From: an uncultured Clostridia bacterium
Lineage (GTDB): Bacteria; Bacillota; Clostridia; Oscillospirales; CAG-272
Assembly (NCBI GenBank): GCA_946410595.1
Contig: CAMKAU010000002.1
Coordinates: forward strand, 1,158 to 65,157
Length of the DNA: 64,000 bases
Direction: 5' to 3'
This document shows, one piece after another, positions 1 to 64,000 of the stretch (its first letter is position 1; each line of letters starts with the position of its first letter). The notes beneath the pieces were generated by a model. That model saw only the letters and a program-made list of their open reading frames with translations, ran no database searches and was not told the DNA's origin. The position numbers and the translations under genes are program-made.

Positions 1-38
1 AGAAACGCGCTGATCAAAAGAGAAACCGTTTTTTTCAT
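1..38 (-). CDS. 5' end of an unidentified gene running off the left edge (MKKTVSLLISAF..., signal-peptide-like)
   Basis: ATG at 38..36 (minus strand) with AAGGAAAGGAA about 8 nt upstream. Only 12 codons are visible. Confidence 0.3.
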   Translation of the reverse strand, partial: MKKTVSLLISAF

Positions 39-230
39 GGCAAATTCCTTTCCTTAGATTTTTTGGCAGTTTCAGCATAACACACCAAAAAAGAAAAAGC
101 AAGAAAGACCGGGGGATTACCAAATAAAGCATAAAAAAACTATATTTTTCGTACGGAAACCGCGCGTTTTGCGAGCCGATCGCTTTTTTTCCCGCGCCGG
201 CGGGGCCGCCGCGATCGGTTTTTGAAAGGA

Positions 231-264
231 AAAAGCCCTTCTGCGCACAGCAAAAGGGCTTTTC
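231..264 (-). terminator. Intrinsic terminator after the topoisomerase B gene
   Basis: Stem aaaagccctt / aagggctttt (231-240 / 254-263), followed by a T-run on the minus strand, directly after the stop at 287. Confidence 0.6.
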
Positions 265-286
265 TCATTTTTTCCACTGCGACGCG

Positions 287-2290
287 TCAGATATCCGCGT
301 CCTTGATATAGAACTTGCCGTAGTCGGCGATATACTTTTTGCGGCCGGCGAGGTTGTCGCCGAGCAGAAGCTCGAAGATCTCGTCCGTCTCCTTCGCGTC
401 CGCCGGGGTGATCGCCACCAGGCGGCGGGTGGCGGGGTTCATCGTCGTCTCCCACATCATCTCCGGCTCGTTTTCGCCGAGACCTTTGGAGCGCTGGACC
501 GTCGCCTTCTGCTTGCCGAGTCCGGCGAGGATCTTATCCTTTTCCTCCTCGGTATAGGCAAAGAAGGTCTTATCCTTCGCGGTGATCTCAAAGAGCGGGG
601 ACTCCGCAATAAAGAGCTTGCCTTCCTTGATCAGCGTAGGCAGCAGCCGGTAGAACATGGTAAGAAGCAGCGTGCGGATCTGGAAGCCGTCCTCGTCCGC
701 GTCGGTGCAGATGATGATCTTCGACCACGCGAGGTCCTCCGGGCGGAAGCCGTCCTTCGTCTCCTTTGTTTTGCCTTTGATCTCGGCGCCGCAGCCGATC
801 ACGCGCAAAAGATCGACGATGATCTCGCTTTTGAGGATGCGGTCGTAGCCGACCTTGAGACAGTTGAGCGTTTTGCCGCGCACGGGGATGATCGCCTGGA
901 ACTCGGCGTCCCGCCCGAGCTTACAGGAGCTCATGGCGGAGTCGCCCTCCACGATATAAAGCTCCCGGACGTTTTTGTCCTTCGAGCGGCAGGAAACGAA
1001 CTTTTCCACCCGGTTTGCGGCGTCGTCGCTGCGCTTGCCGAGCGTCTTTTTGAAGTCGACGCGGCTCTTTTCCGCCTCCTCGCGGCTGCGTTTGTTGAGG
1101 AGCACGTTCTTCATGAAAAGCTCGGCGTCGGTGCGGTTTTCGAGGAAGTAGATCTCCAGCTGCCGGGCGAGGTATTCGGTGACCGCCTTCTGGATGAAGG
1201 GGTTGTTCACCGCTTTTTTGGTCTGGTTTTCGTACGAGGCGTCGGAGGAGAAGCTGTTGATCACGAGAACGAGCGACTCCTCGATATCCGAATAGGTGAC
1301 CTTCTGCTCGTTTTTGTTGTATTTGCCGGCGCTTTTGAGCGCCTTGTCGAGCGCGGAGGTAAAGGCGGCGCGGGCGGCGCGCTCGGTCGCTCCGCCGTGG
1401 TCAAGGGGGCTGGAGTTGTGGTAATACTCGATCGCGCTGACGCCGTTTGTCAGGCAGAAGGCGATCTCCGCGAGGACGTCGTAGTCCTCCATATCCTCGC
1501 GGTCGCGGCCGCGCATCTCGGTCCGGAAAAAGGTGGTGGCGGTCAGCGCGCGGTCGCCCGCCAGCTCCCCGACGTAATCGGTGATGCCGTTTTCGTAGAC
1601 GTATTCCGTCTCCTCAAAGCCGCCCTTTTCCTTCTCCACCCGCAGAATAAAGCGCAGCCCGGCGTTGACGACCGACTGGCGGTGGAGCATATCCGCAAAG
1701 TATTCGACCGGGATGTTGATGTCGGTGAAGACCTCGATATCCGGCTTCCAGCGGATGACGGTGCCGGTGCGGCGTTCCTTTTTTTCCAGCTCCCGCTCGG
1801 AAAGCTCCCCGACGGGAAAGCCCTTTTTGAAGTTCATCTCCCGCACGAAGGCGCCGTCGTAGGAGCGGACGCGCATATACTCCGACGCGTACTGGGTCGC
1901 GCACGCGCCGAGACCGTTGGTGCCGAGGGGGTACTTGTAGGGGCTGTCCTTGTCTTTGTTGTTGTATTTACCGCCGGCGTAGAGCTCGCAGAAGACGAGA
2001 TGCCAGTTCCAGTCCTGCTGCTTTTCGTTATATCCGAGCGGCACGCCGCGCCCGTTATCGTCCACCTCGATCGATTTGTCGGCGAACACCGTGACGGTGA
2101 TCTGCTTGCCGTAGCCGGCGCGGGCCTCGTCGATGGAGTTGGAGAGGATCTCGAAGACCGCGTGCTCGCAGCCCTCCAGCCCCTCCGTACCGAAGATAAC
2201 GGCCGGACGCTTGCGGACCCGGTCGGGTCCTTCCAGTTTTTCGATACTCGTATCGTTATATACGACCTTCGCTTTTTTCGCTTCTTCCAT
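287..2290 (-). CDS. Type IIA DNA topoisomerase subunit B (GyrB/ParE family)
   Basis: 667-aa ORF with a GHKL ATPase N-terminus (EILSNSIDEA, DDNGRGVP, GLGA), a TOPRIM region (YIVEGDSA, DADEDG) and a C-terminal tail. I cannot separate gyrB from parE by eye. Confidence 0.9.
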   Translation of the reverse strand: MEEAKKAKVVYNDTSIEKLEGPDRVRKRPAVIFGTEGLEGCEHAVFEILSNSIDEARAGYGKQITVTVFADKSIEVDDNGRGVPLGYNEKQQDWNWHLVFCELYAGGKYNNKDKDSPYKYPLGTNGLGACATQYASEYMRVRSYDGAFVREMNFKKGFPVGELSERELEKKERRTGTVIRWKPDIEVFTDINIPVEYFADMLHRQSVVNAGLRFILRVEKEKGGFEETEYVYENGITDYVGELAGDRALTATTFFRTEMRGRDREDMEDYDVLAEIAFCLTNGVSAIEYYHNSSPLDHGGATERAARAAFTSALDKALKSAGKYNKNEQKVTYSDIEESLVLVINSFSSDASYENQTKKAVNNPFIQKAVTEYLARQLEIYFLENRTDAELFMKNVLLNKRSREEAEKSRVDFKKTLGKRSDDAANRVEKFVSCRSKDKNVRELYIVEGDSAMSSCKLGRDAEFQAIIPVRGKTLNCLKVGYDRILKSEIIVDLLRVIGCGAEIKGKTKETKDGFRPEDLAWSKIIICTDADEDGFQIRTLLLTMFYRLLPTLIKEGKLFIAESPLFEITAKDKTFFAYTEEEKDKILAGLGKQKATVQRSKGLGENEPEMMWETTMNPATRRLVAITPADAKETDEIFELLLGDNLAGRKKYIADYGKFYIKDADI

Positions 2291-2397
2291 ATTCGTCCCT
2301 TCCGGATGGTTTTCCGTATTATTTTAGCACAGAGCGGTCCGTTTGTCAATTCTTTGCGGGACGCGTCCTTTTTTTGTCCCATCCCCTTCGTTTGCGG

Positions 2398-2426
2398 TTG
2401 CTTTTTCGCGTCGGCTTTGATAAAAT
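2398..2426 (+). promoter_or_regulatory. Sigma-A-like promoter with extended -10 for queG (probable leaderless transcript)
   Basis: TTGCTT (2398-2403), 17-nt spacer, TGaTAAAAT (-10 hexamer at 2421-2426). The ATG at 2433 lies 6 nt after the hexamer. Confidence 0.45.
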
Positions 2427-2432
2427 AGGGAT

Positions 2433-3323
2433 ATGAAACAACAACTTTCCGCTTTTTTCGAAAAAGAGCGTCTCTCCCTGTGGGGGGTCGCCCCGATGAC
2501 GCCCGACCTCCTCTCCTCGCCGGAGCGGCTGCGCCGCGCCCGTCTCTGTCTTGACGGCGGCGCCGCGGCGCCCGAGGGGGGCTTTTGCGTGCGCTCGCTT
2601 CTCGTGATCTGCGTTCCCTACTTTGCCGGGTACCCGGAGAACTTTTCCGCCTACGCGGCGGCGCCGGACTACCACGCCTACTGCGCGGGGCTTTTCTCCC
2701 GTCTGGAGCCGGTTTTGCGGGAGCTCCGGCCGCGGGCGAGCTTTGCCTTTTTCGCCGACAAGTCCCCCTTCCGCGAAACGCTTGCCGCCGAGCGGGCGGG
2801 GCTTGGCTCCTGCGGAGAAAACCACCTTTTTCTGACAAAGGACTACTCCTCCTTCGTCTTCCTCGGCGAGGCGGTAAGCGACCTTTCCCCGGAGGACTGG
2901 GGGCTGCCCCCGAGGACGGCGCCGGAGCTGTGTCTGCACTGCGGCGCCTGCCGCCGCGCCTGCCCCGGTTATTATGAAGGGGAAAACTTTGTCTGTCTCT
3001 CCGCCCTGACGCAGAAAAAGGGGACGCTCACCGAAGAGGAAAAGGACCGCCTCCGCCGCCTCGGCAGCGTGTGGGGGTGCGACGTTTGCCAAAGGGTCTG
3101 CCCCGTGACGAAAAACGCCGCAGCGCGCGGCACGCTGGAAACCCCGCTCGCCTACTTCCGGCGGGACCGGATCGAGCGGCTCGACTACCGCGCCCTCGCG
3201 GCGCTGGACGACGAGGCGTTCGCCCGCCGCGCCTTTGCCTGGCGGAAGCGGGAAACGGTCCTGCGCAATCTGGAGATCCTGTACGGTCCCGACGAGCGTG
3301 AAAAGGAGGAAACGCCATGCTGA
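2433..3323 (+). CDS. queG: Epoxyqueuosine reductase (QueG-like, two 4Fe-4S motifs)
   Basis: 296 aa with two ferredoxin-type motifs, CLHCGACRRACP and CDVCQRVCP, and a C-terminal helical tail. It overlaps addB by 7 nt. Confidence 0.7.
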   Translation: MKQQLSAFFEKERLSLWGVAPMTPDLLSSPERLRRARLCLDGGAAAPEGGFCVRSLLVICVPYFAGYPENFSAYAAAPDYHAYCAGLFSRLEPVLRELRPRASFAFFADKSPFRETLAAERAGLGSCGENHLFLTKDYSSFVFLGEAVSDLSPEDWGLPPRTAPELCLHCGACRRACPGYYEGENFVCLSALTQKKGTLTEEEKDRLRRLGSVWGCDVCQRVCPVTKNAAARGTLETPLAYFRRDRIERLDYRALAALDDEAFARRAFAWRKRETVLRNLEILYGPDEREKEETPC

Positions 3324-6300
3324 CGTTGCTCTGCGGTCTGCCCGGCAGCGGCAAAACGGAAACCTGCATCGCCCGCGCGCGGGAGGCGCTTTCCGCCGCG
3401 CCCGGCAAGGAAAAACGCATCTACTTTATCTGTCCCGAGCAGGAGACCGTCTCCGCCGAGGGGCGGATCCTCTCCTCCCTGCCCCCGCAAGCGCCGCTTT
3501 TTGTGGAAGTGGATAATTTTTCACGCCTTGCGAACGCGGTGTTCCGTTCGGTGGGGGGCGTTGCCCGTACGCACGCCGGGAAGAACCTGAAACGGGCGGT
3601 CATGTGGAGGGTGATGCAAAATCTTCCCTTCCCCGACAAGACCAGCCCCGAGCGCGTCAAGGAACGGCTTGGGGTGGTGGGGGAGTTCATCGACTCCGCC
3701 GTCTCCCCGGACAAGCTCTCCGCCGCCGCGCGTTCCCTTTCCGGCGACGGGCGGCTCTCCTCCCTTTTGGAGGAATACGCGCTGATCCTCTCGGCCTATA
3801 CCGCGCTGATGGAGGAGGCGGGCGGGGACGCCGGGCACGACGGGGATATCCTGATCTCCGTCCTGAAAACCCACGATTTTTTCCGCGGCTGCGAGATCTT
3901 TCTCGACGGCTTTACCAGCTTTACCGGGCAGGAGTACGCGATCATCGAACAGCTGCTGCGGCAGGCCGACTCGGTGACCGTTACCCTCGGCGGCTCTCCG
4001 CGGGGCGGCGGGATCTGGCTTGCCGAGATCCGCGACACGGCGGCGCGGCTGGAGGCGATCGCCGAGCGGCTCTCCGTCCCCGTCCGCGTCGAAACGCTTG
4101 GCGAAAACCGCCGGACGGAAAACCCCGTTTTGCGGCGGCTCTCCTCCTCGCTCTGGAACGCGGGGCGGGAGGCGGTCTTCCCGGACGATCCGGGGGAGGC
4201 GCTGCGCCTCGTACGCGCCGGAGACGAGCTGGCGGAAGCGGAGTTCCTTGCCGCGGATCTCGCGCGGCGGATCCGCGAGGAAGGGTGCCGCTACGCCGAT
4301 TTTGCGGTGGTGGTCCGCTCGCTTGACGCCTGGGAAGCGATCTTAGAGCCGGCGCTGCGGGAGCACGGGATCCCCGCCTTTTTCGCGCACGGCAGCAAGC
4401 TCGACGACCGACCCGCCGTCCGCTTTTTCCTCTCCGCCTGCGCCTGCGCGGCGCGGGGGTACCGCCGCGAGGACGTGAAGGCCCTGTTAAAATCCGGCTG
4501 TCTCCCCCTCTCCGACGACGACTGCGATCTCTATCTCTGCTACGCGAAGACCTGGTCGCTTACGCGGCGCGATCTCTTTTCCGGCGCGCCCTTTACGATG
4601 AGCGTCAACGGCTTCGAGGGGGACGGACGCGACCCCTACGCCGCCGATACGCTTGCCCGGATCAACGGGGTGCGGGAGCGCCTCTATTCCCTCCTCGCCC
4701 CCTTCGACGCCGCCCTCCGCCGGGATAAACTGACGGTGAAGGAGGCGGCGGAAGCGGCCTTTGCCCTTCTCTCCTCCTCCGGGGTACGGGGGAAGATGGA
4801 GGAGGAAGCCGCCCGTCTGCGCGCCGCCGGCGAAACGCGGGCGGCAAACGAGGAAGCGGGCGTGTGGAACGCGCTGCTCTCCGCCCTTGACACCGCGGTA
4901 CGCGCGGCGGGAGAGGAGACGGTCGACGCGCGCGGTTTTTCCGATCTGATGCGGCTGCTCCTCTCCGACTCCGACCTCTCCGCCATCCCGACCTCCTCCG
5001 ACGCCGTGACCGTCGGCTCCGCCGATACCCTCCGCGCCTCCGGCGTCCGGCACGTTTACCTGCTCGGCGTGCGGGAGGGAGAGTTCCCCGCCGCCGTCTC
5101 GGTCAAAGGGTTTTTCTCCGAGCGGGAAAAACGCCTGCTCGCCGACGCCGGCATCGAGCTGACGCGGGACGCGGCGATCCTGACCGCGCGGGAGTTCTAC
5201 TTTTTCTCCCGGGCGCTCTCCCTCGCCTCGGAGAGCGTGACGATGGTCTGCCATCTCACCGTCTCCAAGGAGGGGAACGCCGAGCGGGAGGCCGCCGCCT
5301 TTACACGGGCAAAGCGGCTCTTTCCCGCGGCGCGGCTCGTCGTTTACGACCCCGCCTCCCCCGCCTTTCTCTCCGACCGGCGCTCCGCGGAAAACTACCT
5401 CCTCCTGGCCGGGGAGGGAGCGCCGGACGCGGCCGCCGTACGCGCCGCTCTGGAAAAAACGGGCGACCCGGCGCCCCGTACGGAGATAACGCCGGACGCC
5501 TTCCTCTCCTCCTCCACGCGGGAAAGCTGTTTTCCGCGCGATCTCACGCTCTCTCAATCGCAGCTGGAAAGCTACGCGAACTGCCATTTTTCCTATCTGC
5601 TCCGCTATCTTTCCAAAGTCAAGGAAGACGCCCGGCCGGACCTTGCCGCCAACCACGCGGGGACCTACGTCCACGCCGTGCTGGAAAAGCTGGTCCCTGC
5701 GCTCTCCGAGGGGAAGATCCGCGAGGAGGAGATCCCCGGCGAGGTGCGCCGGCTCGGCCGGGAGCAGTTTGAGCGTCTCTGCCCGCCCGAGCGGCGGGAC
5801 GACGCGCTGCTGAAAATGAAGTTTACCCGTCTGACGGAGGGGGTGGCGCCGGTCGCGCGGCAGCTGGCGCGGGAGCTGTCGTCTTCCGCCTTTACCACCT
5901 TCGGAACGGAGATCCGCTTCGACGCCGCAAACGGACCCGCCCCCGCCGTTCTCCCCCTCTCCGGGGGCAGACGGGCGATCCTCTCCGGGACGGTCGACCG
6001 CGCGGACGTCCTCGCCGACGGCGCGGGCAACGTTTACGTCCGGGTGATCGACTACAAGACCGGACAGAAGACCTTTACCCTCTCCGACCTTGACCGGGGG
6101 CGCTCCCTCCAGCTCCCCCTCTATCTCTTTGCGCTCTGCGACGAGAAGAACGCCGGGCTCTTTTCCCGCGCCGGAAAAACGGAAAAGGGGAAGGTCCTCC
6201 CCGCCGGGATGCTCTACTGCATCGCAAAACCGCCGGAAAAGAAGAAGGCGCGCGCGCCGAGCGACGAAGAATACGAAACGCTCGAGCGTGAGGAAGTGGC

Positions 6301-6652
6301 GCTTTACGGCATCGTCCTCGCGGAAAAGCGGGTGCAGCAGGCGCTGGATCCCGTCTTTTTCTCCTCTTTTTCCGAAAAAGCGCAGAAAATGAGCCGGATG
6401 GATCCGAAAAACCGGAAACAGTTTACCCTCTCCGCCCCGGAGTTTAACGAGCTGCGGGACGCGGTGTGGGGAAAGATAAGCGAAATGGCGGAAAACCTGC
6501 TGACCGGCGACGTACGCGCCGCCGCCGACGGGCCGGACGGCCCGGAGTGCGATTTCTGCCCTTACGGCGCGGTCTGCCGCCTCCCGCTGACGGAGCGCGG
6601 ACAGAGCGAAAAGGAAGAAAAAACGGACGGAAAGGAGGAGAGCCATGAGTGA
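3317..6652 (+). CDS. addB: ATP-dependent helicase/nuclease AddAB, subunit B
   Basis: 1111 aa with an N-terminal Walker A (GLPGSGKTE), a RecB-type nuclease (IDYKTG) and a C-terminal Cys cluster (CHFSYL ... CDFCPYGAVC). Sits immediately upstream of addA. Confidence 0.9.
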   Translation: MLTLLCGLPGSGKTETCIARAREALSAAPGKEKRIYFICPEQETVSAEGRILSSLPPQAPLFVEVDNFSRLANAVFRSVGGVARTHAGKNLKRAVMWRVMQNLPFPDKTSPERVKERLGVVGEFIDSAVSPDKLSAAARSLSGDGRLSSLLEEYALILSAYTALMEEAGGDAGHDGDILISVLKTHDFFRGCEIFLDGFTSFTGQEYAIIEQLLRQADSVTVTLGGSPRGGGIWLAEIRDTAARLEAIAERLSVPVRVETLGENRRTENPVLRRLSSSLWNAGREAVFPDDPGEALRLVRAGDELAEAEFLAADLARRIREEGCRYADFAVVVRSLDAWEAILEPALREHGIPAFFAHGSKLDDRPAVRFFLSACACAARGYRREDVKALLKSGCLPLSDDDCDLYLCYAKTWSLTRRDLFSGAPFTMSVNGFEGDGRDPYAADTLARINGVRERLYSLLAPFDAALRRDKLTVKEAAEAAFALLSSSGVRGKMEEEAARLRAAGETRAANEEAGVWNALLSALDTAVRAAGEETVDARGFSDLMRLLLSDSDLSAIPTSSDAVTVGSADTLRASGVRHVYLLGVREGEFPAAVSVKGFFSEREKRLLADAGIELTRDAAILTAREFYFFSRALSLASESVTMVCHLTVSKEGNAEREAAAFTRAKRLFPAARLVVYDPASPAFLSDRRSAENYLLLAGEGAPDAAAVRAALEKTGDPAPRTEITPDAFLSSSTRESCFPRDLTLSQSQLESYANCHFSYLLRYLSKVKEDARPDLAANHAGTYVHAVLEKLVPALSEGKIREEEIPGEVRRLGREQFERLCPPERRDDALLKMKFTRLTEGVAPVARQLARELSSSAFTTFGTEIRFDAANGPAPAVLPLSGGRRAILSGTVDRADVLADGAGNVYVRVIDYKTGQKTFTLSDLDRGRSLQLPLYLFALCDEKNAGLFSRAGKTEKGKVLPAGMLYCIAKPPEKKKARAPSDEEYETLEREEVALYGIVLAEKRVQQALDPVFFSSFSEKAQKMSRMDPKNRKQFTLSAPEFNELRDAVWGKISEMAENLLTGDVRAAADGPDGPECDFCPYGAVCRLPLTERGQSEKEEKTDGKEESHE

Positions 6653-9600
6653 GGAAAGGATCTGGACCGCCGCGCAGAAAGAGGCGATCGCCGCCGCGGG
6701 CGATACCGTGGTCTGCGCCGCCGCCGGTTCCGGCAAGACCGCCGTGCTGACGGAGAATATCCTGCGCTATCTCACGGACGGCGACCGCCCCGGCTCCATC
6801 TCCCGCGTGCTGGCGGTGACCTATACCCGCGCGGCGGCGGCCCAGTTAAAGAGCCGTCTGCGCGCCGAGCTGGAAAAGCGGCTGGAAGCGGCCCCCGAAA
6901 ACGAGCATCTCGCGCGGCAGCTTCTCCTGCTCCCCTCCGCCTCGATCTCCACCATCGACAGCTTTTATCAGGATCTCTTGCGTTCGGAGAAGGACCGGAT
7001 CGGCCTCCCCGCCGCCCTCCGTCTGACCGACGGCGCGGAGATCGACCCCCTCCTCGACGAAACGCTGCTCTCCGAGGAGGCGCTCCGCTTTGAGAAAAAC
7101 GACACCGATTTCATCGCGCTGGTCGGCGTGTTCGCCAATTTCCGGGGGGAGCGAGAGTTCCTCCCCGCGATGCGATCCCTCTACACCGCGCTGCGCATCC
7201 TGCCGGAGGGATGCGCCCGTCTTGCCCGCTACGCCGAGGAAGCGGAAGCGGCGGACGGCGAGCTCTTCTTGACGGAAGCGGGCCGGATCCTCTCCGGCGC
7301 GCTCGCCTCGGACTGCCGGCTCTACCGCGCGCGTTTCGAGCGCGCGATGGAAGAGATGAACGGGGACCACCCCTACCGCAAGGCCGCCGAAGCGGAAACG
7401 GCGTTTCTCCGCGCGTTTGAATCCGCCCTCTCGGAAAGCTACGCCAAAGCGGCCGAAGCGCTGCGCTCCCGCTCTGTCGTGCCGCTTGGGAGCAAGCAGA
7501 AGGACGTTGACCCTTCTATGCGCGCGATCCTGAAAGATTTTATCGACGAATACCGCAAGACGGCCCTTTACTGGGCGGGATATTTTGTCCAGAGCGAAGC
7601 GGAGGCGCGGGAGACGGTCCGGCGCGGAACGGCGCTTACGCGCGCGCTGGCGGACTATCTCCTTGCCGTGGAAACGCGGATGGAAAAAGCAAAACGCGAG
7701 AGGGGGATCTGCGACTTTTCCGATATCGCCCACTACGTGCTGCGCATCCTCTACCGCGAGGACGGGTCGCTCAGCGACACGGCGCGTTCGGTCGCGGCGT
7801 GCTACGACCGGGTCTATATCGACGAGTATCAGGACGTCAACCCGATCCAGAAGAAGATCTTTGACGCCGTTACCCGCAAAAACCGCTTTATCGTCGGGGA
7901 CGTGAAGCAGTCGGTCTACGCCTTCCGGGGCGCGGACCCCTCGATCCTCGACTCGCTGCGCCGGGAGGCGGCGGACCCCGATAAGGGGATCTCCTCCGTC
8001 TTTATGGCGGAGAACTTCCGCAGCAGCGAAACGATCCTCGGCTTTGCCAACGCCGCCGTCGCCCCCCTCTTTGCCGGCGGCTCCTTCCTCTATACAAAAG
8101 AAGACGAGCTGGTCTTCGGCTCCGGCTCGGGCGCGCCGGACAAGGCGCGCGCCGCGGCCGTCCGGATCCTCGTGCGGTTCCGCGGCGAAAAACGGGCGGC
8201 CGACCGACAGATCGCCGAGGCGCGGACCGTGTGCGACGAGATTGAGCGCCTCGTCCGGGAGGAAAAAAAGGCGGACGGCTCCCCCTTTACCTGCGGGGAC
8301 GTGGCCGTGCTGTTCCGCAAAGATAAGTTTTCCCGCGCGCTCATCCGGGAGATGGAGGAGCGCTCCATTCCCTATACGACGCTGAAGCCGAAGCCCCTGT
8401 TTGAAAACCCGCACGTTTCCCTCGCCGTATCCTTATTTGAAACGGTCGACAACCCGATGCGGGACGTCCCGCTGGCGTCCGTCCTCCTTTCCCCGCTCTT
8501 TGCCTTCTCGGCGGACGAGTTTTTCCGTCTCTCGCAGGCGAAGCGTCCCACCCTCTGGGAAAAGCTGCGCGACAGGGGCGGGGAGGAAAGCCCGCTCGGC
8601 GAAAAGGCGAAACGCGCCGCCGAAACGCTCTCCGCCCTGCGCGAACGCGCCCGCCGCGCGCCGGTCGCCGTGTTTGCGCGTTCTCTCCTCTTTGACGCGG
8701 GAACGCGGGCGGCGCTGGCCGCCGCCTCGGACTCTCCGCCCGCCGCGGTCGGTTCCGATCTCGACGCCCTCTACCGGCTGGCCTGCTCCTATCCCGCCGA
8801 CGCGGGCAAGGGGCTTGGCGGTTTTGTGGAGTATCTGGAGCGGGAAAAAGCGAGCGGCCGCTCCCGCGAGCTCACCCTTCCCGACGAGAACAGCGTCCGC
8901 CTGATGACGATCCACGGCTCGAAAGGGCTGGAGTTCCCCGCCGTTTTCCTCATCCGGTGCGACGGAGACGGCGGCTCCGAAAAAAACAACCTCTTCTCCT
9001 TCTCCCTTTCCGCCGGGGCGGCGTCCGCCGTTCCCGACGAGCGGGGCTTTGTCAAAATCGAAAATCCGCTGCGGCTCGCGGTCGAGTTTGCCAACAAAAA
9101 GCAAAGCTCGGAGGAGGAAAAACGCCTGTTCTACGTGGCGCTCACCCGCGCAAAGGAACGTCTCTACCTTACCTCCGCCGCGACGGACAAGGTCCTCGAA
9201 AAGGCGGAAACGGAGCGGTTTTTCTACCCGCTTCCCTCCCCCGGTCTCTTTGATAACAAGATCCTCTGCGCCGCGACGGCGGCGCTCGCTCACCCCGACC
9301 TTGCAAAGATCTCTGTCGGGGGCGGGGAGACGGAGGAAGACCCCGTCCGCCCCGCCGCAAAAGCCCCCGTCCGCGCCACGGACGAGAACCTCGAGGAAAC
9401 GCTGACAAAGCGCCTCTCCTTTTCCTACCCCGACGCGTTCCTGACCCGGATCCCGGCAAAGCTCTCGGTCTCCGAGCTTTCCCCCTCCGTTCTCGACGAC
9501 GCTTCCCCCCTCCTCCCCGAAGCCGAGGGGCGCGATCCCGTCCTGCGACCCGACCAAACGGCGCTCGCCTTTGAGGACGCGCCCGCCTTTCTCTCCGGCG

Positions 9601-10169
9601 AGCAGAAGATCGGCGCGGCGGAAGCGGGCACGGCGACGCACCAGTTTTTGCAGTTCTGCCGGTTTGAACGCGCCGAAAAGACCGGCGCCGCGGAGGAAGG
9701 AAAACGCCTGCTTGACGACGGATTTCTCACCGAGCGGCAGCTCGGCGCTCTGCGCCTCGGGGAGCTGGACGCCTTCTTTGCCTCGCCGTTCTACGCGCGG
9801 CTCAAGGCGGGCCGGGATCTGCGCCGGGAGTTCCGCTTCAACTGTTTTCTCCCCGCGCGGATGCTGACGACCGATCCCGCGCTGAAAACCTCGCTCGGCG
9901 GGCGCGAGCTCGCCGTGCAGGGCGTGATCGACGGCTTTTTCCTCGAGGGGGAGGACGTGATCCTCTTCGACTACAAAACAGACCGTCTCCCCGCCGGCAC
10001 GACCGAAAAAGAAGCGGCGTCTCTCTTTTCCGAACGGTACGCCTGGCAGCTTTCCTGCTACGCCGCCGCCCTGCGCCGCATCTACGGCAGACCGGTTGCG
10101 GACGCCCTGATCTACTCGACCGCGCTCGGCCGCGCTTTTTCCCTCCGGGAGGCGCTGTCCGAAGCGTAA
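6645..10169 (+). CDS. addA: ATP-dependent helicase/nuclease AddAB, subunit A (UvrD/Rep-type helicase plus RecB nuclease)
   Basis: 1174 aa with AAAGSGKTAVL (Walker A), IDEYQDVNP, TIHGSKGLEFP and YVALTRAKE motifs, plus a C-terminal nuclease (VQGVIDG..FDYKTD). Overlaps addB by 8 nt. Confidence 0.92.
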   Translation: MSEERIWTAAQKEAIAAAGDTVVCAAAGSGKTAVLTENILRYLTDGDRPGSISRVLAVTYTRAAAAQLKSRLRAELEKRLEAAPENEHLARQLLLLPSASISTIDSFYQDLLRSEKDRIGLPAALRLTDGAEIDPLLDETLLSEEALRFEKNDTDFIALVGVFANFRGEREFLPAMRSLYTALRILPEGCARLARYAEEAEAADGELFLTEAGRILSGALASDCRLYRARFERAMEEMNGDHPYRKAAEAETAFLRAFESALSESYAKAAEALRSRSVVPLGSKQKDVDPSMRAILKDFIDEYRKTALYWAGYFVQSEAEARETVRRGTALTRALADYLLAVETRMEKAKRERGICDFSDIAHYVLRILYREDGSLSDTARSVAACYDRVYIDEYQDVNPIQKKIFDAVTRKNRFIVGDVKQSVYAFRGADPSILDSLRREAADPDKGISSVFMAENFRSSETILGFANAAVAPLFAGGSFLYTKEDELVFGSGSGAPDKARAAAVRILVRFRGEKRAADRQIAEARTVCDEIERLVREEKKADGSPFTCGDVAVLFRKDKFSRALIREMEERSIPYTTLKPKPLFENPHVSLAVSLFETVDNPMRDVPLASVLLSPLFAFSADEFFRLSQAKRPTLWEKLRDRGGEESPLGEKAKRAAETLSALRERARRAPVAVFARSLLFDAGTRAALAAASDSPPAAVGSDLDALYRLACSYPADAGKGLGGFVEYLEREKASGRSRELTLPDENSVRLMTIHGSKGLEFPAVFLIRCDGDGGSEKNNLFSFSLSAGAASAVPDERGFVKIENPLRLAVEFANKKQSSEEEKRLFYVALTRAKERLYLTSAATDKVLEKAETERFFYPLPSPGLFDNKILCAATAALAHPDLAKISVGGGETEEDPVRPAAKAPVRATDENLEETLTKRLSFSYPDAFLTRIPAKLSVSELSPSVLDDASPLLPEAEGRDPVLRPDQTALAFEDAPAFLSGEQKIGAAEAGTATHQFLQFCRFERAEKTGAAEEGKRLLDDGFLTERQLGALRLGELDAFFASPFYARLKAGRDLRREFRFNCFLPARMLTTDPALKTSLGGRELAVQGVIDGFFLEGEDVILFDYKTDRLPAGTTEKEAASLFSERYAWQLSCYAAALRRIYGRPVADALIYSTALGRAFSLREALSEA

Positions 10170-10196
10170 AGTCGCAGATTGTTTACAAAAAACACC

Positions 10197-10226
10197 TTGT
10201 AAAACGGGAAAACGCCGTTATATAAT
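10197..10226 (+). promoter_or_regulatory. Sigma-A-like promoter (probable leaderless transcript of the following gene)
   Basis: TTGTAA (10197-10202), 18-nt spacer, TATAAT (10221-10226). The ATG at 10233 lies 6 nt after the -10, and there is no SD. Confidence 0.5.
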
Positions 10227-10232
10227 AGCAGT

Positions 10233-11111
10233 ATGTTTGGATATGTAAAAGCGTTTCCGCCGGAGCTGACCCTGCGGGAATACGAACTCTACCGCGCCGG
10301 CTACTGCGGCGTCTGCCGCGCGATGGGCCGGTGCAACGGCTGCGCCTCCTGCGCCGGGCTGACGTGGGACTCGGTTTTCCTCTTTTTCGTACGCACCGCG
10401 CTGACAAAAGATCCGTTTGAAGTGAAAAAGATCTTCTGCCTTCTCCACCCCTTCAAGCGCCGGCAGGCGGTCTTCTCCACCCCGCAGATCGACTACGCGG
10501 CGCGGGCCAGCGCCGTTCTGATCCACGGAAAACTGCAGGACGACAAAGCGGACGAACGGGGCGCAAAGCGGCTGCGCGCCTCCCTTCTCCTGCCGCTTGC
10601 CTCCCGCCATAAAAAGCGGGCGGATCTGCCGGAGCTGGAAGAACGCTGCGCCGCGATCCTCTCAAAACTCGGCGAAACCGAGCGCGAGCGTCCCGCCTCC
10701 TTTGACCTGCCCGCCTCCCTCTCCGGCGAGCTGACCGCCGAGGTGTTTGCCTACGGACTGCCGAAGGGGAGCGATGAAGAGCGGCTTGCGCGGGAGATCG
10801 GCTTTCACACGGGGAAGTTCGTCTACGCGGCGGACGCGGCGGACGACTTTCTCTCCGACCGGAAAGCGGGACGCTACAACCCCTACGCCGCTCTCTTCGG
10901 CCGCGACACGCTGACCGAGGCGGACAAGGAGGGGATCTTCGACGGGATCCGCTACGAGCTGGCCGCGATCGAACGCGCGCTCGCGCTGATCGACTTTTCC
11001 GGCATCGCCGGGATCGGGCGTATCCTCTCCAACGTTGTCGGCGAGGGGATGCTCCGCACGGCGCAAACGATACTGACGGACGAAAAACGCTCCGGCAAGA
11101 CGGAGGAATGA
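10233..11111 (+). CDS. DUF5685-like Cys-rich protein, unknown function
   Basis: 292 aa. The N-terminus MFGYVKAFPPELTLREYELYRAGYCGVCRAMG matches my memory of the DUF5685 consensus. The stop abuts the next gene. Confidence 0.65.
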   Translation: MFGYVKAFPPELTLREYELYRAGYCGVCRAMGRCNGCASCAGLTWDSVFLFFVRTALTKDPFEVKKIFCLLHPFKRRQAVFSTPQIDYAARASAVLIHGKLQDDKADERGAKRLRASLLLPLASRHKKRADLPELEERCAAILSKLGETERERPASFDLPASLSGELTAEVFAYGLPKGSDEERLAREIGFHTGKFVYAADAADDFLSDRKAGRYNPYAALFGRDTLTEADKEGIFDGIRYELAAIERALALIDFSGIAGIGRILSNVVGEGMLRTAQTILTDEKRSGKTEE

Positions 11112-11735
11112 ATGAACGACCCTTACAAAGTACTCGGCGTAGACCGCTCCGCGAGCGACGCGGAGATCAAAAAGAAATACTACGCGCTCGCCAAGAAATA
11201 CCACCCCGACAATTACACCGACAGCGATCTCGCCGACCTCGCCGGGGAAAAGATGAAGGAAGTGAACGAGGCGTACGACGCGATCCAGAAGGAACGCGCC
11301 GGCGGCTCCTCCTCGTCCTCCTCGGGGAGCTATCAGGGCTCCTCCGCCTTCTCCGAGGCGCGCCGCAGGATCAACGAGGGACGCTTTGCCGACGCGGAGC
11401 TGCTGCTCAATTCCGTTCCCGCCGCAAGCCGGAACGCGGAGTGGAACTACCTGATGGGCGTACTCTATCTGCGCCGCGGCTGGGCGTCCGACGCCGCCAA
11501 GTATTTTGAGACCGCCTGCTATATGGATCCGGACAATCCGGAATACCGCCGGGCCAAACAGATGATGAACAACGGGGCGTTCGGCGGGACCGGCGCCTAC
11601 TCCTACGGGGAGGGCGCCGGACAGAGCTACCGCCGCGCAAGCGACGGCGCCGACTTCTGCACCATCTGCAACACCCTGCTCTGCGCCGACTGCTGCTGCG
11701 AGTGCATGGGCGGGGATCTGATCCGCTGCTGCTGA
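11112..11735 (+). CDS. J-domain protein with a TPR-like middle and a C-terminal cysteine string
   Basis: J domain DPYKVLGV...KKYHPDN (HPD motif). There are 9 Cys in the last 25 residues ([26 protein letters not shown]). Confidence 0.85.
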
Positions 11736-11736
11736 T

Positions 11737-12258
11737 ATGAAAAAAGCCAAACTGCTTGCGCTCTGCGCGGTACTGGCCGCGCTTTCTTCCGTTTTTCTGA
11801 TCCTCGGGTCCCTTATCGACACGATGACCTTCGCCGTCGCCGCTCTCGCCGCGCTGCCGGTCCTTCTTCTGCTCGCCGAGTTCGGCGTCCTGCCGGCGCT
11901 CGGCTGCTTTCTCTCCGCCGGCGTCCTCTCTCTCATCCTCGCGCCCGCCAAGGGCGCGGCGCTCTCCTTTCTCTGCTTTTTCGGCGCTTATCCCTTTTTC
12001 AAGCGGATCGCGGAAAAACTGCCGCGGCTCCCGCGCGTTCTGCTCAAGTGCGGCGTCTGCGCCGCCGCGCTCCTTCTCTACGCCGCGCTCTCGCTTTTCG
12101 TTTTTTCCGCCGAGCTGCCCGAAAACGCCGCGCTCTGGCTTACCGCCTTCGCGCTGCTTGCCGCCGCCGCTTTCTTCCTCTACGACCGGGCGCTCTCCCT
12201 CTTTTTACGCTTTTATACCGCGCGCTTCCGCCCGCGGATCGTAAAGTTCCTGAAATAA
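11737..12258 (+). CDS. Small polytopic membrane protein, unknown function
   Basis: 173 aa with about 5 hydrophobic segments. It starts 2 nt after the J-protein stop, and a terminator follows. Confidence 0.6.
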   Translation: MKKAKLLALCAVLAALSSVFLILGSLIDTMTFAVAALAALPVLLLLAEFGVLPALGCFLSAGVLSLILAPAKGAALSFLCFFGAYPFFKRIAEKLPRLPRVLLKCGVCAAALLLYAALSLFVFSAELPENAALWLTAFALLAAAAFFLYDRALSLFLRFYTARFRPRIVKFLK

Positions 12259-12260
12259 AA

Positions 12261-12296
12261 AAACGCGGGGAAAACCGTTTGGTTTTCCCCGCGTTT
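12261..12296. terminator. Bidirectional intrinsic terminator
   Basis: Perfect stem aaacgcggggaaaacc / ggttttccccgcgttt with loop gttt, lying between convergent genes. Confidence 0.7.
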
Positions 12297-12749
12297 TTAA
12301 AAGACTTCTCTTTCAAGGATCCGGGCGAGCGTTTCCAGCCCGGCGCGGTCCTCCTCGGTAAAGCGCCCGATGCGCGGACTGTCGAGGTCGAGGACCCCGG
12401 CCACTCTGCCGTCTCCTCCGTGCAGCGGGACCACGATCTCCGAGCGGGAGGCGCCGTCGCAGGCGATATGGCCGGGAAAAAGGTGTACGTCCGGCACGAG
12501 GACGGTCCGGTCCTCCCGGGCGGCCGTACCGCAGACGCCGCGCCCGAAGGGGATCTCGATACAGGCGGGTCTGCCCTGAAAGGGTCCGAGGATCAGGCGC
12601 TCTCCTTCGGCGAGATAAAAGCCCGCCCAGTTGAGATCGGGCAGCTCGCCGTAGAGGAGCGCGGAGGCGTTGGCGAGATCGGCGATCGGATGCGAAACAC
12701 CGGCGACAAGCGCCGTCAGCTTCTCTGCGAGCGCGGAATAATCGGTCAT
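12297..12749 (-). CDS. msrC: GAF-domain free methionine-(R)-sulfoxide reductase
   Basis: 150 aa with LNWAGFYL, GPFQGRPACIEIPFGRGVCG and FPGHIACD..SRSEIVVPL, the typical fRMsr signature. Confidence 0.8.
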   Translation of the reverse strand: MTDYSALAEKLTALVAGVSHPIADLANASALLYGELPDLNWAGFYLAEGERLILGPFQGRPACIEIPFGRGVCGTAAREDRTVLVPDVHLFPGHIACDGASRSEIVVPLHGGDGRVAGVLDLDSPRIGRFTEEDRAGLETLARILEREVF

Positions 12750-12767
12750 AAAACCCTCCCGAAAGGA

Positions 12768-12797
12768 AAAGCGCGGTCGGGGACCGCGCTTTTTTTC
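12768..12797 (-). terminator. Hairpin/terminator after V-ATPase subunit D
   Basis: Stem agcgcggtc / gaccgcgct with flanking A/T runs, immediately after the stop at 12799. Confidence 0.5.
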
Positions 12798-12798
12798 T

Positions 12799-13437
12799 TC
12801 AGCGGTCGACGAGGATCAGATCCTTCAGCTTCATCAGCCGCGTGGTATTGCCCCGCTCGTTTTCGTCGAGCTTCATTGAGATCCGTTTGATCTCCGTTTC
12901 GTACTGCGGGATCATAATATACTCCAGCGCGTTGACGCGGCGGCGGGTACGCTCGATCTCCTCGGCGAGGAGAAGCGCCGTCTTCTCCCGCTCGGCAAGC
13001 AGGATCAGATCGGGCAGCAGCCGCGAGAGCGCGGCGACCGCCTCGTCGAGCTCCCCGGAGGTAAAGGCGAGGCCGTAGCCCGGCTCCCCCTCCGCTCCGG
13101 TCGAGAGAATGTCCGCCTGAAAGACGGGCACGGTAACCGACATCGTGTTCGCGTAGGAGACCTTCAGCTCCGCGCGTTTTTTCGGGATCGCCAGCGCCTC
13201 CCGCAGAAAACGGGGATCGGTGGTCGCGGCGGCGGCGGAAAAGGACCGATTGATCGCGTCCAGCTCCGCTTCAACCCGCTCGCGCAGTTCCTTGTTTTCC
13301 CGCACGGCGAGGAGAAAACGCCGCATCAGTTCGTCGCGCTTATCCTTGAGCAGCTTGTGCCCCCGGCGCGCCGTGGTGAGCCGACCCTTGAGCTTTTTCA
13401 GCTCCATGCGGGTCGGGTTGACATGTGCCATCGCCAT
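12799..13437 (-). CDS. ntpD: V-type ATP synthase subunit D
   Basis: 212 aa, NPTRMELKKLKGRLTTARRGHKLLKDKRDEL. Last gene of the ntp operon. Confidence 0.93.
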   Translation of the reverse strand: MAMAHVNPTRMELKKLKGRLTTARRGHKLLKDKRDELMRRFLLAVRENKELRERVEAELDAINRSFSAAAATTDPRFLREALAIPKKRAELKVSYANTMSVTVPVFQADILSTGAEGEPGYGLAFTSGELDEAVAALSRLLPDLILLAEREKTALLLAEEIERTRRRVNALEYIMIPQYETEIKRISMKLDENERGNTTRLMKLKDLILVDR

Positions 13438-13440
13438 CGC

Positions 13441-14847
13441 TTACGCTCCGACCGCGCCGCTGCCGGTCTCTTCTTCCTTCTTCGGCCAGTACCGCTCCAA
13501 AATCTCCGGCTTGATGCGCTTCATCTCGCTCTTCGGCAGGATGGAAAGCAGCTGCCAGCCGAGATCGAGCGTCTCCTCGATGCTCCGGTCCTCGGTAAAG
13601 CCCTGGTTGACGTAGCGTTTTTCAAACTCGTCGGCAAACTTGGCGTAGAGCCGGTCGATCGGCGTCAGCGCCGCCTCTCCGAGCACGACCATCAGTTCCT
13701 TTGCCTCCTTGCCTCGCGCGTAGGAGGAGAAGAGCTGGTTCATCGTGCCGGCGTGGTCCTCGCGGGTCTTCCCTTCTCCGATGCCCTTGTCCTTCAGACG
13801 GGAAAGGGAGGGGAGAACGTCCACCGGCGGCAGATAGCCCTTGCGGTAGATCTCGCGGGAGAGGATGATCTGACCCTCGGTGATATAGCCGGTCAGGTCG
13901 GGGATCGGATGGGTCTTGTCGTCCTCCGGCATCGAGAGGATCGGGATCATCGTGATCGAGCCCTCGCAGCCGACCTTACGGCCGGCGCGCTCGTACATCG
14001 TGGCAAGGTCGGTATAGAGGTAGCCGGGATAGCCGCGGCGGCCGGGGACCTCCTTGCGGGCGGCAGAGACCTCGCGGAGCGCCTCCGCGTAGTTGGTGAT
14101 ATCGGTCATGATGACGAGGACGTGCATCCCGCAGTCATAGGCGAGATATTCCGCCGCGGTCAGCGCCATACGGGGCGCGGAGATACGCTCGATGGCGGCG
14201 TCCGAGGCGAGGTTGATGAAGAGGACGGTGCGGTCGATCGCGCCGGTGCGGCGGAAATCGGAAATGAAGAAATCCGCTTCCTCGAAGGTGATGCCGACGG
14301 CGGCGAAGACAACGGCGAACCGACTGTCCGTGCCGCGGACCTTCGCCTGGCGGGCGATCTGCGCCGCGAGATTGGCGTGCGGCAGACCGGAGCCGGAAAA
14401 GATCGGCAGTTTCTGTCCGCGGACGAGGGTGTTGAGCCCGTCGATGGTGGAGATCCCCGTCTGGATGAACTCCGAGGGGTAGTTGCGCGCCGCCGGATTG
14501 ATCGGCGTGCCGTTGATATCCAGCGTTTTTTCGGGGATCAGGCGGGGGCCGCCGTCGATCGGCTCGCCCATGCCGGAGAAGACGCGCCCCAGCATATCGC
14601 GGGACACGGGCAGCTCCACGCCGTGGCCGACAAAGCGGACCTTGCTCTCCGCGAGGTTCATCCCGGCGGAGTTTTCAAAGAGCTGAACGAGGACGTTCGA
14701 GCCGTTGATCTCCAGCACGCGGCAGCGGCGGACCGAGCCGTCGGGAAGTTCGATCTCCCCCAGCTCGTCGTATTTGACGCCGTCCACCTGCTTGACCAGC
14801 ATCAGCGGGCCGGCTACTTCTTCGATCGTCTTAAATTCGCGTACCAT
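13441..14847 (-). CDS. ntpB: V-type ATP synthase subunit B
   Basis: 468 aa, typical non-catalytic B subunit ([29 protein letters not shown]). Confidence 0.95.
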
Positions 14848-16614
14848 TTATCTGTCTCCTTCCGTCAGGGCGGCAAGCTCGGCGTCGATCTCCCCGTCGA
14901 TCGCGGCGTACGCTTCGCGGTACGCCTCCTCGGGGGTCGACTTGGCGCGTCCGATCTTTTCGCGGACCGGGAGAACGGCGACCTTTTCCACGTCCGCGCC
15001 CTTGCCGATCGCCTCCTTCGCCTTGTCGTAGAAGGAGAGGATGAGCGACATCAGCGCAAACTGCTTGGGAAGCGAGGTGTAGCTGTCTCCGTCCTCAAAG
15101 GCGTTCTGCTGCAAAAAGTCCTCGCGCACCGAGCGGGCGACCTCCAGCGTCAGCCGGTCGGAAGCGGAAAGAGCGTCCACGCCGACGAGCTTGACGATCT
15201 CGTCGAGCTCGCTTTCGGTCTGCAAAATCGTCATCAGACGGCCGACGTTTTTCATCCAGTCGCGGGAAACGTTTTCCCCGAACCAGGGGTCGAGCCGGTC
15301 CTTGTAAAGCGAATAGGAATTGAGCCAGTTGATCGCCGGGAAGTGGCGCCGGTAGGCGAGCCCCGCCTCCAGGCCCCAGAAGACCTTGACGATACGCAGC
15401 GTTGCCTGCGTGACGGGCTCGGAAATATCGCCGCCCTGCGGCGAGACGGCGCCGATGGCGGACAGCGTGCCGCCGCGGCGGTCCTGCCCGAGGCAGACGA
15501 CCTTGCCGGAACGCTCGTAGAACTGGGCGAGACGAGAGGTGAGGTAGGCGGGATAGCCCTCCTCGCCCGGCATCTCCTCCAGACGGCCGGACATCTCGCG
15601 CAGCGCCTCCGCCCAGCGGGAGGTGGAGTCCGCGATAACGGCGACCGAATAGCCCATATCGCGGAAGTATTCCGCGATCGTGATGCCGGTGTAGATCGAG
15701 GCCTCGCGCGCCGCGACCGGCATATCCGAGGTGTTGGCGATCAGGACCGTGCGCTTCATCAGCGATTCGCCGGAGCGCGGATCCTTCAGCTCGGGGAACT
15801 CGCGCAGAACGTCGGTCATCTCGTTGCCGCGCTCGCCGCAGCCGATATAGATCACGATATCCACGTCGGAGAACTTGGCGAGCTGGTGCTGCACGACCGT
15901 CTTTCCGCTGCCGAACGGGCCGGGAACGCACGCCGTGCCTCCCTTTGCGATCGGGAAGAGCGCGTCGATCACGCGCTGACCGGTGATCATCGGCTCGGCG
16001 GGCGGAAGTTTTTCCGCGTAGGGGCGGGCGATACGGACCGGCCATTTCTGGCAGAGGGTGATCTCCCGTTCCTTGCCCGCGCCGTCCGTCAGAACGCAGA
16101 CCGCGTCGTCGACCCGGTAGTCGCCGGAGGCGATGCGTTTGATCGTTCCCTTCACGTTCGGGGGAACCATGATCTTATGCAGGACGAGCTCCGTCTCCCG
16201 GACGGTACCGAGAACGTCGCCGCCGGTGACCTCGTCCCCTTCCACCGCGGACGCGTCGAAATGCCAGACCGTCTCGCGGGAGAGGGCCGGCTCGTCGACG
16301 CCGCGCAGGAGGTTGGTGCCGTATTTTTCAAAAAGGGTGCCGAGCGGACGCTGGATCCCGTCGTAGATGTTCTGGATCATCCCGGGTCCGAGCTCGACCG
16401 AAAGGGGCGCGCCGGTGGAAACGACAGCGTCCCCGCGCCCGATCCCCGCGGTCTCCTCATAGACCTGGACGGAGGCGCGGTCCCCGTGCATTTCGATGAT
16501 CTCGCCGATCAGCTTTTTCTCGCCGACGCGGACCACGTCGAACATATTGGCCTGCCGCATCCCTTCCGCGATGACCAGCGGCCCGGAAACTTTGACGATT
16601 CTTCCTTCAACCAT
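14848..16614 (-). CDS. ntpA: V-type ATP synthase catalytic subunit A
   Basis: Walker [20 protein letters not shown], and N-terminus [19 protein letters not shown]. An alternative GTG start at 16626 is possible. Confidence 0.95.
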
Positions 16615-16665
16615 TGTTTTGCACACACGCGGAGCGTGCGTTTCCTTTCTTGTGGATATTCGGAC

Positions 16666-16980
16666 TTACTTGAAGAGGATATCCGCGCCGACGGCGCGCT
16701 CCACGGCGCTCTTCAGCGCCGCCATCCCAACGCCCTGACTGCCGCCCGCGCCCGGTACGGTGATCACGGCGGGGATCGCCTTGGCTTTGTACCCTTCGAT
16801 GGCGTCGCGGGCCGCCTCGGCGTATTTTTCGGTAATGAAGATCACGGCGCAGCCGTTTGCCGCCAGCATGTGGACGGCGCCCGCCGCTTCCTCTCCGTCG
16901 CGGACCTCCGCGACCTCAAACCCGAGAGCGAGAAACCCGAGCACGCTGTCCCGGTCCCCGACGGCGCCTATCCTATACAT
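16666..16980 (-). CDS. ntpF: V-type ATP synthase subunit F
   Basis: 104 aa, MYRIGAVGDRDSVLGFLALGFEV. Correct operon position. Confidence 0.9.
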   Translation of the reverse strand: MYRIGAVGDRDSVLGFLALGFEVAEVRDGEEAAGAVHMLAANGCAVIFITEKYAEAARDAIEGYKAKAIPAVITVPGAGGSQGVGMAALKSAVERAVGADILFK

Positions 16981-17974
16981 AACAGTCCCTCAATCTTTCC
17001 CGGATCAGGCCGGCGGGAAGGCCGGAGGCCTTCATCGTGCAGACGATCCGGATATTCTTGGCGGCCGTTTCCGCCGCGCCCGCGTACGCCGCGAGGACGG
17101 CGGCGCCGAAGGGCTGATACTTCGTCTTTTTCAGTTCGGCGGTCAGGCGGTCGTCGCAGGCGCGCTCGAGCGTCTCGGGCGTTCCGTTTTCCACCGCCGA
17201 GGCGAGCGCGCGCTCGCCGTGCCGAGAGAGGACCTCCGCCAAAGCGGGAAGTCCCCCGCCGACGGCCTCGGCAAGCTCCCCGGTCGGGATATTCCCGCCG
17301 GAAACGAAAAACCGTTTGAGATAGGTCTCCGGCGCGGGAAGCGCCTCTCCCATCCGGATCGTGCGGGCCGCGCAGCGGATATGGTAAAGATCGATCCGCA
17401 GGCGGATCAGAGAATGCAGAAACGGCTCCCGCTCGGTGGAGGCGAGCATATCGGCAAAGCAGGCGCGGTCGATGGGGATATCCACGCTCTGCGGGTCTCC
17501 CGTCCGGGCGAAGTCCTCCGCCGCCGTCTCCGCCGCTTTTTTCATCGCGGGGGGAAAGGCGGAAAAGTCCTTCGTTTTGACCGCGTTCCGCACGTCCGCC
17601 GCGGGGACCGTCCCGCAGGAAAAGAGCATTCCCTCGGGTTCTCCCTCTCCGGCGGCGGCCGTCTTCAGGCAGGCCTTGAGATCGTTTGCGTCGTAGGGAT
17701 AGAGGAGATAATCGAACAGCCCCTCCACGGGGGAAAGACGGCGCACGAGCGCGGCGGCGTCCTGCCAGACGGCGGCGAGCGTACGGTCAAGATCAAAGCG
17801 TCCGCCCTCCCCGTCCGTTACGGGGACGACCCCGCATTCGCCGAGCAGCCGGCAGATCTCCTCGAGAGACTGCGCGTCCGCCATCCGCTCGAAGCGCTCC
17901 CGCGCGATCCCCTGTCCCTCCTTGGCGCGAAGCAGCGCGCTTGCGTAGAGAAATTCGGTATCCGCGATCGGCAT
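16973..17974 (-). CDS. ntpC: V-type ATP synthase subunit C
   Basis: Trimmed to the ATG at 17974 (MPIADTEFLYASALLRAKE), 2 nt after the subunit E stop. The longer track ORF (to 18085) overlaps subunit E. Confidence 0.85.
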   Translation of the reverse strand: MPIADTEFLYASALLRAKEGQGIARERFERMADAQSLEEICRLLGECGVVPVTDGEGGRFDLDRTLAAVWQDAAALVRRLSPVEGLFDYLLYPYDANDLKACLKTAAAGEGEPEGMLFSCGTVPAADVRNAVKTKDFSAFPPAMKKAAETAAEDFARTGDPQSVDIPIDRACFADMLASTEREPFLHSLIRLRIDLYHIRCAARTIRMGEALPAPETYLKRFFVSGGNIPTGELAEAVGGGLPALAEVLSRHGERALASAVENGTPETLERACDDRLTAELKKTKYQPFGAAVLAAYAGAAETAAKNIRIVCTMKASGLPAGLIRERLRDCYV

Positions 17975-17976
17975 GA

Positions 17977-18657
17977 TTACTCCTTCGTATCGGAAAAGAG
18001 GAGGTCGCTGACACGCGCTTCGCTCTTTTCCCGTTCGCTTGCGAGGAGGACGGGTAGGGTGCAGTTGGTCTCGATCTCCCCGCACCGCAGGATCAGTCCT
18101 CCCTCCGTTTTTCCCGGGCGATCGGACAGCCGGAGCTTTTTCAGCGTTTCCTCCGGCAGCCGTCCGGCGTACTCCGCGGCAAACTCGGAGAGGAAGGAGG
18201 CGCCGACCTTTTCACCGTCCTCTTTTGAGAGGACGACGACGTAGGCGTCGCAGGAGAGGACCTCCTCCTCGCCGTAAGCGCGGCGAAGGTACGCGTCGTT
18301 TTCTTCTTTCTGTTTGAGCGCGTGATAAAGCAGCGAGAAAAGGAAGCTCCGGTACTCTCCGGCGGGCAGGGAGCGGAAATACTCCGCCGCCGCCTCATAG
18401 CAGGAGGCGACCGCCTCTGCCTTTGCCTCCAAGAGGATCCGGCGGCGCGCCATGGAGGCGCCGGAGGCGCTCCGCAGCTCGGCCGCTTTTTCCTCTTTTT
18501 CCGCGTCGTCGCGCGCGGCGGCGAGAAGGTAGTCCGCGCGGCTCCGGTAGGAATCGAGAATATCGGCGACCTGCCGCTTCCCTTCCTCTTTTGCGGAAAG
18601 GGCGGCGGACTCCGCTTCCCCGAGGATCCTCGCGGTTATGGTTTCAACACCGTTCAT
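17977..18657 (-). CDS. ntpE: V-type ATP synthase subunit E
   Basis: 226 aa with a charged coiled-coil N-terminus (ITARILGEAESAALSAKEEGKRQV). Correct operon position. Confidence 0.8.
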   Translation of the reverse strand: MNGVETITARILGEAESAALSAKEEGKRQVADILDSYRSRADYLLAAARDDAEKEEKAAELRSASGASMARRRILLEAKAEAVASCYEAAAEYFRSLPAGEYRSFLFSLLYHALKQKEENDAYLRRAYGEEEVLSCDAYVVVLSKEDGEKVGASFLSEFAAEYAGRLPEETLKKLRLSDRPGKTEGGLILRCGEIETNCTLPVLLASEREKSEARVSDLLFSDTKE

Positions 18658-18685
18658 GTGGTTATCCTTTCGGGATCAAAGGGAT

Positions 18686-19186
18686 TTACGCTTTGAAGAA
18701 GAGGACGAGCAGGAGAGAGATCAGGACGGCGAAGATCGCGTAGGTCTCCACGAGAGCGGAGGAGGTGATGGCCTTACCGACCTGGTCGGGGCGCTTGGCG
18801 ATCAGGTTGATGCCGGAAGCGGCGACCCGCGCCTGACGGATGGCGGAAAAGTAACCGACGAACGCGATCGGCAGCGCCGCCGCGAGCAGATACCCGCCCT
18901 GGCCGAGTTCGAGGGTCAGCGGGGCGGCGCTGAGCGCGCCGGTCTTGAAGATGATCAGAAACGCCGTGATCAGTCCGTAAATGCCCTGCGTGCCGGGGAG
19001 CGCCTGCAAAAGCAGGGCTTTACCGAACATCGAAGGGTTCTCGGTCAGAAGGCCGGAGGACGCCTCGCCGACGAGGGAAACGCCCTTGGCGCTGCCGAGG
19101 CCGGGCAGGATCGTGGCAAGCGCCGCGCCGAGGAAGGCGAGGTTGTTGCCGGAAAACACGAGGGAAAGCAGTTCAACGAATGTCAT
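18686..19186 (-). CDS. ntpK: V-type ATP synthase subunit K (16-kDa proteolipid, 4 TM)
   Basis: 166 aa with GSAKGV, LPGTQGIYG and LVETYAI. Close to the Enterococcus hirae NtpK pattern. Confidence 0.9.
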   Translation of the reverse strand: MTFVELLSLVFSGNNLAFLGAALATILPGLGSAKGVSLVGEASSGLLTENPSMFGKALLLQALPGTQGIYGLITAFLIIFKTGALSAAPLTLELGQGGYLLAAALPIAFVGYFSAIRQARVAASGINLIAKRPDQVGKAITSSALVETYAIFAVLISLLLVLFFKA

Positions 19187-19229
19187 AATTCTTTTTCTCC
19201 TTATTTTGTTCTATCTTGTTCTTATCGCG

Positions 19230-21185
19230 TCAGCGGTCGGCTGCCGTCTCCGGCGGCTCCTCCGCATACTCGCTTGAAACCGTGAGCGGAGAGAACGGTT
19301 CGCCCCCGTCCTCGAAAAACTTGCCGAAAAACTCGATGTACTGCAGGCGGCTGGTATGGACGAAGGTGCCGAGCAGGTTGATCGCCAGGTTGAGCAGATG
19401 CCCGAAGAGGAACACGAGGATCATCACGATAAAGCCCATCACGCTCGGCCCGCCGATGGTGGCGAGAATGTTGACGACCTGGCCGACGACGGCGGAGGCA
19501 AGTCCGAGCGCCATGATCCGCGAGTAGGAAAGCAGATCGGAGGCGTAGTTGATCAGTCCGTAGAGACTGCCGAGACCCTTGACGAACTTCATCAGCACGT
19601 TCTTTTCGTTTCTTCCCTGCGTGAGGACCATCGCGGCGACGCCGGCGATCAGCGCCCATTTGCCGAAGGAAAGGCCGGCCGCAAAGAGCCCGATCCCCGC
19701 GAAAAGGAGCCACGGACTGCCGATATCGAGGATCGCGTCAAGCGTGTGGCCGCGCCGGATCATCATATAGCCGCGCACCGCCATACCGGCGATCAGGTGG
19801 ACGGCGCCGACGCCGAGGGAAAGCAGGAGAAAGCCCATCGGATTCTGCAGCGGGTCGAGCATCAGCGCGAGACTTTCCGGCGCCCGGATTCCGAGCATAT
19901 TGTTCATCAGCTGCAGCGGGAAATCGCCGAAGTACGATCCGAGCAGAACGCCCCATACCATACAGGAGAGGCCGCACCAGCCGAACATGGCGAGAAACCG
20001 CTTCATCGTATCCCCGAGCGGCAGGAGCTTGACGGCGAGCAGGCAGACGAGGGAAAGGACAAAGCCGTACCCCGCGTCGGCGAACATCAGGCCGAAGATG
20101 AGGATATAAAAGATCCCCATGACCGCGCTTGGGTCGTAGCTGCCGTAAAGGGGGTAGGAATACATCCCCATGACCCACTCGAAGTTCGAGAAAAAGCTCT
20201 TGTTTTCGAGCAGAACGGGCGGCTCGTCCTCCTCCGTCGGGTCGGTGAGCTCGTAGGCGCAGCCGTACAGCTTGAGCACGGCCTCCGCCCTTTCGGCGTT
20301 CTTTTCCGGCACCCAGCCGGAGAGCAGATCGGTACGTTCCGTGCCCGCGAGGCCTCCGGCCGCGTCCAGCGCGGCAAGCGAGGTCTTTTGCAGATCGGAG
20401 AGGATCTCCGTATCGGCGATATCCTCCGCGAGGAGAGCAAGGCGGTCTTTGAGCGCCCCTTCCTCCTCGGCGAGAGAGTCGAGGCGGCGCTGCGCGCGCT
20501 CCCCTTCCTCCGCCGGCGTATCCTTCATCTCCCGGAACGCCGCGCGCAGAAAGCCGTGCGCGGAGAGAACGCGGGAGACCTCGTCGTCCGCGTCCTGATG
20601 GCAGAGGACCGCGACATAGAGGGCCGTGTTGTCGGCGCCGATCTCCTCCAGCATCGCGCTGTGGGCGGAAAGCTCGTCGGAGATCAGAGAGAGCGGCGTA
20701 CCGGCGGGAAAGCTGCCGGTAAATACCTCGGTCAGGCGGGTGGAAACAAAGGAGAGCGGCATATCGTACGCCTTCCACGCGCGGCAGAGGGCAAGATCGC
20801 CCTCGGTGCGGGCGCGTTCCGCCGCGATCTCCGCCAGTCTGCGGCGGATCTCTCCGGCGGCGCGGACCGTTTCCTTCGCTTTGTCCGCCCGGCCGGAACG
20901 CTCAAACTCCGCCAGATCCGCGCGGATCGGAGGGGCAAAGAGCTTCTTTTTCGCTTTGGAATAGGGGTGGAGCAGCTCCAGCGCCTGCGTCGTGGCGGCC
21001 ACGTCGCTCTCCAGAGCGGCGCGCCGTTCATCCGGCGGGGAGAGGGTCAGCCCGCTCTCCTCCGCGCGGTTTTCTTCGGCGCGCTCCAGAGAAACGCATC
21101 GCAGCCGCATCAGTTTTTTGATCAGGCGGTCCGTGTCCTCCCGCAGGCAGAACGCGGACAGCCGTTTCATCTTGCTTATTGCCAT
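19230..21185 (-). CDS. ntpI: V-type ATP synthase subunit I
   Basis: 651 aa with a soluble coiled N-terminal half and a polytopic C-terminal half (HTSRLQYIEFFGKFFEDGG). Confidence 0.9.
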   Translation of the reverse strand: MAISKMKRLSAFCLREDTDRLIKKLMRLRCVSLERAEENRAEESGLTLSPPDERRAALESDVAATTQALELLHPYSKAKKKLFAPPIRADLAEFERSGRADKAKETVRAAGEIRRRLAEIAAERARTEGDLALCRAWKAYDMPLSFVSTRLTEVFTGSFPAGTPLSLISDELSAHSAMLEEIGADNTALYVAVLCHQDADDEVSRVLSAHGFLRAAFREMKDTPAEEGERAQRRLDSLAEEEGALKDRLALLAEDIADTEILSDLQKTSLAALDAAGGLAGTERTDLLSGWVPEKNAERAEAVLKLYGCAYELTDPTEEDEPPVLLENKSFFSNFEWVMGMYSYPLYGSYDPSAVMGIFYILIFGLMFADAGYGFVLSLVCLLAVKLLPLGDTMKRFLAMFGWCGLSCMVWGVLLGSYFGDFPLQLMNNMLGIRAPESLALMLDPLQNPMGFLLLSLGVGAVHLIAGMAVRGYMMIRRGHTLDAILDIGSPWLLFAGIGLFAAGLSFGKWALIAGVAAMVLTQGRNEKNVLMKFVKGLGSLYGLINYASDLLSYSRIMALGLASAVVGQVVNILATIGGPSVMGFIVMILVFLFGHLLNLAINLLGTFVHTSRLQYIEFFGKFFEDGGEPFSPLTVSSEYAEEPPETAADR

Positions 21186-21496
21186 TGCGCGCGCACTCCT
21201 TCGCAGATCAGGCGGACGGCGTCTTCCTTCCGTCCCGCCGCGGCGGCGAGAAGCTCCTTTGCTTCCGCGCGGGCGTTTTTCTCCGCCTCGCGGATCGTTT
21301 GCTCCGCTTTTTCACACGCGTGGGTCCGCGCGTCGGCGCGGATCGCTTCCGCCTCCTCTTCCGCTTTGGCGCACAGGTCTTTTCCCTCGTTGTGCGCGCC
21401 GGCGAGAAGCGCCGCGATCTCCGCTTTCGACGCGGCGATCATGTCCGCGGCCGTCGTTTCGGCCTCTCGGATCGTTTTGACTGCTTCGCTGATCAC
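21176..21496 (-). CDS. Small V-ATPase stalk subunit (G/H-like)
   Basis: Ala/Glu-rich helical protein (ISEAVKTIREAETTAADMIA...). The GTG at 21496 is preceded by GGAAGGAGAA. Overlaps ntpI by 10 nt. Confidence 0.55.
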   Translation of the reverse strand: MISEAVKTIREAETTAADMIAASKAEIAALLAGAHNEGKDLCAKAEEEAEAIRADARTHACEKAEQTIREAEKNARAEAKELLAAAAGRKEDAVRLICEGVRAQWQ

Positions 21497-21581
21497 GGGT
21501 TCTCCTTCCTTGCAGATCGATGATCGTTTCAAACAAAAAACCTTGCCTCGCAAGGCCTATTTGAATAATTATAGCACGCCG

Positions 21582-22106
21582 TTACTCTTTCTGCAATCGT
21601 TCGCGGCGGATTTTCTTGTCTTTTTTTGCGGTTTTTTCGCGCATTTTTGGTTTTTGTCCGCGGACGAGGATCCCGCGGTCGGCAAGCCATACGTGGAGTG
21701 CCGTTTCGCTTTTTTGAGCCCGGCCGCGCACGAGAAGCGCGTACTCGACAAAAAAGACCAGCGCCGGGTGTCCGCGGACCGTCCGCTTCTCCCGTAGGGT
21801 GATTTCCAGCCGCGCGGCGGGACGGGAAAACCGCTCGCCGGGATGCAGGCGGCTCCACTCGCGGGCACGCTCCGCCGCGGGAAAGAGCAGCTCCTCCGCC
21901 TCCCGGAAAAAACGCTCGGCGAGCGCCAGATAGAACGCGCCGATCGCCGCCCCGCCCCGCGCTCCCGAAACGGTCGGGATCAGGGCGAGCGCCTCCGCGC
22001 CCGTTTCCCCGCCCAGGAGGGAAAAAACGCGCAAAAGGCGCGCTCTCTCCACCCGCTGCTCCTCCGGCGGCTCGCCCGCCGGTTCTCTTTTCCTTTTTTT
22101 CATCAC
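21582..22106 (-). CDS. Hypothetical protein between folC and the V-ATPase operon
   Basis: 174 aa. It is the only one of three overlapping frames here with a balanced composition. No motif recognised. Confidence 0.45.
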   Translation of the reverse strand: MMKKRKREPAGEPPEEQRVERARLLRVFSLLGGETGAEALALIPTVSGARGGAAIGAFYLALAERFFREAEELLFPAAERAREWSRLHPGERFSRPAARLEITLREKRTVRGHPALVFFVEYALLVRGRAQKSETALHVWLADRGILVRGQKPKMREKTAKKDKKIRRERLQKE

Positions 22107-22165
22107 GCACCGCCTTTCAAGGCAGTATATGCGCGAAAAGGAGAAAAACGAACGGCGCTTTGCCG

Positions 22166-23455
22166 TTATTCTTTTCCCTTCCCTTTTCCGAAGAGGGGGC
22201 GCAGCTCGGCGTAGGAATAAAGCGAGCCGCAGATGAGGAGGGGGCGCTTTTTCTCCTTTGCGGCGGCAAGGGCGGCGGCGAGCGCCTCCGGCGCCGACGA
22301 AAAGGCGTGAGCGGGAACACCGTTTTCCTCGTATTCGCGGGCGAGAACGGCGGGATCGAGGGCGCGGGGGTTCCGCGGCGGGAAGGCAAACGCCTCCTCC
22401 GCGAGGGGGGAGAGAAGGCGCGCCATCGCGGCGTGATCCTTATCGCGCATCACTCCGGTGAGAAGGAGCGGGCGTACGCCGGGGAAATAATGCCGCACGC
22501 TCTCGCAGAGCGCGGCGATCCCCTCCGGGTTGTGCGAGCCGTCGAAGACGACGGCGGGGCGGGCGGCGAGCCGCTCGAAGCGGGCGGGCCATCTGGCGAG
22601 CCGGAGCCCGCGGGTAAGCGCCTCCTCCCCGACGGGATAGCCCGCTTTTGCAAGCAGCGGGAGCGCGTCGAGAACGGCGGCGGCGTTTTGCGGCTGATAG
22701 AGCGCGGAGAGGCGGATCGAGAGGTCCTTTCTCTCCCCGTAATCAAAGACCGTCTCCCCGAGGACGGCGCGTTTGACCAAAAGGGGCTTTTCGCGGGCGT
22801 AGGTGAGGGGGCAGCCCTTCTCCGCCGCTTTTTTTGCGATAACGGCGGCGGCGGGGGTCCCCCGGGCGCAGCCGCAGAGGACGGGAACGCCCGGCCGGAA
22901 GATGCCCGCTTTTTCCGCGGCGATCGCCTCCTCGGTGTCCCCGAGGATGGCGGTGTGGTCGAGGGAAATCCCCGTTACGACCGAGAGGAGGGGGGTGTTT
23001 ATGACGTTGGTCGCGTCGAGCCGGCCGCCGAGCCCGACCTCCAGCACGACGGGGTCGCACTTTTTTTCCTTAAAATAACAAAACCCGATCGCGGTCACGA
23101 GTTCGAACTCGGTGGGCGGGTCCGCCATCTTCTCCGCCGCACTCCTGACCCGTTCCGTGAGCCGCGCGAGGGTCCGATCCCCGATCGGGCGGCCGCCGAG
23201 GGCGATCCGCTCGTTGAAGCGGAGGACGTAGGGCGAGGTATAGCGACCGACGCGGTAGCCCGCCGCCGTGAGAACGGAGGAGAGGATCGAACAGAAGGAG
23301 CCCTTGCCGTTGGTGCCGGCAACGTGGATGAAGCGGAGAGAGTCCTGCGGGTCGCCGAGCAGGCGGCAGAGCTCCCGGATCCGGGAAAGCCCCGGGCGGC
23401 TGCCGAGGGAAGCGACCCGGCCGATATAGGAGAGCGCTTCTTCGTAGGTCATCAT
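22166..23455 (-). CDS. folC: Folylpolyglutamate synthase / dihydrofolate synthase
   Basis: 429 aa, Mur-ligase type (IHVAGTNGKGS, TGISLDHT). Overlaps the folT stop by 4 nt. Confidence 0.9.
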   Translation of the reverse strand: MMTYEEALSYIGRVASLGSRPGLSRIRELCRLLGDPQDSLRFIHVAGTNGKGSFCSILSSVLTAAGYRVGRYTSPYVLRFNERIALGGRPIGDRTLARLTERVRSAAEKMADPPTEFELVTAIGFCYFKEKKCDPVVLEVGLGGRLDATNVINTPLLSVVTGISLDHTAILGDTEEAIAAEKAGIFRPGVPVLCGCARGTPAAAVIAKKAAEKGCPLTYAREKPLLVKRAVLGETVFDYGERKDLSIRLSALYQPQNAAAVLDALPLLAKAGYPVGEEALTRGLRLARWPARFERLAARPAVVFDGSHNPEGIAALCESVRHYFPGVRPLLLTGVMRDKDHAAMARLLSPLAEEAFAFPPRNPRALDPAVLAREYEENGVPAHAFSSAPEALAAALAAAKEKKRPLLICGSLYSYAELRPLFGKGKGKE

Positions 23456-23979
23456 CGGTTCGTCCCGTCCTGTTTTTTCAGTCTCTCACAGAGGCGCGTG
23501 AGGAGCGGGATCAGGCAAAGCTGCAGCGCGGTAAGCGCGGCGAACTGCGGGATCCGGGTGATAAAATAGCCCCAGTAGGTCTCCCTTCCGTACAAAACGG
23601 CGATCCAGAGCGTATCGAGCGCAAGCCCGACCGCAAGGTTGGCGAGAAGGGTGGAAAGGAGAACGTGGGGAAAGAACTTCGGCTTCTTCCCGCCGAGAGC
23701 GAGCCCGAAGATCACCCCTTTGAGCGCCGCCGTTGCCGTAAAGCCGGGGAAATACGGCCCGCGGGGAAAGAGGATCGCTCCGAGCAGATCGGAAAAGCCC
23801 CAGACGGCGGCGCCGCCAGCCGGGCCGTAGAGAGAGGCGGCGATCACGACGGGGACGAAGGTCAGGGTGATCTTGACGGTCTCGGTGAACATCACCGGGA
23901 CGAAACGATCCAGAACGACCGCAAGCGCGATCAGCATGGCGGTCCGGATCATTTGAGCGAGAAAAGGTTTTTTGCGCAT
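23452..23979 (-). CDS. folT: Folate ECF transporter S component
   Basis: 175 aa, 5-6 TM, directly downstream of a THF riboswitch and upstream of folC. Confidence 0.8.
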   Translation of the reverse strand: MRKKPFLAQMIRTAMLIALAVVLDRFVPVMFTETVKITLTFVPVVIAASLYGPAGGAAVWGFSDLLGAILFPRGPYFPGFTATAALKGVIFGLALGGKKPKFFPHVLLSTLLANLAVGLALDTLWIAVLYGRETYWGYFITRIPQFAALTALQLCLIPLLTRLCERLKKQDGTNR

Positions 23980-24039
23980 AAAAAAACACCTCCGCTTTAT
24001 GACCCGTCATCACATCGGCAGAGGAAAAGGACTGCGAAT

Positions 24040-24152
24040 GCAACAGCGGGATGCGGAAGACACCCTGCCGCTTGCGCGTTCGTCCGCGGGACAACTCCCC
24101 GTCCCCGCGGCACTCAGACCTTCCGGTCAGCACGTATCTTCCTACTCTGTTC
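24040..24152 (-). promoter_or_regulatory. THF (tetrahydrofolate) riboswitch aptamer
   Basis: The minus-strand RNA ACAGAGUAGGAAGAUACGUGCUGACCGGAAGG...CCCGCGGACGAACGCGCAAGCGGCAGGGUGUCUUCCGCAUCCCGCUGU matches the THF hallmarks AGAGUAG, GGACGAAxGCG and CGCAUCCCGCU. P1 (ACAG/CUGU) and P2 (GAAGA/UCUUC) pairings are present. Confidence 0.8.
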
Positions 24153-24171
24153 CGGCAGCGCCGGTACGACC

Positions 24172-24201
24172 AGTATAGCACGCAAAAAGACGGCGTGTCA
24201 A
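24172..24201 (-). promoter_or_regulatory. Promoter of the riboswitch-folT-folC unit
   Basis: On the minus strand: TTGACA (24201-24196), 18-nt spacer, TGcTATACT (-10 at 24177-24172). Confidence 0.5.
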
Positions 24202-24224
24202 GCAGACTCGTTCACAAAAAAAGG

Positions 24225-24253
24225 TTGAAATCTTTTTTCTATCCGTATATAAT
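24225..24253 (+). promoter_or_regulatory. Promoter of the WG-repeat lipoprotein gene
   Basis: TTGAAA (24225-24230), 17-nt spacer, TATAAT (24248-24253). AAAGGAGGAAACC lies before the ATG at 24295. Confidence 0.5.
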
Positions 24254-24294
24254 AGATAAGACGGTCCGGACGCGCCCGCCGAAAGGAGGAAACC

Positions 24295-25299
24295 ATGAAA
24301 AAAACCGTTTGTCTGCTGCTCGCGCTTTTTTTGACGGCCGCGGCGCTTGCCGCCTGCACGCCGGAGAGCCCGCCGCTGCCGCCGCTCACCGGGGACCCGG
24401 AGACCGCGGAAACGACCGTTTCCCTCCCGGCGGAAACGCTCCCGGCGGAAACCGCGTCGGAAACGGCGCCGGCGGAAACCGAGCCCGTCTCCTCCCCGAA
24501 GGCGTACGCCTTTACCGTGGAGCCGGTTTACGACTACCCGGACGTGATCCCCGTTTTTGAGGCGATCTTTTTCGACGGGTTCCCCTACTTCAACGTCGCC
24601 GATCAGGACGCGGATCCCGCGATCCTTTCCTGCGCCTACTACCGCGACGCGGAGGGGCGCTACGGTCTGCTCGCCGCGGACGGCAGCGTTGCCGTTCCCG
24701 CGGAAAAGGAGATGAGCTGGTGCGGCGCCTGCCGCTCCTTCGTTGACCGCGACCACGTCTTCTACGACAAGGATCTTCAGCCGGTAACGGTAAGAGGACA
24801 CGGGGGTCTTTCCCGGATCTTTTACGATACGGCCCGCGGCTCGGTCGCCGTGACGGAGCCGGACGGCGTTCTCTATCTCACCGCCAAGGATATTTCCTAT
24901 TTTACCGGCGCGCTTCCCTGCCTTGACCTCGGAAAAGAGATCGAGGGGCAGACGCCCACCTTCCTCCTTCTGGTGGAGGGAAAGGCCGTTACCTCCCCCG
25001 CTCTCACCTGCGCGCGCGGATACTCCGACGGGCTTGCCGCCGCCGAAGAGGAGGGCGAGTGGCGCTACTACGACCAAAACGGCGGCACCGTGACCCACAA
25101 CGCCTACCTGTACGCGGGCAGCTACCGCAACGGGGTCGCCGCCGTGAAAACGGCGGACGGCAAAGCCGGCTTTATTCAGAAGGACGGCTCTCCCCTCTTT
25201 CCCTTCGACTTTGAGGAAGCGCGCACCTTCGCCCCGAACGGCGAGGCGTGGGTCAAGGTCGGCGGCAAATGGGGCAAAATCCGATACATCGGCCGATAA
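24295..25299 (+). CDS. Lipoprotein with WG/KWG-type repeats
   Basis: Signal peptide with lipobox (LAAC), a Pro/Glu/Thr linker, and repeated motifs (YGLLAADG, GVAAVKTADGKAGFIQKDG, GEAWVKVGGKWGKI). Confidence 0.7.
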   Translation: MKKTVCLLLALFLTAAALAACTPESPPLPPLTGDPETAETTVSLPAETLPAETASETAPAETEPVSSPKAYAFTVEPVYDYPDVIPVFEAIFFDGFPYFNVADQDADPAILSCAYYRDAEGRYGLLAADGSVAVPAEKEMSWCGACRSFVDRDHVFYDKDLQPVTVRGHGGLSRIFYDTARGSVAVTEPDGVLYLTAKDISYFTGALPCLDLGKEIEGQTPTFLLLVEGKAVTSPALTCARGYSDGLAAAEEEGEWRYYDQNGGTVTHNAYLYAGSYRNGVAAVKTADGKAGFIQKDGSPLFPFDFEEARTFAPNGEAWVKVGGKWGKIRYIGR

Positions 25300-25345
25300 G
25301 GCGGGTTGTATAGATCATTTCATGTAAGGAAAGAAGGTTTTTTCA

Positions 25346-27253
25346 TTGTCTGAACAGGAAAACGGGGCCCGCAGAGGCGGGATCTCGGTCGAGGCCGAGC
25401 ATATCTTCCCCGTCATCAAAAAATGGCTCTACTCCGATAAGGAGATCTTTTTGCGGGAGATCGTTTCCAACGCGATCGACGCGGAAACGAAGCTGCGGCG
25501 TCTCGTTTCTCTCGGCGAGACCGAGGCGGATACCGAGGCCCTGAAGGTCGAAGTCGCGCTCGACCCGGACGCAAAGACCCTGACCGTTTCCGACAACGGG
25601 ATCGGCATGACCGAGGAGGAGGTGCAGAAGTACCTCTGCAGCATCGCGCTCTCCGGCGCGCTCGACTTCATCAAAAAGTACGAGGGCGAGGGCGAGGGAG
25701 CCGGCAGCGGGATCATCGGGCACTTCGGGCTCGGGTTTTACAGCGCCTTTATGGTCGCCGACGCGGTGGACGTTTATACGAAATCCTTTACCGGCGCGCC
25801 AGCCGTGCGCTTCTCCTGCGACGCGTCGGGACAGTACGAGATCGGGCCGGACGAACGGCGGGCCGAACGCGGCACCACCGTCGTCCTGCACCTGAACGAG
25901 GAAGGCGAGGAGTTTGCAAACGAGGCGCGGCTGCGCTCCGTCCTCGACAAATACTGCTCCTTTATGCCGGAGCCGATCTACCTCTCCTGCGGCGAGGAGC
26001 CGGAGGGGGAGGAAAAGAACGAAAAACCGGCGGAGCCGAAGCCGATCAACGACACCGCGCCCCTCTGGCTCAAACCGGCGTCCGAGTGCACGAAGGAGGA
26101 ATACACCGCCTTCTACCGCAAGGTGTTCGGCGACTGGCGGGAGCCCCTGCTCACCGTCCATATCAGCGCGGACTATCCGCTCAACTTCAAGGGGATCCTC
26201 TTCTTCCCCCGCAAGGAAAACGACTTTGAAAACGTCGAGGGGCAGATCAAGCTCTACTACAACCAGACCTTCGTCGCCGACAATATCAAAGAGGTCGTGC
26301 CGGAGTACCTTCTTATGCTGCGCGGGGTGCTCGACTGCCCCGAGCTGCCGCTCAACGTTTCCCGCAGCTACCTCCAGAGCAACGGGTACGTGAAAAAGAT
26401 CGCCGCCTTCATCGTCAAGAAGGTGGCGGATAAGCTCGTTTCGATGAAGGAAAACGACCGCGAGGGCTACGAAAAGATCTGGAACGACATCCGCCTCTTC
26501 ACCGAATACAGCTGCATCTGCGACGAAAAGTTCTACGACCGCGCCAAGGACGCGATGCTCCTGCCGATCTGCGGCGGCGGGTATAAGACGCTCTCCGAAT
26601 ACCTGGAAGCGGCGAAGGAAAAGAACGAAAACAAGGTCTACTACGCGACCGACCCCGTCGCGCAGGCGCAGTTCGTCCGTCTTTACACCGACGAGGGGAT
26701 CGGGATCTGCCTCTTCGACAAGTTCGTCGACACCCAGTATATCTCCTTCCTCGAAGGGAAAAACGAAAAGGTGAAGTTTTTGCGCGTCGACGCCGACGCG
26801 GCGGGCGCGCTGAAAACGGAGGAAACGGCGGACGCCGGCAAAAACGAGGCGCTGGAAAAGCTCTTCCGGGAGCTCTCGCACAACGAAAAGCTCACCCTCG
26901 CCGCCGAGCGGCTGCGCAGCGCCGAGGTGCCCGCGATCCTCTCTCTCCCCGAGGAGAGCCGGCGCTTTGACGATATGATGAAGTTCTACGCCGCGGCGGG
27001 CAGCGGCGCGGCGATGCCCGCGACCGCCGCCGAAACGCTGACCCTCAACCTCTCGAACGAAACGGCGGCCGCCCTGTTCGCCAAAGAAACGTTTACCGGG
27101 CGGGACCGGCTGCTTGCCAAACACCTTTACGCGCTGGCCGCCCTCTCGCAGAGAAAGCTGTCCGCCGACGAGCTGCAGGCCTTCCTCTCGGACAGCTACC
27201 GCCTGCTGACGATGATCCCGGAAAACGCAAACGAACCGGAGGAAACGAAATGA
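25346..27253 (+). CDS. htpG: Molecular chaperone HtpG (Hsp90)
   Basis: 635 aa with LYSDKEIFLREIVSNAIDA, VSDNGIGMT and GHFGLGFYSAFMVAD. TTG start at 25346, 9 nt after AGAAGG. Confidence 0.93.
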   Translation: MSEQENGARRGGISVEAEHIFPVIKKWLYSDKEIFLREIVSNAIDAETKLRRLVSLGETEADTEALKVEVALDPDAKTLTVSDNGIGMTEEEVQKYLCSIALSGALDFIKKYEGEGEGAGSGIIGHFGLGFYSAFMVADAVDVYTKSFTGAPAVRFSCDASGQYEIGPDERRAERGTTVVLHLNEEGEEFANEARLRSVLDKYCSFMPEPIYLSCGEEPEGEEKNEKPAEPKPINDTAPLWLKPASECTKEEYTAFYRKVFGDWREPLLTVHISADYPLNFKGILFFPRKENDFENVEGQIKLYYNQTFVADNIKEVVPEYLLMLRGVLDCPELPLNVSRSYLQSNGYVKKIAAFIVKKVADKLVSMKENDREGYEKIWNDIRLFTEYSCICDEKFYDRAKDAMLLPICGGGYKTLSEYLEAAKEKNENKVYYATDPVAQAQFVRLYTDEGIGICLFDKFVDTQYISFLEGKNEKVKFLRVDADAAGALKTEETADAGKNEALEKLFRELSHNEKLTLAAERLRSAEVPAILSLPEESRRFDDMMKFYAAAGSGAAMPATAAETLTLNLSNETAAALFAKETFTGRDRLLAKHLYALAALSQRKLSADELQAFLSDSYRLLTMIPENANEPEETK

Positions 27254-27519
27254 AAACCATCCGATATAAAACGCAGGGCGTCTGCTCCCGCGCGATCGAG
27301 ATCGAAGTGGACGACGACGGCGTGATCCTCTCCTGCCGCTTTGACGGCGGCTGCAGCGGCAACACGCAGGGCGTTTCCCGCCTGGTCGTCGGAATGAAGG
27401 CAAGCGAAGCGGCAGAACGCCTTTCCGGGATCCGCTGCGGGATGCGCCCCACCTCCTGCCCCGACCAGCTGGCGCGCGCGCTGACCGAAGCGCTCGCCGA
27501 CAGCGCGGTCGGCGTTTGA
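27250..27519 (+). CDS. TSCPD-domain small protein (TIGR03905-like)
   Basis: 89 aa with GVCSRAIEIEVDDDGVI, GGCSGNTQGVSRL and TSCPDQLA. The ATGA overlaps the htpG stop. Confidence 0.75.
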   Translation: MKTIRYKTQGVCSRAIEIEVDDDGVILSCRFDGGCSGNTQGVSRLVVGMKASEAAERLSGIRCGMRPTSCPDQLARALTEALADSAVGV

Positions 27520-27533
27520 GAAAAGGAGATGCG

Positions 27534-29270
27534 ATGAGCCCGACCGAAACGGCAATGAAAAACTACGAAAGATGGCTCTCCTGCGACAAGCTCGACCCCG
27601 AAACGCGCGCCGAGCTGGAGAGCATCCGGGGAAACGAGGAGGAGATCCTCGGACGGTTCTCCGGCTCCCTTACCTTCGGGACCGCGGGTCTGCGCGGCGT
27701 GATGGCGGCGGGGACCGCCCGCCTCAACCGCTACACCGTCGCCCAGGCGACGCAGGGACTGGCGCGGCTGATCAAGAAAAAGCGCGCCTCGGCGCGGGGC
27801 GTGGCGATCGCCTACGACTCCCGCAACCATTCGCGCGAATACGCGGAGATCGCGGCGCGGGTCCTTGCCGGCAACCGCATCAAGGTCTATCTCTTTGACG
27901 ACCTGCGGCCGACGCCGGAGCTCTCCTTTGCCTTGCGCTATCTCTCCTGCATCGCGGGCATCAATATCACCGCAAGCCACAATTCCAAGGAGTATAACGG
28001 CTACAAGGCCTACTGGGAGGACGGCGCCCAGCTCCCGCCCGACCACGCCGCCGACGTGGCCGCCGAGATCGACGAGATCGACGTTTTCGACGGCGTGAAG
28101 CTGGCGAACTACAAACGCGCGCTCGCCTCCGGCCGGATCGAGCTGATCGGGCAAAAGATCGACCGTGCCTACCTGCGGCGCGTTTTAGCGGAGCGCGTAT
28201 GCCCTCCGGGGATCGACGAGGCGGCAAAGGATCTGAAGATCGTCTATTCCCCCCTGCACGGCGCCGGCTGGAAGCTCGTTCCCCGCGTCTTCCGCCGGAT
28301 GGGGATCGGCAGCGTGGAGATCGTCCCCGAGCAGGCAAAGCCGGACGGCAACTTCCCCTCCGTGAAAAAGCCGAACCCGGAGCTGGCCGAGGTCTTCGTT
28401 CCCGGGATCGCGCTGGCGGAACAGGTCGGCGCGGATCTCGTGATCGCGACCGACCCCGATTCCGACCGCGTCGGCGTGATGAGCCGCGGCAAAGACGGGA
28501 AATTCGCCCGCATCTCCGGCAACGCGATGGGCGCTCTGCTGCTTGATTATATCCTAACGGCGATGAAGGCGACGGGCGGGATCCCCGCGGACGCCTACGC
28601 CGTCAAGACGATCGTTTCCACCGAGCTTTTCTCCGAGATCGCCAAACAGAACGGCGTGAAGGTCTACAACGTGCTGACCGGCTTCAAGTTCATCGGAGAG
28701 GTCATCAAAAAGCACGAAAAGGCCGGGAACGGGACCTATATCCTCGGCTTTGAGGAAAGCTACGGCTATCTCAAAGGCACCTACGCCCGCGACAAGGACG
28801 CGGTCTGCGCCTCGATGCTGATCGCGGAGATGGCGGCCTTTTACCGGCAGAAACAAATGACCCTGCTCGACGCGCTGGAGGATCTCTCCCGGCGCTACGG
28901 GTACTACGCCGAGCACACCGAAAACCTGGACTTTTCCGGCGCGGACGCGGCAAAACAGATGGCGGCCGTGACCGCCTCCCTCCGCCGCCGACCGCCGGAG
29001 GAGATCGCGGGGTCGAAGGTCGTTTCGGTCGGGGATTACCTCGCCGGAACGCTGACCGACCTCAAAACGGGCAAGCAGGACAAAACGAACCTCCCCTCCT
29101 CCGATGTGCTGCGTTACGAAACGGAGAGCGGGGACGTGATCCTCGTCCGTCCCTCCGGCACCGAGCCGAAGGTCAAGGTCTATCTGCTCGTTTCCGCGAA
29201 GACGAAACCCGCCCTTGAGAAAAAGCTCGCCGCCTGCCGCGCGGCGATCCCCGCCCTCGTCCGGGCGTAA
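27534..29270 (+). CDS. Phosphoglucomutase / phospho-sugar mutase
   Basis: Active-site loop TASHNSKEYNGYK, Mg site ATDPDSDR, and GFEESYGY. The ATG at 27534 lies 5 nt after AGGAG. Confidence 0.9.
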   Translation: MSPTETAMKNYERWLSCDKLDPETRAELESIRGNEEEILGRFSGSLTFGTAGLRGVMAAGTARLNRYTVAQATQGLARLIKKKRASARGVAIAYDSRNHSREYAEIAARVLAGNRIKVYLFDDLRPTPELSFALRYLSCIAGINITASHNSKEYNGYKAYWEDGAQLPPDHAADVAAEIDEIDVFDGVKLANYKRALASGRIELIGQKIDRAYLRRVLAERVCPPGIDEAAKDLKIVYSPLHGAGWKLVPRVFRRMGIGSVEIVPEQAKPDGNFPSVKKPNPELAEVFVPGIALAEQVGADLVIATDPDSDRVGVMSRGKDGKFARISGNAMGALLLDYILTAMKATGGIPADAYAVKTIVSTELFSEIAKQNGVKVYNVLTGFKFIGEVIKKHEKAGNGTYILGFEESYGYLKGTYARDKDAVCASMLIAEMAAFYRQKQMTLLDALEDLSRRYGYYAEHTENLDFSGADAAKQMAAVTASLRRRPPEEIAGSKVVSVGDYLAGTLTDLKTGKQDKTNLPSSDVLRYETESGDVILVRPSGTEPKVKVYLLVSAKTKPALEKKLAACRAAIPALVRA

Positions 29271-29282
29271 AAAACGGCAAAC

Positions 29283-29314
29283 AAAAAAAGAGCGGAGCGA
29301 TCCGCTCTTTTTTT
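29283..29314. terminator. Bidirectional intrinsic terminator
   Basis: aaaaaaagagcgga-gcga-tccgctcttttttt, between convergent genes. Confidence 0.65.
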
Positions 29315-29373
29315 CGTCACGCGCTCTCTCCCCTCTTTGGCTTCTTTTTTCAAAACGGTCCCGGACCGCGGGA

Positions 29374-29895
29374 TCAAAAAAGGAGCAAATCGGTATCCGA
29401 GGCGACGGTGAGAAGATAGGAAACGCCGTTTGCCTCCACCGTTTTCGTCTTCGTTTTGTGGCCGGGAACGGGGTCCTCCCCGTAAAAGGGCTTTGCGCCG
29501 AACGCTTTGAACGCCGCTTCCCGCCGCGTCCAGAAGCGGAAAAAGGCGACCCCGCTCGGATCCCGCGCGGCGTACACGCTCCCCCGCTCGCCCGCAAAAA
29601 AGCGGCGGAGCAGCGCGCGGTCCCGGGCGGTGAGGGGGCGCAGGCGCTCCGCGTCGATCCCGACGGGAGCGTCCGACCACGCGGCGGCGGCCAGCCCCTT
29701 TGTGTGGGTAAAGCTGACGTACGGCGCCTCCCCCGCGAGGAACGGGCGTCCGTTTGCGTCCTTTGCGAGGGTGGCGAACGCTTCCCCGCCCCGCTCCTCC
29801 CCGAGCGCGGAAACGAGGATCTCCGAAAGCAGCCCGCGCGCCGCGGCGGAGGCGTCCTCGCCGGGGGAAAGGGCGCGGAAAGCGATCTCAAGCAT
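29374..29895 (-). CDS. 4'-phosphopantetheinyl transferase (Sfp type)
   Basis: 173 aa with GIDAE and FWTRREAAFKA motifs. Overlaps the upstream glycosyltransferase (GT) stop by 8 nt. Confidence 0.75.
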   Translation of the reverse strand: MLEIAFRALSPGEDASAAARGLLSEILVSALGEERGGEAFATLAKDANGRPFLAGEAPYVSFTHTKGLAAAAWSDAPVGIDAERLRPLTARDRALLRRFFAGERGSVYAARDPSGVAFFRFWTRREAAFKAFGAKPFYGEDPVPGHKTKTKTVEANGVSYLLTVASDTDLLLF

Positions 29896-30619
29896 GGCTC
29901 TGTTCTTTCATTTTTTTCTTTACCCGGCGGCGGATCTTCAGGATATCGCCGAACATCTTAACGCTGTCGCCGACGAGCCGGATCTTCGACTCGCCGTGCA
30001 CAAGGACCCGGATGGGCATTTCCTTTACCTTCATCTTCATCCGGGCGGCGTAGGAGAGCGCCTCGAAATCAAAGGCGAAACGGTCGGTCTCGCAGAGCGG
30101 AAAGATCCGCTCCGCCGCGCGGGCGGAAAAGCCCTTGAAGCCGGACTGGGAATCGGAAAACCGGAAGCCGCCGAGCGTGCGCAAAAGCCCGAGATAGGCC
30201 TTGGAGGCGAGGCGGCGGGGAAAGGTATAGCCCTCGTAGCCGTCCTTTGCCAGCCGCCGGGAGCCGATCACGAGATCGACGGAGGGGTCCGCCTCCCACA
30301 GAGAGAACGCCTCCCCGATCACCTCCGTCCCGTAGGCGAGGTCGGTATCGGTGAAAAGGCGGAACGCCCCCTCGGCCGCCAGCATCCCCGTACGCACGGC
30401 ATACCCTTTGCCGCGGTTCTCCCCGTAGCCGAGGAGCCGGACGTTGGGCAGCGCGAGGGCGGCGAGCAGTTCCCCGCAGCCGTCTGTGCTGCCGTCGTCG
30501 ACGAAAAGGATCTCGCACTCGGAGGAGTAGTTCTTTTCGCAATACGCGGAAAGAGCCCTCGCCGACTGCTCGACGATCTTTTTTTCATTATACATCGGGA
30601 TAATGATCGAGTATTTCAT
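29888..30619 (-). CDS. Family-2 glycosyltransferase (polyprenol-phosphate sugar transferase-like)
   Basis: Trimmed to the ATG at 30619 (MKYSIIIPMYNEKKIV...FVDDGSTDG...DTD). The track ORF extends to 31219 through an Arg/Gly-rich frame that overlaps rlmA. Confidence 0.85.
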   Translation of the reverse strand: MKYSIIIPMYNEKKIVEQSARALSAYCEKNYSSECEILFVDDGSTDGCGELLAALALPNVRLLGYGENRGKGYAVRTGMLAAEGAFRLFTDTDLAYGTEVIGEAFSLWEADPSVDLVIGSRRLAKDGYEGYTFPRRLASKAYLGLLRTLGGFRFSDSQSGFKGFSARAAERIFPLCETDRFAFDFEALSYAARMKMKVKEMPIRVLVHGESKIRLVGDSVKMFGDILKIRRRVKKKMKEQSHA

Positions 30620-31422
30620 TTCGTTGCCTCGCAGCGATAAAGATCGAAAGAGAAGGTCACGCTCAACTCGGACAGAGCCGCCAGTTTTGCCTCGCTCTCC
30701 GGGGAGGAGCGGCGGCAGTAGGGCGTCATCCGGTAGAGGGAGAGGAGCGCGTCCCGCGGGAGAGTACGGGAAAAGGTGAGCGTTTCTTTTTCCAGCGGGA
30801 CGTCGGGGAGATCGGCGCGGGGGGCGTTTGGGCGCACCGTGTCGTAAAGCGCCGCCTTCAGTTCGCGCAAATGCTCCGCGCCCGCGGCGGCGACAAGGAG
30901 CGTTCCGCCCGGACGGAGCACGCGGAAAAACTCTTTTTCCGCGACCGGCGCGAAGACCGAAAAAACGGCGTCGACGGAGCGGTCCGCGAGCGGGAGAGAA
31001 TAGACCGACGCGACCGAAAACAGGGTGTTCTCCAGCCCCTCGGCGCGCGCGAGCTTCGCCGCCCGGGAGACCGCCTTTTTCGAGAGATCGAACCCGTAGA
31101 GAAAGGCGCAGCGCCCGGCCGCCGCGACCGAGTAAAACCCCTCGCCGCAGCCGGCGTCCGCCACGGCGCCGAGGCCGTCCGCCGCCTCCGCGAGCCGCTC
31201 GGCGAGCGGCGCGTACCATCCCGCGCGAAGAAACGCGGAGCGGGCGGCGACCATATCGGGCGGGTCGCCGCTGACCGGCCGGTAACCGCCGCCCGCCAGA
31301 TTGACGGTGCCGTCGGCGCCCCGGTCAAAGGAGTGGATCCGTCCCCGCGCCCCGGCGCAGACGAACGTGCGTTCCCCCGCGGCGAGCGGCTCCCCGCAGA
31401 CGGGGCAGATCAGCGCCGTCAC
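30616..31422 (-). CDS. rlmA: 23S rRNA (guanine-N1)-methyltransferase RlmA-like
   Basis: N-terminal Zn motif CPVCGEPL...FVC...HSFD, and SAM motif VADAGCGEGFY. Confidence 0.75.
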   Translation of the reverse strand: MTALICPVCGEPLAAGERTFVCAGARGRIHSFDRGADGTVNLAGGGYRPVSGDPPDMVAARSAFLRAGWYAPLAERLAEAADGLGAVADAGCGEGFYSVAAAGRCAFLYGFDLSKKAVSRAAKLARAEGLENTLFSVASVYSLPLADRSVDAVFSVFAPVAEKEFFRVLRPGGTLLVAAAGAEHLRELKAALYDTVRPNAPRADLPDVPLEKETLTFSRTLPRDALLSLYRMTPYCRRSSPESEAKLAALSELSVTFSFDLYRCEATK

Positions 31423-32411
31423 CGTTCGATCCGGATCAGCTTTGCCTGCAGACTGTAGCGGCCGTCGGTGGTCACGTTGGTGCAGGTGGAAAGCGTCAGG
31501 ATCCGGTCCCCCGGGGCGAAGGTCACGTCCGTTTCATAGAGGGAGTTTTCCTTCATCCGTTCGGCAAAGGCGATAAAGTCCGCGTCGGACGAAAAATAGA
31601 TCTGGAAATAGTTATAGTCGGCCACGGTGCGGAAAAAGGAGAAGGGCTGATAGACGTAAAGCCCGTTCAGGGTGTAGAGATAGATCAGGTGGGTGCGGAA
31701 GAACTCCGCGTCGTTGAACTTGATCAGCTCGTGGAACATCCGGCCGGTCGTCATATTGTGGCCGTAGAGGACGGTATTGCGGTTATATTCGATCCCGCGC
31801 CGGTCGTTCCGGTAATCGGCAAAGATCGAGCCGTGGTCGAGATACCCGCGGTTCTCCGGGTCGTGGTGCAGGTAAAAATCGTTGTCGTAGCTGATGGTAA
31901 CGGGATAGCTGATATTGGTGTCCTCGATCCGGATAAAGGCGTAGATATCCGGGTTTTTCGCTTTCAGCTCGGCAAGGCGCGCCTGCACGCGGGCGAGCAG
32001 CACGTTCTGCACCGCGACCTCCGGCACCCCGCTCTCCTCCCCGGAGAGCTTGCGCGCAAGCAGCTCGCTTTGGCTGTATAAGAGAGAGGCGGAGCTGCCG
32101 GGAGAGAGCGGCTCGATCCCGTCCGACTCCCCGGAAACCTCCGGCTCGTCAAAGAGCCCCGCGGCGATCCGGTCGTAGAGATCGGCGGAACGCCGGGTGT
32201 CAAAGGCGCCGCGCACGAGCAGCCCGATGCAGACGGCGAAGACGGCGAGGCAGCCGATCAGCATCGCGTCGTAAACGCCGAACTTCCGTTTCCGTTTTTT
32301 CGGCGCCGCGGGGGAAAGCTCCTCCGGGCGAACCTGGTCGAGCGAATCGAGAAAAACGCCCCGGGAGGAAGGACCGCGGCTTTTTTCGGTATGGATCTTA
32401 CGGATCGGCAT
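31419..32411 (-). CDS. srtB: Class B sortase
   Basis: 330 aa with an N-terminal TM, TNISYPV, YLHHD, YGHNM and catalytic LSTC. Confidence 0.85.
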   Translation of the reverse strand: MPIRKIHTEKSRGPSSRGVFLDSLDQVRPEELSPAAPKKRKRKFGVYDAMLIGCLAVFAVCIGLLVRGAFDTRRSADLYDRIAAGLFDEPEVSGESDGIEPLSPGSSASLLYSQSELLARKLSGEESGVPEVAVQNVLLARVQARLAELKAKNPDIYAFIRIEDTNISYPVTISYDNDFYLHHDPENRGYLDHGSIFADYRNDRRGIEYNRNTVLYGHNMTTGRMFHELIKFNDAEFFRTHLIYLYTLNGLYVYQPFSFFRTVADYNYFQIYFSSDADFIAFAERMKENSLYETDVTFAPGDRILTLSTCTNVTTDGRYSLQAKLIRIER

Positions 32412-32437
32412 AAGCCCCTCCTGTTCCTCCCGGTTTT

Positions 32438-34315
32438 TTACCGTTTGACCGCGCGGATCACGTCCGCGGCGGAGATGCCGAGCGTTTCGTACAGCGGCCG
32501 GCCGAGCTCGCCGGCGGAAAACGCGTCCCCGATCGCAAGGATCTCCGTGCGTTTCCCCGCGATCCGTTCGGGCGCGCGGCGGGCGAGCGCGTCAAAGAAC
32601 ATCATGCCGGCGCCGCCCGAGCGGACGCCCTCTTCCAGAAAGAGCAGGGTCTCCGCCTCCGGCGGCAGGAGCGGCAGCGCCGCGTCGACGGCGTTCTCGC
32701 AGGGTTTGAGCGTTTCGAGCAGGATCACGCAAAGCCCGATCCCTTCTTTGGCCAGCTCCCGCTGCGCCTTCAGCGCCTCGGCGGCGATCCTGCCGTAGGT
32801 AAACACGACGGCGCGGGAGGGTAGATTTTCGGCGAGGGCGCGGCGCGGCCCCAGCGCCTTTCCCTCTTTTGAAAAGAAGGCGGCGAGGATCTCGGGGTCC
32901 TCCCCCGCGTTGGGGTAGCGGATGGCGACCGGCCCCTCCGCCTGAGCGGCGGCCGAAAGCGCGGCGCCGAGCGAAGCGAAGGAAGCGGGCGCGTAAAGGG
33001 TAAAGCGCGGGATCTCCGAGAGAAACGCCACGTCAAAGATCCCGTGGTGGGTCGGTCCGTCCGCCGCGGCGAGCCCCGCCCGGTCGATACAGAGGGTAAC
33101 CGGGAGCCGCTGGAGGGCGATATCGTGGATCAGACTGTCGTAGGAGCGCTGCAGAAAGGAGGAATAGACCGCGAAAAACGGCCGCTTCCCCGCCGCGGCG
33201 AGCCCGGCGCAGAAGGTGGCGGCGTGCTCCTCCGCGATGCCGACGTCAAAAAAACGCTCCGGCAGTTCGCGGGAAAAAGGCGAGAGGCCGGTGGAGTCCG
33301 TCATGGAAGCGGTCACGGCGCAGAGATCGGCGTTCTCCCGCGCAAGCGCAAGGAGCCGCTCCCCCATCTCCGCCGAATAGTTGCGCACGGGGACGGCCCC
33401 GGCGGGCGGAACGCCGTGGAAGCGCTCCGGGTGCTTTTCCGCCTCGGGATAGCCCTTGCCCTTCGTCGTTTTGAGGTGGACGATCACGCTCTCCCCTTTG
33501 TTTTTCGCCGCGCGCAGCAGCCGCTCGACGGTGCGGTAGTGGTTGCCGTTGGCGGGTCCGAGGTAAAAGAGCCCGATCTCCTCGAAATAGTTGGAGGAAA
33601 AGAGCATATTTTTCAGGCGCTTTTTCACCCCGCGGAGCAGAACGTAGAGAGGGCGCCCGATCAGAGGAAGTTTTTTCAGGGCTTTCTGCGTGCGGCTCTT
33701 GGTACGCAGGTAGTTGGGAGAGGAACGGATCCGCGCGATCGAGGCGGCAAAGCGCCCGATGTTCGGACCGATGGACATTTCGTTTTCGTTGAGGACGATG
33801 ACGAGATTGAGATCGCCCCGGCAGTTGTTGAGCGCTTCGTGGATCATCCCGCCGGTGAACGCCCCGTCCCCGACAACGGCGACGCTGAACGCGTCCGACC
33901 CGGAGAGCTTGTCCGCCTCCGCGAACCCGACGGCGGCGCTGACGGAGGTGGAGCTGTGCCCGGCGCCGAACGCGTCGTACTCGCTCTCCTCCCGGCGGGT
34001 AAAGCCGGAAAGGCCGCCCGGCTGACGGAGGGTGGAAAACGCCTCTCCCCGTCCGGTGAGCAGCTTGTGGATATAGCTTTGATGTCCCACGTCGAAGATG
34101 ATATGGTCGTGCGGACAGTCGAACACGCGGTGCAGCGCGATCGAGAGCTCCACGACGCCGAGATTGGAGGCGAGGTGGCCGCCCGTTTCGGTAACGTGTT
34201 CGATGAGAAAGGCGCGGATCTCGTCGGCCAGCGCGGGCAGATCCGCCTCCCGCATGGCTTTCAGATCGGCGGGAGAATGGATCCGGGATAAAAGAGGATA
34301 TTTTTGATCTTCCAT
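32438..34315 (-). CDS. dxs: 1-deoxy-D-xylulose-5-phosphate synthase
   Basis: Trimmed to the ATG at 34315 (MEDQKYPLLSRIHSPADLK), with GGHLASNLG, GHQSYIHK, DGAFTGGM and DRAGLAAADGPTHHG. Confidence 0.95.
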   Translation of the reverse strand: MEDQKYPLLSRIHSPADLKAMREADLPALADEIRAFLIEHVTETGGHLASNLGVVELSIALHRVFDCPHDHIIFDVGHQSYIHKLLTGRGEAFSTLRQPGGLSGFTRREESEYDAFGAGHSSTSVSAAVGFAEADKLSGSDAFSVAVVGDGAFTGGMIHEALNNCRGDLNLVIVLNENEMSIGPNIGRFAASIARIRSSPNYLRTKSRTQKALKKLPLIGRPLYVLLRGVKKRLKNMLFSSNYFEEIGLFYLGPANGNHYRTVERLLRAAKNKGESVIVHLKTTKGKGYPEAEKHPERFHGVPPAGAVPVRNYSAEMGERLLALARENADLCAVTASMTDSTGLSPFSRELPERFFDVGIAEEHAATFCAGLAAAGKRPFFAVYSSFLQRSYDSLIHDIALQRLPVTLCIDRAGLAAADGPTHHGIFDVAFLSEIPRFTLYAPASFASLGAALSAAAQAEGPVAIRYPNAGEDPEILAAFFSKEGKALGPRRALAENLPSRAVVFTYGRIAAEALKAQRELAKEGIGLCVILLETLKPCENAVDAALPLLPPEAETLLFLEEGVRSGGAGMMFFDALARRAPERIAGKRTEILAIGDAFSAGELGRPLYETLGISAADVIRAVKR

Positions 34316-34340
34316 ATTTTTCTCCGTTCTTATCCCTATT

Positions 34341-34369
34341 AGTATATCACGCTCTTTTGCCGATTGCAA
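34341..34369 (-). promoter_or_regulatory. dxs promoter
   Basis: On the minus strand: TTGCAA (34369-34364), 17-nt spacer, TGaTATACT (-10 at 34346-34341). Confidence 0.5.
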
Positions 34370-34406
34370 GGGAGAAAAAGCAGGAAACGGCGGCGCCCGA
34401 AAAACC

Positions 34407-34435
34407 TTGCAATATCTTTCCCGTTATGGTAAAAT
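34407..34435 (+). promoter_or_regulatory. Promoter of the FAD-protein gene
   Basis: TTGCAA (34407-34412), 17-nt spacer, TAAAAT (34430-34435). Confidence 0.5.
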
Positions 34436-34469
34436 AAACCGTACGATCAAAATCGAAAGGATGATTGCC

Positions 34470-35876
34470 ATGAAAACCGATACCGTGATCGTCGGCGCGG
34501 GGCCCGCCGGCATTTTTACCGCTCTCGAGATGCTGCGGCGCGGCAGCCGGCAGAAGATCGTGATCGTGGAAAAGGGGCGGCGCGTGGAAGACCGCAGCTG
34601 CCCGAAAAAGATCACCGGCAAATGCATGAACTGCAAGCCCTACTGCCATATCACCACCGGCTTTTCCGGCGCCGGCGCCTTCTCCGACGGCAAACTCTCC
34701 CTCTCCCCCGAGGTGGGCGGCGATCTGCCGCAGCTCGTCGGCTGGGACAAGGTAAAGGAAACGATCGACTACGCCGACTCGATCTATCTCGAGTTCGGCG
34801 CGGACGAACGGATCGAGGGGCTGGAAGACTGCCCCGAAAAAAAGGAGATCCGCCGCCGCGCGATCAGCGCGGGCCTGCATCTCGTCGACTGCCCGATCCG
34901 GCATCTCGGCACCGAATGCGCACGGGATCTCTATCTTGCGATCCAGAACAAGCTGCTCGCCTCCGGCGTGGAGATCCTCTTCGGCACCGAATGTACCGAC
35001 CTGCTTCTCCGCGACAAGACGTGCTGCGGCGTTACGGTCCGCGGCGCGCACGGGGAGGAGGATCTCCTCGCCGACAACGTGGTCGTGGCGACGGGGCGGC
35101 GCGGCTCCGAGTGGCTGGAGAACCTGTGCGCCGAGCACGGGATCGCGCACGACCCCGGCACCGTGGACATCGGCGTGCGGGTCGAGGTGCGCAACGAGGT
35201 GATGGAGACGGTCAACAAGGTCCTCTACGAATCGAAGCTGATCGGCTATCCGAAGCCCTATAAAAACAAAACCCGGACCTTCTGCCAGAATCCGGGCGGC
35301 TTTGTCAGCCAGGAAAATTACGATAACGACCTCGCCGTGGTCAACGGCCACTCCTATAAGGAGCTGAAGACCGACAATACCAACCTGGCGATCCTCTGCT
35401 CCCACAATTTCAACTCCCCCTTCAACCAGCCGATCGCCTACGCGCAGAAGGTCGGAGAGCTGACGAATATGCTCGCCAACGGCCATATCCTCGTGCAGCG
35501 CTTCGGCGATATCCTCGACGGCAAGCGCACCTGGCCGAAGGAGCTTGCCCAGTCCAATCTCCGCCCCACCCTGCCGGACGCCGTGGCGGGCGATATCACG
35601 GCGGCGATGCCCTACCGCGCGATGACGAATATCATCAACTTCATTATCGCGATGGACACGGTCGTCCCCGGCTTTGCCGCGGTGGAAACGCTGCTCTACT
35701 CCCCCGAGCTGAAGTTTTACTCCAACCGCATCCGGATGAACGCCGATCTTGATACCGAGATCAAGGGGCTGCACTGCCTCGGCGACTCGAGCGGCTGGAC
35801 GCGGGGGCTGATGATGTCCTCGGTGATGGGCGTTCTGATGGGGCGCGCCCTCGCCGAGCGGGAACGGAACGCCTGA
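34470..35876 (+). CDS. FAD-dependent protein (COG2509-type NAD(FAD)-utilising dehydrogenase)
   Basis: MKTDTVIVGAGPAGIF dinucleotide fold. The start is chosen 9 nt after AAAGG; in-frame alternatives lie at 34407 and 34461. Confidence 0.8.
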   Translation: MKTDTVIVGAGPAGIFTALEMLRRGSRQKIVIVEKGRRVEDRSCPKKITGKCMNCKPYCHITTGFSGAGAFSDGKLSLSPEVGGDLPQLVGWDKVKETIDYADSIYLEFGADERIEGLEDCPEKKEIRRRAISAGLHLVDCPIRHLGTECARDLYLAIQNKLLASGVEILFGTECTDLLLRDKTCCGVTVRGAHGEEDLLADNVVVATGRRGSEWLENLCAEHGIAHDPGTVDIGVRVEVRNEVMETVNKVLYESKLIGYPKPYKNKTRTFCQNPGGFVSQENYDNDLAVVNGHSYKELKTDNTNLAILCSHNFNSPFNQPIAYAQKVGELTNMLANGHILVQRFGDILDGKRTWPKELAQSNLRPTLPDAVAGDITAAMPYRAMTNIINFIIAMDTVVPGFAAVETLLYSPELKFYSNRIRMNADLDTEIKGLHCLGDSSGWTRGLMMSSVMGVLMGRALAERERNA

Positions 35877-35889
35877 CGCCCCGCCGGCT

Positions 35890-36813
35890 TTACAGCCGGC
35901 CGAGCAGGGCGAATACCGCCGGGATCGTCAGCAAACTGACCAGATTGGAGATAAAGCAGAGCCGCGCGCCGGTGGTACTGTCCCCGCCGAACGCCTCCGG
36001 GAAGACGACGCTGTTGAGCCCGAAGGGCATGGCGACGGTGGCGACGGACACGAGGATGATCTCCCGGTCGACGGAAAGGAGCAGCATCGCGCCGAGCACG
36101 ATGCCGGGGAGCGCGAGCCCCCGGATCGCGGCCGCCGCGTACGCCCGCCCCTCGGTAAAGATCGGCTTCAGCGGAACGCCGCCCAGCACCACGCCGGTCA
36201 GGATCATCGCCGCGGGCGACATACAGTTTTTCGCGGCGTTCGCCGCGCTGTCGAGAAAACCGGGCAGCCGGAGCCCGCAAAGGCCGAAGACCATTCCGGC
36301 GGCGATCGAGATCATAATGGGATTGACGATCTTTTTCAAACTCCACTCCCGGTCCGGGTTGAGCAGATACATTCCGTAGGTATAGATCACGAGATTGAAG
36401 GGGAGGGCGAAGATCATCATCCGGAAGAGCGCCGTTTCCCCGAATACGCTTTCCACCAGCGGATATCCCATATACCCGATATTCGGGATGAGAAAGCTGT
36501 ACCGGTAAAGGTTCCGCCGGTATCCTTTTTCGGCGAACAGGCAGGAAAGCGGAAGGGCGAGGAGAAGCATCCCCGCCGCCACCGCGATCCCGGCGAGGAT
36601 AAACGGGGCGTTCTCCGCCATCGTCTCTACGGTAAAGTGCGCGGAAAAGGTCTGGAAGCAGACGGCGGGCAGGAATACGTTGACCTCCAGCGCGGAGAGC
36701 GCCTTGCCCATATCGCTGCCGCCGATCCGTTTTTTGCGCAGAAAAAAGCCGATCAGCATCAGCGTAAACATCATCATAACCTGCGAAACCGTCAGGGAAA
36801 AAACCTTCAGCAT
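35890..36813 (-). CDS. AEC (auxin efflux carrier) family transporter
   Basis: 307 aa, about 10 TM, with a typical N-terminus (VMMMFTLMLIGFFLRKKRI). Confidence 0.8.
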   Translation of the reverse strand: MLKVFSLTVSQVMMMFTLMLIGFFLRKKRIGGSDMGKALSALEVNVFLPAVCFQTFSAHFTVETMAENAPFILAGIAVAAGMLLLALPLSCLFAEKGYRRNLYRYSFLIPNIGYMGYPLVESVFGETALFRMMIFALPFNLVIYTYGMYLLNPDREWSLKKIVNPIMISIAAGMVFGLCGLRLPGFLDSAANAAKNCMSPAAMILTGVVLGGVPLKPIFTEGRAYAAAAIRGLALPGIVLGAMLLLSVDREIILVSVATVAMPFGLNSVVFPEAFGGDSTTGARLCFISNLVSLLTIPAVFALLGRL

Positions 36814-36919
36814 GGAACACTCCTCCTGTTTTTACCGGACGATTATAGCACACCGGTTTTCATTCTTCAACCGCTTTTGCAAATCTTTGTAAAAATCCCT
36901 TTTTTCCGGAGTAAAAACC

Positions 36920-37351
36920 ATGAAAATCACAACCAAGGGTCGGTACGCTCTGCGGATGATGCTCGATCTGGCGGAGCGCCAGGGCGAGGGGTTCGTCCCT
37001 CTCAAGGAGATCGGCGAGCGGCAAAACCTCTCCAAAAAGTATCTGGAGCAGATCGTGCCCGTCCTCACCGCCGCGGGATGGCTCACGGCGGGCCGGGGCG
37101 TTTCGGGCGGGTACCGGCTGACCATGGACCCCTCCGCCTACACGGTCGGAGAGCTGCTCAAGCTGACGGAGGGCGGGCTTGCCCCCGTCGCCTGTCTTGA
37201 ATCGCCGGAAAACCGCTGCCCGCGCTGCGCGGACTGCCGGACCCTGCCGGTCTGGATGGGGCTGGAAAAGGTGATCCGCGACTATCTGGACGGGATCACC
37301 CTGCGCGATATTCTCGACGGCCGCGCAGCCGGCGCGGACCGCCCCGTGTAA
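36920..37351 (+). CDS. Rrf2 family transcriptional regulator (three C-terminal Cys: possible Fe-S sensor)
   Basis: MKITTKGRYALRMMLDLA winged helix, with a C-terminal CLESPENRCPRCADC. Confidence 0.9.
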   Translation: MKITTKGRYALRMMLDLAERQGEGFVPLKEIGERQNLSKKYLEQIVPVLTAAGWLTAGRGVSGGYRLTMDPSAYTVGELLKLTEGGLAPVACLESPENRCPRCADCRTLPVWMGLEKVIRDYLDGITLRDILDGRAAGADRPV

Positions 37352-37355
37352 CGCG

Positions 37356-38084
37356 ATGGAAAGCGCGTTTGTAAGGACCGAGCTTTTGCTCGGCAAAGAA
37401 GGAATGGAAAAGCTCCGCGCCGCCCGGGTCGCCGTCTTCGGGATCGGGGGCGTGGGCGGGTACGCCGTCGAGGCGCTCGTCCGCTCCGGCGTCGGGGCGC
37501 TCGACCTGATCGACAGCGACCGGATCGCCGAGAGCAACCTCAACCGGCAGATCATCGCCCTGCGGGAGACGCTGGGGCAGTACAAGGTGGAAGCGGCGAA
37601 GGCCCGCGCCCTCTCGATCTCCCCCGCGTGCGCCGTCCGCGCCTATCCCGTTTTTTATAACGCCGAAACGGCGGGCGTTTTTGATTTCACGCAGTACGAC
37701 TATATCGTCGACGCGATCGACACCGTTTCCGCCAAGATCGAACTCGTGCTGCGGGCGAAAGAGGCGGGCGTGCCGATCATCTCCTCGATGGGCGCGGGCA
37801 ACAAGCTCGATCCCGCAAGATTTGAAGTGGCCGACCTCTTCAAGACCTCCGTCTGCCCTCTCGCGCGGGTGATGCGCGCGGAGCTGCGCCGCCGGGGGAT
37901 CAAACGGCTGAAGGTGGTTTACTCGACCGAGCCGCCCCTCTCTCCCGCCCCGGACGGGGAACGGCGGGAGGGCTCCGGCCGTCCCGTCCCCGGCAGCACG
38001 GCGTTCGTCCCGTCCGTTGCCGGGCTGATCCTCGCGGGCGAGGTGATCCGCGATCTGACGGGAATCGGCAAAAAGGAAAAATAA
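37356..38084 (+). CDS. tcdA: tRNA threonylcarbamoyladenosine dehydratase (ThiF/E1-like)
   Basis: VAVFGIGGVGGYAVEAL Rossmann motif, SNLNRQ, and SxCPLAR. Confidence 0.8.
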   Translation: MESAFVRTELLLGKEGMEKLRAARVAVFGIGGVGGYAVEALVRSGVGALDLIDSDRIAESNLNRQIIALRETLGQYKVEAAKARALSISPACAVRAYPVFYNAETAGVFDFTQYDYIVDAIDTVSAKIELVLRAKEAGVPIISSMGAGNKLDPARFEVADLFKTSVCPLARVMRAELRRRGIKRLKVVYSTEPPLSPAPDGERREGSGRPVPGSTAFVPSVAGLILAGEVIRDLTGIGKKEK

Positions 38085-38096
38085 TCCGCAATTTTC

Positions 38097-38125
38097 TTGA
38101 CAAAACACCCCGTTTCCGATACAAT
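38097..38125 (+). promoter_or_regulatory. Promoter opening the accessory stretch
   Basis: TTGACA (38097-38102), 17-nt spacer, TACAAT (38120-38125). AGGAGGA lies before the ATG at 38166. Confidence 0.55.
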
Positions 38126-38165
38126 CAATCTGTAAAAAACCTATACTTTCAGGAGGATAACGACC

Positions 38166-38987
38166 ATGGCAGAACAGATCGTCCGTACCCCCAAGGCGGA
38201 AAAAAAGCCCGCCGAAGAAAAAGCAAAACAGCCCGAAATCAAGACCGCAAAGCCCTCCGGCGGCAGCTCCGTCGGTTACCGGATCGGCGCCGCCGTCCTC
38301 TGGGTCCTCGCCCTTCTCTGCGAGGTCGGAGCCATCCTGGTTTTGACCGGCTCGCTCTCGCTCAAGTTCATCGGTCTTGAAAAGACGGCCGCGCTGATCG
38401 TCTTTATCGTTCTCGATTTCGTCCTCGCCGTCGTTGCGGCGCAGCTCTGGAAAAAGGCGAACCATATCAATCCCCCCTCCAAGAAGAACAAGGTCGTCTT
38501 CTACCTTGTCAGCGAGCTCGGCGTGATCATGGCGGTCATCTGCTTCCTGCCGCTGATCATCCTTCTGCTCAAGGACAAGGAGCTGGATAAAAAGTCCAAG
38601 ATCATCGTTACGATCGTCGCCGTCGTCGCCCTGCTGATCGCGGGCGTGGCCTCCGCCGACTTCGACCCCATCTCCGCCGAGGAGAAGGGCTCCGCGGAGC
38701 ATCTCATCACGACCGACGTCTACTGGACCGCCTTCGGCCGCAAGTACCATCTCGACGAGGACTGCCAGGCGCTCGCCAACTCCTCCGTTCTCACCAAGGG
38801 AACGGTCAAGGAAGCGATCGAAGAGGGCCGCACCTCCCTCTGCGCCTTCTGCGCGAAGAAGCACGCAAGCGAGTTTACCGAGGAAGAACTGGCTAACCTG
38901 AAGATCGAAGGACAAAAGACGGCGGAACCGGTCAAAACCGGGAACGACGAACTCGTGCAAGTAACGCAAGAAGCGATCATTGACTGA
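38166..38987 (+). CDS. Membrane protein with a C-terminal H/C-x-C motif domain, unknown function
   Basis: 273 aa with a Lys-rich N-terminus, about 4 TM, and the C-terminal motif YHLDEDCQAL...GRTSLCAFCAKKH. Confidence 0.6.
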   Translation: MAEQIVRTPKAEKKPAEEKAKQPEIKTAKPSGGSSVGYRIGAAVLWVLALLCEVGAILVLTGSLSLKFIGLEKTAALIVFIVLDFVLAVVAAQLWKKANHINPPSKKNKVVFYLVSELGVIMAVICFLPLIILLLKDKELDKKSKIIVTIVAVVALLIAGVASADFDPISAEEKGSAEHLITTDVYWTAFGRKYHLDEDCQALANSSVLTKGTVKEAIEEGRTSLCAFCAKKHASEFTEEELANLKIEGQKTAEPVKTGNDELVQVTQEAIID

Positions 38988-39003
38988 AGAAAGGACGGTT
39001 CGT

Positions 39004-39657
39004 ATGGCAAATCCTGATCTTTCCTCTATCGCTTCCCTGCTCTCCGGCGGCGGGATCTCCGCCATCAGCGAAAAGGTCGGCGCCAAAGAGGACCAGGTAA
39101 CGAGCGCCGTGACCGCCGCGCTGCCCGCGCTGATCTCCGGCATGAAGCAGAACGTCTCCACCGAGGCGGGCGCCGCCTCGCTTGCCGGCGCGCTCTCCGA
39201 CCACAAAAACGCCGACGTGAGCAACGTTGCCGCTTTCCTTAAAGGCGCGGATCTCACCGACGGCGCAAAGATCGTCTCCCATATCCTCGGCGGCAAGGAA
39301 AAGGCCGCCACCGCCGCCATCGCGGAAAAGAGCGGTCTCTCCTCCGCGAAGGTCACAAAGATCCTCTCGATGATCGCCCCGCTGCTGCTCTCTCTGCTCG
39401 GGAAAAAACAGGAGGAGACCTCGGCGGCGTCCACCTCCTCCGGCCTGACCGGGCTGCTCGGGAGCGTCCTCGGCGGCTCCGGCGGCTCGTCCGCGCTCGG
39501 CTCCCTCGCCTCCTCCGCCCTCGGCGGGCTCTTCGGCAGCGGATCCTCCGACTCCGCCGAAAGCGCCTCCGGCACGGGAAAAAAGAAGAAAAAGAAACAG
39601 GATGAGAAGAAAGAAGAAGGCGGGATCCTCGGCGGTCTGCTCAACCTCTTCAAATAA
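39004..39657 (+). CDS. DUF937-like protein
   Basis: Trimmed to the ATG at 39004 (MANPDLSSIASLLSGGGISAISEKVG...). Gly/Ser-rich with a Lys-rich tail. Confidence 0.6.
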   Translation: MANPDLSSIASLLSGGGISAISEKVGAKEDQVTSAVTAALPALISGMKQNVSTEAGAASLAGALSDHKNADVSNVAAFLKGADLTDGAKIVSHILGGKEKAATAAIAEKSGLSSAKVTKILSMIAPLLLSLLGKKQEETSAASTSSGLTGLLGSVLGGSGGSSALGSLASSALGGLFGSGSSDSAESASGTGKKKKKKQDEKKEEGGILGGLLNLFK

Positions 39658-39667
39658 AACAGCGCAA

Positions 39668-39694
39668 GAGGACCGCGGCGGCGCCGCGGTCCTC
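39668..39694 (+). terminator. GC hairpin after the DUF937 gene (weak terminator)
   Basis: gaggaccgcgg-cggcg-ccgcggtcctc, followed only by ttct. Confidence 0.35.
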
Positions 39695-39712
39695 TTCTCC
39701 AAAGGAAACCGT

Positions 39713-40273
39713 ATGAAAACAAACAAAAAGCAACTGCTTATCACCCTGCTGACGGTCCTTGCGATCCTTGCGGTCCTCGTCCTCCTGCCGAAGTTCGGCG
39801 GGAGCGCGGACGCGCCGGCGGGGGAGACGCTCGCGCTCCTGACCGGCGCGCGGGAAACGGCCGCGCCGGCGGCAACGGACGGCCCGGGCGGGGAAACGGC
39901 CGCGCCGGAGACGGAAGCGGGTCTTGACAAAACCGGCAGCTACACCTCCAAAGAGGACGTTGCGCTTTATCTCCATCTCTACGGCAAACTGCCGCCGAAC
40001 TTTATCACCAAGAGCGAGGCGCAGAAGCTCGGCTGGGACTCCGAAAAAGGCAATCTCGACCGGGTCGCGCCCGGCAAGTCGATCGGGGGCGACGTCTTCG
40101 GCAACCGAGAGGGGCTGCTCCCCGCCAAGGCGGGCCGGACTTATTATGAGTGCGACGTCGGTTACACCGGCGGCTACCGCGGCGGCGAGCGGATCGTCTA
40201 CTCAAACGACGGCTTGATCTACTACTCAAGCGATCACTACGCCAGTTTTACCCTGCTTTACGGAGAACCGTGA
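39713..40273 (+). CDS. Secreted/anchored barnase-family ribonuclease
   Basis: N-terminal TM/signal segment (LLITLLTVLAILAVLVLL). The C-terminal RTYYECDVGYTGGYRGGERIVYSNDGLIYYSSDHYASF aligns with barnase READINYTSGFRNSDRILYSSDWLIYKTTDHYQTF, with catalytic Glu and His retained. Confidence 0.85.
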   Translation: MKTNKKQLLITLLTVLAILAVLVLLPKFGGSADAPAGETLALLTGARETAAPAATDGPGGETAAPETEAGLDKTGSYTSKEDVALYLHLYGKLPPNFITKSEAQKLGWDSEKGNLDRVAPGKSIGGDVFGNREGLLPAKAGRTYYECDVGYTGGYRGGERIVYSNDGLIYYSSDHYASFTLLYGEP

Positions 40274-40536
40274 TGAAAAAGATCGTCTTAAACGGCAAAG
40301 AAATGAAGACCCGGGACGCCGCCTACGCCGCCCTCCGCGCGGCGCTCTCCCTGCCCGACTATTTCGGCGACAACCTCGACGCGCTCTACGACGTCCTCTC
40401 CGCGGCGGAGGGGGCGGTCGAGCTGAAAGGCACGGCGGCGATGCTCGGCGCCCTCGAGTCCTACGGCTGCAAGCTGCTCGCCTGCTTTTACGACGCGGCG
40501 CGGGAGAACCCGCGTTTTACCTTCCGCGCGCGCTGA
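40273..40536 (+). CDS. Barstar (barnase inhibitor)
   Basis: 87 aa. LPDYFGDNLDALYDVL matches barstar LPEYYGENLDALWDCL. The start overlaps the barnase stop (TGATG). Confidence 0.85.
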   Translation: MKKIVLNGKEMKTRDAAYAALRAALSLPDYFGDNLDALYDVLSAAEGAVELKGTAAMLGALESYGCKLLACFYDAARENPRFTFRAR

Positions 40537-40550
40537 ACACGCCTTCCCGC

Positions 40551-40587
40551 GCCGGGGCGGTCCGACCGACCGCCCCGGCTTTTTTTT
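40551..40587 (+). terminator. Intrinsic terminator (hairpin module H, copy 1)
   Basis: gccggggcgg-tccgaccga-ccgccccggc followed by T8. The identical hairpin recurs at 40709-40737 and 45587-45615. Confidence 0.7.
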
Positions 40588-40742
40588 CGGCGGGCGTGGT
40601 CTTTTTTCTGTAGGGCGGGGGTTTATCTCCCGCCGCAAAAATAAAAAACTACGCGGAAGGAGCAAGCCCCTTCCCTACAAACGCCGCTCCCGCCGGGCGC
40701 TATGCCGCGCCGGGGCGGTCCGACCGACCGCCCCGGCTTTTT
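40588..40742. repeat. Left copy of an approximately 155-bp direct repeat (REP/MITE-like core plus hairpin H)
   Basis: cggcgggcgtggtctttt..tgtagggcgggggtttatctcccgccgcaaaa..gcggaaggagcaagccccttccctacaaacgccgctcccgccgggcgctatgccgcgcc plus hairpin H. Nearly identical to 45466-45622, differing by a few indels or substitutions. Confidence 0.85.
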
Positions 40743-40793
40743 GTCGTTTTTTGTAAAAACGCTTCTGATTTTTGCAATTTCGGTCAGATTCCG

Positions 40794-40822
40794 TTGACGA
40801 ACGCATTTTTCTATGATATATT
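40794..40822 (+). promoter_or_regulatory. Cassette promoter with extended -10
   Basis: TTGACG (40794-40799), 17-nt spacer, TGaTATATT (-10 at 40817-40822). Confidence 0.6.
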
Positions 40823-40865
40823 ATCTGTTAGTATCTTATGATTTTACGCAACGGAGGATTTGAAA

Positions 40866-41999
40866 ATGGCGCAAATTTGCGAAATACTCAAATACGAAGG
40901 CGATAACGGCACCTTCATCTGGAAGCACCCGTCCGAGGACTTCAACAGTCTGACGCAGCTGATCGTTCACGAATCGCAGGAGGCGATCTTCTTTCTCAAC
41001 GGTCAGGCGCTCGATCTGTTCGGCCCCGGGCGCTACACGCTGGAAACGCAGAATATCCCGAAGATCGGCAGCGTTCTGAACCGCGCGACGGGCGACAAAA
41101 CGCCCTTCCACTGCGAGGTCTACTTTATCAACAAGACCGAGCAGATGTCGATCAAATGGGGCACCGACAGCAAGGTGCAGTACATCGATCCGCAGTACGG
41201 ATTCCCGCTTGCGATCGGCGCCTCGGGCGAAATGTCGCTGCGCGCGGCGGACAGCCGCAAGCTGCTCGTGAAACTGGTTGGGACCGAGCGGGATCTCGGC
41301 CAGCAGAAGCTCGTTTCCTTCTTCCGCGCGTTTCTCATCACGCGCGTGAAAACCTATCTCGCCCAGACGATCAAGGCAAACGGCATCAGCATCTTTGAGA
41401 TCGACGAAAACCTCGCGGCGTTTTCCGCGAATATCCAGAAGCTCCTCGTCCCCGATTTTGCCGATTACGGTATTTCGCTTGAGCGCTTCTTCGTTACCAA
41501 TATCGTCAAACCGGACGGCGACCGGCAGTATGAAAAGTTCAAGGAGCTGCACTTCCGCCAGTACGCGGATATCGCCGAAGCGAAGCTCCGCCAGCAAACG
41601 GATATCATCTACGCGCAGACCGAGGCGCAGAAGGTCGTCATCGACTCTCAGGCGCAGGCGACCAAGCGGGCGCAGGAGGGCTACACCTACGCTCAGGAGC
41701 GCGGCTTTGACGTGGCGGAAAAGATCGCCGAAAACGAGGCGGTCGGTCAGTTTACCAATATGGGCGTCGGCCTCGGGACGATGGCGGGCGTCGGAGGCGC
41801 GGTCGGCGGGATGGTCGGCGGCGCGGTGAATACCGCGATGAACGCGGCGGCCGAGCCGGCCAAACCGGCAGGATCCGCGGACGATATGGCGGCTTTCAAA
41901 GCGAAGGTCGAAAAGCTGACCGTGATGAAGGAAGCCGGGCTGATCGGCGAAGAAGAGTTCAACCAGATGAAAGCCAAGCTGCTTTCCGAGATTCTGTAA
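40866..41999 (+). CDS. SPFH/band-7 protein of the YdjI/COG4260 type with Gly-rich segment and C-terminal SHOCT-like helix
   Basis: The ATG at 40866 lies 8 nt after GGAGGA. The N-terminus ILKYEGDNGTFIWKHPSEDFNSLTQLIVHESQEAIFFLNGQALDLFGPGRYTL is typical of COG4260. Also carries GVGLGTMAGVGGAVGGMVGG and the C-terminal KLTVMKEAGLIGEEEFNQMKAKLL. Confidence 0.85.
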   Translation: MAQICEILKYEGDNGTFIWKHPSEDFNSLTQLIVHESQEAIFFLNGQALDLFGPGRYTLETQNIPKIGSVLNRATGDKTPFHCEVYFINKTEQMSIKWGTDSKVQYIDPQYGFPLAIGASGEMSLRAADSRKLLVKLVGTERDLGQQKLVSFFRAFLITRVKTYLAQTIKANGISIFEIDENLAAFSANIQKLLVPDFADYGISLERFFVTNIVKPDGDRQYEKFKELHFRQYADIAEAKLRQQTDIIYAQTEAQKVVIDSQAQATKRAQEGYTYAQERGFDVAEKIAENEAVGQFTNMGVGLGTMAGVGGAVGGMVGGAVNTAMNAAAEPAKPAGSADDMAAFKAKVEKLTVMKEAGLIGEEEFNQMKAKLLSEIL

Positions 42000-42015
42000 A
42001 ACGGAGGACAAAACG

Positions 42016-42720
42016 ATGAAAAAGCATTTCGGTTTTTACGCGCTGCTCTGGGCGATCCTGCTTGCCCTGTTCTGCCTGGCCGTTTTCCTTGTCCGGTCGG
42101 TGATCCCCGGCTATGAGATCCGCTACGACGCGTGGTTCTGGATCGCGTTTGCGTTTATCCTTGCCGCTTTTATCGGCAATCTCGTTTGCGCTTATTTCGC
42201 GTTCAAAGCGAAAAACCTCAAAAAGATGTTTCTGAATCTCCCGCTGATCACGGTAAGCCGGGCGGCTCTGATCGCTATGCTGATCGTCGGCTCCGGGCTT
42301 ATGCTGATTCCGAACTGCCCCGCATGGATCGCGGCGATCGTTTGCATCCTCCTGTTTGCCTTCAACGCCGTTGCCGTTATCAAAGCGGTGTGGGCGGCGG
42401 ATACGGTAAACAATGTCGATGAAAAGATCAAAGCGAACACTTCTTTTATCAAGCGCGTTACGGTAGACGCCGAGTGCCTGATCTCCCGCGCCCGGAGCGA
42501 CGAAACCCGCGCGGCGTGCAAAGCGGTCTATGAAGCGGCGCGGTATTCCGATCCCACGTCCGACGACGCGCTCTCCCTGACCGAGGCGAAGATCACCGTG
42601 AAGATGGACGAGCTCGCCGAGGCGGTCGCCTCCGACAACGCGGAAGCGGCCGGCGCCGCCGCGCAGGAGCTGAAAACGCTCTTTGACGAACGCGCCGCGC
42701 GCTGCAAATCTCTGAAATAA
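42016..42720 (+). CDS. Four-TM membrane protein with cytoplasmic helical tail, no recognised family
   Basis: 234 aa. GGAGGA lies 7 nt upstream. Four hydrophobic segments are followed by an Ala/Glu-rich C-terminal 100 aa. Confidence 0.7.
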   Translation: MKKHFGFYALLWAILLALFCLAVFLVRSVIPGYEIRYDAWFWIAFAFILAAFIGNLVCAYFAFKAKNLKKMFLNLPLITVSRAALIAMLIVGSGLMLIPNCPAWIAAIVCILLFAFNAVAVIKAVWAADTVNNVDEKIKANTSFIKRVTVDAECLISRARSDETRAACKAVYEAARYSDPTSDDALSLTEAKITVKMDELAEAVASDNAEAAGAAAQELKTLFDERAARCKSLK

Positions 42721-42754
42721 AAGACCCGAAATAATCCGATCCGAGGAGTTCAGT

Positions 42755-45412
42755 ATGGCGATCTTCAAGTGTAAAATGTGCGGAGGAACGCTCGAGTTTG
42801 CCGAGGGCGCGACCGTCGGCGTGTGCGACAGCTGCGGCACAAGACAGACGCTGCCGCGCGCGGCGGACGACCTGACCGCCAACCTCTTTAACCGCGCGAA
42901 CAACCTCCGTCTGAAATGCGAGTTCGACAAGGCCGCCGCGCTCTACGAAAAGATCGTGGAGCAGGACGACGCGAACGCCGAGGCGCACTGGGGGATCGTC
43001 CTCTGCAAATACGGGATCGAATACGTGGAGGATCCCAAGACCCATACCCGCGTCCCGACCTGCCACCGCACTCTCTACGAGGCGGTCTCGACGGACGCGG
43101 ACTACCTTGCCGCCGTGGATTACGGCGACGCGGCGCAGCAAACGCTCTACGAGAACGAGGCGCGGGCGATCGACCGGATCCAGAAGAATATCCTCTCTAT
43201 CGTGAAAAACGAAAAACCGTTCGACGTTTTTCTCTGCTATAAAGAAACCGATGAAAACGGCAAGCGGACGGTGGACAGCGCGCTTGCCAACGATATATAC
43301 TACCAGCTGACCGGCGAGGGGTTTAAGGTCTTTTTTGCGGCGATCACGCTGGAGGACAAGCTGGGGCAGGAATACGAGCCCTATATCTTTGCGGCGCTCC
43401 ATTCCGCGCGGGTGATGCTGGCGATCGGAACGAAGCCGGAATACTTCTCCTCCGTGTGGGTGAAAAACGAGTGGTCGCGCTTTCTCGCTTTGATGAAGAC
43501 CGACCGCTCCAAGCTCCTGATCCCCTGCTACCGGGATATGGACCCCTACGATCTGCCGGAGGAGTTTGCCCATCTGCAGGCGCAGGATATGGGCAAGATC
43601 GGCTTTATCAACGACCTCTCCCGCGGGATCAAAAAGGTCTGCTCCTCCGGGAGCGGTAAGGCCCCCGTCCGCGAAACAGTGGTCGTTCCCGCCGGGAACG
43701 TCAATACCGCGCCGCTGCTGAAACGCGCCTTTCTTTTCCTGGAAGACGGCGAGTGGGACGAAGCGGACGCCTACTGCGAAAAGGTGCTCGATCAGGACCC
43801 GGAAAACGCGCAGGCGTATCTCGGCAAGCTGATGGCGGAGCTGCGCGTCCACCGGGAGGAGGATCTCGCCGACTGCGAGCAGCCCTTTGACGGCAGCAAC
43901 AACTACCAGAAGGCCGTGCGCTTCGGCGGGGAGAAGGTCGCCGCCGCGCTGGGCGGCTATCTTACGCATATCGTTGAGCGCAACGAGCAGGCGAGAGTGA
44001 CGGAACTTTACAACAAAGCTCTCTTCACTATGGAAACGGCAAAAAGCGAAACGGATTATAAAACCGCCGCCGAGCTCTTTGGATACCTGGAAGATTATCT
44101 TGACTCTCCCGTTCGCGCGGCGCAATGTCTGGAAAAAGCGGAAATCTGCCGCAAAGACGGGATCTATCAATTTGCCAAACAGGCGATGGATACCACCTAC
44201 CGCTACGCGACGGACGAGCTGGAACAGGCGCTTTCTCTTTTCCAGAAGATACCGGGGTATCGGGACGCCGACGATTTGGCGGAAGCATGCCAAAACAGGA
44301 TTCTTGAGATCAAAGAGGAGAAAGAAAGAGAACAGATCAATGCAACTGCACGCACAAAAAAAGCCAATATTGGCATATTTGCAATTCTATCTCTCGTCAT
44401 TCTTCTTGTTTTCTTTATTCTATTGTTTAATGTCTTTCTCCCGAATGCAAAGTACAATACCGCTGTAGATCTCTATAACGCTGGGAAATATGAAGAAGCT
44501 ATTGCGTTGTTTGAGGCGTTGGGGGAGTATGAAGATAGCCCATGGCAAATCACAAAATGTAAACAAGATGCAAAGTACAATGAGGGGCTTAAACTGTATA
44601 ATGCCGGAGAATACGAGAAAGCAATCACCGTTTTTGCTTCATTAGACGGCTATAAAGATAGTGAAAATCAAATCAAAAAGTGCGAAATTGCCATTAAAGA
44701 TCCCCAGTATAATGCAGCAATCGCATTAATTGATCAAGGAGATTTTATCAATGCATATGAAACTTTAATTTCATTGAATCGCTATAAAGATAGCGCCGAA
44801 AAAGCAAAAGAAATAATTGTTAAATATAAGATTGCAAAGATTAGATCTGCTTCTGTCGGAGATATAGTGTTTTTTGGGTCATATGAACAGGATAATAATG
44901 CATCAAACGGCAAAGAAGAAATCGAATGGCTTGTTCTTGCAAAAGAAACTAATAAAGTTTTTTTGATCAGTAAATACGCGCTTGATTGTCAGCGATACAA
45001 TTCATCTTATACGTCCGTAACTTGGGAAACTTGTTCTCTTCGCATATGGTTAAACAATACGTTTATCAGCGCTGCATTTAGTTTTGAGGAGCGGAATAGT
45101 ATCATTAGTTCCGTTATCTCGGTATATACTGGCCATAATACGATTGATAAATTATTCCTTCTTAACATTTCAGAAGCAAACAGATTTTTCAATTCAGATA
45201 AAGAGCGCCAATGTGAAGGAACGGTGTACTGCTATGCGCAAGGCGCTTATAAAGCCGACAATGGCAATTGCTGGTGGTGGCTACGGTCGTTTGGTGATTC
45301 TTCTAACTATACTGCAGATGTTTTTAGTGGCGGCTCCACCTATGATCTAGGGCCTCATGTCAATGACAATGATGGCGGTGTTCGCCCCGCGATGTGGATC
45401 GATCTTTCTTAA
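42755..45412 (+). CDS. Zn-ribbon / TPR-like / TIR domain / single TM / repeat / DUF6273-like multidomain protein
   Basis: 885 aa. Zn ribbon CKMCGG..CDSCG. TIR: FDVFLCYKETDE...GFKVFFA...SARVMLAIGT...SSVWVKNEW (Glu239). TM at residues 538-563. C-terminus FFGSYEQDN..EEIEWLVL..SKYALDC..VTWETCSLRIWLN..WWWLRS..GVRPAMWI. Confidence 0.85.
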   Translation: MAIFKCKMCGGTLEFAEGATVGVCDSCGTRQTLPRAADDLTANLFNRANNLRLKCEFDKAAALYEKIVEQDDANAEAHWGIVLCKYGIEYVEDPKTHTRVPTCHRTLYEAVSTDADYLAAVDYGDAAQQTLYENEARAIDRIQKNILSIVKNEKPFDVFLCYKETDENGKRTVDSALANDIYYQLTGEGFKVFFAAITLEDKLGQEYEPYIFAALHSARVMLAIGTKPEYFSSVWVKNEWSRFLALMKTDRSKLLIPCYRDMDPYDLPEEFAHLQAQDMGKIGFINDLSRGIKKVCSSGSGKAPVRETVVVPAGNVNTAPLLKRAFLFLEDGEWDEADAYCEKVLDQDPENAQAYLGKLMAELRVHREEDLADCEQPFDGSNNYQKAVRFGGEKVAAALGGYLTHIVERNEQARVTELYNKALFTMETAKSETDYKTAAELFGYLEDYLDSPVRAAQCLEKAEICRKDGIYQFAKQAMDTTYRYATDELEQALSLFQKIPGYRDADDLAEACQNRILEIKEEKEREQINATARTKKANIGIFAILSLVILLVFFILLFNVFLPNAKYNTAVDLYNAGKYEEAIALFEALGEYEDSPWQITKCKQDAKYNEGLKLYNAGEYEKAITVFASLDGYKDSENQIKKCEIAIKDPQYNAAIALIDQGDFINAYETLISLNRYKDSAEKAKEIIVKYKIAKIRSASVGDIVFFGSYEQDNNASNGKEEIEWLVLAKETNKVFLISKYALDCQRYNSSYTSVTWETCSLRIWLNNTFISAAFSFEERNSIISSVISVYTGHNTIDKLFLLNISEANRFFNSDKERQCEGTVYCYAQGAYKADNGNCWWWLRSFGDSSNYTADVFSGGSTYDLGPHVNDNDGGVRPAMWIDLS

Positions 45413-45426
45413 AAAACGGCAACAGA

Positions 45427-45464
45427 CACGCAGGCAAAGCGCAACGCTTTGCCTGCGTGTTTTT
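45427..45464 (+). terminator. Cassette intrinsic terminator
   Basis: Perfect 15-bp stem cacgcaggcaaagcg-caa-cgctttgcctgcgtg followed by T5, 15 nt after the TIR gene stop. Confidence 0.75.
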
Positions 45465-45465
45465 C

Positions 45466-45622
45466 CGGCGGGCGTGGTCTTTTCCTTGTAGGGCGGGGGT
45501 TTATCTCCCGCCGCAAAATAAAAAAACTGCGCGGAAGGAGCAAGCCCCTTCCCTACAAACGCCGCTCCCGCCGGGCGCTATGCCGCGCCGGGGCGGTCCG
45601 ACCGACCGCCCCGGCTTTTTTT
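45466..45622. repeat. Right copy of the approximately 155-bp direct repeat (core plus hairpin H plus T7)
   Basis: See 40588-40742. Hairpin H at 45587-45615 followed by T7. Confidence 0.85.
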
Positions 45623-45713
45623 GCGGCGGGCGGCGGTTTTTTCATATTTCGCGGCGGGGGCGCATAGGATAGAACAGACGGCGGCGAGAAGACCGCCCGC
45701 AAAGAGGAAAGTT

Positions 45714-46205
45714 ATGTTCATCTGTACGCTGCGCGCCACGACCCTGAAGCTCTTCGGGGTGATCCTGCTCGGCGCCGCTCTGCTCGTCGGGCTGCTTGTC
45801 GCCGCTCCGGCGCGGGCGGAGGCGGAGGCGGCGCCCTCCGCGGCCGAGGCCGCGGAAAGCACCGTGACCTTCGACAAGGTCAAGACAAACGAGGACCGGA
45901 TCCGCTTCCTTTCCCAGTTCGGCTGGACGGTGAGCGAGACGCCGGAGGAGGAAGAGGTGCGGATCCCGGCGGAGTTCGACCGGGTGTTCGCCGGGTATAA
46001 CGAGATCCAGAAGCGGCAGGGGCTCGACCTCTCCAAGTACGCCGGGCGCAAGGTCATGCGCTACACCTACGCCGTGACCAACTACCCCGACGCGGAGAAA
46101 AAGGTCTACGCGACCGTGATCGTCTACCGCAACCGCGTGATCGGCGGGGACCTGTGCGCGCCGGGGCGGGACTCCTTTGTGCTGCAGCTCAGTGGTGAGA
46201 AATAG
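45714..46205 (+). CDS. DUF4830-like secreted/anchored protein
   Basis: Trimmed to the ATG at 45714 after AAGAGGAAAG. Has an N-terminal TM. RIRFLSQFGW, YNEIQKRQGLDLSKYAGR and VIGGDLC match my memory of DUF4830. Confidence 0.65.
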   Translation: MFICTLRATTLKLFGVILLGAALLVGLLVAAPARAEAEAAPSAAEAAESTVTFDKVKTNEDRIRFLSQFGWTVSETPEEEEVRIPAEFDRVFAGYNEIQKRQGLDLSKYAGRKVMRYTYAVTNYPDAEKKVYATVIVYRNRVIGGDLCAPGRDSFVLQLSGEK

Positions 46206-46233
46206 AAAAACGCCGCCCGCGGGCGGCGTTTTT
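46206..46233. terminator. Bidirectional intrinsic terminator
   Basis: aaaaacgccgccc-gc-gggcggcgttttt, between convergent genes. Confidence 0.75.
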
Positions 46234-46237
46234 CTAT

Positions 46238-47419
46238 TTAAGAGAGTTTAACGGTGATAATGAAGCCGGAGACGTTATCGCCGGAGATCTCGCAGGGAAC
46301 GCCCTGCGGCAGGCGGAGGGCGACCCGGTCGGGGAAGCGGTCGCCGATGACGGGGGGCGCTACTTCCGTTCCCGCCGCGTCGGTCACGGCGGGGGTGACG
46401 ACCGTTTCGTTTTCCACCTTTTCATAATAGATCGCGTACTTGGCCCCTTCGGGGTCGGTGTACTCGAGGTAGTTGCGGTAGGTGTACTCACGGAGGAAGT
46501 CGAGATACTCCTCCAGGCAGAAGTTCTTTTCCGCGATCAGGGCGGCGTGCGGCTTTCCGACGTAGCGGAAATGCCAGGACTCGCCCGAGTAGCCGGTGAT
46601 CCCGCTCTTTTCCTCGTCGTAGCGCTTAATGAAGCCGAAGCGGGCGCAGTTTTCGTAGATCCAGTTATACAGGGGGGGCATATCGGCGGCGCCGGGTTTG
46701 TAGGTGGCGGTCTTATCCCCGTCTTTCACGAAGATATAAGTGTCAAACGCCATGCCGGTATGATGCTCGCTGTACCCGGGCGGCGCGGTGTACTTCATCG
46801 CTTCTTCCTCGCTGCCGTACTTTGCGATCATCTCCGCGACCGTCTCGACCTGCTCCTCGTAGCTGCGCCAGCCGCTGGTGATCAGGTAGCTGTTGTCCCC
46901 CGTTTCCGCGAGGAACGCGTCGAACATCTCGCTCATCCGCGTACAGATGAAATCCGCGAGCTGAAGCTCGGAGCTCTGGAGCTTGTAGGAATACGCGGGC
47001 CACTCGCGCCAGAAGGTGTAAAGCGAGATGATCTTCGTCTCTCTGTTCTCCTCAAAGCGATAGGCGTGGTCCCGGTTGACGAGGATCAGATCGCCGCGGT
47101 AAATCCCGGAGGCGGAAACCTCCTTCGTCTCAAAGAGAAGACCGTTTTTGTCGGGGGCGGAGGTCGAAGGAGCGGTATCCTCGGGCGGGAGCGTCTCGTC
47201 CGGCGTTGCCGCGGCGGTGGTGACCTCGGCGGGGACGGGCTGCGGGGTACGGTCCTTTTTGAGGAGGTTGACGATCCCCACGATCGCCAGCGCCCAGAGC
47301 GCCAGAACGAGCGCGATCAAAAGAAGGAGCTTGAGCGTCCGGCTCCTCTCGCGGGACGCCGCGCTCCGGACCGGCTTGCGCCGGGCGGGGGGGCTGCCGT
47401 TCAGATCATTTTGATTCAT
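46238..47419 (-). CDS. M15B (VanY-type) D-alanyl-D-alanine carboxypeptidase, membrane anchored
   Basis: Trimmed to the ATG at 47419 after AAGGAGG. Has an N-terminal TM, SGWRSYEEQ, SEHHTGMAFD and ESWHFRY. Confidence 0.85.
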   Translation of the reverse strand: MNQNDLNGSPPARRKPVRSAASRERSRTLKLLLLIALVLALWALAIVGIVNLLKKDRTPQPVPAEVTTAAATPDETLPPEDTAPSTSAPDKNGLLFETKEVSASGIYRGDLILVNRDHAYRFEENRETKIISLYTFWREWPAYSYKLQSSELQLADFICTRMSEMFDAFLAETGDNSYLITSGWRSYEEQVETVAEMIAKYGSEEEAMKYTAPPGYSEHHTGMAFDTYIFVKDGDKTATYKPGAADMPPLYNWIYENCARFGFIKRYDEEKSGITGYSGESWHFRYVGKPHAALIAEKNFCLEEYLDFLREYTYRNYLEYTDPEGAKYAIYYEKVENETVVTPAVTDAAGTEVAPPVIGDRFPDRVALRLPQGVPCEISGDNVSGFIITVKLS

Positions 47420-47437
47420 AAAAAACCTCCTTAGGGT

Positions 47438-47472
47438 CAAAAGCGGCATCCGGCTTCTGCCGGACGCCGCTC
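47438..47472 (-). terminator. pnp terminator hairpin
   Basis: On the minus strand: agcggcgtccggc-agaa-gccggatgccgct followed by tttt. Confidence 0.55.
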
Positions 47473-47493
47473 TTTTCCGGCATACGCCGTCTC

Positions 47494-49581
47494 TTACTTA
47501 TCTGCGTCCTTCATCGAAAGGTTGATGCGTCCCTTTTCGTCGATCCCGAGGAACTTGGTCCGCACGCGGTCGCCCACGGCAACCACGTCCTCCACCTTTT
47601 CGGTGCGCTGCTGCTGGAGCTTGGAGATGTGGACCAGCCCTTCCTTGCCGGGCGCGATCTCCACGAACGCGCCGATCGGGATGATGCGGGTCACGGTGCC
47701 GACGTAGGTCACGCCGACCTCCGGCTCGAAGCAGATCGCGTCGATGATCTCTTTGGCCTTGTAGGCGTTGTCACGGTTGATCGCGGAGATGAAGACGGAG
47801 CCGTCGTCCTCGAGGTCGATCTTCGCGCCGGTGTCGGCGCAAATCTTCTGGATCACTTTTCCGCCGGTGCCGATGACTTCGCGGATCTTGTCGACCGGGA
47901 TCTTCATCGTCAGCATCTTGGGCGCGTATTCGGAAACGTCCTTACGCGGCGCGGCGATCGCCTTGAGCAGGATCTCGTCGATGATATAGTCGCGGCCCCG
48001 GTGCGTCACGGCAAGCGCCTCGCGGATGATCTCGGGGGTCAGGCCGTCGATCTTGAGGTCCATCTGGATCGAAGTGATGCCCTTGTGCGTTCCCGCTACC
48101 TTGAAGTCCATATCGCCGTAGAAGTCCTCAAGCCCCTGGATGTCGATCATCGTCATCCAGCGCTCGCCCTCGGTGATCAGACCGCAGGAGATGCCCGCGA
48201 CGGGCGCGCTGATCGGCACGCCGGCGTCCATCAGAGCCAGCGTGGAGCCGCAGACCGACGCCTGGGAGGTCGAGCCGTTGGAGCTGATAACCTCGGAAAC
48301 GAGGCGGATCGCGTAGGGGAACTCCTCCACGGAAGGAAGAACGGGAACGAGAGAACGCTCGGCGAGCGCGCCGTGCCCGATCTCGCGCCGGCCGGGTCCG
48401 CGGGAGGGCTTCGCCTCGCCGGTGGAATAGCCGGGCATATTGTAGTGGTGCATATAGCGCTTGCTTTCTTCCTCGTCGATCCCGTCGAGCTTCTGCGTGT
48501 CGGAGATCGAGCCGAGGGTCGCCATCGTCAGCACCTGCGTCTGTCCGCGGGTGAACATCCCGGAGCCGTGGACGCGCTTGAAGAGTCCGACCTCCGCCGC
48601 GAGCGGACGGATCTGGTCGAGGCGGCGGCCGTCGACGCGCTTGCCGTCGTCGAGCAGCCAGCGGCGGACCACGTACTTCTGGATCTTGTAGAGGATCTCG
48701 TCCATCATCGGATGGCTGTCGGGATACTCTTCGTCGAACTTTTCGTAAACGGAATCGGTCACGACCTTCATGCGGGCGTCGCGGATCTTTTTATCGTCGG
48801 TGTCGAGCGCCTTGCGGACTTCCTCGATGCAGAAGTCGGAGATCTTGTTGTAGAGCTCCTCGTCGACGTTGTGGTGTTCGTACTCGAACTTGGGTTTGCC
48901 CTGCTCGGCGATGATGGCGCCGACGAACTCAAGCAGCGCCTTGATCTCGCCGTGCGCCTGCATGATCGCCTCGAACATCGTATCGTCGGAGACCTGGTTG
49001 GCGCCCGCTTCGATCATTACGACCTTCGCGGACGTGCCGGCGACGGTCAGCTCCAGATCGCTCTTTTCGCGCTGCTCCGCCGTCGGGTTGACGACGATCT
49101 GCCCGTCGACCAGACCCATAAAGACGCCGGCGATCGGCCCGTTCCACGGAATATCGGAGATGGAAAGCGCGATAGACGCGCCGAGCATCGCGGTGATCTC
49201 GGGCGAGCAGTCGTGGTCGACGGCCAGCACGGTCAGAGAGAGGTTAACGTCGTTGCGCAGATCCTTCGGGAAGAGGGGACGGATCGGACGGTCGATAACG
49301 CGGGAGGTGAGGATCGCCTTTTCGGTGGGCTTGCCTTCGCGCTTGAAGAAGCTGCCGGGGATCTTGCCGACCGCGTAGAGCCGCTCCTCAAAGTCGACGC
49401 TCAGCGGGAGAAAGTCGATCCCGTCTCTCGGACGCTCGCTTGCGGTGGCGCAGGCAAGGATCGCCGTGTCGCCGTAGCGGACGAGGCAGGAGCCGTTGGC
49501 CAGTCCCGCCATCTTTCCGACTTCCACGGAAAGCGGCCGGCCCGCCAGGGTGTAGCGATAGATCTTGTAGTTTTCAAACAT
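47494..49581 (-). CDS. pnp: Polyribonucleotide nucleotidyltransferase (PNPase)
   Basis: 695 aa with two RNase PH domains plus KH (VIGTGGKVIQKI) and S1 (GAFVEIAPGKEGLVHISK). Confidence 0.95.
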   Translation of the reverse strand: MFENYKIYRYTLAGRPLSVEVGKMAGLANGSCLVRYGDTAILACATASERPRDGIDFLPLSVDFEERLYAVGKIPGSFFKREGKPTEKAILTSRVIDRPIRPLFPKDLRNDVNLSLTVLAVDHDCSPEITAMLGASIALSISDIPWNGPIAGVFMGLVDGQIVVNPTAEQREKSDLELTVAGTSAKVVMIEAGANQVSDDTMFEAIMQAHGEIKALLEFVGAIIAEQGKPKFEYEHHNVDEELYNKISDFCIEEVRKALDTDDKKIRDARMKVVTDSVYEKFDEEYPDSHPMMDEILYKIQKYVVRRWLLDDGKRVDGRRLDQIRPLAAEVGLFKRVHGSGMFTRGQTQVLTMATLGSISDTQKLDGIDEEESKRYMHHYNMPGYSTGEAKPSRGPGRREIGHGALAERSLVPVLPSVEEFPYAIRLVSEVISSNGSTSQASVCGSTLALMDAGVPISAPVAGISCGLITEGERWMTMIDIQGLEDFYGDMDFKVAGTHKGITSIQMDLKIDGLTPEIIREALAVTHRGRDYIIDEILLKAIAAPRKDVSEYAPKMLTMKIPVDKIREVIGTGGKVIQKICADTGAKIDLEDDGSVFISAINRDNAYKAKEIIDAICFEPEVGVTYVGTVTRIIPIGAFVEIAPGKEGLVHISKLQQQRTEKVEDVVAVGDRVRTKFLGIDEKGRINLSMKDADK

Positions 49582-49629
49582 GGGGGATTCCTCCGTTTTT
49601 TATAAATTCTGCGGAGGTTTAGCACTTAG

Positions 49630-49735
49630 ATACGCCCCGGAAAGAGGCCCCGGAGCGTATTTAATTGCTAATCCCCTCGCAGTTGGGTACGCGGGATGAT
49701 ATTCGTAGGAGGCGGCACGGGGCCGCCTCCGCGAA
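49630..49735 (-). promoter_or_regulatory. rpsO-pnp intercistronic leader with two stable hairpins
   Basis: Hairpins at 49701-49735 (attcgtaggaggcggc / gccgcctccgcgaat) and 49630-49660 (tacgccccgg / ccggagcgta). The position equals the pnp leader/processing region in other bacteria. Confidence 0.4.
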
Positions 49736-49743
49736 TATGCAGT

Positions 49744-50013
49744 TTACTTACGGATGCCGAGTTTGGCGACGATCGCGCGGTACCGCTCGATATCGGTTTT
49801 CTGCAGATAGTTGAGCAGACTGCGGCGATGGCCGACCATCTTCAGAAGACCGCGGCGGCTGTGATGATCCTTCGCGTTCTTTTTGAGATGCTCGTTGAGG
49901 GAGTTGATCCGGTTGGTCAGGATCGCGATCTGGACCTCGGGAGATCCGGTGTCGCCCTCGTGGATGGCATACTCTTTGATGATGTTCGTCTTTTCTTCCT
50001 TGAGAAGAGCCAT
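49744..50013 (-). CDS. rpsO: 30S ribosomal protein S15
   Basis: 89 aa with [45 protein letters not shown]. Confidence 0.95.
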
Positions 50014-50117
50014 GGGTTTTCACCTCTTTCATAAATATTTCCCATACCTCAGTCTGCGGACAGGTGAAACGCCCGTCGGGCTTACGCCGTAAACCGTGGC
50101 ATAGGTTCAGCGTGGTT

Positions 50118-50146
50118 ATTTTAGCATACTTTCCCGCCGTTGTAAA
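50118..50146 (-). promoter_or_regulatory. rpsO promoter
   Basis: On the minus strand: TTTACA (50146-50141), 17-nt spacer, TAAAAT (50123-50118). Confidence 0.55.
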
Positions 50147-50181
50147 GGTTTTTTTCACTTTTTTTGAAAACTTTTTACATT

Positions 50182-50994
50182 TTACAAGGCAAGGGAAAAA
50201 CCGCAGCAGAGCAAAACGGTCCCCGCAGCGAGGGGCAGGAGGACCTGATGCCCGAGGTAAACGGGAAGACTGTGCCGCCCGATGAAGGCGACGGGGCCGC
50301 CGGGATAGGAGTGAAAAACCAGGGATTTCCTGGCGGCGTAAAACTGCTTGCCGAGGAAAACGCCCACGAAAATCTGCCCCCCGCCGTAGAGAAGCGGAAA
50401 GCTGTCTCCTCCGCCGTACCGGAGCCCGAGCGCCACGAGAAGCGCGGAACGGAACGCTCCTTCCTCCCCGATATAGACCGGGGCGGCATTCTTTTCCAGG
50501 ATCAGCCCGACGGCAAAACACAGGATCCCCGCGGCGAGATAAAACCACTTGCCGGGGGAGAGCTTTTCCAGTAAAGCGACGAGGATGAGGGTGACGGAGA
50601 TGCAGTGCAGCACGCCGAAGACGACGGTGATCTCCGGGTCCCCCGCCAGGCGGCCGAAGCACCACGTGGCGGCGCTGAGCCCGAGAGAAACGGCGAAAAG
50701 CCGCGCGCCGCGTTTGAGATTGCTCTCCGAAAAGGAGCAGCAGACGCCCGTGAGCGCAAGGAAAACGAACACGATCGCCAAACGGACGGCAAGGCGGACG
50801 TCCCACTCCCAGTAGAAGCGGGCGGCCGAACAGAGCCGCGCGGTAAACCCGGGGCGCGGATAGTCGGAAAACAGCGCGGGAAAGAGATAGGCCAGATCGT
50901 ACGCGAAATGGTCGAATATCATCAGAAGCACGGCGATCCCGCGGAAGAGATCCAGCTCAAAGATCCGGCTTTTGCTCTTTGTTTCCTCTGCCAT
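50182..50994 (-). CDS. DUF1624-type membrane protein (heparan-alpha-glucosaminide N-acetyltransferase-like)
   Basis: 270 aa. RIFELDLFRGIAVLLMIFDHF is the typical N-terminus. Polytopic. Confidence 0.7.
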   Translation of the reverse strand: MAEETKSKSRIFELDLFRGIAVLLMIFDHFAYDLAYLFPALFSDYPRPGFTARLCSAARFYWEWDVRLAVRLAIVFVFLALTGVCCSFSESNLKRGARLFAVSLGLSAATWCFGRLAGDPEITVVFGVLHCISVTLILVALLEKLSPGKWFYLAAGILCFAVGLILEKNAAPVYIGEEGAFRSALLVALGLRYGGGDSFPLLYGGGQIFVGVFLGKQFYAARKSLVFHSYPGGPVAFIGRHSLPVYLGHQVLLPLAAGTVLLCCGFSLAL

Positions 50995-51095
50995 ATTCCC
51001 TCTCCTTTCCGCCTTTCAGTATAGCACGCTTTTTTCCCTCCGTCAAGCGCCGGCGCGGGGCAGCCGGCGGGCGTGAAAAAAATCCGGCAAAAAAC

Positions 51096-51124
51096 TTGTA
51101 TTCCCGCCCGCGGCGTGCTATAAT
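51096..51124 (+). promoter_or_regulatory. ftsK promoter
   Basis: TTGTAT (51096-51101), 17-nt spacer, TGcTATAAT (-10 at 51119-51124). Confidence 0.55.
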
Positions 51125-51157
51125 GACCTTGTATGTCATTTTGAAAGGATTGTTTTC

Positions 51158-53767
51158 ATGGCGAAGAAAAAAACGACCGCCTCCGATAAGGCGAAAACCC
51201 ATACCAACTCCGCCGGGCGCGGCGCGAAAACGCAGGCAAAGCCCGCCGGGGAGCCGGCGCGCGAACGCAAGGCGCCGGACCCGAACTGCGCGCTGCACAA
51301 GTTTCTGCCCTACCTCTTTGCCCTGCTCGCCGTTCTGACCGTCGTTTTTCTCATTCTGCGCGAAAGCTCCGGCGTGCTCGGCAACTGGATCGGCAAGATC
51401 CTGTCCTGGGCGTTCGGACCCATCGGCGCGTGGCTGATCCCGGTCATCCTCGTCATCTTTGCGCTCCGCTGGAAAAAGATCGTCGGGGAGGACGCGATCG
51501 CAAGCCGTTTTCTCTTTTCCTTCCTGTTCCTCTGCTCCGTCGCGCTGATCGCCTACACCTTTTCGGCGGAGGCGCCGACGTTTAAGCCGGAGGTCCTGGC
51601 CTCCTCCGTCGGAGGCGTAGTCGGGGGTCTTCTCTCCTCCGCTTTGAGCGAACTGATCGGGAAGGTCGGAACGCTGATCGTCGGATTTGTTCTGGCGGCC
51701 GTTTCGCTGATGTTCCTTCTGACCGTTTCCCTCCACGACGTGTGGATCTATCTGAGATACAACGCCAAGGTCGCCGCGGAAAAGCGCGAGGAAAAGCGCA
51801 AGGAGCGCGAGGAGCAGTACGCCGCCGCGGAGGAGGAGTTCCGCCGCCGCGAGGAGGAACGCAAACGCGCGATGGCGGACGCGGAGGCGCTGGAGGAAGC
51901 GCGCCGGAAAGCGGCCGTTTCCCAGGAACCGATCCGGCTTGGGATCGAGCGTCCGGAGGACTATGAGCCGGATCCCGCCCTGATCCGGGTGAAGGAAGAA
52001 GACAGGGGCGAGGAAGTCCCGGAGGAACCGGAAGAACCCGCGGCCGTAAAAGACGCGCCGGCGGGCAAGCCGGAACAAAAAGCGGCGAGCGCCCCGGAGC
52101 GCCGGCTCCTGCCCGATCTCGAAGAGATCTTCGGCGCCGGCAAGAACGCCGACGCTCTGATGCCGAGCGACGAGAGCGACGCCGCGGAGGAAGGCGAGCT
52201 GGATCTCCCCGCCTCGGGCGCGGCGCCGGCCGAGGTAAAACCGAAGCCGAAGCCGGTTTACCGTTTCCCGCCGATCACCCTGCTGAAAACCCCGGAAAAA
52301 CCCAAAAAAGAAGATCTGTCCGCCGAGCTCAACGAGAACGCGAAAAAGCTGGTGGATACCCTCAACAGCTTCCACGTCCACACGAGAGTTTCCGACTACA
52401 CGCGCGGTCCCACGATCACCCGCTACGAGCTCTCCCCCGAGATGGGGACGAGCGTGCGCTCCATCTCCAACCGCGTGGACGATATCGCCCTCTCCCTCGC
52501 CACCCTCGGCGTGCGCATCGAGGCGCCGATCCCGGGGAAAGCCGCCGTCGGCATCGAGGTCCCGAACAAGATCAAGGCGATCGTCTATCTGCGCGAGCTG
52601 ATCGCGAGCAAGCAGTTCACCTGCGAGGAAAACAAAGGGAAAAAACTGTTCGCCTGCCTCGGCTCCGACGTGGGCGGCGCGCCGGTCTTCTGCGATATCT
52701 CCAAGATGCCGCACCTTCTCATCGCGGGCGCGACCGGCATGGGCAAGTCGGTGTGTATCAACAGCATCATCATCAGTCTGCTTTACCGCTCCACGCCGCA
52801 GGATCTCCGCTTTATCCTGATCGACCCCAAGCGTGTGGAGTTTGCCATGTATAACGGCATCCCGCATCTGCTCGTCCCGGTCGTGACCGAGCCGCAGATG
52901 GCGGCGGGCGCCCTCTCCTGGGCGGTGAACGAAATGGAACGACGCTTCGGTCTGATCCAGGAGGTCGGCGTGCGCGATATCGCCGGCTACAACGCGACCG
53001 TGACCGAGGACTCCGGGTATGAAAAGCTGCCCAATATCGTCATCATCATCGACGAGCTCGCCGACCTGATGATCGCCGCGCGGGACACGGTGGAGGTTTC
53101 CGTCAACCGCCTCGCCGCCAAGGCGAGAGCCGCGGGGATCCACATCATCATCGGCACCCAGCGTCCGTCGGTCGACGTGGTGACCGGCGTCATCAAAGCG
53201 AATATCCCCTCCCGTATCGCCTTTACCGTCGCCTCCCAGGTGGACTCCAAAACGATCATCGACGTCGGCGGCGCGGAAAAGCTGATCGGCCGCGGCGATA
53301 TGCTCTACGCGCCGGTCGGGCTGATCAAGCCGATGCGGGTCCAGGGCGCCTTCGTTTCCGACGGGGAGGTCGAAGCCGTGACCACCTTCGTCCGGGAGAA
53401 CTCCGAGGGCAACGAATACAGCGAAGAGGCGATCGCCGGGATCGCGCGCGAAACGCAGAACTGCCAGCAAAACGGCAAGAAGGGCTCCGCCGCCGAGGAC
53501 GAAGACTTCGACGGCGAGGGCGGCGACCTCGATCCGAAGTTCCGCGAGGCGCTGGAGATCGCCGTGCAGAATCAGAAGATCGCTACCTCGATGCTCCAGC
53601 GCGCGCTGAAGGTCGGCTACGGCCGCGCCGCGCGGATCATCGACGATATGGAACGCTTCGGCTACGTCGGCCCGCCCGACGGGACGAAGCCCCGCAAGGT
53701 GCTGATCGATATGCAGCAGTACCGGGAGCTCGTCGTAAGCGACGGTATCGCCAAAGGCGACGGCTGA
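51158..53767 (+). CDS. ftsK: DNA translocase FtsK/SpoIIIE
   Basis: 869 aa with N-terminal TMs, a charged linker, an ATPase (LIAGATGMGKSV, VIIIDELADLM) and a gamma winged helix (MLQRALKVGYGRAARIIDDME). Confidence 0.93.
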   Translation: MAKKKTTASDKAKTHTNSAGRGAKTQAKPAGEPARERKAPDPNCALHKFLPYLFALLAVLTVVFLILRESSGVLGNWIGKILSWAFGPIGAWLIPVILVIFALRWKKIVGEDAIASRFLFSFLFLCSVALIAYTFSAEAPTFKPEVLASSVGGVVGGLLSSALSELIGKVGTLIVGFVLAAVSLMFLLTVSLHDVWIYLRYNAKVAAEKREEKRKEREEQYAAAEEEFRRREEERKRAMADAEALEEARRKAAVSQEPIRLGIERPEDYEPDPALIRVKEEDRGEEVPEEPEEPAAVKDAPAGKPEQKAASAPERRLLPDLEEIFGAGKNADALMPSDESDAAEEGELDLPASGAAPAEVKPKPKPVYRFPPITLLKTPEKPKKEDLSAELNENAKKLVDTLNSFHVHTRVSDYTRGPTITRYELSPEMGTSVRSISNRVDDIALSLATLGVRIEAPIPGKAAVGIEVPNKIKAIVYLRELIASKQFTCEENKGKKLFACLGSDVGGAPVFCDISKMPHLLIAGATGMGKSVCINSIIISLLYRSTPQDLRFILIDPKRVEFAMYNGIPHLLVPVVTEPQMAAGALSWAVNEMERRFGLIQEVGVRDIAGYNATVTEDSGYEKLPNIVIIIDELADLMIAARDTVEVSVNRLAAKARAAGIHIIIGTQRPSVDVVTGVIKANIPSRIAFTVASQVDSKTIIDVGGAEKLIGRGDMLYAPVGLIKPMRVQGAFVSDGEVEAVTTFVRENSEGNEYSEEAIAGIARETQNCQQNGKKGSAAEDEDFDGEGGDLDPKFREALEIAVQNQKIATSMLQRALKVGYGRAARIIDDMERFGYVGPPDGTKPRKVLIDMQQYRELVVSDGIAKGDG

Positions 53768-53807
53768 TACCGGGTTTTTGAATATTTGTTTCGGGAGATG
53801 AAAAACT

Positions 53808-54371
53808 ATGATCGCGATCCTTTTGGCTGAAGGTTTTGAAGACATCGAGGCGCTGACCCCGCTCGACCTCTTCCGCCGGGTCGGCGCGGACGTCCGCCCG
53901 ATCGGGCTGACCTCCCGCGCGCCGACCGGCAAATGCTGCGGCGCGCAGGTTACCTGTCCCATGACGGCGGAGGAGCTGCTTTCCTCCGGCGAGAGGATCG
54001 ATATGCTCGTCCTCCCCGGCGGGCTCCCCGGCGCGACCAATCTGGACGCTTCCCCCCTCACCCACCGCCTGATCGACAAGGCGGAAAGCGAGGGCGCCTT
54101 CCTCACCGCGATCTGCGCCGCGCCCTTTATCTACGGAAAGCGCGGGATGCTGCGCGGCGTGCGCGCGACCGCGTTTCCGGATTTCCGGAAATATCTCGAG
54201 GGCGCGATCATCCCGGAAGACGAAAACGTCGTGCGGGACGGACGCTTTATCACGGCGGCCGGCATGGGCGCCGCCTTCCCCTTTGCCTGCGAGCTCGTCG
54301 CCGCGCTCTACGGCGAGGAACGCGCGGCGCAGCTCGCCCGGCACGAGCGCTACGCTCCCCTCCGTTTCTGA
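53808..54371 (+). CDS. DJ-1/PfpI family protein
   Basis: 187 aa with LAEGFEDIEALTPLDLFRR and a nucleophile-elbow AICAAP. Confidence 0.85.
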   Translation: MIAILLAEGFEDIEALTPLDLFRRVGADVRPIGLTSRAPTGKCCGAQVTCPMTAEELLSSGERIDMLVLPGGLPGATNLDASPLTHRLIDKAESEGAFLTAICAAPFIYGKRGMLRGVRATAFPDFRKYLEGAIIPEDENVVRDGRFITAAGMGAAFPFACELVAALYGEERAAQLARHERYAPLRF

Positions 54372-54437
54372 CCGGAAGCGGGCGCTTTCTTCCCTTTTCC
54401 GGGCCTATTCTGACAGAACGGGAGGCGATGGACGCCG

Positions 54438-55328
54438 ATGGCGGGACACAACGAAAAAAAAGCCGCAAAGACGACCGGCGCCGTCTTTCTGACCGCCGCG
54501 ATCTATCTGCTCTGGCTCCTTCTCTCTCTCGTTTTGAAGGAGGAGAGCGCGATCCTTGAGCGGGGCGTCGTTTTAGAAACGGCCGTTTTGATCATTCCCA
54601 CGGTCTTCTGGTGCGTTCTGCGCGGAGAGGAACAGGGAAAGCGGCTGCGTATCGCCTTTTTCTCTCCCGCGAAAACCGTTTTTCTCCTTCTTTTTACCGC
54701 CGCGATGCTCTGCGCCGCGCTGATCGCCGGGATTATGACCGGATCCGGCAGCGCGGAAACGGCGCTCGGCGTTTCTCTCTCGGGAGAGAACTCCCTGCTT
54801 GCCGCGCTTTGTCTTGCCGTGGTGCCCGCCGCGGCGGAGGAGCTCTTTTTCCGGGGGCTGCTGCTCTCCGAGTTAGAGGACGCGGGCGCCGGGACCTCCG
54901 TTCTCCTCTCCTCCCTCCTGTTTGCCATGTTCCATTTCAGTCTGTCCGGGCTCCCGCTTACCTTCTTCTGCGGCGTTTTGCTCGCCCTTTGCGTTTACGT
55001 GACCCGGTCGCTGCTCGCCTCGGTCGCGATCCATATCGCCTATAACCTGATCGCCCTGTTCGGCGCGCGGCAGTTTGCCTCTTTTCTCTCGATTACCGAC
55101 AGTCCCCTCCTGCCCGCCGCGCTCCTCGGCGTCGCGCTTCTGCTCTGCCTGATCCTGATCGCGGGCGAGTGCCAGCGCACCTACGCCGCCTACGCGCTGC
55201 AAAACGACCTCGCGCAAAAAAAAGCGCCGCGGGGAGGCGCCGTTGCGTTCCTTTCCACGCTCTTTTCGCCGGCGTCCGCCGCCTGCATCATCATCTTCAT
55301 TCTCGCTCTTTTCATCCGGAACTCGTGA
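54438..55328 (+). CDS. CPBP (CAAX/Abi) intramembrane protease family protein
   Basis: 296 aa, polytopic, with EELFFRG and FAMFH motifs. Confidence 0.8.
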   Translation: MAGHNEKKAAKTTGAVFLTAAIYLLWLLLSLVLKEESAILERGVVLETAVLIIPTVFWCVLRGEEQGKRLRIAFFSPAKTVFLLLFTAAMLCAALIAGIMTGSGSAETALGVSLSGENSLLAALCLAVVPAAAEELFFRGLLLSELEDAGAGTSVLLSSLLFAMFHFSLSGLPLTFFCGVLLALCVYVTRSLLASVAIHIAYNLIALFGARQFASFLSITDSPLLPAALLGVALLLCLILIAGECQRTYAAYALQNDLAQKKAPRGGAVAFLSTLFSPASAACIIIFILALFIRNS

Positions 55329-55347
55329 TCCGACCGGGAGGATAATC

Positions 55348-56652
55348 ATGAACGAACAAAACAAAAAACCGAAAGACAGCCGTCCCGCGCGGTCCTCTTC
55401 CGTGAGCCGCGCGCAGGAGGAAAAACGCCTGGAACGCTCCGCCTCGAAAAAGCAATCCCGCGATCTCGCGGCGCAGCGGCGCAACACGCGGGGAAAAAAG
55501 CGCGAGCTCTCCCGGATCAACAGCGTCCTCAAAAAGGAGCCGAAACGCAAGCGCAGCGAAAACGCGGTCGGCAAGTGGTTTATCTCCCCGCTTGTCAGAA
55601 CGATGGTTTACCTTGCCGTTATCCTCGTGATCTCGGTCTTCCTCGGCTTTTATCTCATCTCCGTTGCAAACGATCTCTTTGCCTTTGTGAAAAGCGAGGA
55701 GGAGGTCACTCTGACCGTGCCGGAGAACGCCACGATCGAGGAAGTCTCCGACCTGCTGTACGAAAACGGGCTGATCCGCTATCCCTCCCTTTTCCGCTTT
55801 TACGCCAAGCTGAAAAAGGACGACGGAAAGTTCATCGCCGGCGAGTACACCGTCAAGGCCTCGATGAACTACGATCTGCTGCGCAACGCCTTCAAGTATA
55901 AATACTCCCGCACGATCGTGCGTCTGACGATCCCCGAGGGCTTTACCTGCGACGATATCATCGATCTCTTCGTATCGAAGGGCGTTTCCTCCCGCGAGGA
56001 GTTCGTCCAGGCGATCAACACGGCGGATTTCAGCGAGTTCGCCTTTGTCCGGGCGCTGGACGAAAACCCGAATCCCGACCGCTTCTACCGTCTGGAAGGG
56101 TACCTCTATCCCGACACCTACGAGTTCTATTCCGACGCCTCCGCCGCCCAGTGCCTCTACAAGCTCTTGGAAAACTTTGACAAAAAGTTCAAGGACGTGT
56201 ACTACGAGCGCTGCCAGGCGCTCGGGATGACGGTGGATCAGGTCATCACGATCGCCTCCTACGTCCAGAGCGAAGCGTACTATCTCGACGAGTACGAGCG
56301 GGTCGCCTCCGTCTTCTACAACCGCCTCAACAATCCCGCCGCCTTCCCCTATCTGGAGAGCGACGCAACGGCGGCGTACGCCGTGCAGCTCCTCGAGGGC
56401 AAGCGCCCGGATAACGTAACGCCGGAAACGCTGAAGGCGGAATCCCCCTACAACACCTATCTGCATGCGGGGCTCACCCCCGGCGCGATCTCCAACCCCG
56501 GCTACGACGCGATCATGACGGCGTTGTATCCCGCTTCCACCTCCTACTACTACTTCTACACCAACAGCGACAAAACGACCGTCTTCTCCGCTACCCTGTG
56601 GGAGCATCAGGCGGCGATCGCCGCGGATCTGAACCGGCTGCCGCAATCCTGA
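55348..56652 (+). CDS. mltG: Endolytic murein transglycosylase MltG (YceG-like)
   Basis: Trimmed to the ATG at 55348 after GGGAGGA. Has a basic N-terminus, a TM, LEGYLYPDTYEF, SPYNTY and LTPGAISNPG. Confidence 0.9.
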   Translation: MNEQNKKPKDSRPARSSSVSRAQEEKRLERSASKKQSRDLAAQRRNTRGKKRELSRINSVLKKEPKRKRSENAVGKWFISPLVRTMVYLAVILVISVFLGFYLISVANDLFAFVKSEEEVTLTVPENATIEEVSDLLYENGLIRYPSLFRFYAKLKKDDGKFIAGEYTVKASMNYDLLRNAFKYKYSRTIVRLTIPEGFTCDDIIDLFVSKGVSSREEFVQAINTADFSEFAFVRALDENPNPDRFYRLEGYLYPDTYEFYSDASAAQCLYKLLENFDKKFKDVYYERCQALGMTVDQVITIASYVQSEAYYLDEYERVASVFYNRLNNPAAFPYLESDATAAYAVQLLEGKRPDNVTPETLKAESPYNTYLHAGLTPGAISNPGYDAIMTALYPASTSYYYFYTNSDKTTVFSATLWEHQAAIAADLNRLPQS

Positions 56653-56670
56653 AAAAAGGAGTTTTCTCTC

Positions 56671-57330
56671 ATGATCCTTTCACCGAAGGAAACCACCGTC
56701 GCCTACCGCTGCCCCGTCTGCGGGGAGGGTGTGCTCGCGCCCGTCGGCGTCTTTGCGCTGACGGCGGACCGTTTGCGGCTGAAATGCCCCTGCGGCGGCA
56801 GCTCCATGACCGTTACCCTCTCCAAAACCGACAACCGGGTGCGGCTGGACCTTCCCTGCTTTGCCTGCGGGAGCAAGCACCATTCCTACGTCGTCGGCTC
56901 CGAGCTCTTTTTCTCCCGCGAGCTGTTTCCTCTTTCCTGCTCGATGTCCGGGCTTGACGTCTGCTTTTTCGGAAAAAAGGAAAAGGTGTCCGAAGCGCTC
57001 CGGGAGCAGGAGGACGCGCTGCGGGATATGCTGCGGGAGGAACGGGAGGACGGCTCCCCCGCGCCGGACGCGGAACAGGAAAAGTCCCTGCGCCGCATCG
57101 AGGACGCGGATATCTACAACGTAATCCTCTTTCTCCTCACCGAACTGAAAAACGACGGCAAGCTCCGCTGCTCCTGCGGAACGCGCGGCGACTACGACGC
57201 CGACTGCGCGCCGGACGGAAACTCCGTCCGCGTCTACTGCAAGAGCTGCGGGAAGGAAAAGTATTTCCCGCTCGCCTCGGTCGAGGACGCCCGGCGCTTC
57301 CTCGATCTCGACGAGATCACGCTCGAGTAA
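56671..57330 (+). CDS. Multi-zinc-ribbon hypothetical protein
   Basis: 219 aa with CPVC..CPCGG, CFACGSKHH and CSCG..C..CKSCG, and an acidic central linker. Confidence 0.55.
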   Translation: MILSPKETTVAYRCPVCGEGVLAPVGVFALTADRLRLKCPCGGSSMTVTLSKTDNRVRLDLPCFACGSKHHSYVVGSELFFSRELFPLSCSMSGLDVCFFGKKEKVSEALREQEDALRDMLREEREDGSPAPDAEQEKSLRRIEDADIYNVILFLLTELKNDGKLRCSCGTRGDYDADCAPDGNSVRVYCKSCGKEKYFPLASVEDARRFLDLDEITLE

Positions 57331-57334
57331 AACG

Positions 57335-57370
57335 AAAACCGGCTTCCCGCCGCGGCGGGAAGCCGGTTTT
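57335..57370. terminator. Bidirectional intrinsic terminator
   Basis: Perfect 17-bp stem aaaaccggcttcccgcc / ggcgggaagccggtttt. Confidence 0.75.
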
Positions 57371-57374
57371 TTCT

Positions 57375-58598
57375 TTATACGATCTGCAAAAGGAAAAACT
57401 TCAGATAATCGGTCTCCGGCACGCCGAGCAGCTCCGGGTGGTCGGGCGACTGGCGGCGCTGCTCGACCAGCCGGAGCGAAACGCCCGCGTCCCGCGCGGC
57501 GGCGCGGAGCATAGGGAGGAACCGTTCGCTTTCCATAAAATGCGAGCAGGAGCAGGTGGCGAGATAGCCGCCCCGCGGCAGGAGCTTCATCGCGCGGTAG
57601 TTGATCTCCTTATACCCGCGCTCCGCGTCCCGCGCCGTGCGGCGGCTCTTGGTAAAGGCGGGCGGGTCGAGGATGATATAGTCGTAGCGCGCGTGTTCCT
57701 TCTCGAGCCGGGGGAGCAGATCGAACACGTCGGCGCAAAGAAAGTCCATCCGGTCGGCGAGACCGTTTTTTTCGGCGTTTTTTTGCGCCAGCTCCAGCGC
57801 CTCGGCGGACACGTCCACCGCCGTAACGCGCTCCGCCCCGCCCTTCGCCGCGTTGAGCGCAAAGGAGCCGGTGTGGGTAAAGCAGTCGAGCACCCGCTTG
57901 CCGCGGGCAAGGCGGGCGGCGGCGAGGCGGTTATACTTCTGATCGAGGAAAAAGCCGGTCTTCTGGCCGTTTTCCACATCCACGTCGTAGAAGATCCCGT
58001 TCTCGCAGATGGTCGTAACCGCGCTCTCGGGATGCGGAAGGCCGGCGTACCAGCCCTTGTACCGCTCCAGCCCCTCCAGCTCGCGCAAAGCGCCCTCCGA
58101 GCGCTCGTAGATCCCCGAAACGGCAACGCCGCAGGCGGCAAGCTCGGCGACAAGCGCCCGGTAAAGGATCTCCCGCCGCGCTTCCATCCCGTAGGAGAGG
58201 ATCTGCGAGACGAGCAGGTTTTCATACCGGTCCACCGTTACGCCGGGGAGGCCGTCCGCCTCGCCGAAGATCAGACGGCAGGCGGAAAAATCCTCCCCCA
58301 TCACCTCCCGGCGGTAGCGGACCGCGTAGGAAACGCGGCGGGCGAAAAACGCCTCGCCGAACGTTTCGTTCGGATTTGCGGACAGGACACGGACGCGGAT
58401 CTTGCTCTTTTCGCTCCACAGTCCCGTCCCGAGGTAGGCGCCTTTTCCCGAAAAAACGTCGACAAGCGAGCCGTTTTCCGGCGGGGCGGACACGGAAAGG
58501 ATCTCCTCCGCGTAGACCCACGGGTGGCCGCCGCGCAGGGAGCGCTCCGCCTTTTGGGTGACGGCGCAGGAAGGAAACGTTCGTTCTGTTTTCATCAT
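57375..58598 (-). CDS. rlmI: Class I SAM-dependent rRNA (cytosine-C5) methyltransferase, RlmI-like with PUA domain
   Basis: 407 aa with GHPWVY (PUA), VLDCFTHTGSFAL and IILDPPAF. Confidence 0.8.
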   Translation of the reverse strand: MMKTERTFPSCAVTQKAERSLRGGHPWVYAEEILSVSAPPENGSLVDVFSGKGAYLGTGLWSEKSKIRVRVLSANPNETFGEAFFARRVSYAVRYRREVMGEDFSACRLIFGEADGLPGVTVDRYENLLVSQILSYGMEARREILYRALVAELAACGVAVSGIYERSEGALRELEGLERYKGWYAGLPHPESAVTTICENGIFYDVDVENGQKTGFFLDQKYNRLAAARLARGKRVLDCFTHTGSFALNAAKGGAERVTAVDVSAEALELAQKNAEKNGLADRMDFLCADVFDLLPRLEKEHARYDYIILDPPAFTKSRRTARDAERGYKEINYRAMKLLPRGGYLATCSCSHFMESERFLPMLRAAARDAGVSLRLVEQRRQSPDHPELLGVPETDYLKFFLLQIV

Positions 58599-59095
58599 AG
58601 TTCCTTTTCGGGATCCGGCGGCAGGAGCGCTTCGCGCCAGCGCTCCGTCAGCGCGTCAAGCGACCAGGCGGCGTTGGCGGGGCTGGTCGAGGGAAGGCGG
58701 ACCGCCTCCGGCATACCGGGTTTTCGGATATACTTTTCGTAGATCGCGGCGGCTTTGCCGCCGTTGAGACAGATGCGCCCGATCCGCGCCGTACGCAGGA
58801 TGGGGGTAAGATCGGTCGGGCGGATCCATTTCATTTCGCTGTCGGCGGAGCCGCGGATCTCGCAGGCGGCCGCCGCATCCCACAGGGCGATGCGGTTTGC
58901 GAGCAGAAAGGCCTTTTTCTCCTCCGTCGTTTGCGGGCAGGGCGCGTTTTTCACCCGGGCGAGCACCTCCCAGAAGCGGTTGCGGGGGTTGCCGTAGAAA
59001 AACCCGACCTCCCGGGAAAGAACGGAGGGAAAACTGCCGAGGATCAGAATCCGGGCGTTTGCGTCGTACACGGGCGGGATCGGATGCTCGGTCAC
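58595..59095 (-). CDS. DNA-deoxyinosine (hypoxanthine) glycosylase, UDG superfamily
   Basis: Trimmed to the GTG at 59095, which overlaps the cca stop as GTGA. Has ARILILGSFPS, FFYGNPRNRFW and PSTSPANA. Confidence 0.65.
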   Translation of the reverse strand: MTEHPIPPVYDANARILILGSFPSVLSREVGFFYGNPRNRFWEVLARVKNAPCPQTTEEKKAFLLANRIALWDAAAACEIRGSADSEMKWIRPTDLTPILRTARIGRICLNGGKAAAIYEKYIRKPGMPEAVRLPSTSPANAAWSLDALTERWREALLPPDPEKEL

Positions 59096-60321
59096 GGCTC
59101 CCGCCTCCTCTCGAAATACGCGAGGAGAGCGTCTTTCCGGTTTTCCGCTTCCCCGTCCACGACCGCGCGGTAAAGAAGATCGAGGGCGCGTCCCACCTCC
59201 GGCCCCTCCCGCGCAAGCCCGCGGGAAAGGAGCGCGGTTCCGTCGAGGGCAAGCTCCTCCCGGCGCGGCGGAAGGTCGTTTTCCGCCCGCAGACGGGCAA
59301 GGAGGGCGAGGGCGCGGTCCGTTTCCCTCTCCCCGGGGAGGGCGGCAAGCCGGATCCGGAAGGCGGCCTCCGCGTCCCCGGGGGAAAGGGCGGCGAGAAA
59401 GCGCCGCATCCCGACCCGGTCGGTCGGCGGCGCGGTACGCGCCGCGCGGCAAAGCAGACGGGCGCGCTCTGAAAAACGGCGGGAAAACCGCAGCGCGGCG
59501 AGAGAAGAGAAAAGCTCCTCCTCCCCGGCAAAAAAGAAGAGAAACGCCGTCCGCTCCTCCGGCGAGGGAGAAAGACGCGAGAGAAGGGAGAGATCGGGCA
59601 GACGGCCGGCAAGCGAGGGAAAGAGGGCGAGCAGAAGATCGGGGAAAGCGGCGAACGCTTCGCCCGCAAAGCGGCCCGCGACGGCGAGGGAAAACTCCTT
59701 TGCCTTCCGCTCCGCGGAAAGGCGGTCAAGCCCGCCGGCCAGCGCGTGCATCGCGGCGGCGGTCGCCGCCTCCGGCGCGAGCCGGTAGACCGCGTAAAAA
59801 CGAAGCCCCCGCAGGATGCGGAGATGATCCTCGGAAAAGCGTTTTTCCGGGTCGCCGACGCATCGCAAAACGCGCCCCTCCAGATCGGCGAAGCCGCCGA
59901 AGAGATCGACGATCCCCCGCTCCGGCGACCAGGCGATCGCGTTGACGGTAAAATCCCGGCGGGAGAGATCCTCCTCCGGCGACCGGGAAAACGCGACCCG
60001 GTCTGGCCGCCGCCCGTCGCTGTACGCGCCCTCGGTGCGGAAGGTCGTGATCTCGTAGGGGCGGTCGGAGAGGAGAGTGAGCGTGCCGTGCCGCAGCCCG
60101 GTGGAGAGGACCGGCAGATCGGGGAAAAGCGAGCGCACCTCCTCCGGCCGGGCGGCCGAGGCAATGTCCCAGTCGGCGGGGGAAAGACCGAGCAGCGCGT
60201 CCCGCACGCACCCGCCGACAAAAAAGGCGCAAAAACCCGCTCGCTCCAGACGGGAGACGATCTCCCTTCCTCCGGCGGGCAGCTCGCGGTCGATTCGCTT
60301 TTCGGCTTTTCTCAGATCCAT
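59092..60321 (-). CDS. cca: CCA tRNA nucleotidyltransferase
   Basis: 409 aa with FFVGGCVRDALLG, DWDIA and RRDFTVNA. Confidence 0.85.
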   Translation of the reverse strand: MDLRKAEKRIDRELPAGGREIVSRLERAGFCAFFVGGCVRDALLGLSPADWDIASAARPEEVRSLFPDLPVLSTGLRHGTLTLLSDRPYEITTFRTEGAYSDGRRPDRVAFSRSPEEDLSRRDFTVNAIAWSPERGIVDLFGGFADLEGRVLRCVGDPEKRFSEDHLRILRGLRFYAVYRLAPEAATAAAMHALAGGLDRLSAERKAKEFSLAVAGRFAGEAFAAFPDLLLALFPSLAGRLPDLSLLSRLSPSPEERTAFLFFFAGEEELFSSLAALRFSRRFSERARLLCRAARTAPPTDRVGMRRFLAALSPGDAEAAFRIRLAALPGERETDRALALLARLRAENDLPPRREELALDGTALLSRGLAREGPEVGRALDLLYRAVVDGEAENRKDALLAYFERRREP

Positions 60322-60353
60322 GGCGGTTTTATCGGCGATCTCGCAAAAATCCC

Positions 60354-60382
60354 TTGTATTTTCAGACGCGGTATGGTATTAT
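60354..60382 (+). promoter_or_regulatory. Promoter of the E2-like gene
   Basis: TTGTAT (60354-60359), 17-nt spacer, TATTAT (60377-60382). Confidence 0.45.
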
Positions 60383-60430
60383 ACTAAAGTATAGTATAAA
60401 CCACGCTGAAAATCAAGAGGAAGCCACACT

Positions 60431-61348
60431 ATGCCAAACGAAGAGACAACGAAAAACGCTCCCGCCGGGGCAAAACCTTACAAGCGCAAACGCGGCGACC
60501 GCAAGGAAGGCCGCTGGATCCGTTCCCTCTCTCCGGTCAATCAGCTGATGGCGTTCATCATGCCGCAGCGCAACGACGCCCTGAATATGTTCCGCGACGC
60601 GGTCGACGTTTCCGCGGCAGAAGAACTGCTCCGCGAGCTGAAGGAAAAGGGCTATAAGAATATCGGGATGCTGCACGTCTTTTTGGCCGCCTACGTGCGC
60701 ACCGTCGCCTCCAATCCGGCGATCAACCGCTTTGTCAGCGGGCAGCGCGTCTACGCGCGCCACGGGATCGAGGTTGTCATGACCGTCAAAAAGGAAATGT
60801 CCCTCAACTCCCCCGATACGGTCATCAAGATCAACTACACCCCGTGGGACACCCTGACCGAGGTCTACGAAAAGTTCAACAAAACGCTGGAAGAGAGCAA
60901 GGGCGAGGACTCCGATACCTCCTTTGACAAGCTGACCAAGGTCCTGCGCGTCATCCCGCGCCCGATCCTGCGCGGCTTCATCCGGTTCTTAAACTGGCTC
61001 GACTACCACGGCTGGATGCCGCAGGCCCTGCTCAAGCTCAGCCCGTTCCACGGCTCCTTTATTATCACGAGTATGGGGTCGCTTGCGATCCCGCCGATCT
61101 ATCACCACATCTACAACTTCGGCAATCTGCCGGTCTTCCTCTCCTTCGGCGCGAAGCGCAAGGAGATCTATCTGGACGACGACGGCAGCGTAAAGATCCG
61201 CCCGATGATCGACTTTACCGTCGTGACCGACGAGCGGATCTGCGACGGGTTCAATTACGCCTCCGCCCTGCGCACGATGCGCCGCTACTTCAAAAATCCC
61301 ACCGCGCTCCTCACACCGCCCGAGACGGTAAAAGAGGATATCGAATAA
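60431..61348 (+). CDS. 2-oxoacid dehydrogenase E2-like acyltransferase catalytic-domain protein (no lipoyl domain)
   Basis: 305 aa. The C-terminal FTVVTDERICDGF corresponds to the DHRxxDG motif, but with Glu in place of His. Confidence 0.65.
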   Translation: MPNEETTKNAPAGAKPYKRKRGDRKEGRWIRSLSPVNQLMAFIMPQRNDALNMFRDAVDVSAAEELLRELKEKGYKNIGMLHVFLAAYVRTVASNPAINRFVSGQRVYARHGIEVVMTVKKEMSLNSPDTVIKINYTPWDTLTEVYEKFNKTLEESKGEDSDTSFDKLTKVLRVIPRPILRGFIRFLNWLDYHGWMPQALLKLSPFHGSFIITSMGSLAIPPIYHHIYNFGNLPVFLSFGAKRKEIYLDDDGSVKIRPMIDFTVVTDERICDGFNYASALRTMRRYFKNPTALLTPPETVKEDIE

Positions 61349-61369
61349 CGATTTGAAGGACGTTTTGCC

Positions 61370-62536
61370 ATGACGACCGTGACGCTGGTTGCCACCTGCC
61401 TGTTCGGACTGGAAAAATATCTCGGCGAGGAGATCGACGCCCTCGGCTGCAAGCGGCTGGAAACGATGGACGGGCGCGTGACCTTCGAGGGGGATCTCTC
61501 CGCGATCCCGCGCGCCAACCTCTGGCTGCGCTGCGCGGAGCGGATCTTTATCAAGCTGGGCGAGGGACCGGCGCATAGCTTTACCGAGCTCTACGACGCC
61601 GCCAAAGCCCTCCCGTGGGAGGACTGGATCGGCAGAGAGGACGCCTTCCCCGTCAAGGGCCACTCCGTCAAGAGCGCTCTCTTTTCCCTGCCGGACTGCC
61701 AGCGCATCATCAAAAAAGCGGTGGCGAAGCGGCTGGAAAACGAATACGGGATCTCCTGGTTCCCCGAAACGGGAACGAAATACCAGATCGAGTTTTTCCT
61801 CTTCCGCGACCGCTGCTCCTTTCTGATCGACACCTCGGGAACGGCGCTCCATAAGCGGGGCTACCGGCCCGAATCGGTCGCCGCTCCGCTCCGGGAAACG
61901 CTGGCCGCCGCCATCGTCTACACGAGCCGCCCGCGGGAAAACGTCCTCCTTTGGGATCCCTTCTGCGGGAGCGGCACGATCGCCGTGGAAGCGGCGATGA
62001 TCATGTCCTGCCGGGCGCCCGGCGCCGGACGGCATTTTATCTCCGAGTCCTTCTCCAATCTGGACGCCTCGCTCTGGAAACAGGCGCGCGAGGAAGCCGC
62101 CTCTCTCGTCAGACGGACGGATTTTCGCGCCGCCGCCACCGATATCGACCCGAACGCCGTCACCCTGACCGAGGCGAACGCCGCGCGGGCGGGAGTCGGC
62201 GACTACATAACGAGCTTTGTGATGGACGCCCGCCGAATCCAGTCCCCCGCGCCCGGCGCGCGCGGCACGATCGTGACCAATCCCCCGTACGGCGAGCGTC
62301 TGATGACCCCGGAGGAGACGGAGACCCTCTACCGGGAGATCGGACGGGCGTTCACCGCGCTCGACCCGTGGCAGGTCTACCTCCTCACCTCAAACGAGCA
62401 TTTCGAACGGCTGTACGGCCGCCGCGCGGACAAGGTCCGCAAGCTCTATAACGGAATGATCCCCTGTTATCTTTATCAATACTTCAAATCGGAAAAGAAA
62501 CGCCTGTTTTCCGCCGACCTCGGCCGCCGATCCTGA
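61370..62536 (+). CDS. THUMP-domain class I SAM-dependent RNA methyltransferase (RlmL/YpsC-like)
   Basis: 388 aa with an N-terminal THUMP fold, DPFCGSGTIAVEAA and TNPPYGERL. Confidence 0.85.
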   Translation: MTTVTLVATCLFGLEKYLGEEIDALGCKRLETMDGRVTFEGDLSAIPRANLWLRCAERIFIKLGEGPAHSFTELYDAAKALPWEDWIGREDAFPVKGHSVKSALFSLPDCQRIIKKAVAKRLENEYGISWFPETGTKYQIEFFLFRDRCSFLIDTSGTALHKRGYRPESVAAPLRETLAAAIVYTSRPRENVLLWDPFCGSGTIAVEAAMIMSCRAPGAGRHFISESFSNLDASLWKQAREEAASLVRRTDFRAAATDIDPNAVTLTEANAARAGVGDYITSFVMDARRIQSPAPGARGTIVTNPPYGERLMTPEETETLYREIGRAFTALDPWQVYLLTSNEHFERLYGRRADKVRKLYNGMIPCYLYQYFKSEKKRLFSADLGRRS

Positions 62537-62597
62537 CGCCGTCCGCCGTACGGAACGCCGGCGCCGCCTCCGGCGGCGCGGACGGCGTTTTCCCCTC

Positions 62598-62673
62598 CGG
62601 GGTGTAGCGCAGTTGGCAGCGCGGGTGCTTTGGGAGCATCAGGCCGGGAGTTCGAATCTCCCCACTCCGACCA
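62598..62673 (+). tRNA. tRNA-Pro (anticodon UGG), CCA encoded
   Basis: Cloverleaf by hand. Acceptor CGGGGTG/CACTCCG (one G-U pair), D-arm GCGCAGTTGGCAGCGC, anticodon stem GGTGC/GCATC with loop TTTGGGA, T-arm GGGAGTTCGAATCTCCC, then A and CCA. Confidence 0.9.
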
Positions 62674-62674
62674 G

Positions 62675-62702
62675 AAAAAGCCTCGCTTGCGCGAGGCTTT
62701 TT
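62675..62702 (+). terminator. Intrinsic terminator after tRNA-Pro
   Basis: aaaaagcctcgc-ttgc-gcgaggcttttt. Confidence 0.7.
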
Positions 62703-62705
62703 CAA

Positions 62706-62884
62706 CGAAATCCGTCCTCACGGACGGGATAAATCCGCGCAGGCGCGGATGAAATCGCTGCGCGATGAAATCCGGCTCCGCCGGGTTTTAAGGGCGGATT
62801 TGATTTCACCGTGAGCAAAGCGAACGATTTCATCCGAGGACAATGTCCGAGGATTTCACCGCGGCAAAGCCGCGATTTCATTAA
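62706..62884. repeat. Convergent array of GAAATC-anchored mini-hairpins
   Basis: GAAATC/TAAATC at 62707, 62730, 62751 and 62767 (plus-strand sense). GATTTC at 62802, 62826, 62852 and 62874 (minus-strand sense). Most copies are followed by a short GC hairpin. Confidence 0.6.
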
Positions 62885-62913
62885 AAAGCGAGGAGAAAGA
62901 AAACGGCAGAGAA

Positions 62914-62953
62914 CCCCCGGGGCAAGCGTTTGGCAAAACGCTTGCCCCGGGGG
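62914..62953. terminator. Long perfect hairpin (terminator of the feoB operon)
   Basis: 18-bp stem cccccggggcaagcgttt / aaacgcttgccccggggg with loop ggca, 13 nt beyond the small-ORF stop. Confidence 0.6.
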
Positions 62954-62966
62954 CGTTTATCCGAGG

Positions 62967-63143
62967 TTACTTTTCCTTTTTCTGAGAGGAGCATCCCATT
63001 CCGCACGTCGCGCAGTTGCCCGTGCAGCCGCCTTTTTGATTCTTTTTATCCTTTACGAGAGAGAACACGGCGGCCGCGAGCAAAGCCAGAATCACCGCTG
63101 ATGCGACGACCGTTACCGCGTTTTCCGCGATCCAGGCGAACAT
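62967..63143 (-). CDS. FeoB-associated Cys-rich small membrane protein (58 aa; below the ORF-track cut-off)
   Basis: Hand translation: MFAWIAENAVTVVASAVILALLAAAVFSLVKDKKNQKGGCTGNCATCGMGCSSQKKEK. AGGAAGGAG lies 8 nt upstream, and the gene is directly downstream of feoB. Confidence 0.8.
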   Translation of the reverse strand: MFAWIAENAVTVVASAVILALLAAAVFSLVKDKKNQKGGCTGNCATCGMGCSSQKKEK

Positions 63144-63167
63144 ACCGATACACTCCTTCCTTTCTAC

Positions 63168-64000
63168 TCAGACTTTTACTTTTTGCGTGAGCTTGGTCGC
63201 TTCCCGATACTTTTTGAAGAATAGCACATAGACCGTCAGTCCGAGCAGCGCGAACGCCGCGATAAGACTGACGACGTTCACGACCGTTCCCGCGCCGCTT
63301 GCGAGGTTGCCGGTGAGGAGGTTGCCGAACTGGTTGATCATCAGGGCGACCGCATACGCAAAGCCGCACTCATACCCGATCGCAAACCACGTCCAGCCCG
63401 CGTTGTTCATCTCGCGCCTGATCGCGCCGATCGCCGCAAAGCAGGGGGCGCAAAGCAGGTTGAACACGAGGAAGGAAAAGCCCGCGATCTGCGGCACGTC
63501 GAACGCCGCCCGGATTCCCGTCCAGTCGCCGTAGAGGATCCCCATCGTGCCGACGATGTTCTCCTTGGCGACAAGACCGGTAACGGAAGCCACGGCGGCT
63601 TTCCAGCTGCCCCAGCCGAGCGGAGCGAAGAGCCAGGCAACGCCCTTGCCGATATACGCGAGGATCGAGTTCTCCATTTCTTCCTCGGCGAGCATACGGA
63701 ACGCCCCGTCGACCCATCCGAAGAAGGAGGTGAACCAGACGACGACGGTGGAGAGGAGAATGATCGTGCCGGCTTTTTTAATGAACGACCAGCCGCGCTC
63801 CCAGGTAGAGCGGAGAACGTTGCCGGGCGTGGGCAGATGGTAGGCGGGGAGCTCCATCACGAAGGGAGCGGGCTCGCCGGTAAACCGCTTTGTTTTCTTG
63901 AGCATGATCCCGGAAACGATGATCGCCGCCATCCCGATAAAGTACGCCGAGACCGCGACCCACGCGGAACCGCCGAACAGGGCGCCGGCGACCATGCCGA
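63168..64000 (-). CDS. feoB: Ferrous iron transporter FeoB, C-terminal membrane part (5' end outside window)
   Basis: Open to the window edge, with FVMELPAYHLP, GTIILLSTVVVW, LVAKENIVGTMGILYG and CAPCFAAIGAIRREM. Confidence 0.9.
   Translation of the reverse strand, partial: GMVAGALFGGSAWVAVSAYFIGMAAIIVSGIMLKKTKRFTGEPAPFVMELPAYHLPTPGNVLRSTWERGWSFIKKAGTIILLSTVVVWFTSFFGWVDGAFRMLAEEEMENSILAYIGKGVAWLFAPLGWGSWKAAVASVTGLVAKENIVGTMGILYGDWTGIRAAFDVPQIAGFSFLVFNLLCAPCFAAIGAIRREMNNAGWTWFAIGYECGFAYAVALMINQFGNLLTGNLASGAGTVVNVVSLIAAFALLGLTVYVLFFKKYREATKLTQKVKV

Follow-up and report, generated by a model that had tools for sequence, protein, structure and literature searches.

The window, the stretch of 64,000 nucleotides that was analysed, contains three genes on the forward strand, here called A, B and C, which together form one compact operon with a single promoter-like site, close spacing and a single strong terminator. 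The promoter-like site (40794..40822) is of the sigma-70 type, TTGACG-17-TATATT with an extended -10 TG; it is predicted purely by consensus match, with 10 of 12 positions matching, a score that is equalled but not exceeded elsewhere in the 7.5 kb scanned. Gaps of 16 nt (A-B) and 34 nt (B-C) separate the genes, every start is preceded by a GGAGG/GAGGAG Shine-Dalgarno site, and the intrinsic terminator (about 45424..45464) is a 15-18 bp hairpin followed by UUUUU (-35.4 kcal/mol, z = -5.96). A preliminary description of this DNA had listed one strong promoter, three ORFs with canonical GGAGG sites and these gaps, and one strong terminator, and all of these are present, the promoter as a promoter-like site.

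Gene A was called as an ORF at 40860-41999, but its true start is likely the ATG at 40866, 8 nt after GGAGGA, which gives a product of 377 aa (40866..41999). This is a peripheral SPFH protein with no predicted TM helix. It matches Band_7_1 (5e-39), which we take to be the YdjI-type family, and includes a segment rich in Gly/Ala as well as a SHOCT-like helix at the C-terminus (1.1e-05; 25.4 bits, just under the 27-bit cutoff). Gene B (42016..42720) encodes a 234-aa protein with four TM helices and a cytoplasmic helical bundle. It has no family annotation: neither a Pfam family nor a PDB fold match was found, and a nucleotide-binding fold is not recognisable. The cytoplasmic domain is the highly conserved part of B and contains the invariant motif C-K-x-V-x-E-A-x-R-Y-S-D-P. 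The B family comprises 2,635 clusters at 50% identity, and B had no match when IMG/VR viral contigs were scanned. B also occurs fused to a kinase and in other fusions, which suggests that it is a reusable membrane signalling module. The tight coupling of an SPFH gene to a small multi-TM partner gene resembles SPFH-NfeD operons (stomatin or flotillin plus membrane partner), but B has no NfeD or TPM match in Pfam and its cytoplasmic domain is modelled as helical, not as a beta-barrel.

Gene C (42755-45412, 885 aa) begins with a cytoplasmic head of about 540 residues (42755..44365) that is constant among its relatives and consists of a CxxC...CxxC Zn-ribbon, TPR-like helices, a TIR_2 domain and further TPR. 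The Zn-ribbon gives only a weak Pfam match, yet its cysteine motif is at least 90% conserved in relatives; TIR_2 is matched at residues 158-280 (3.7e-11), and the TPRs are matched as well. The best PDB sequence match of the TIR domain is the TLR15/TLR2 TIR (E = 0.005). Glu239 lies within SSVWVKNEW, which aligns to SCWCQYEL and SKWCLMEL of TLR and plant L6 TIR domains, the motif that contains the plant catalytic Glu, and 98.7% of 78 distinct relatives retain Glu239 with the VWVKNEWSR motif. The TIR domain of C is predicted to be of the enzyme type, with Glu239 as its catalytic-type residue and a possible NAD+-cleaving activity. As sampled, the family of the C head has at least 8,000 matches, versus 852 for the B family.

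The head is followed by a single TM helix (44366..44440, approximately residues 538-562) with RTKK before it, and under the positive-inside rule C would have its N-terminus inside and its C-terminus outside. C lacks a signal peptide, a sortase motif and a cell-wall anchor and has only this type II TM helix. The exchangeable ectodomain (44441..45412) contains TPR-like repeats with the motif G-x-Y-x-x-A...Y-K-D-S and then a lectin-like DUF6273 (residues 733-883, 1.4e-21). It was modelled with a pLDDT of 93 and matches phage DUF6273 proteins (1.5e-08 and weaker), and its best PDB match is 9qa6 (6.8e-07), which is the DUF6273 domain at the N-terminus of the IgA peptidase from Thomasclavelia ramosa (PMC12402451). 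In relatives of C, the tail after the single TM helix may be DUF6273, LRR_5 with Flg_new (BspA-type LRR; L012 and L074 are among the loci with LRRs), RCC1, or TPM (P0123). GC3 in the C gene of the window is 0.76 in the head versus 0.34 in the tail and switches at the TM boundary; the same trend is seen in other high-GC loci. The head DNA is 81% identical to that of the syntenic locus L087 up to 44325, and homology breaks at the TM boundary. The ectodomain is foreign in composition, and C is a chimera.

Repeat blocks lie on both sides of the operon: upstream (40551..40742) hairpin H1 (40551-40579), spacer X1 and hairpin H2 (40709-40737), and downstream (45460..45657) spacer X2, which is the right copy of the direct repeat, hairpin H3 (45587-45615), and part of a third unit that has diverged (families D1 and D6). 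The flanking direct repeats of the preliminary description were recovered at 40582-40742 and 45460-45620, 161 nt each and 96% identical, and they belong to a 2.5-copy hairpin-plus-spacer unit. Its 29-nt hairpin starts at 40551, 40709 and 45587, three occurrences versus 0 expected by chance, and H1 and H2 are terminator-like (12 bp, 11 of them GC, with a T-run after). Of the autonomous operon that had been proposed, the compact operon is supported and a cassette bounded by the repeats is not: nothing shows the repeats to be the ends of a mobile element, because L087 has the module at this barstar/DUF4830 site without them.

Gene B was used to find 80 species-level Clostridia genomes; A and B lie within 3.5 kb of each other in every one of the 80 loci, and in 75 of them the distance is within 60 nt. 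Where at least 3.5 kb follows downstream, as it does in 57 loci, a C-like Zn-ribbon/TPR/TIR membrane protein occurs in 50, so that the three genes do co-occur elsewhere; eight of these 57 have two or more TIR-bearing C-like genes (range one to three), and some related loci contain tandem C paralogues. The linkage persists where B has fallen to 41% identity and across numerous unrelated contexts, and the three C-like genes that were chosen independently of B all adjoin A-B. In about seven of the 57 loci the third protein is TIR-less (Zn-ribbon only or TPR only), and thus the A-B core is not strictly dependent on a TIR domain. TIR-less Zn-ribbon/TM/DUF6273 variants also adjoin A-B in L063, L075 and L086; these and the TPM variant fit the earlier suggestion that an SPFH/Zn-ribbon membrane pair gained a TIR and an outside domain.

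The surroundings differ widely, from a prophage-like region (L001) and integrase islands (L003, L088) to a position after rplL (L005) and the barstar site (window, L087), and on this ground we count the module as mobile. The 150 neighbouring ORFs sampled gave matches to 148 Pfam families, foremost tyrosine integrases and XRE HTH proteins. The enrichment near defence islands that the preliminary description had wished to see checked finds no clear signal there: PADLOC matches among these neighbours are mostly to generic HTH-type models, with scattered defence candidates such as SoFic (two) and PDC-S04 (two). Its expectation that no complete known system would be found was borne out, as PADLOC models match none of A, B and C, and an SPFH+TIR module is not described in any paper or supplement searched. 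The trio matches no described system in these libraries and papers, and it recurs in many gut Clostridia.

Related loci carry two kinds of variation machinery. Four of them (L038, L051, L059, L079) contain a DGR, a reverse transcriptase with a TR/VR pair aimed at the 3' end of the DUF6273 of the TIR gene, with 17-21 TR/VR mismatches of which 16-19 are at TR adenines; no DGR is present in the window itself. Gut phages have receptor-binding proteins in which the lectin-like fold, that of DUF6273, is targeted by DGRs (PMC10743442, PMC11792537, bioRxiv 10.1101/2024.10.15.618418). Loci L088 and L090 are alike except that a 245-bp segment upstream of A, bounded by 26-nt inverted repeats and beside a tyrosine recombinase, is exactly inverted in one relative to the other, so that the promoter was caught in both orientations. 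A similar inverted-repeat core is found in at least 12 species loci. The preliminary description contained none of these features, nor the tandem paralogues or the chimeric ectodomain of the window. Chimeric ectodomain, DGR, inverton and tandem paralogues together point to a variable outside ligand and not to generic membrane stress.

The reading that we prefer, and to which we give about an even chance, is that the locus is a membrane signalling module of gut Clostridia, in which a phase-variable, diversifying surface sensor with TIR output is organised by the SPFH and 4-TM proteins. Against it count the neighbourhoods, which are not clear defence islands, the empty result in viral contigs, the loci with a TIR-less third protein, and the far larger size of the C-head family, from which three genes were checked for linkage. 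DGR-diversified C-type-lectin sensors in conflict systems of multicellular bacteria have been proposed as antigen sensors (PMC10907252), and these likewise have a DGR-hypermutated, C-terminal lectin-fold variable region and effector domains including TIR. However, they are mostly cytoplasmic STAND-NTPase or MoxR/vWA systems of Proteobacteria and Cyanobacteria, whereas C would be a single-pass membrane receptor with an SPFH/4-TM partner and no NTPase, here without a DGR. Animal Toll-like receptors also combine outside ligand-binding repeats (compare the LRRs of L012 and L074), one TM helix and a cytoplasmic TIR, but the predicted orientation of C is reversed (type II, TIR N-terminal), its TIR retains the enzyme-type Glu, and the LRRs of its relatives are BspA-type; common descent of the whole architecture is not implied.

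It is rather unlikely, in our estimation, that the operon is instead a phase-variable surface adhesin or antigen locus, with C an anchored binder of host mucus, IgA, glycans or other cells, A-B a scaffold placing it, and the TIR head serving anchoring, oligomerisation or physiological signalling and not immunity. Such a locus could well have invertons and a tyrosine recombinase upstream of A, DGR targeting, tandem paralogues and ectodomain swapping; BspA-type LRR, Flg_new, RCC1 and DUF6273 are typical Firmicute surface modules, and the match to the IgA peptidase, the TIR-less variants and the absence of a clear defence-island context would agree with it. Phase variation, DGRs and LRR or lectin ectodomains occur just as typically in adhesins and surface antigens, which tells against a sensor or defence role. 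A 540-residue cytoplasmic head with a near-invariant catalytic-type Glu and a Zn-ribbon is nevertheless hard to explain for a pure adhesin, as is the lack of a signal peptide and of sortase or wall-anchor motifs, and the strict coupling to A-B requires additional explanation.

A strictly Thoeris-like route would be a sharper sub-case of the preferred reading, and taken by itself we consider it decidedly unlikely. C would then be a ThsB-type, signal-producing TIR protein, and B, gated by A, an effector that disrupts the membrane and whose bundle, with its invariant RYSDP motif, binds the TIR product. Single-effector Thoeris loci with several thsB genes parallel a constant A-B core with one to three variable TIR genes, and the conserved catalytic-type Glu, the mobile contexts and the conservation of the cytoplasmic domain of B are in keeping with this idea. 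TM proteins are possible as effectors: among the Thoeris effectors newly defined in a survey of TIR-based anti-phage systems (Thoeris included, types I-XI; bioRxiv 10.64898/2025.12.03.692087), many are TM proteins or DUFs. However, no Thoeris effector or ThsB model is matched above threshold (ThcB4 reaches 21 bits against a 220-bit cutoff), Band_7, SPFH and DUF6273 are unmentioned in the text and supplements of that survey, and the SPFH/4-TM partner pair is absent from its text and tables. TIR-less loci retain A-B, B shows no nucleotide-binding fold, and C, unlike Thoeris TIR proteins, spans the membrane with a large exchangeable outside domain, so that sensing would be extracellular.

We are more doubtful still of an envelope-stress or membrane-maintenance module, in which the SPFH and Zn-ribbon membrane proteins would stabilise or repair damaged membrane and the TIR would be a lineage-specific add-on. 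Its model is the Firmicute envelope-stress operon pspA-ydjGHI of B. subtilis, which encodes PspA, a band-7 protein, the Zn-ribbon-TM protein YdjG and the TPM protein YdjH (PMC11237479). The likeness lies in the pairing of a Band_7_1-type SPFH protein with a Zn-ribbon TM protein, in the TPM domain shared by YdjH and the C variant P0123, and in the TIR-less Zn-ribbon/TM variants. Yet no pspA gene occurs in the loci that were tabulated gene by gene, or PspA among the 25 commonest Pfam families of the 150 neighbours. The middle gene encodes an unannotated 4-TM protein that is neither TPM nor NfeD, and C adds a TIR, TPRs and a variable ectodomain to its Zn-ribbon. Mobility and ectodomain swapping, and the phase variation and DGR targeting of relatives, are unexpected of a housekeeping stress system. 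Finally, that A, B and C are chance neighbours or merely co-transcribed genes of unrelated function has a negligible probability, as only the unrelated cargo genes accepted by the B-C gap in other genomes speak for it and the co-occurrence across genomes contradicts it.

In the signalling module that we favour, the SPFH protein A and the 4-TM protein B would be the constant core, to which one or more receptor-like C proteins are added. Each C protein would cross the membrane once, with its exchangeable ligand-binding domain outside and its Zn-ribbon, TPRs and TIR inside. Clustering of C could be brought about by an outside ligand that is multivalent, for example a phage particle or some other surface- or glycan-borne structure; this would join the TIR domains and so switch on NAD+ cleavage, leading either to NAD+ depletion or to a nucleotide signal. 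A-B may form a scaffold beneath the membrane by which C is held, restrained or read out, with B as the candidate signal-responsive membrane effector, and one core serving several variable TIR sensors would give a Thoeris-like layout. The preliminary description had proposed envelope-damage sensing, NADase activity and phage defence; the module might have such functions, and a role in the defence of these gut Clostridia is plausible.

The SPFH protein (A) and the 4-TM protein (B) form a strictly linked core, and one or more single-pass TIR proteins, such as the Zn-ribbon/TPR/TIR/TM protein (C) of the window, usually stand alongside it. Scanning one genome per GTDB species with B gave 80 loci, whose ORFs were called mechanically. 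By label, nearly all of them are Clostridia-class MAGs (e.g. Oscillospiraceae, Lachnospiraceae, Ruminococcus, Roseburia and Agathobacter), the outlying labels being one Erysipelotrichaceae bin and two Bacteroidales (Bacteroidaceae, locus L072, and Sodaliphilus, locus L083). In these loci, found through B, the co-occurrence of the trio on which the preliminary description depended was borne out: all 80 have A no more than 3.5 kb from B, and in 75 of them the distance is 60 nt or less. Downstream sequence of 3.5 kb or more is available for 57 loci; a TIR-bearing C-like gene is present in 50 of these, two or more being present in 8. Only TIR-less relatives of C occur in five of the 57; in L063, L075 and L086 the third protein has the Zn-ribbon, TM helix and DUF6273 without the TIR domain, L034 has a TPR/multi-TM/DUF6273 protein without the ribbon, and L078 has an RCC1-repeat relative. 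TPR proteins take the place of C in 2/57 loci. Conversely, all of the C-like proteins picked by a search with the C head (the constant cytoplasmic part) adjoin A and B, though the sample was only three. Between B and C, other genomes have 0–2 kb of unrelated small genes, and the window has none. This cargo (for example at L088 4165–4800, L022 8699–9376, L087 9481–9987 and L047 8696–9601) includes DUF2971, a weak HEPN-like match, a weak holin-like match and many ORFs without a family. A conserved fourth component is ruled out for these genes, since 48 ORFs fell into small unrelated clusters.

Protein A matches the SPFH family Band_7_1 of Pfam (5e-39, 134.6 bits versus a cutoff of 24); its SHOCT tail is below threshold, no TM helix is predicted, and a PDB sequence search gave no match. 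No family above threshold was found for B in Pfam, NCBIfam, PADLOC or PHROGs. The model of B (pLDDT 78) is all-helical and combines four TM helices with a bundle in the cytoplasm, and fold and profile searches against the PDB returned only noise. Homologues of B are numerous (852 sharing words; 2,635 clusters at 50% identity) and strongly conserved, and their RYSDP motif is invariant. Among the B-family representatives P0314, P0249, P0308 and P0245, the B domain is fused N-terminally to a Ser/Thr protein kinase, and the same set includes C-terminal fusions with RCC1 repeats, a trypsin-like peptidase or Listeria-Bacteroides repeats. Such fusions suggest that B serves as a membrane signalling module that can be reused.

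Protein C consists, in order, of a single conserved CxxC...CxxC ribbon, TPR-like helices, a TIR_2 domain (residues 158–280, 3.7e-11), TPRs, one TM helix (residues about 538–562, with RTKK just before it), TPR-like repeats and a DUF6273 domain (residues 733–883, 1.4e-21). The conserved Glu that had been proposed for the TIR domain is Glu239, which lies within SSVWVKNEW, aligns with the TIR motif of TLR15/TLR2 and plant L6, and is kept in 98.7% of 78 distinct relatives. A cytoplasmic head and an outside tail are predicted from the positive-inside rule, from the Cys4 ribbon and from the tail domains, which are of typically extracellular kinds. For the ectodomain, modelled with a pLDDT of 93, matches were obtained to DUF6273 proteins of phages (E from 1.5e-08) and to the N-terminal DUF6273 domain of an IgA peptidase (PDB 9qa6, 6.8e-07). 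DUF6273 has a C-type-lectin-like fold and is often the DGR target in the receptor-binding proteins of gut phages (PMC10743442, PMC11792537, bioRxiv 10.1101/2024.10.15.618418). Gene C is a chimera of this head and a tail of foreign composition: GC3 drops from 0.76 in the head to 0.34 in the TM helix and the tail, and across 44300–45200 GC falls from about 0.6 to 0.29–0.41 at the TM boundary. Homology to L087, the closest and syntenic relative, stops at 44325, coinciding with the composition switch near 44300. The break in GC and GC3 at the TM boundary, together with the end of L087 homology, suggests a recent replacement of the ectodomain by one from a low-GC donor. A comparable GC3 drop is seen in C of other high-GC loci.

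The single-pass proteins join a conserved enzyme-type TIR head to an exchangeable and sometimes hypermutated tail. Among the tails of C-like proteins are DUF6273, BspA-type LRRs joined to Listeria-Bacteroides repeats, RCC1 repeats, TPM and, in a single case, the C-terminal domain of ribosomal L12. A single strong TM segment is predicted between head and tail in the LRR, RCC1, TPM and DGR-targeted DUF6273 examples checked; the L12-tailed protein has two to three weaker TM segments instead. This last protein (L003 8966–10930) ends in the ribosomal L7/L12 C-terminal domain (2e-19) rather than in a surface domain, and in another locus (L005 6099–6476) the entire module lies directly after rplL. 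The L12-tailed variant and the rplL adjacency may be a by-product of recombination, or may represent a cytoplasmic sensor variant.

Hypermutation was recognized in four related loci in which a DGR with an RVT_1 reverse transcriptase lies directly downstream of the TIR gene (L038 5277–7355, L051 12011–14064, L059 11695–12523 and L079 11564–13653). Mismatches between TR and VR fall at template adenines in 19/19, 16/17, 18/21 and 18/20 cases in the four loci, and VR takes up the final ~125 nt of the DUF6273 sequence in the TIR gene, at the C-terminal end of the ectodomain. The CWWWLRS...VRPA stretch of the window is the counterpart of the relatives' VR. A DGR within the window itself was rejected, as both a TR/VR pair and an RT-like ORF are missing there.

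Upstream of A, many loci also carry a gene for a tyrosine recombinase together with perfect inverted repeats (core ACATAAT-N5-ATTATGT) that enclose a segment of about 160–290 bp. L088 and L090, from two assemblies of the same species, share identical flanking sequence, and the 245-bp segment of one, bounded by 26-nt perfect inverted repeats, is the exact reverse complement of the other (L088 1859–2155; L090 2337–2633). A promoter-like site points toward A solely in the L090 orientation. As both orientations of the segment are represented, the module is phase-variable in these genomes. The invertible promoter segment sits between a gene for a 280-aa tyrosine recombinase and A. Such an inverton, found also at L003 6518–6798, is likely present in at least 12 species loci; it occurs together with a DGR in L051 and L079. 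Neither a recombinase nor inverted repeats of this kind were found upstream of A in the window, and an inverton there was rejected.

The window's copy of the module occupies 40860–45412 as three ORFs on the same strand, each preceded by a Shine-Dalgarno site. Gene A most likely starts at the ATG at 40866, 8 nt past GGAGGA, and encodes 377 aa; gene B (42016–42720, 234 aa) begins 16 nt after A, and gene C (42755–45412, 885 aa) 34 nt after B. A promoter-like site, TTGACG-17-TATATT with an extended -10 TG, is located at 40794–40822, and a terminator hairpin followed by U5 stands directly past the C stop codon (-35.4 kcal/mol, z = -5.96). Direct repeats of 161 nt that are 96% identical (40582–40742 and 45460–45620) surround the operon, so that the promoter-like site, close-set ORFs, strong terminator and flanking repeats of the preliminary description were all recovered. 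The repeats are part of a hairpin-plus-spacer unit of which 2.5 copies occur, solely around the operon (40551–40742 and 45460–45657); within the 64 kb, the 29-nt hairpin itself is confined to 40551, 40709 and 45587. There is no support for viewing it as a common dispersed element or as a shared att site, as the hairpin had no matches among JGI metagenome contigs, the flanking repeat had no HSPs across the related loci L001–L086, and the repeat region is without a counterpart in syntenic L087. The unit may have originated as a local duplication, a recombination footprint or a private repeat element.

Directly upstream of the operon are barnase-like ribonuclease and barstar genes (39602–40536) that overlap by 1 nt. 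An exact look-up of the window barstar, seeking an empty site for strain comparison, gave no match. L087, at ~80% DNA identity, carries the module at the same barnase/barstar...DUF4830 site, where the Pfam calls are Ribonuclease and Barstar. An AAA_14/DUF4143 ATPase gene (12927–14177, minus strand) lies there between C and DUF4830; it is missing from the window, and the right repeat block occupies its place. Elsewhere the module is found in integrase/recombinase islands (L003 and L088) and in one prophage-like region, L001. There (546–15133 of a 269-kb contig) it follows a small XRE-type HTH gene and lies between DNA polymerase A/VapE-like and capsid-type genes, and this copy is likely inside a prophage. 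Despite L001, routine carriage of the module by phages is unsupported, a scan of IMG/VR with the B alignment having given no confirmed viral relative.

The expectations that no complete known system would be found and that the trio is unlike any named defence system both held, as PADLOC returned no matches for A, B or C and the literature searched contained no paper joining SPFH, a TIR domain and anti-phage defence. NCBIfam and PHROGs likewise yielded no above-threshold match for any of the three proteins. In Thoeris, a TIR-made nucleotide signal activates an effector and protects against phage, and the A-B/C module resembles it in setting several variable TIR genes beside a single core. C likewise has a TIR domain with a catalytic-type Glu; however, the NCBIfam match to Thoeris ThcB4 was below threshold (21 bits versus 220), and A, B and C matched none of the known Thoeris effectors (SIR2-SLOG, Macro-TM, caspase-like, DUF2270, SLATT and others) in PADLOC, NCBIfam or Pfam. 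The 2TM-1TM-TIR system of phage-satellite hotspots consists of two small TM proteins and a TIR protein, but here the TIR protein itself spans the membrane and an SPFH protein is present; PADLOC 2.0, which may lack models for that system, gave no match. The PspA-YdjGHI operon shows a similar pairing of an SPFH protein (Band_7_1 type) with a Zn-ribbon-TM protein, but A-B-C does not match it in PspA, the middle gene, TIR or variability (PMC11237479). YdjG has two Zn-ribbons, an NTF2-like domain and a TM segment, and YdjH is a TPM protein (PMC11237479); TPM is not found in the window and forms the ectodomain of a relative, P0123. PspA/IM30 is absent from the window operon, from the gene tables of the related loci and from the top neighbour families. 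PMC11237479 was the only paper found to use the terms 'Band-7', 'TIR' and 'SHOCT' together, and its Tir is the CesT/Tir chaperone and not a TIR domain. B differs from the partner in the SPFH-NfeD pair, having no Pfam match above noise and an all-helical model. With its lectin-fold DUF6273 at the C-terminal end, the window's C resembles a DGR target locus; the DGR-diversified lectin sensors of multicellular bacteria (PMC10907252) follow a similar logic, but differ in membrane topology, partners and taxa. SPFH, Band_7, SHOCT and DUF6273 are never mentioned in the text or the available supplements of a systematic survey of TIR systems from 2025 (bioRxiv 10.64898/2025.12.03.692087). We rate the module as kin to TIR conflict/signalling systems and to SPFH membrane pairs, and as lying outside every named system.

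A possible mode of action is that the tail of C would bind a variable ligand outside the cell, that clustering of C would turn on a TIR NADase or signal synthase, and that A and B could scaffold or read out the clustering event. For this general model of outside-ligand sensing by C, TIR output and an A-B scaffold, we consider the chances to be about evenly balanced. We are less sure of an anti-phage role in particular, because the enrichment near defence islands raised in the preliminary description gave no clear signal among 150 sampled neighbours, because the module is lacking from viral contigs, and because the inverton, DGR and LRR/lectin features would suit adhesins equally well. The parts list of outside repeats, TM helix and TIR domain resembles that of a Toll-like receptor, with the orientation reversed in C. 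We would only tentatively propose that these proteins are widespread, undescribed surface immune receptors of gut Clostridia, functionally analogous to Toll-like receptors, in which a swappable and sometimes DGR-hypermutated ectodomain, whether lectin-like, LRR or RCC1, recognizes an extracellular ligand such as a phage particle and signals through TIR at an SPFH/4-TM microdomain.

Clostridia Band_7_1/SHOCT proteins are here placed within a defined module, and B, which belongs to a large unannotated family, gains a first functional context. All bacterial TIR systems known to us sense infection inside the cell, and a TIR protein with its sensor outside the membrane would widen prokaryotic TIR signalling to surface recognition. 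If the analogy to Toll-like receptors is true, these would be receptors with built-in means of diversification. Three separate routes generate variation: modules are swapped, DGRs hypermutate them and a promoter is switched on and off. Together they provide a tractable system for studying how receptors diversify in abundant commensals of the gut.
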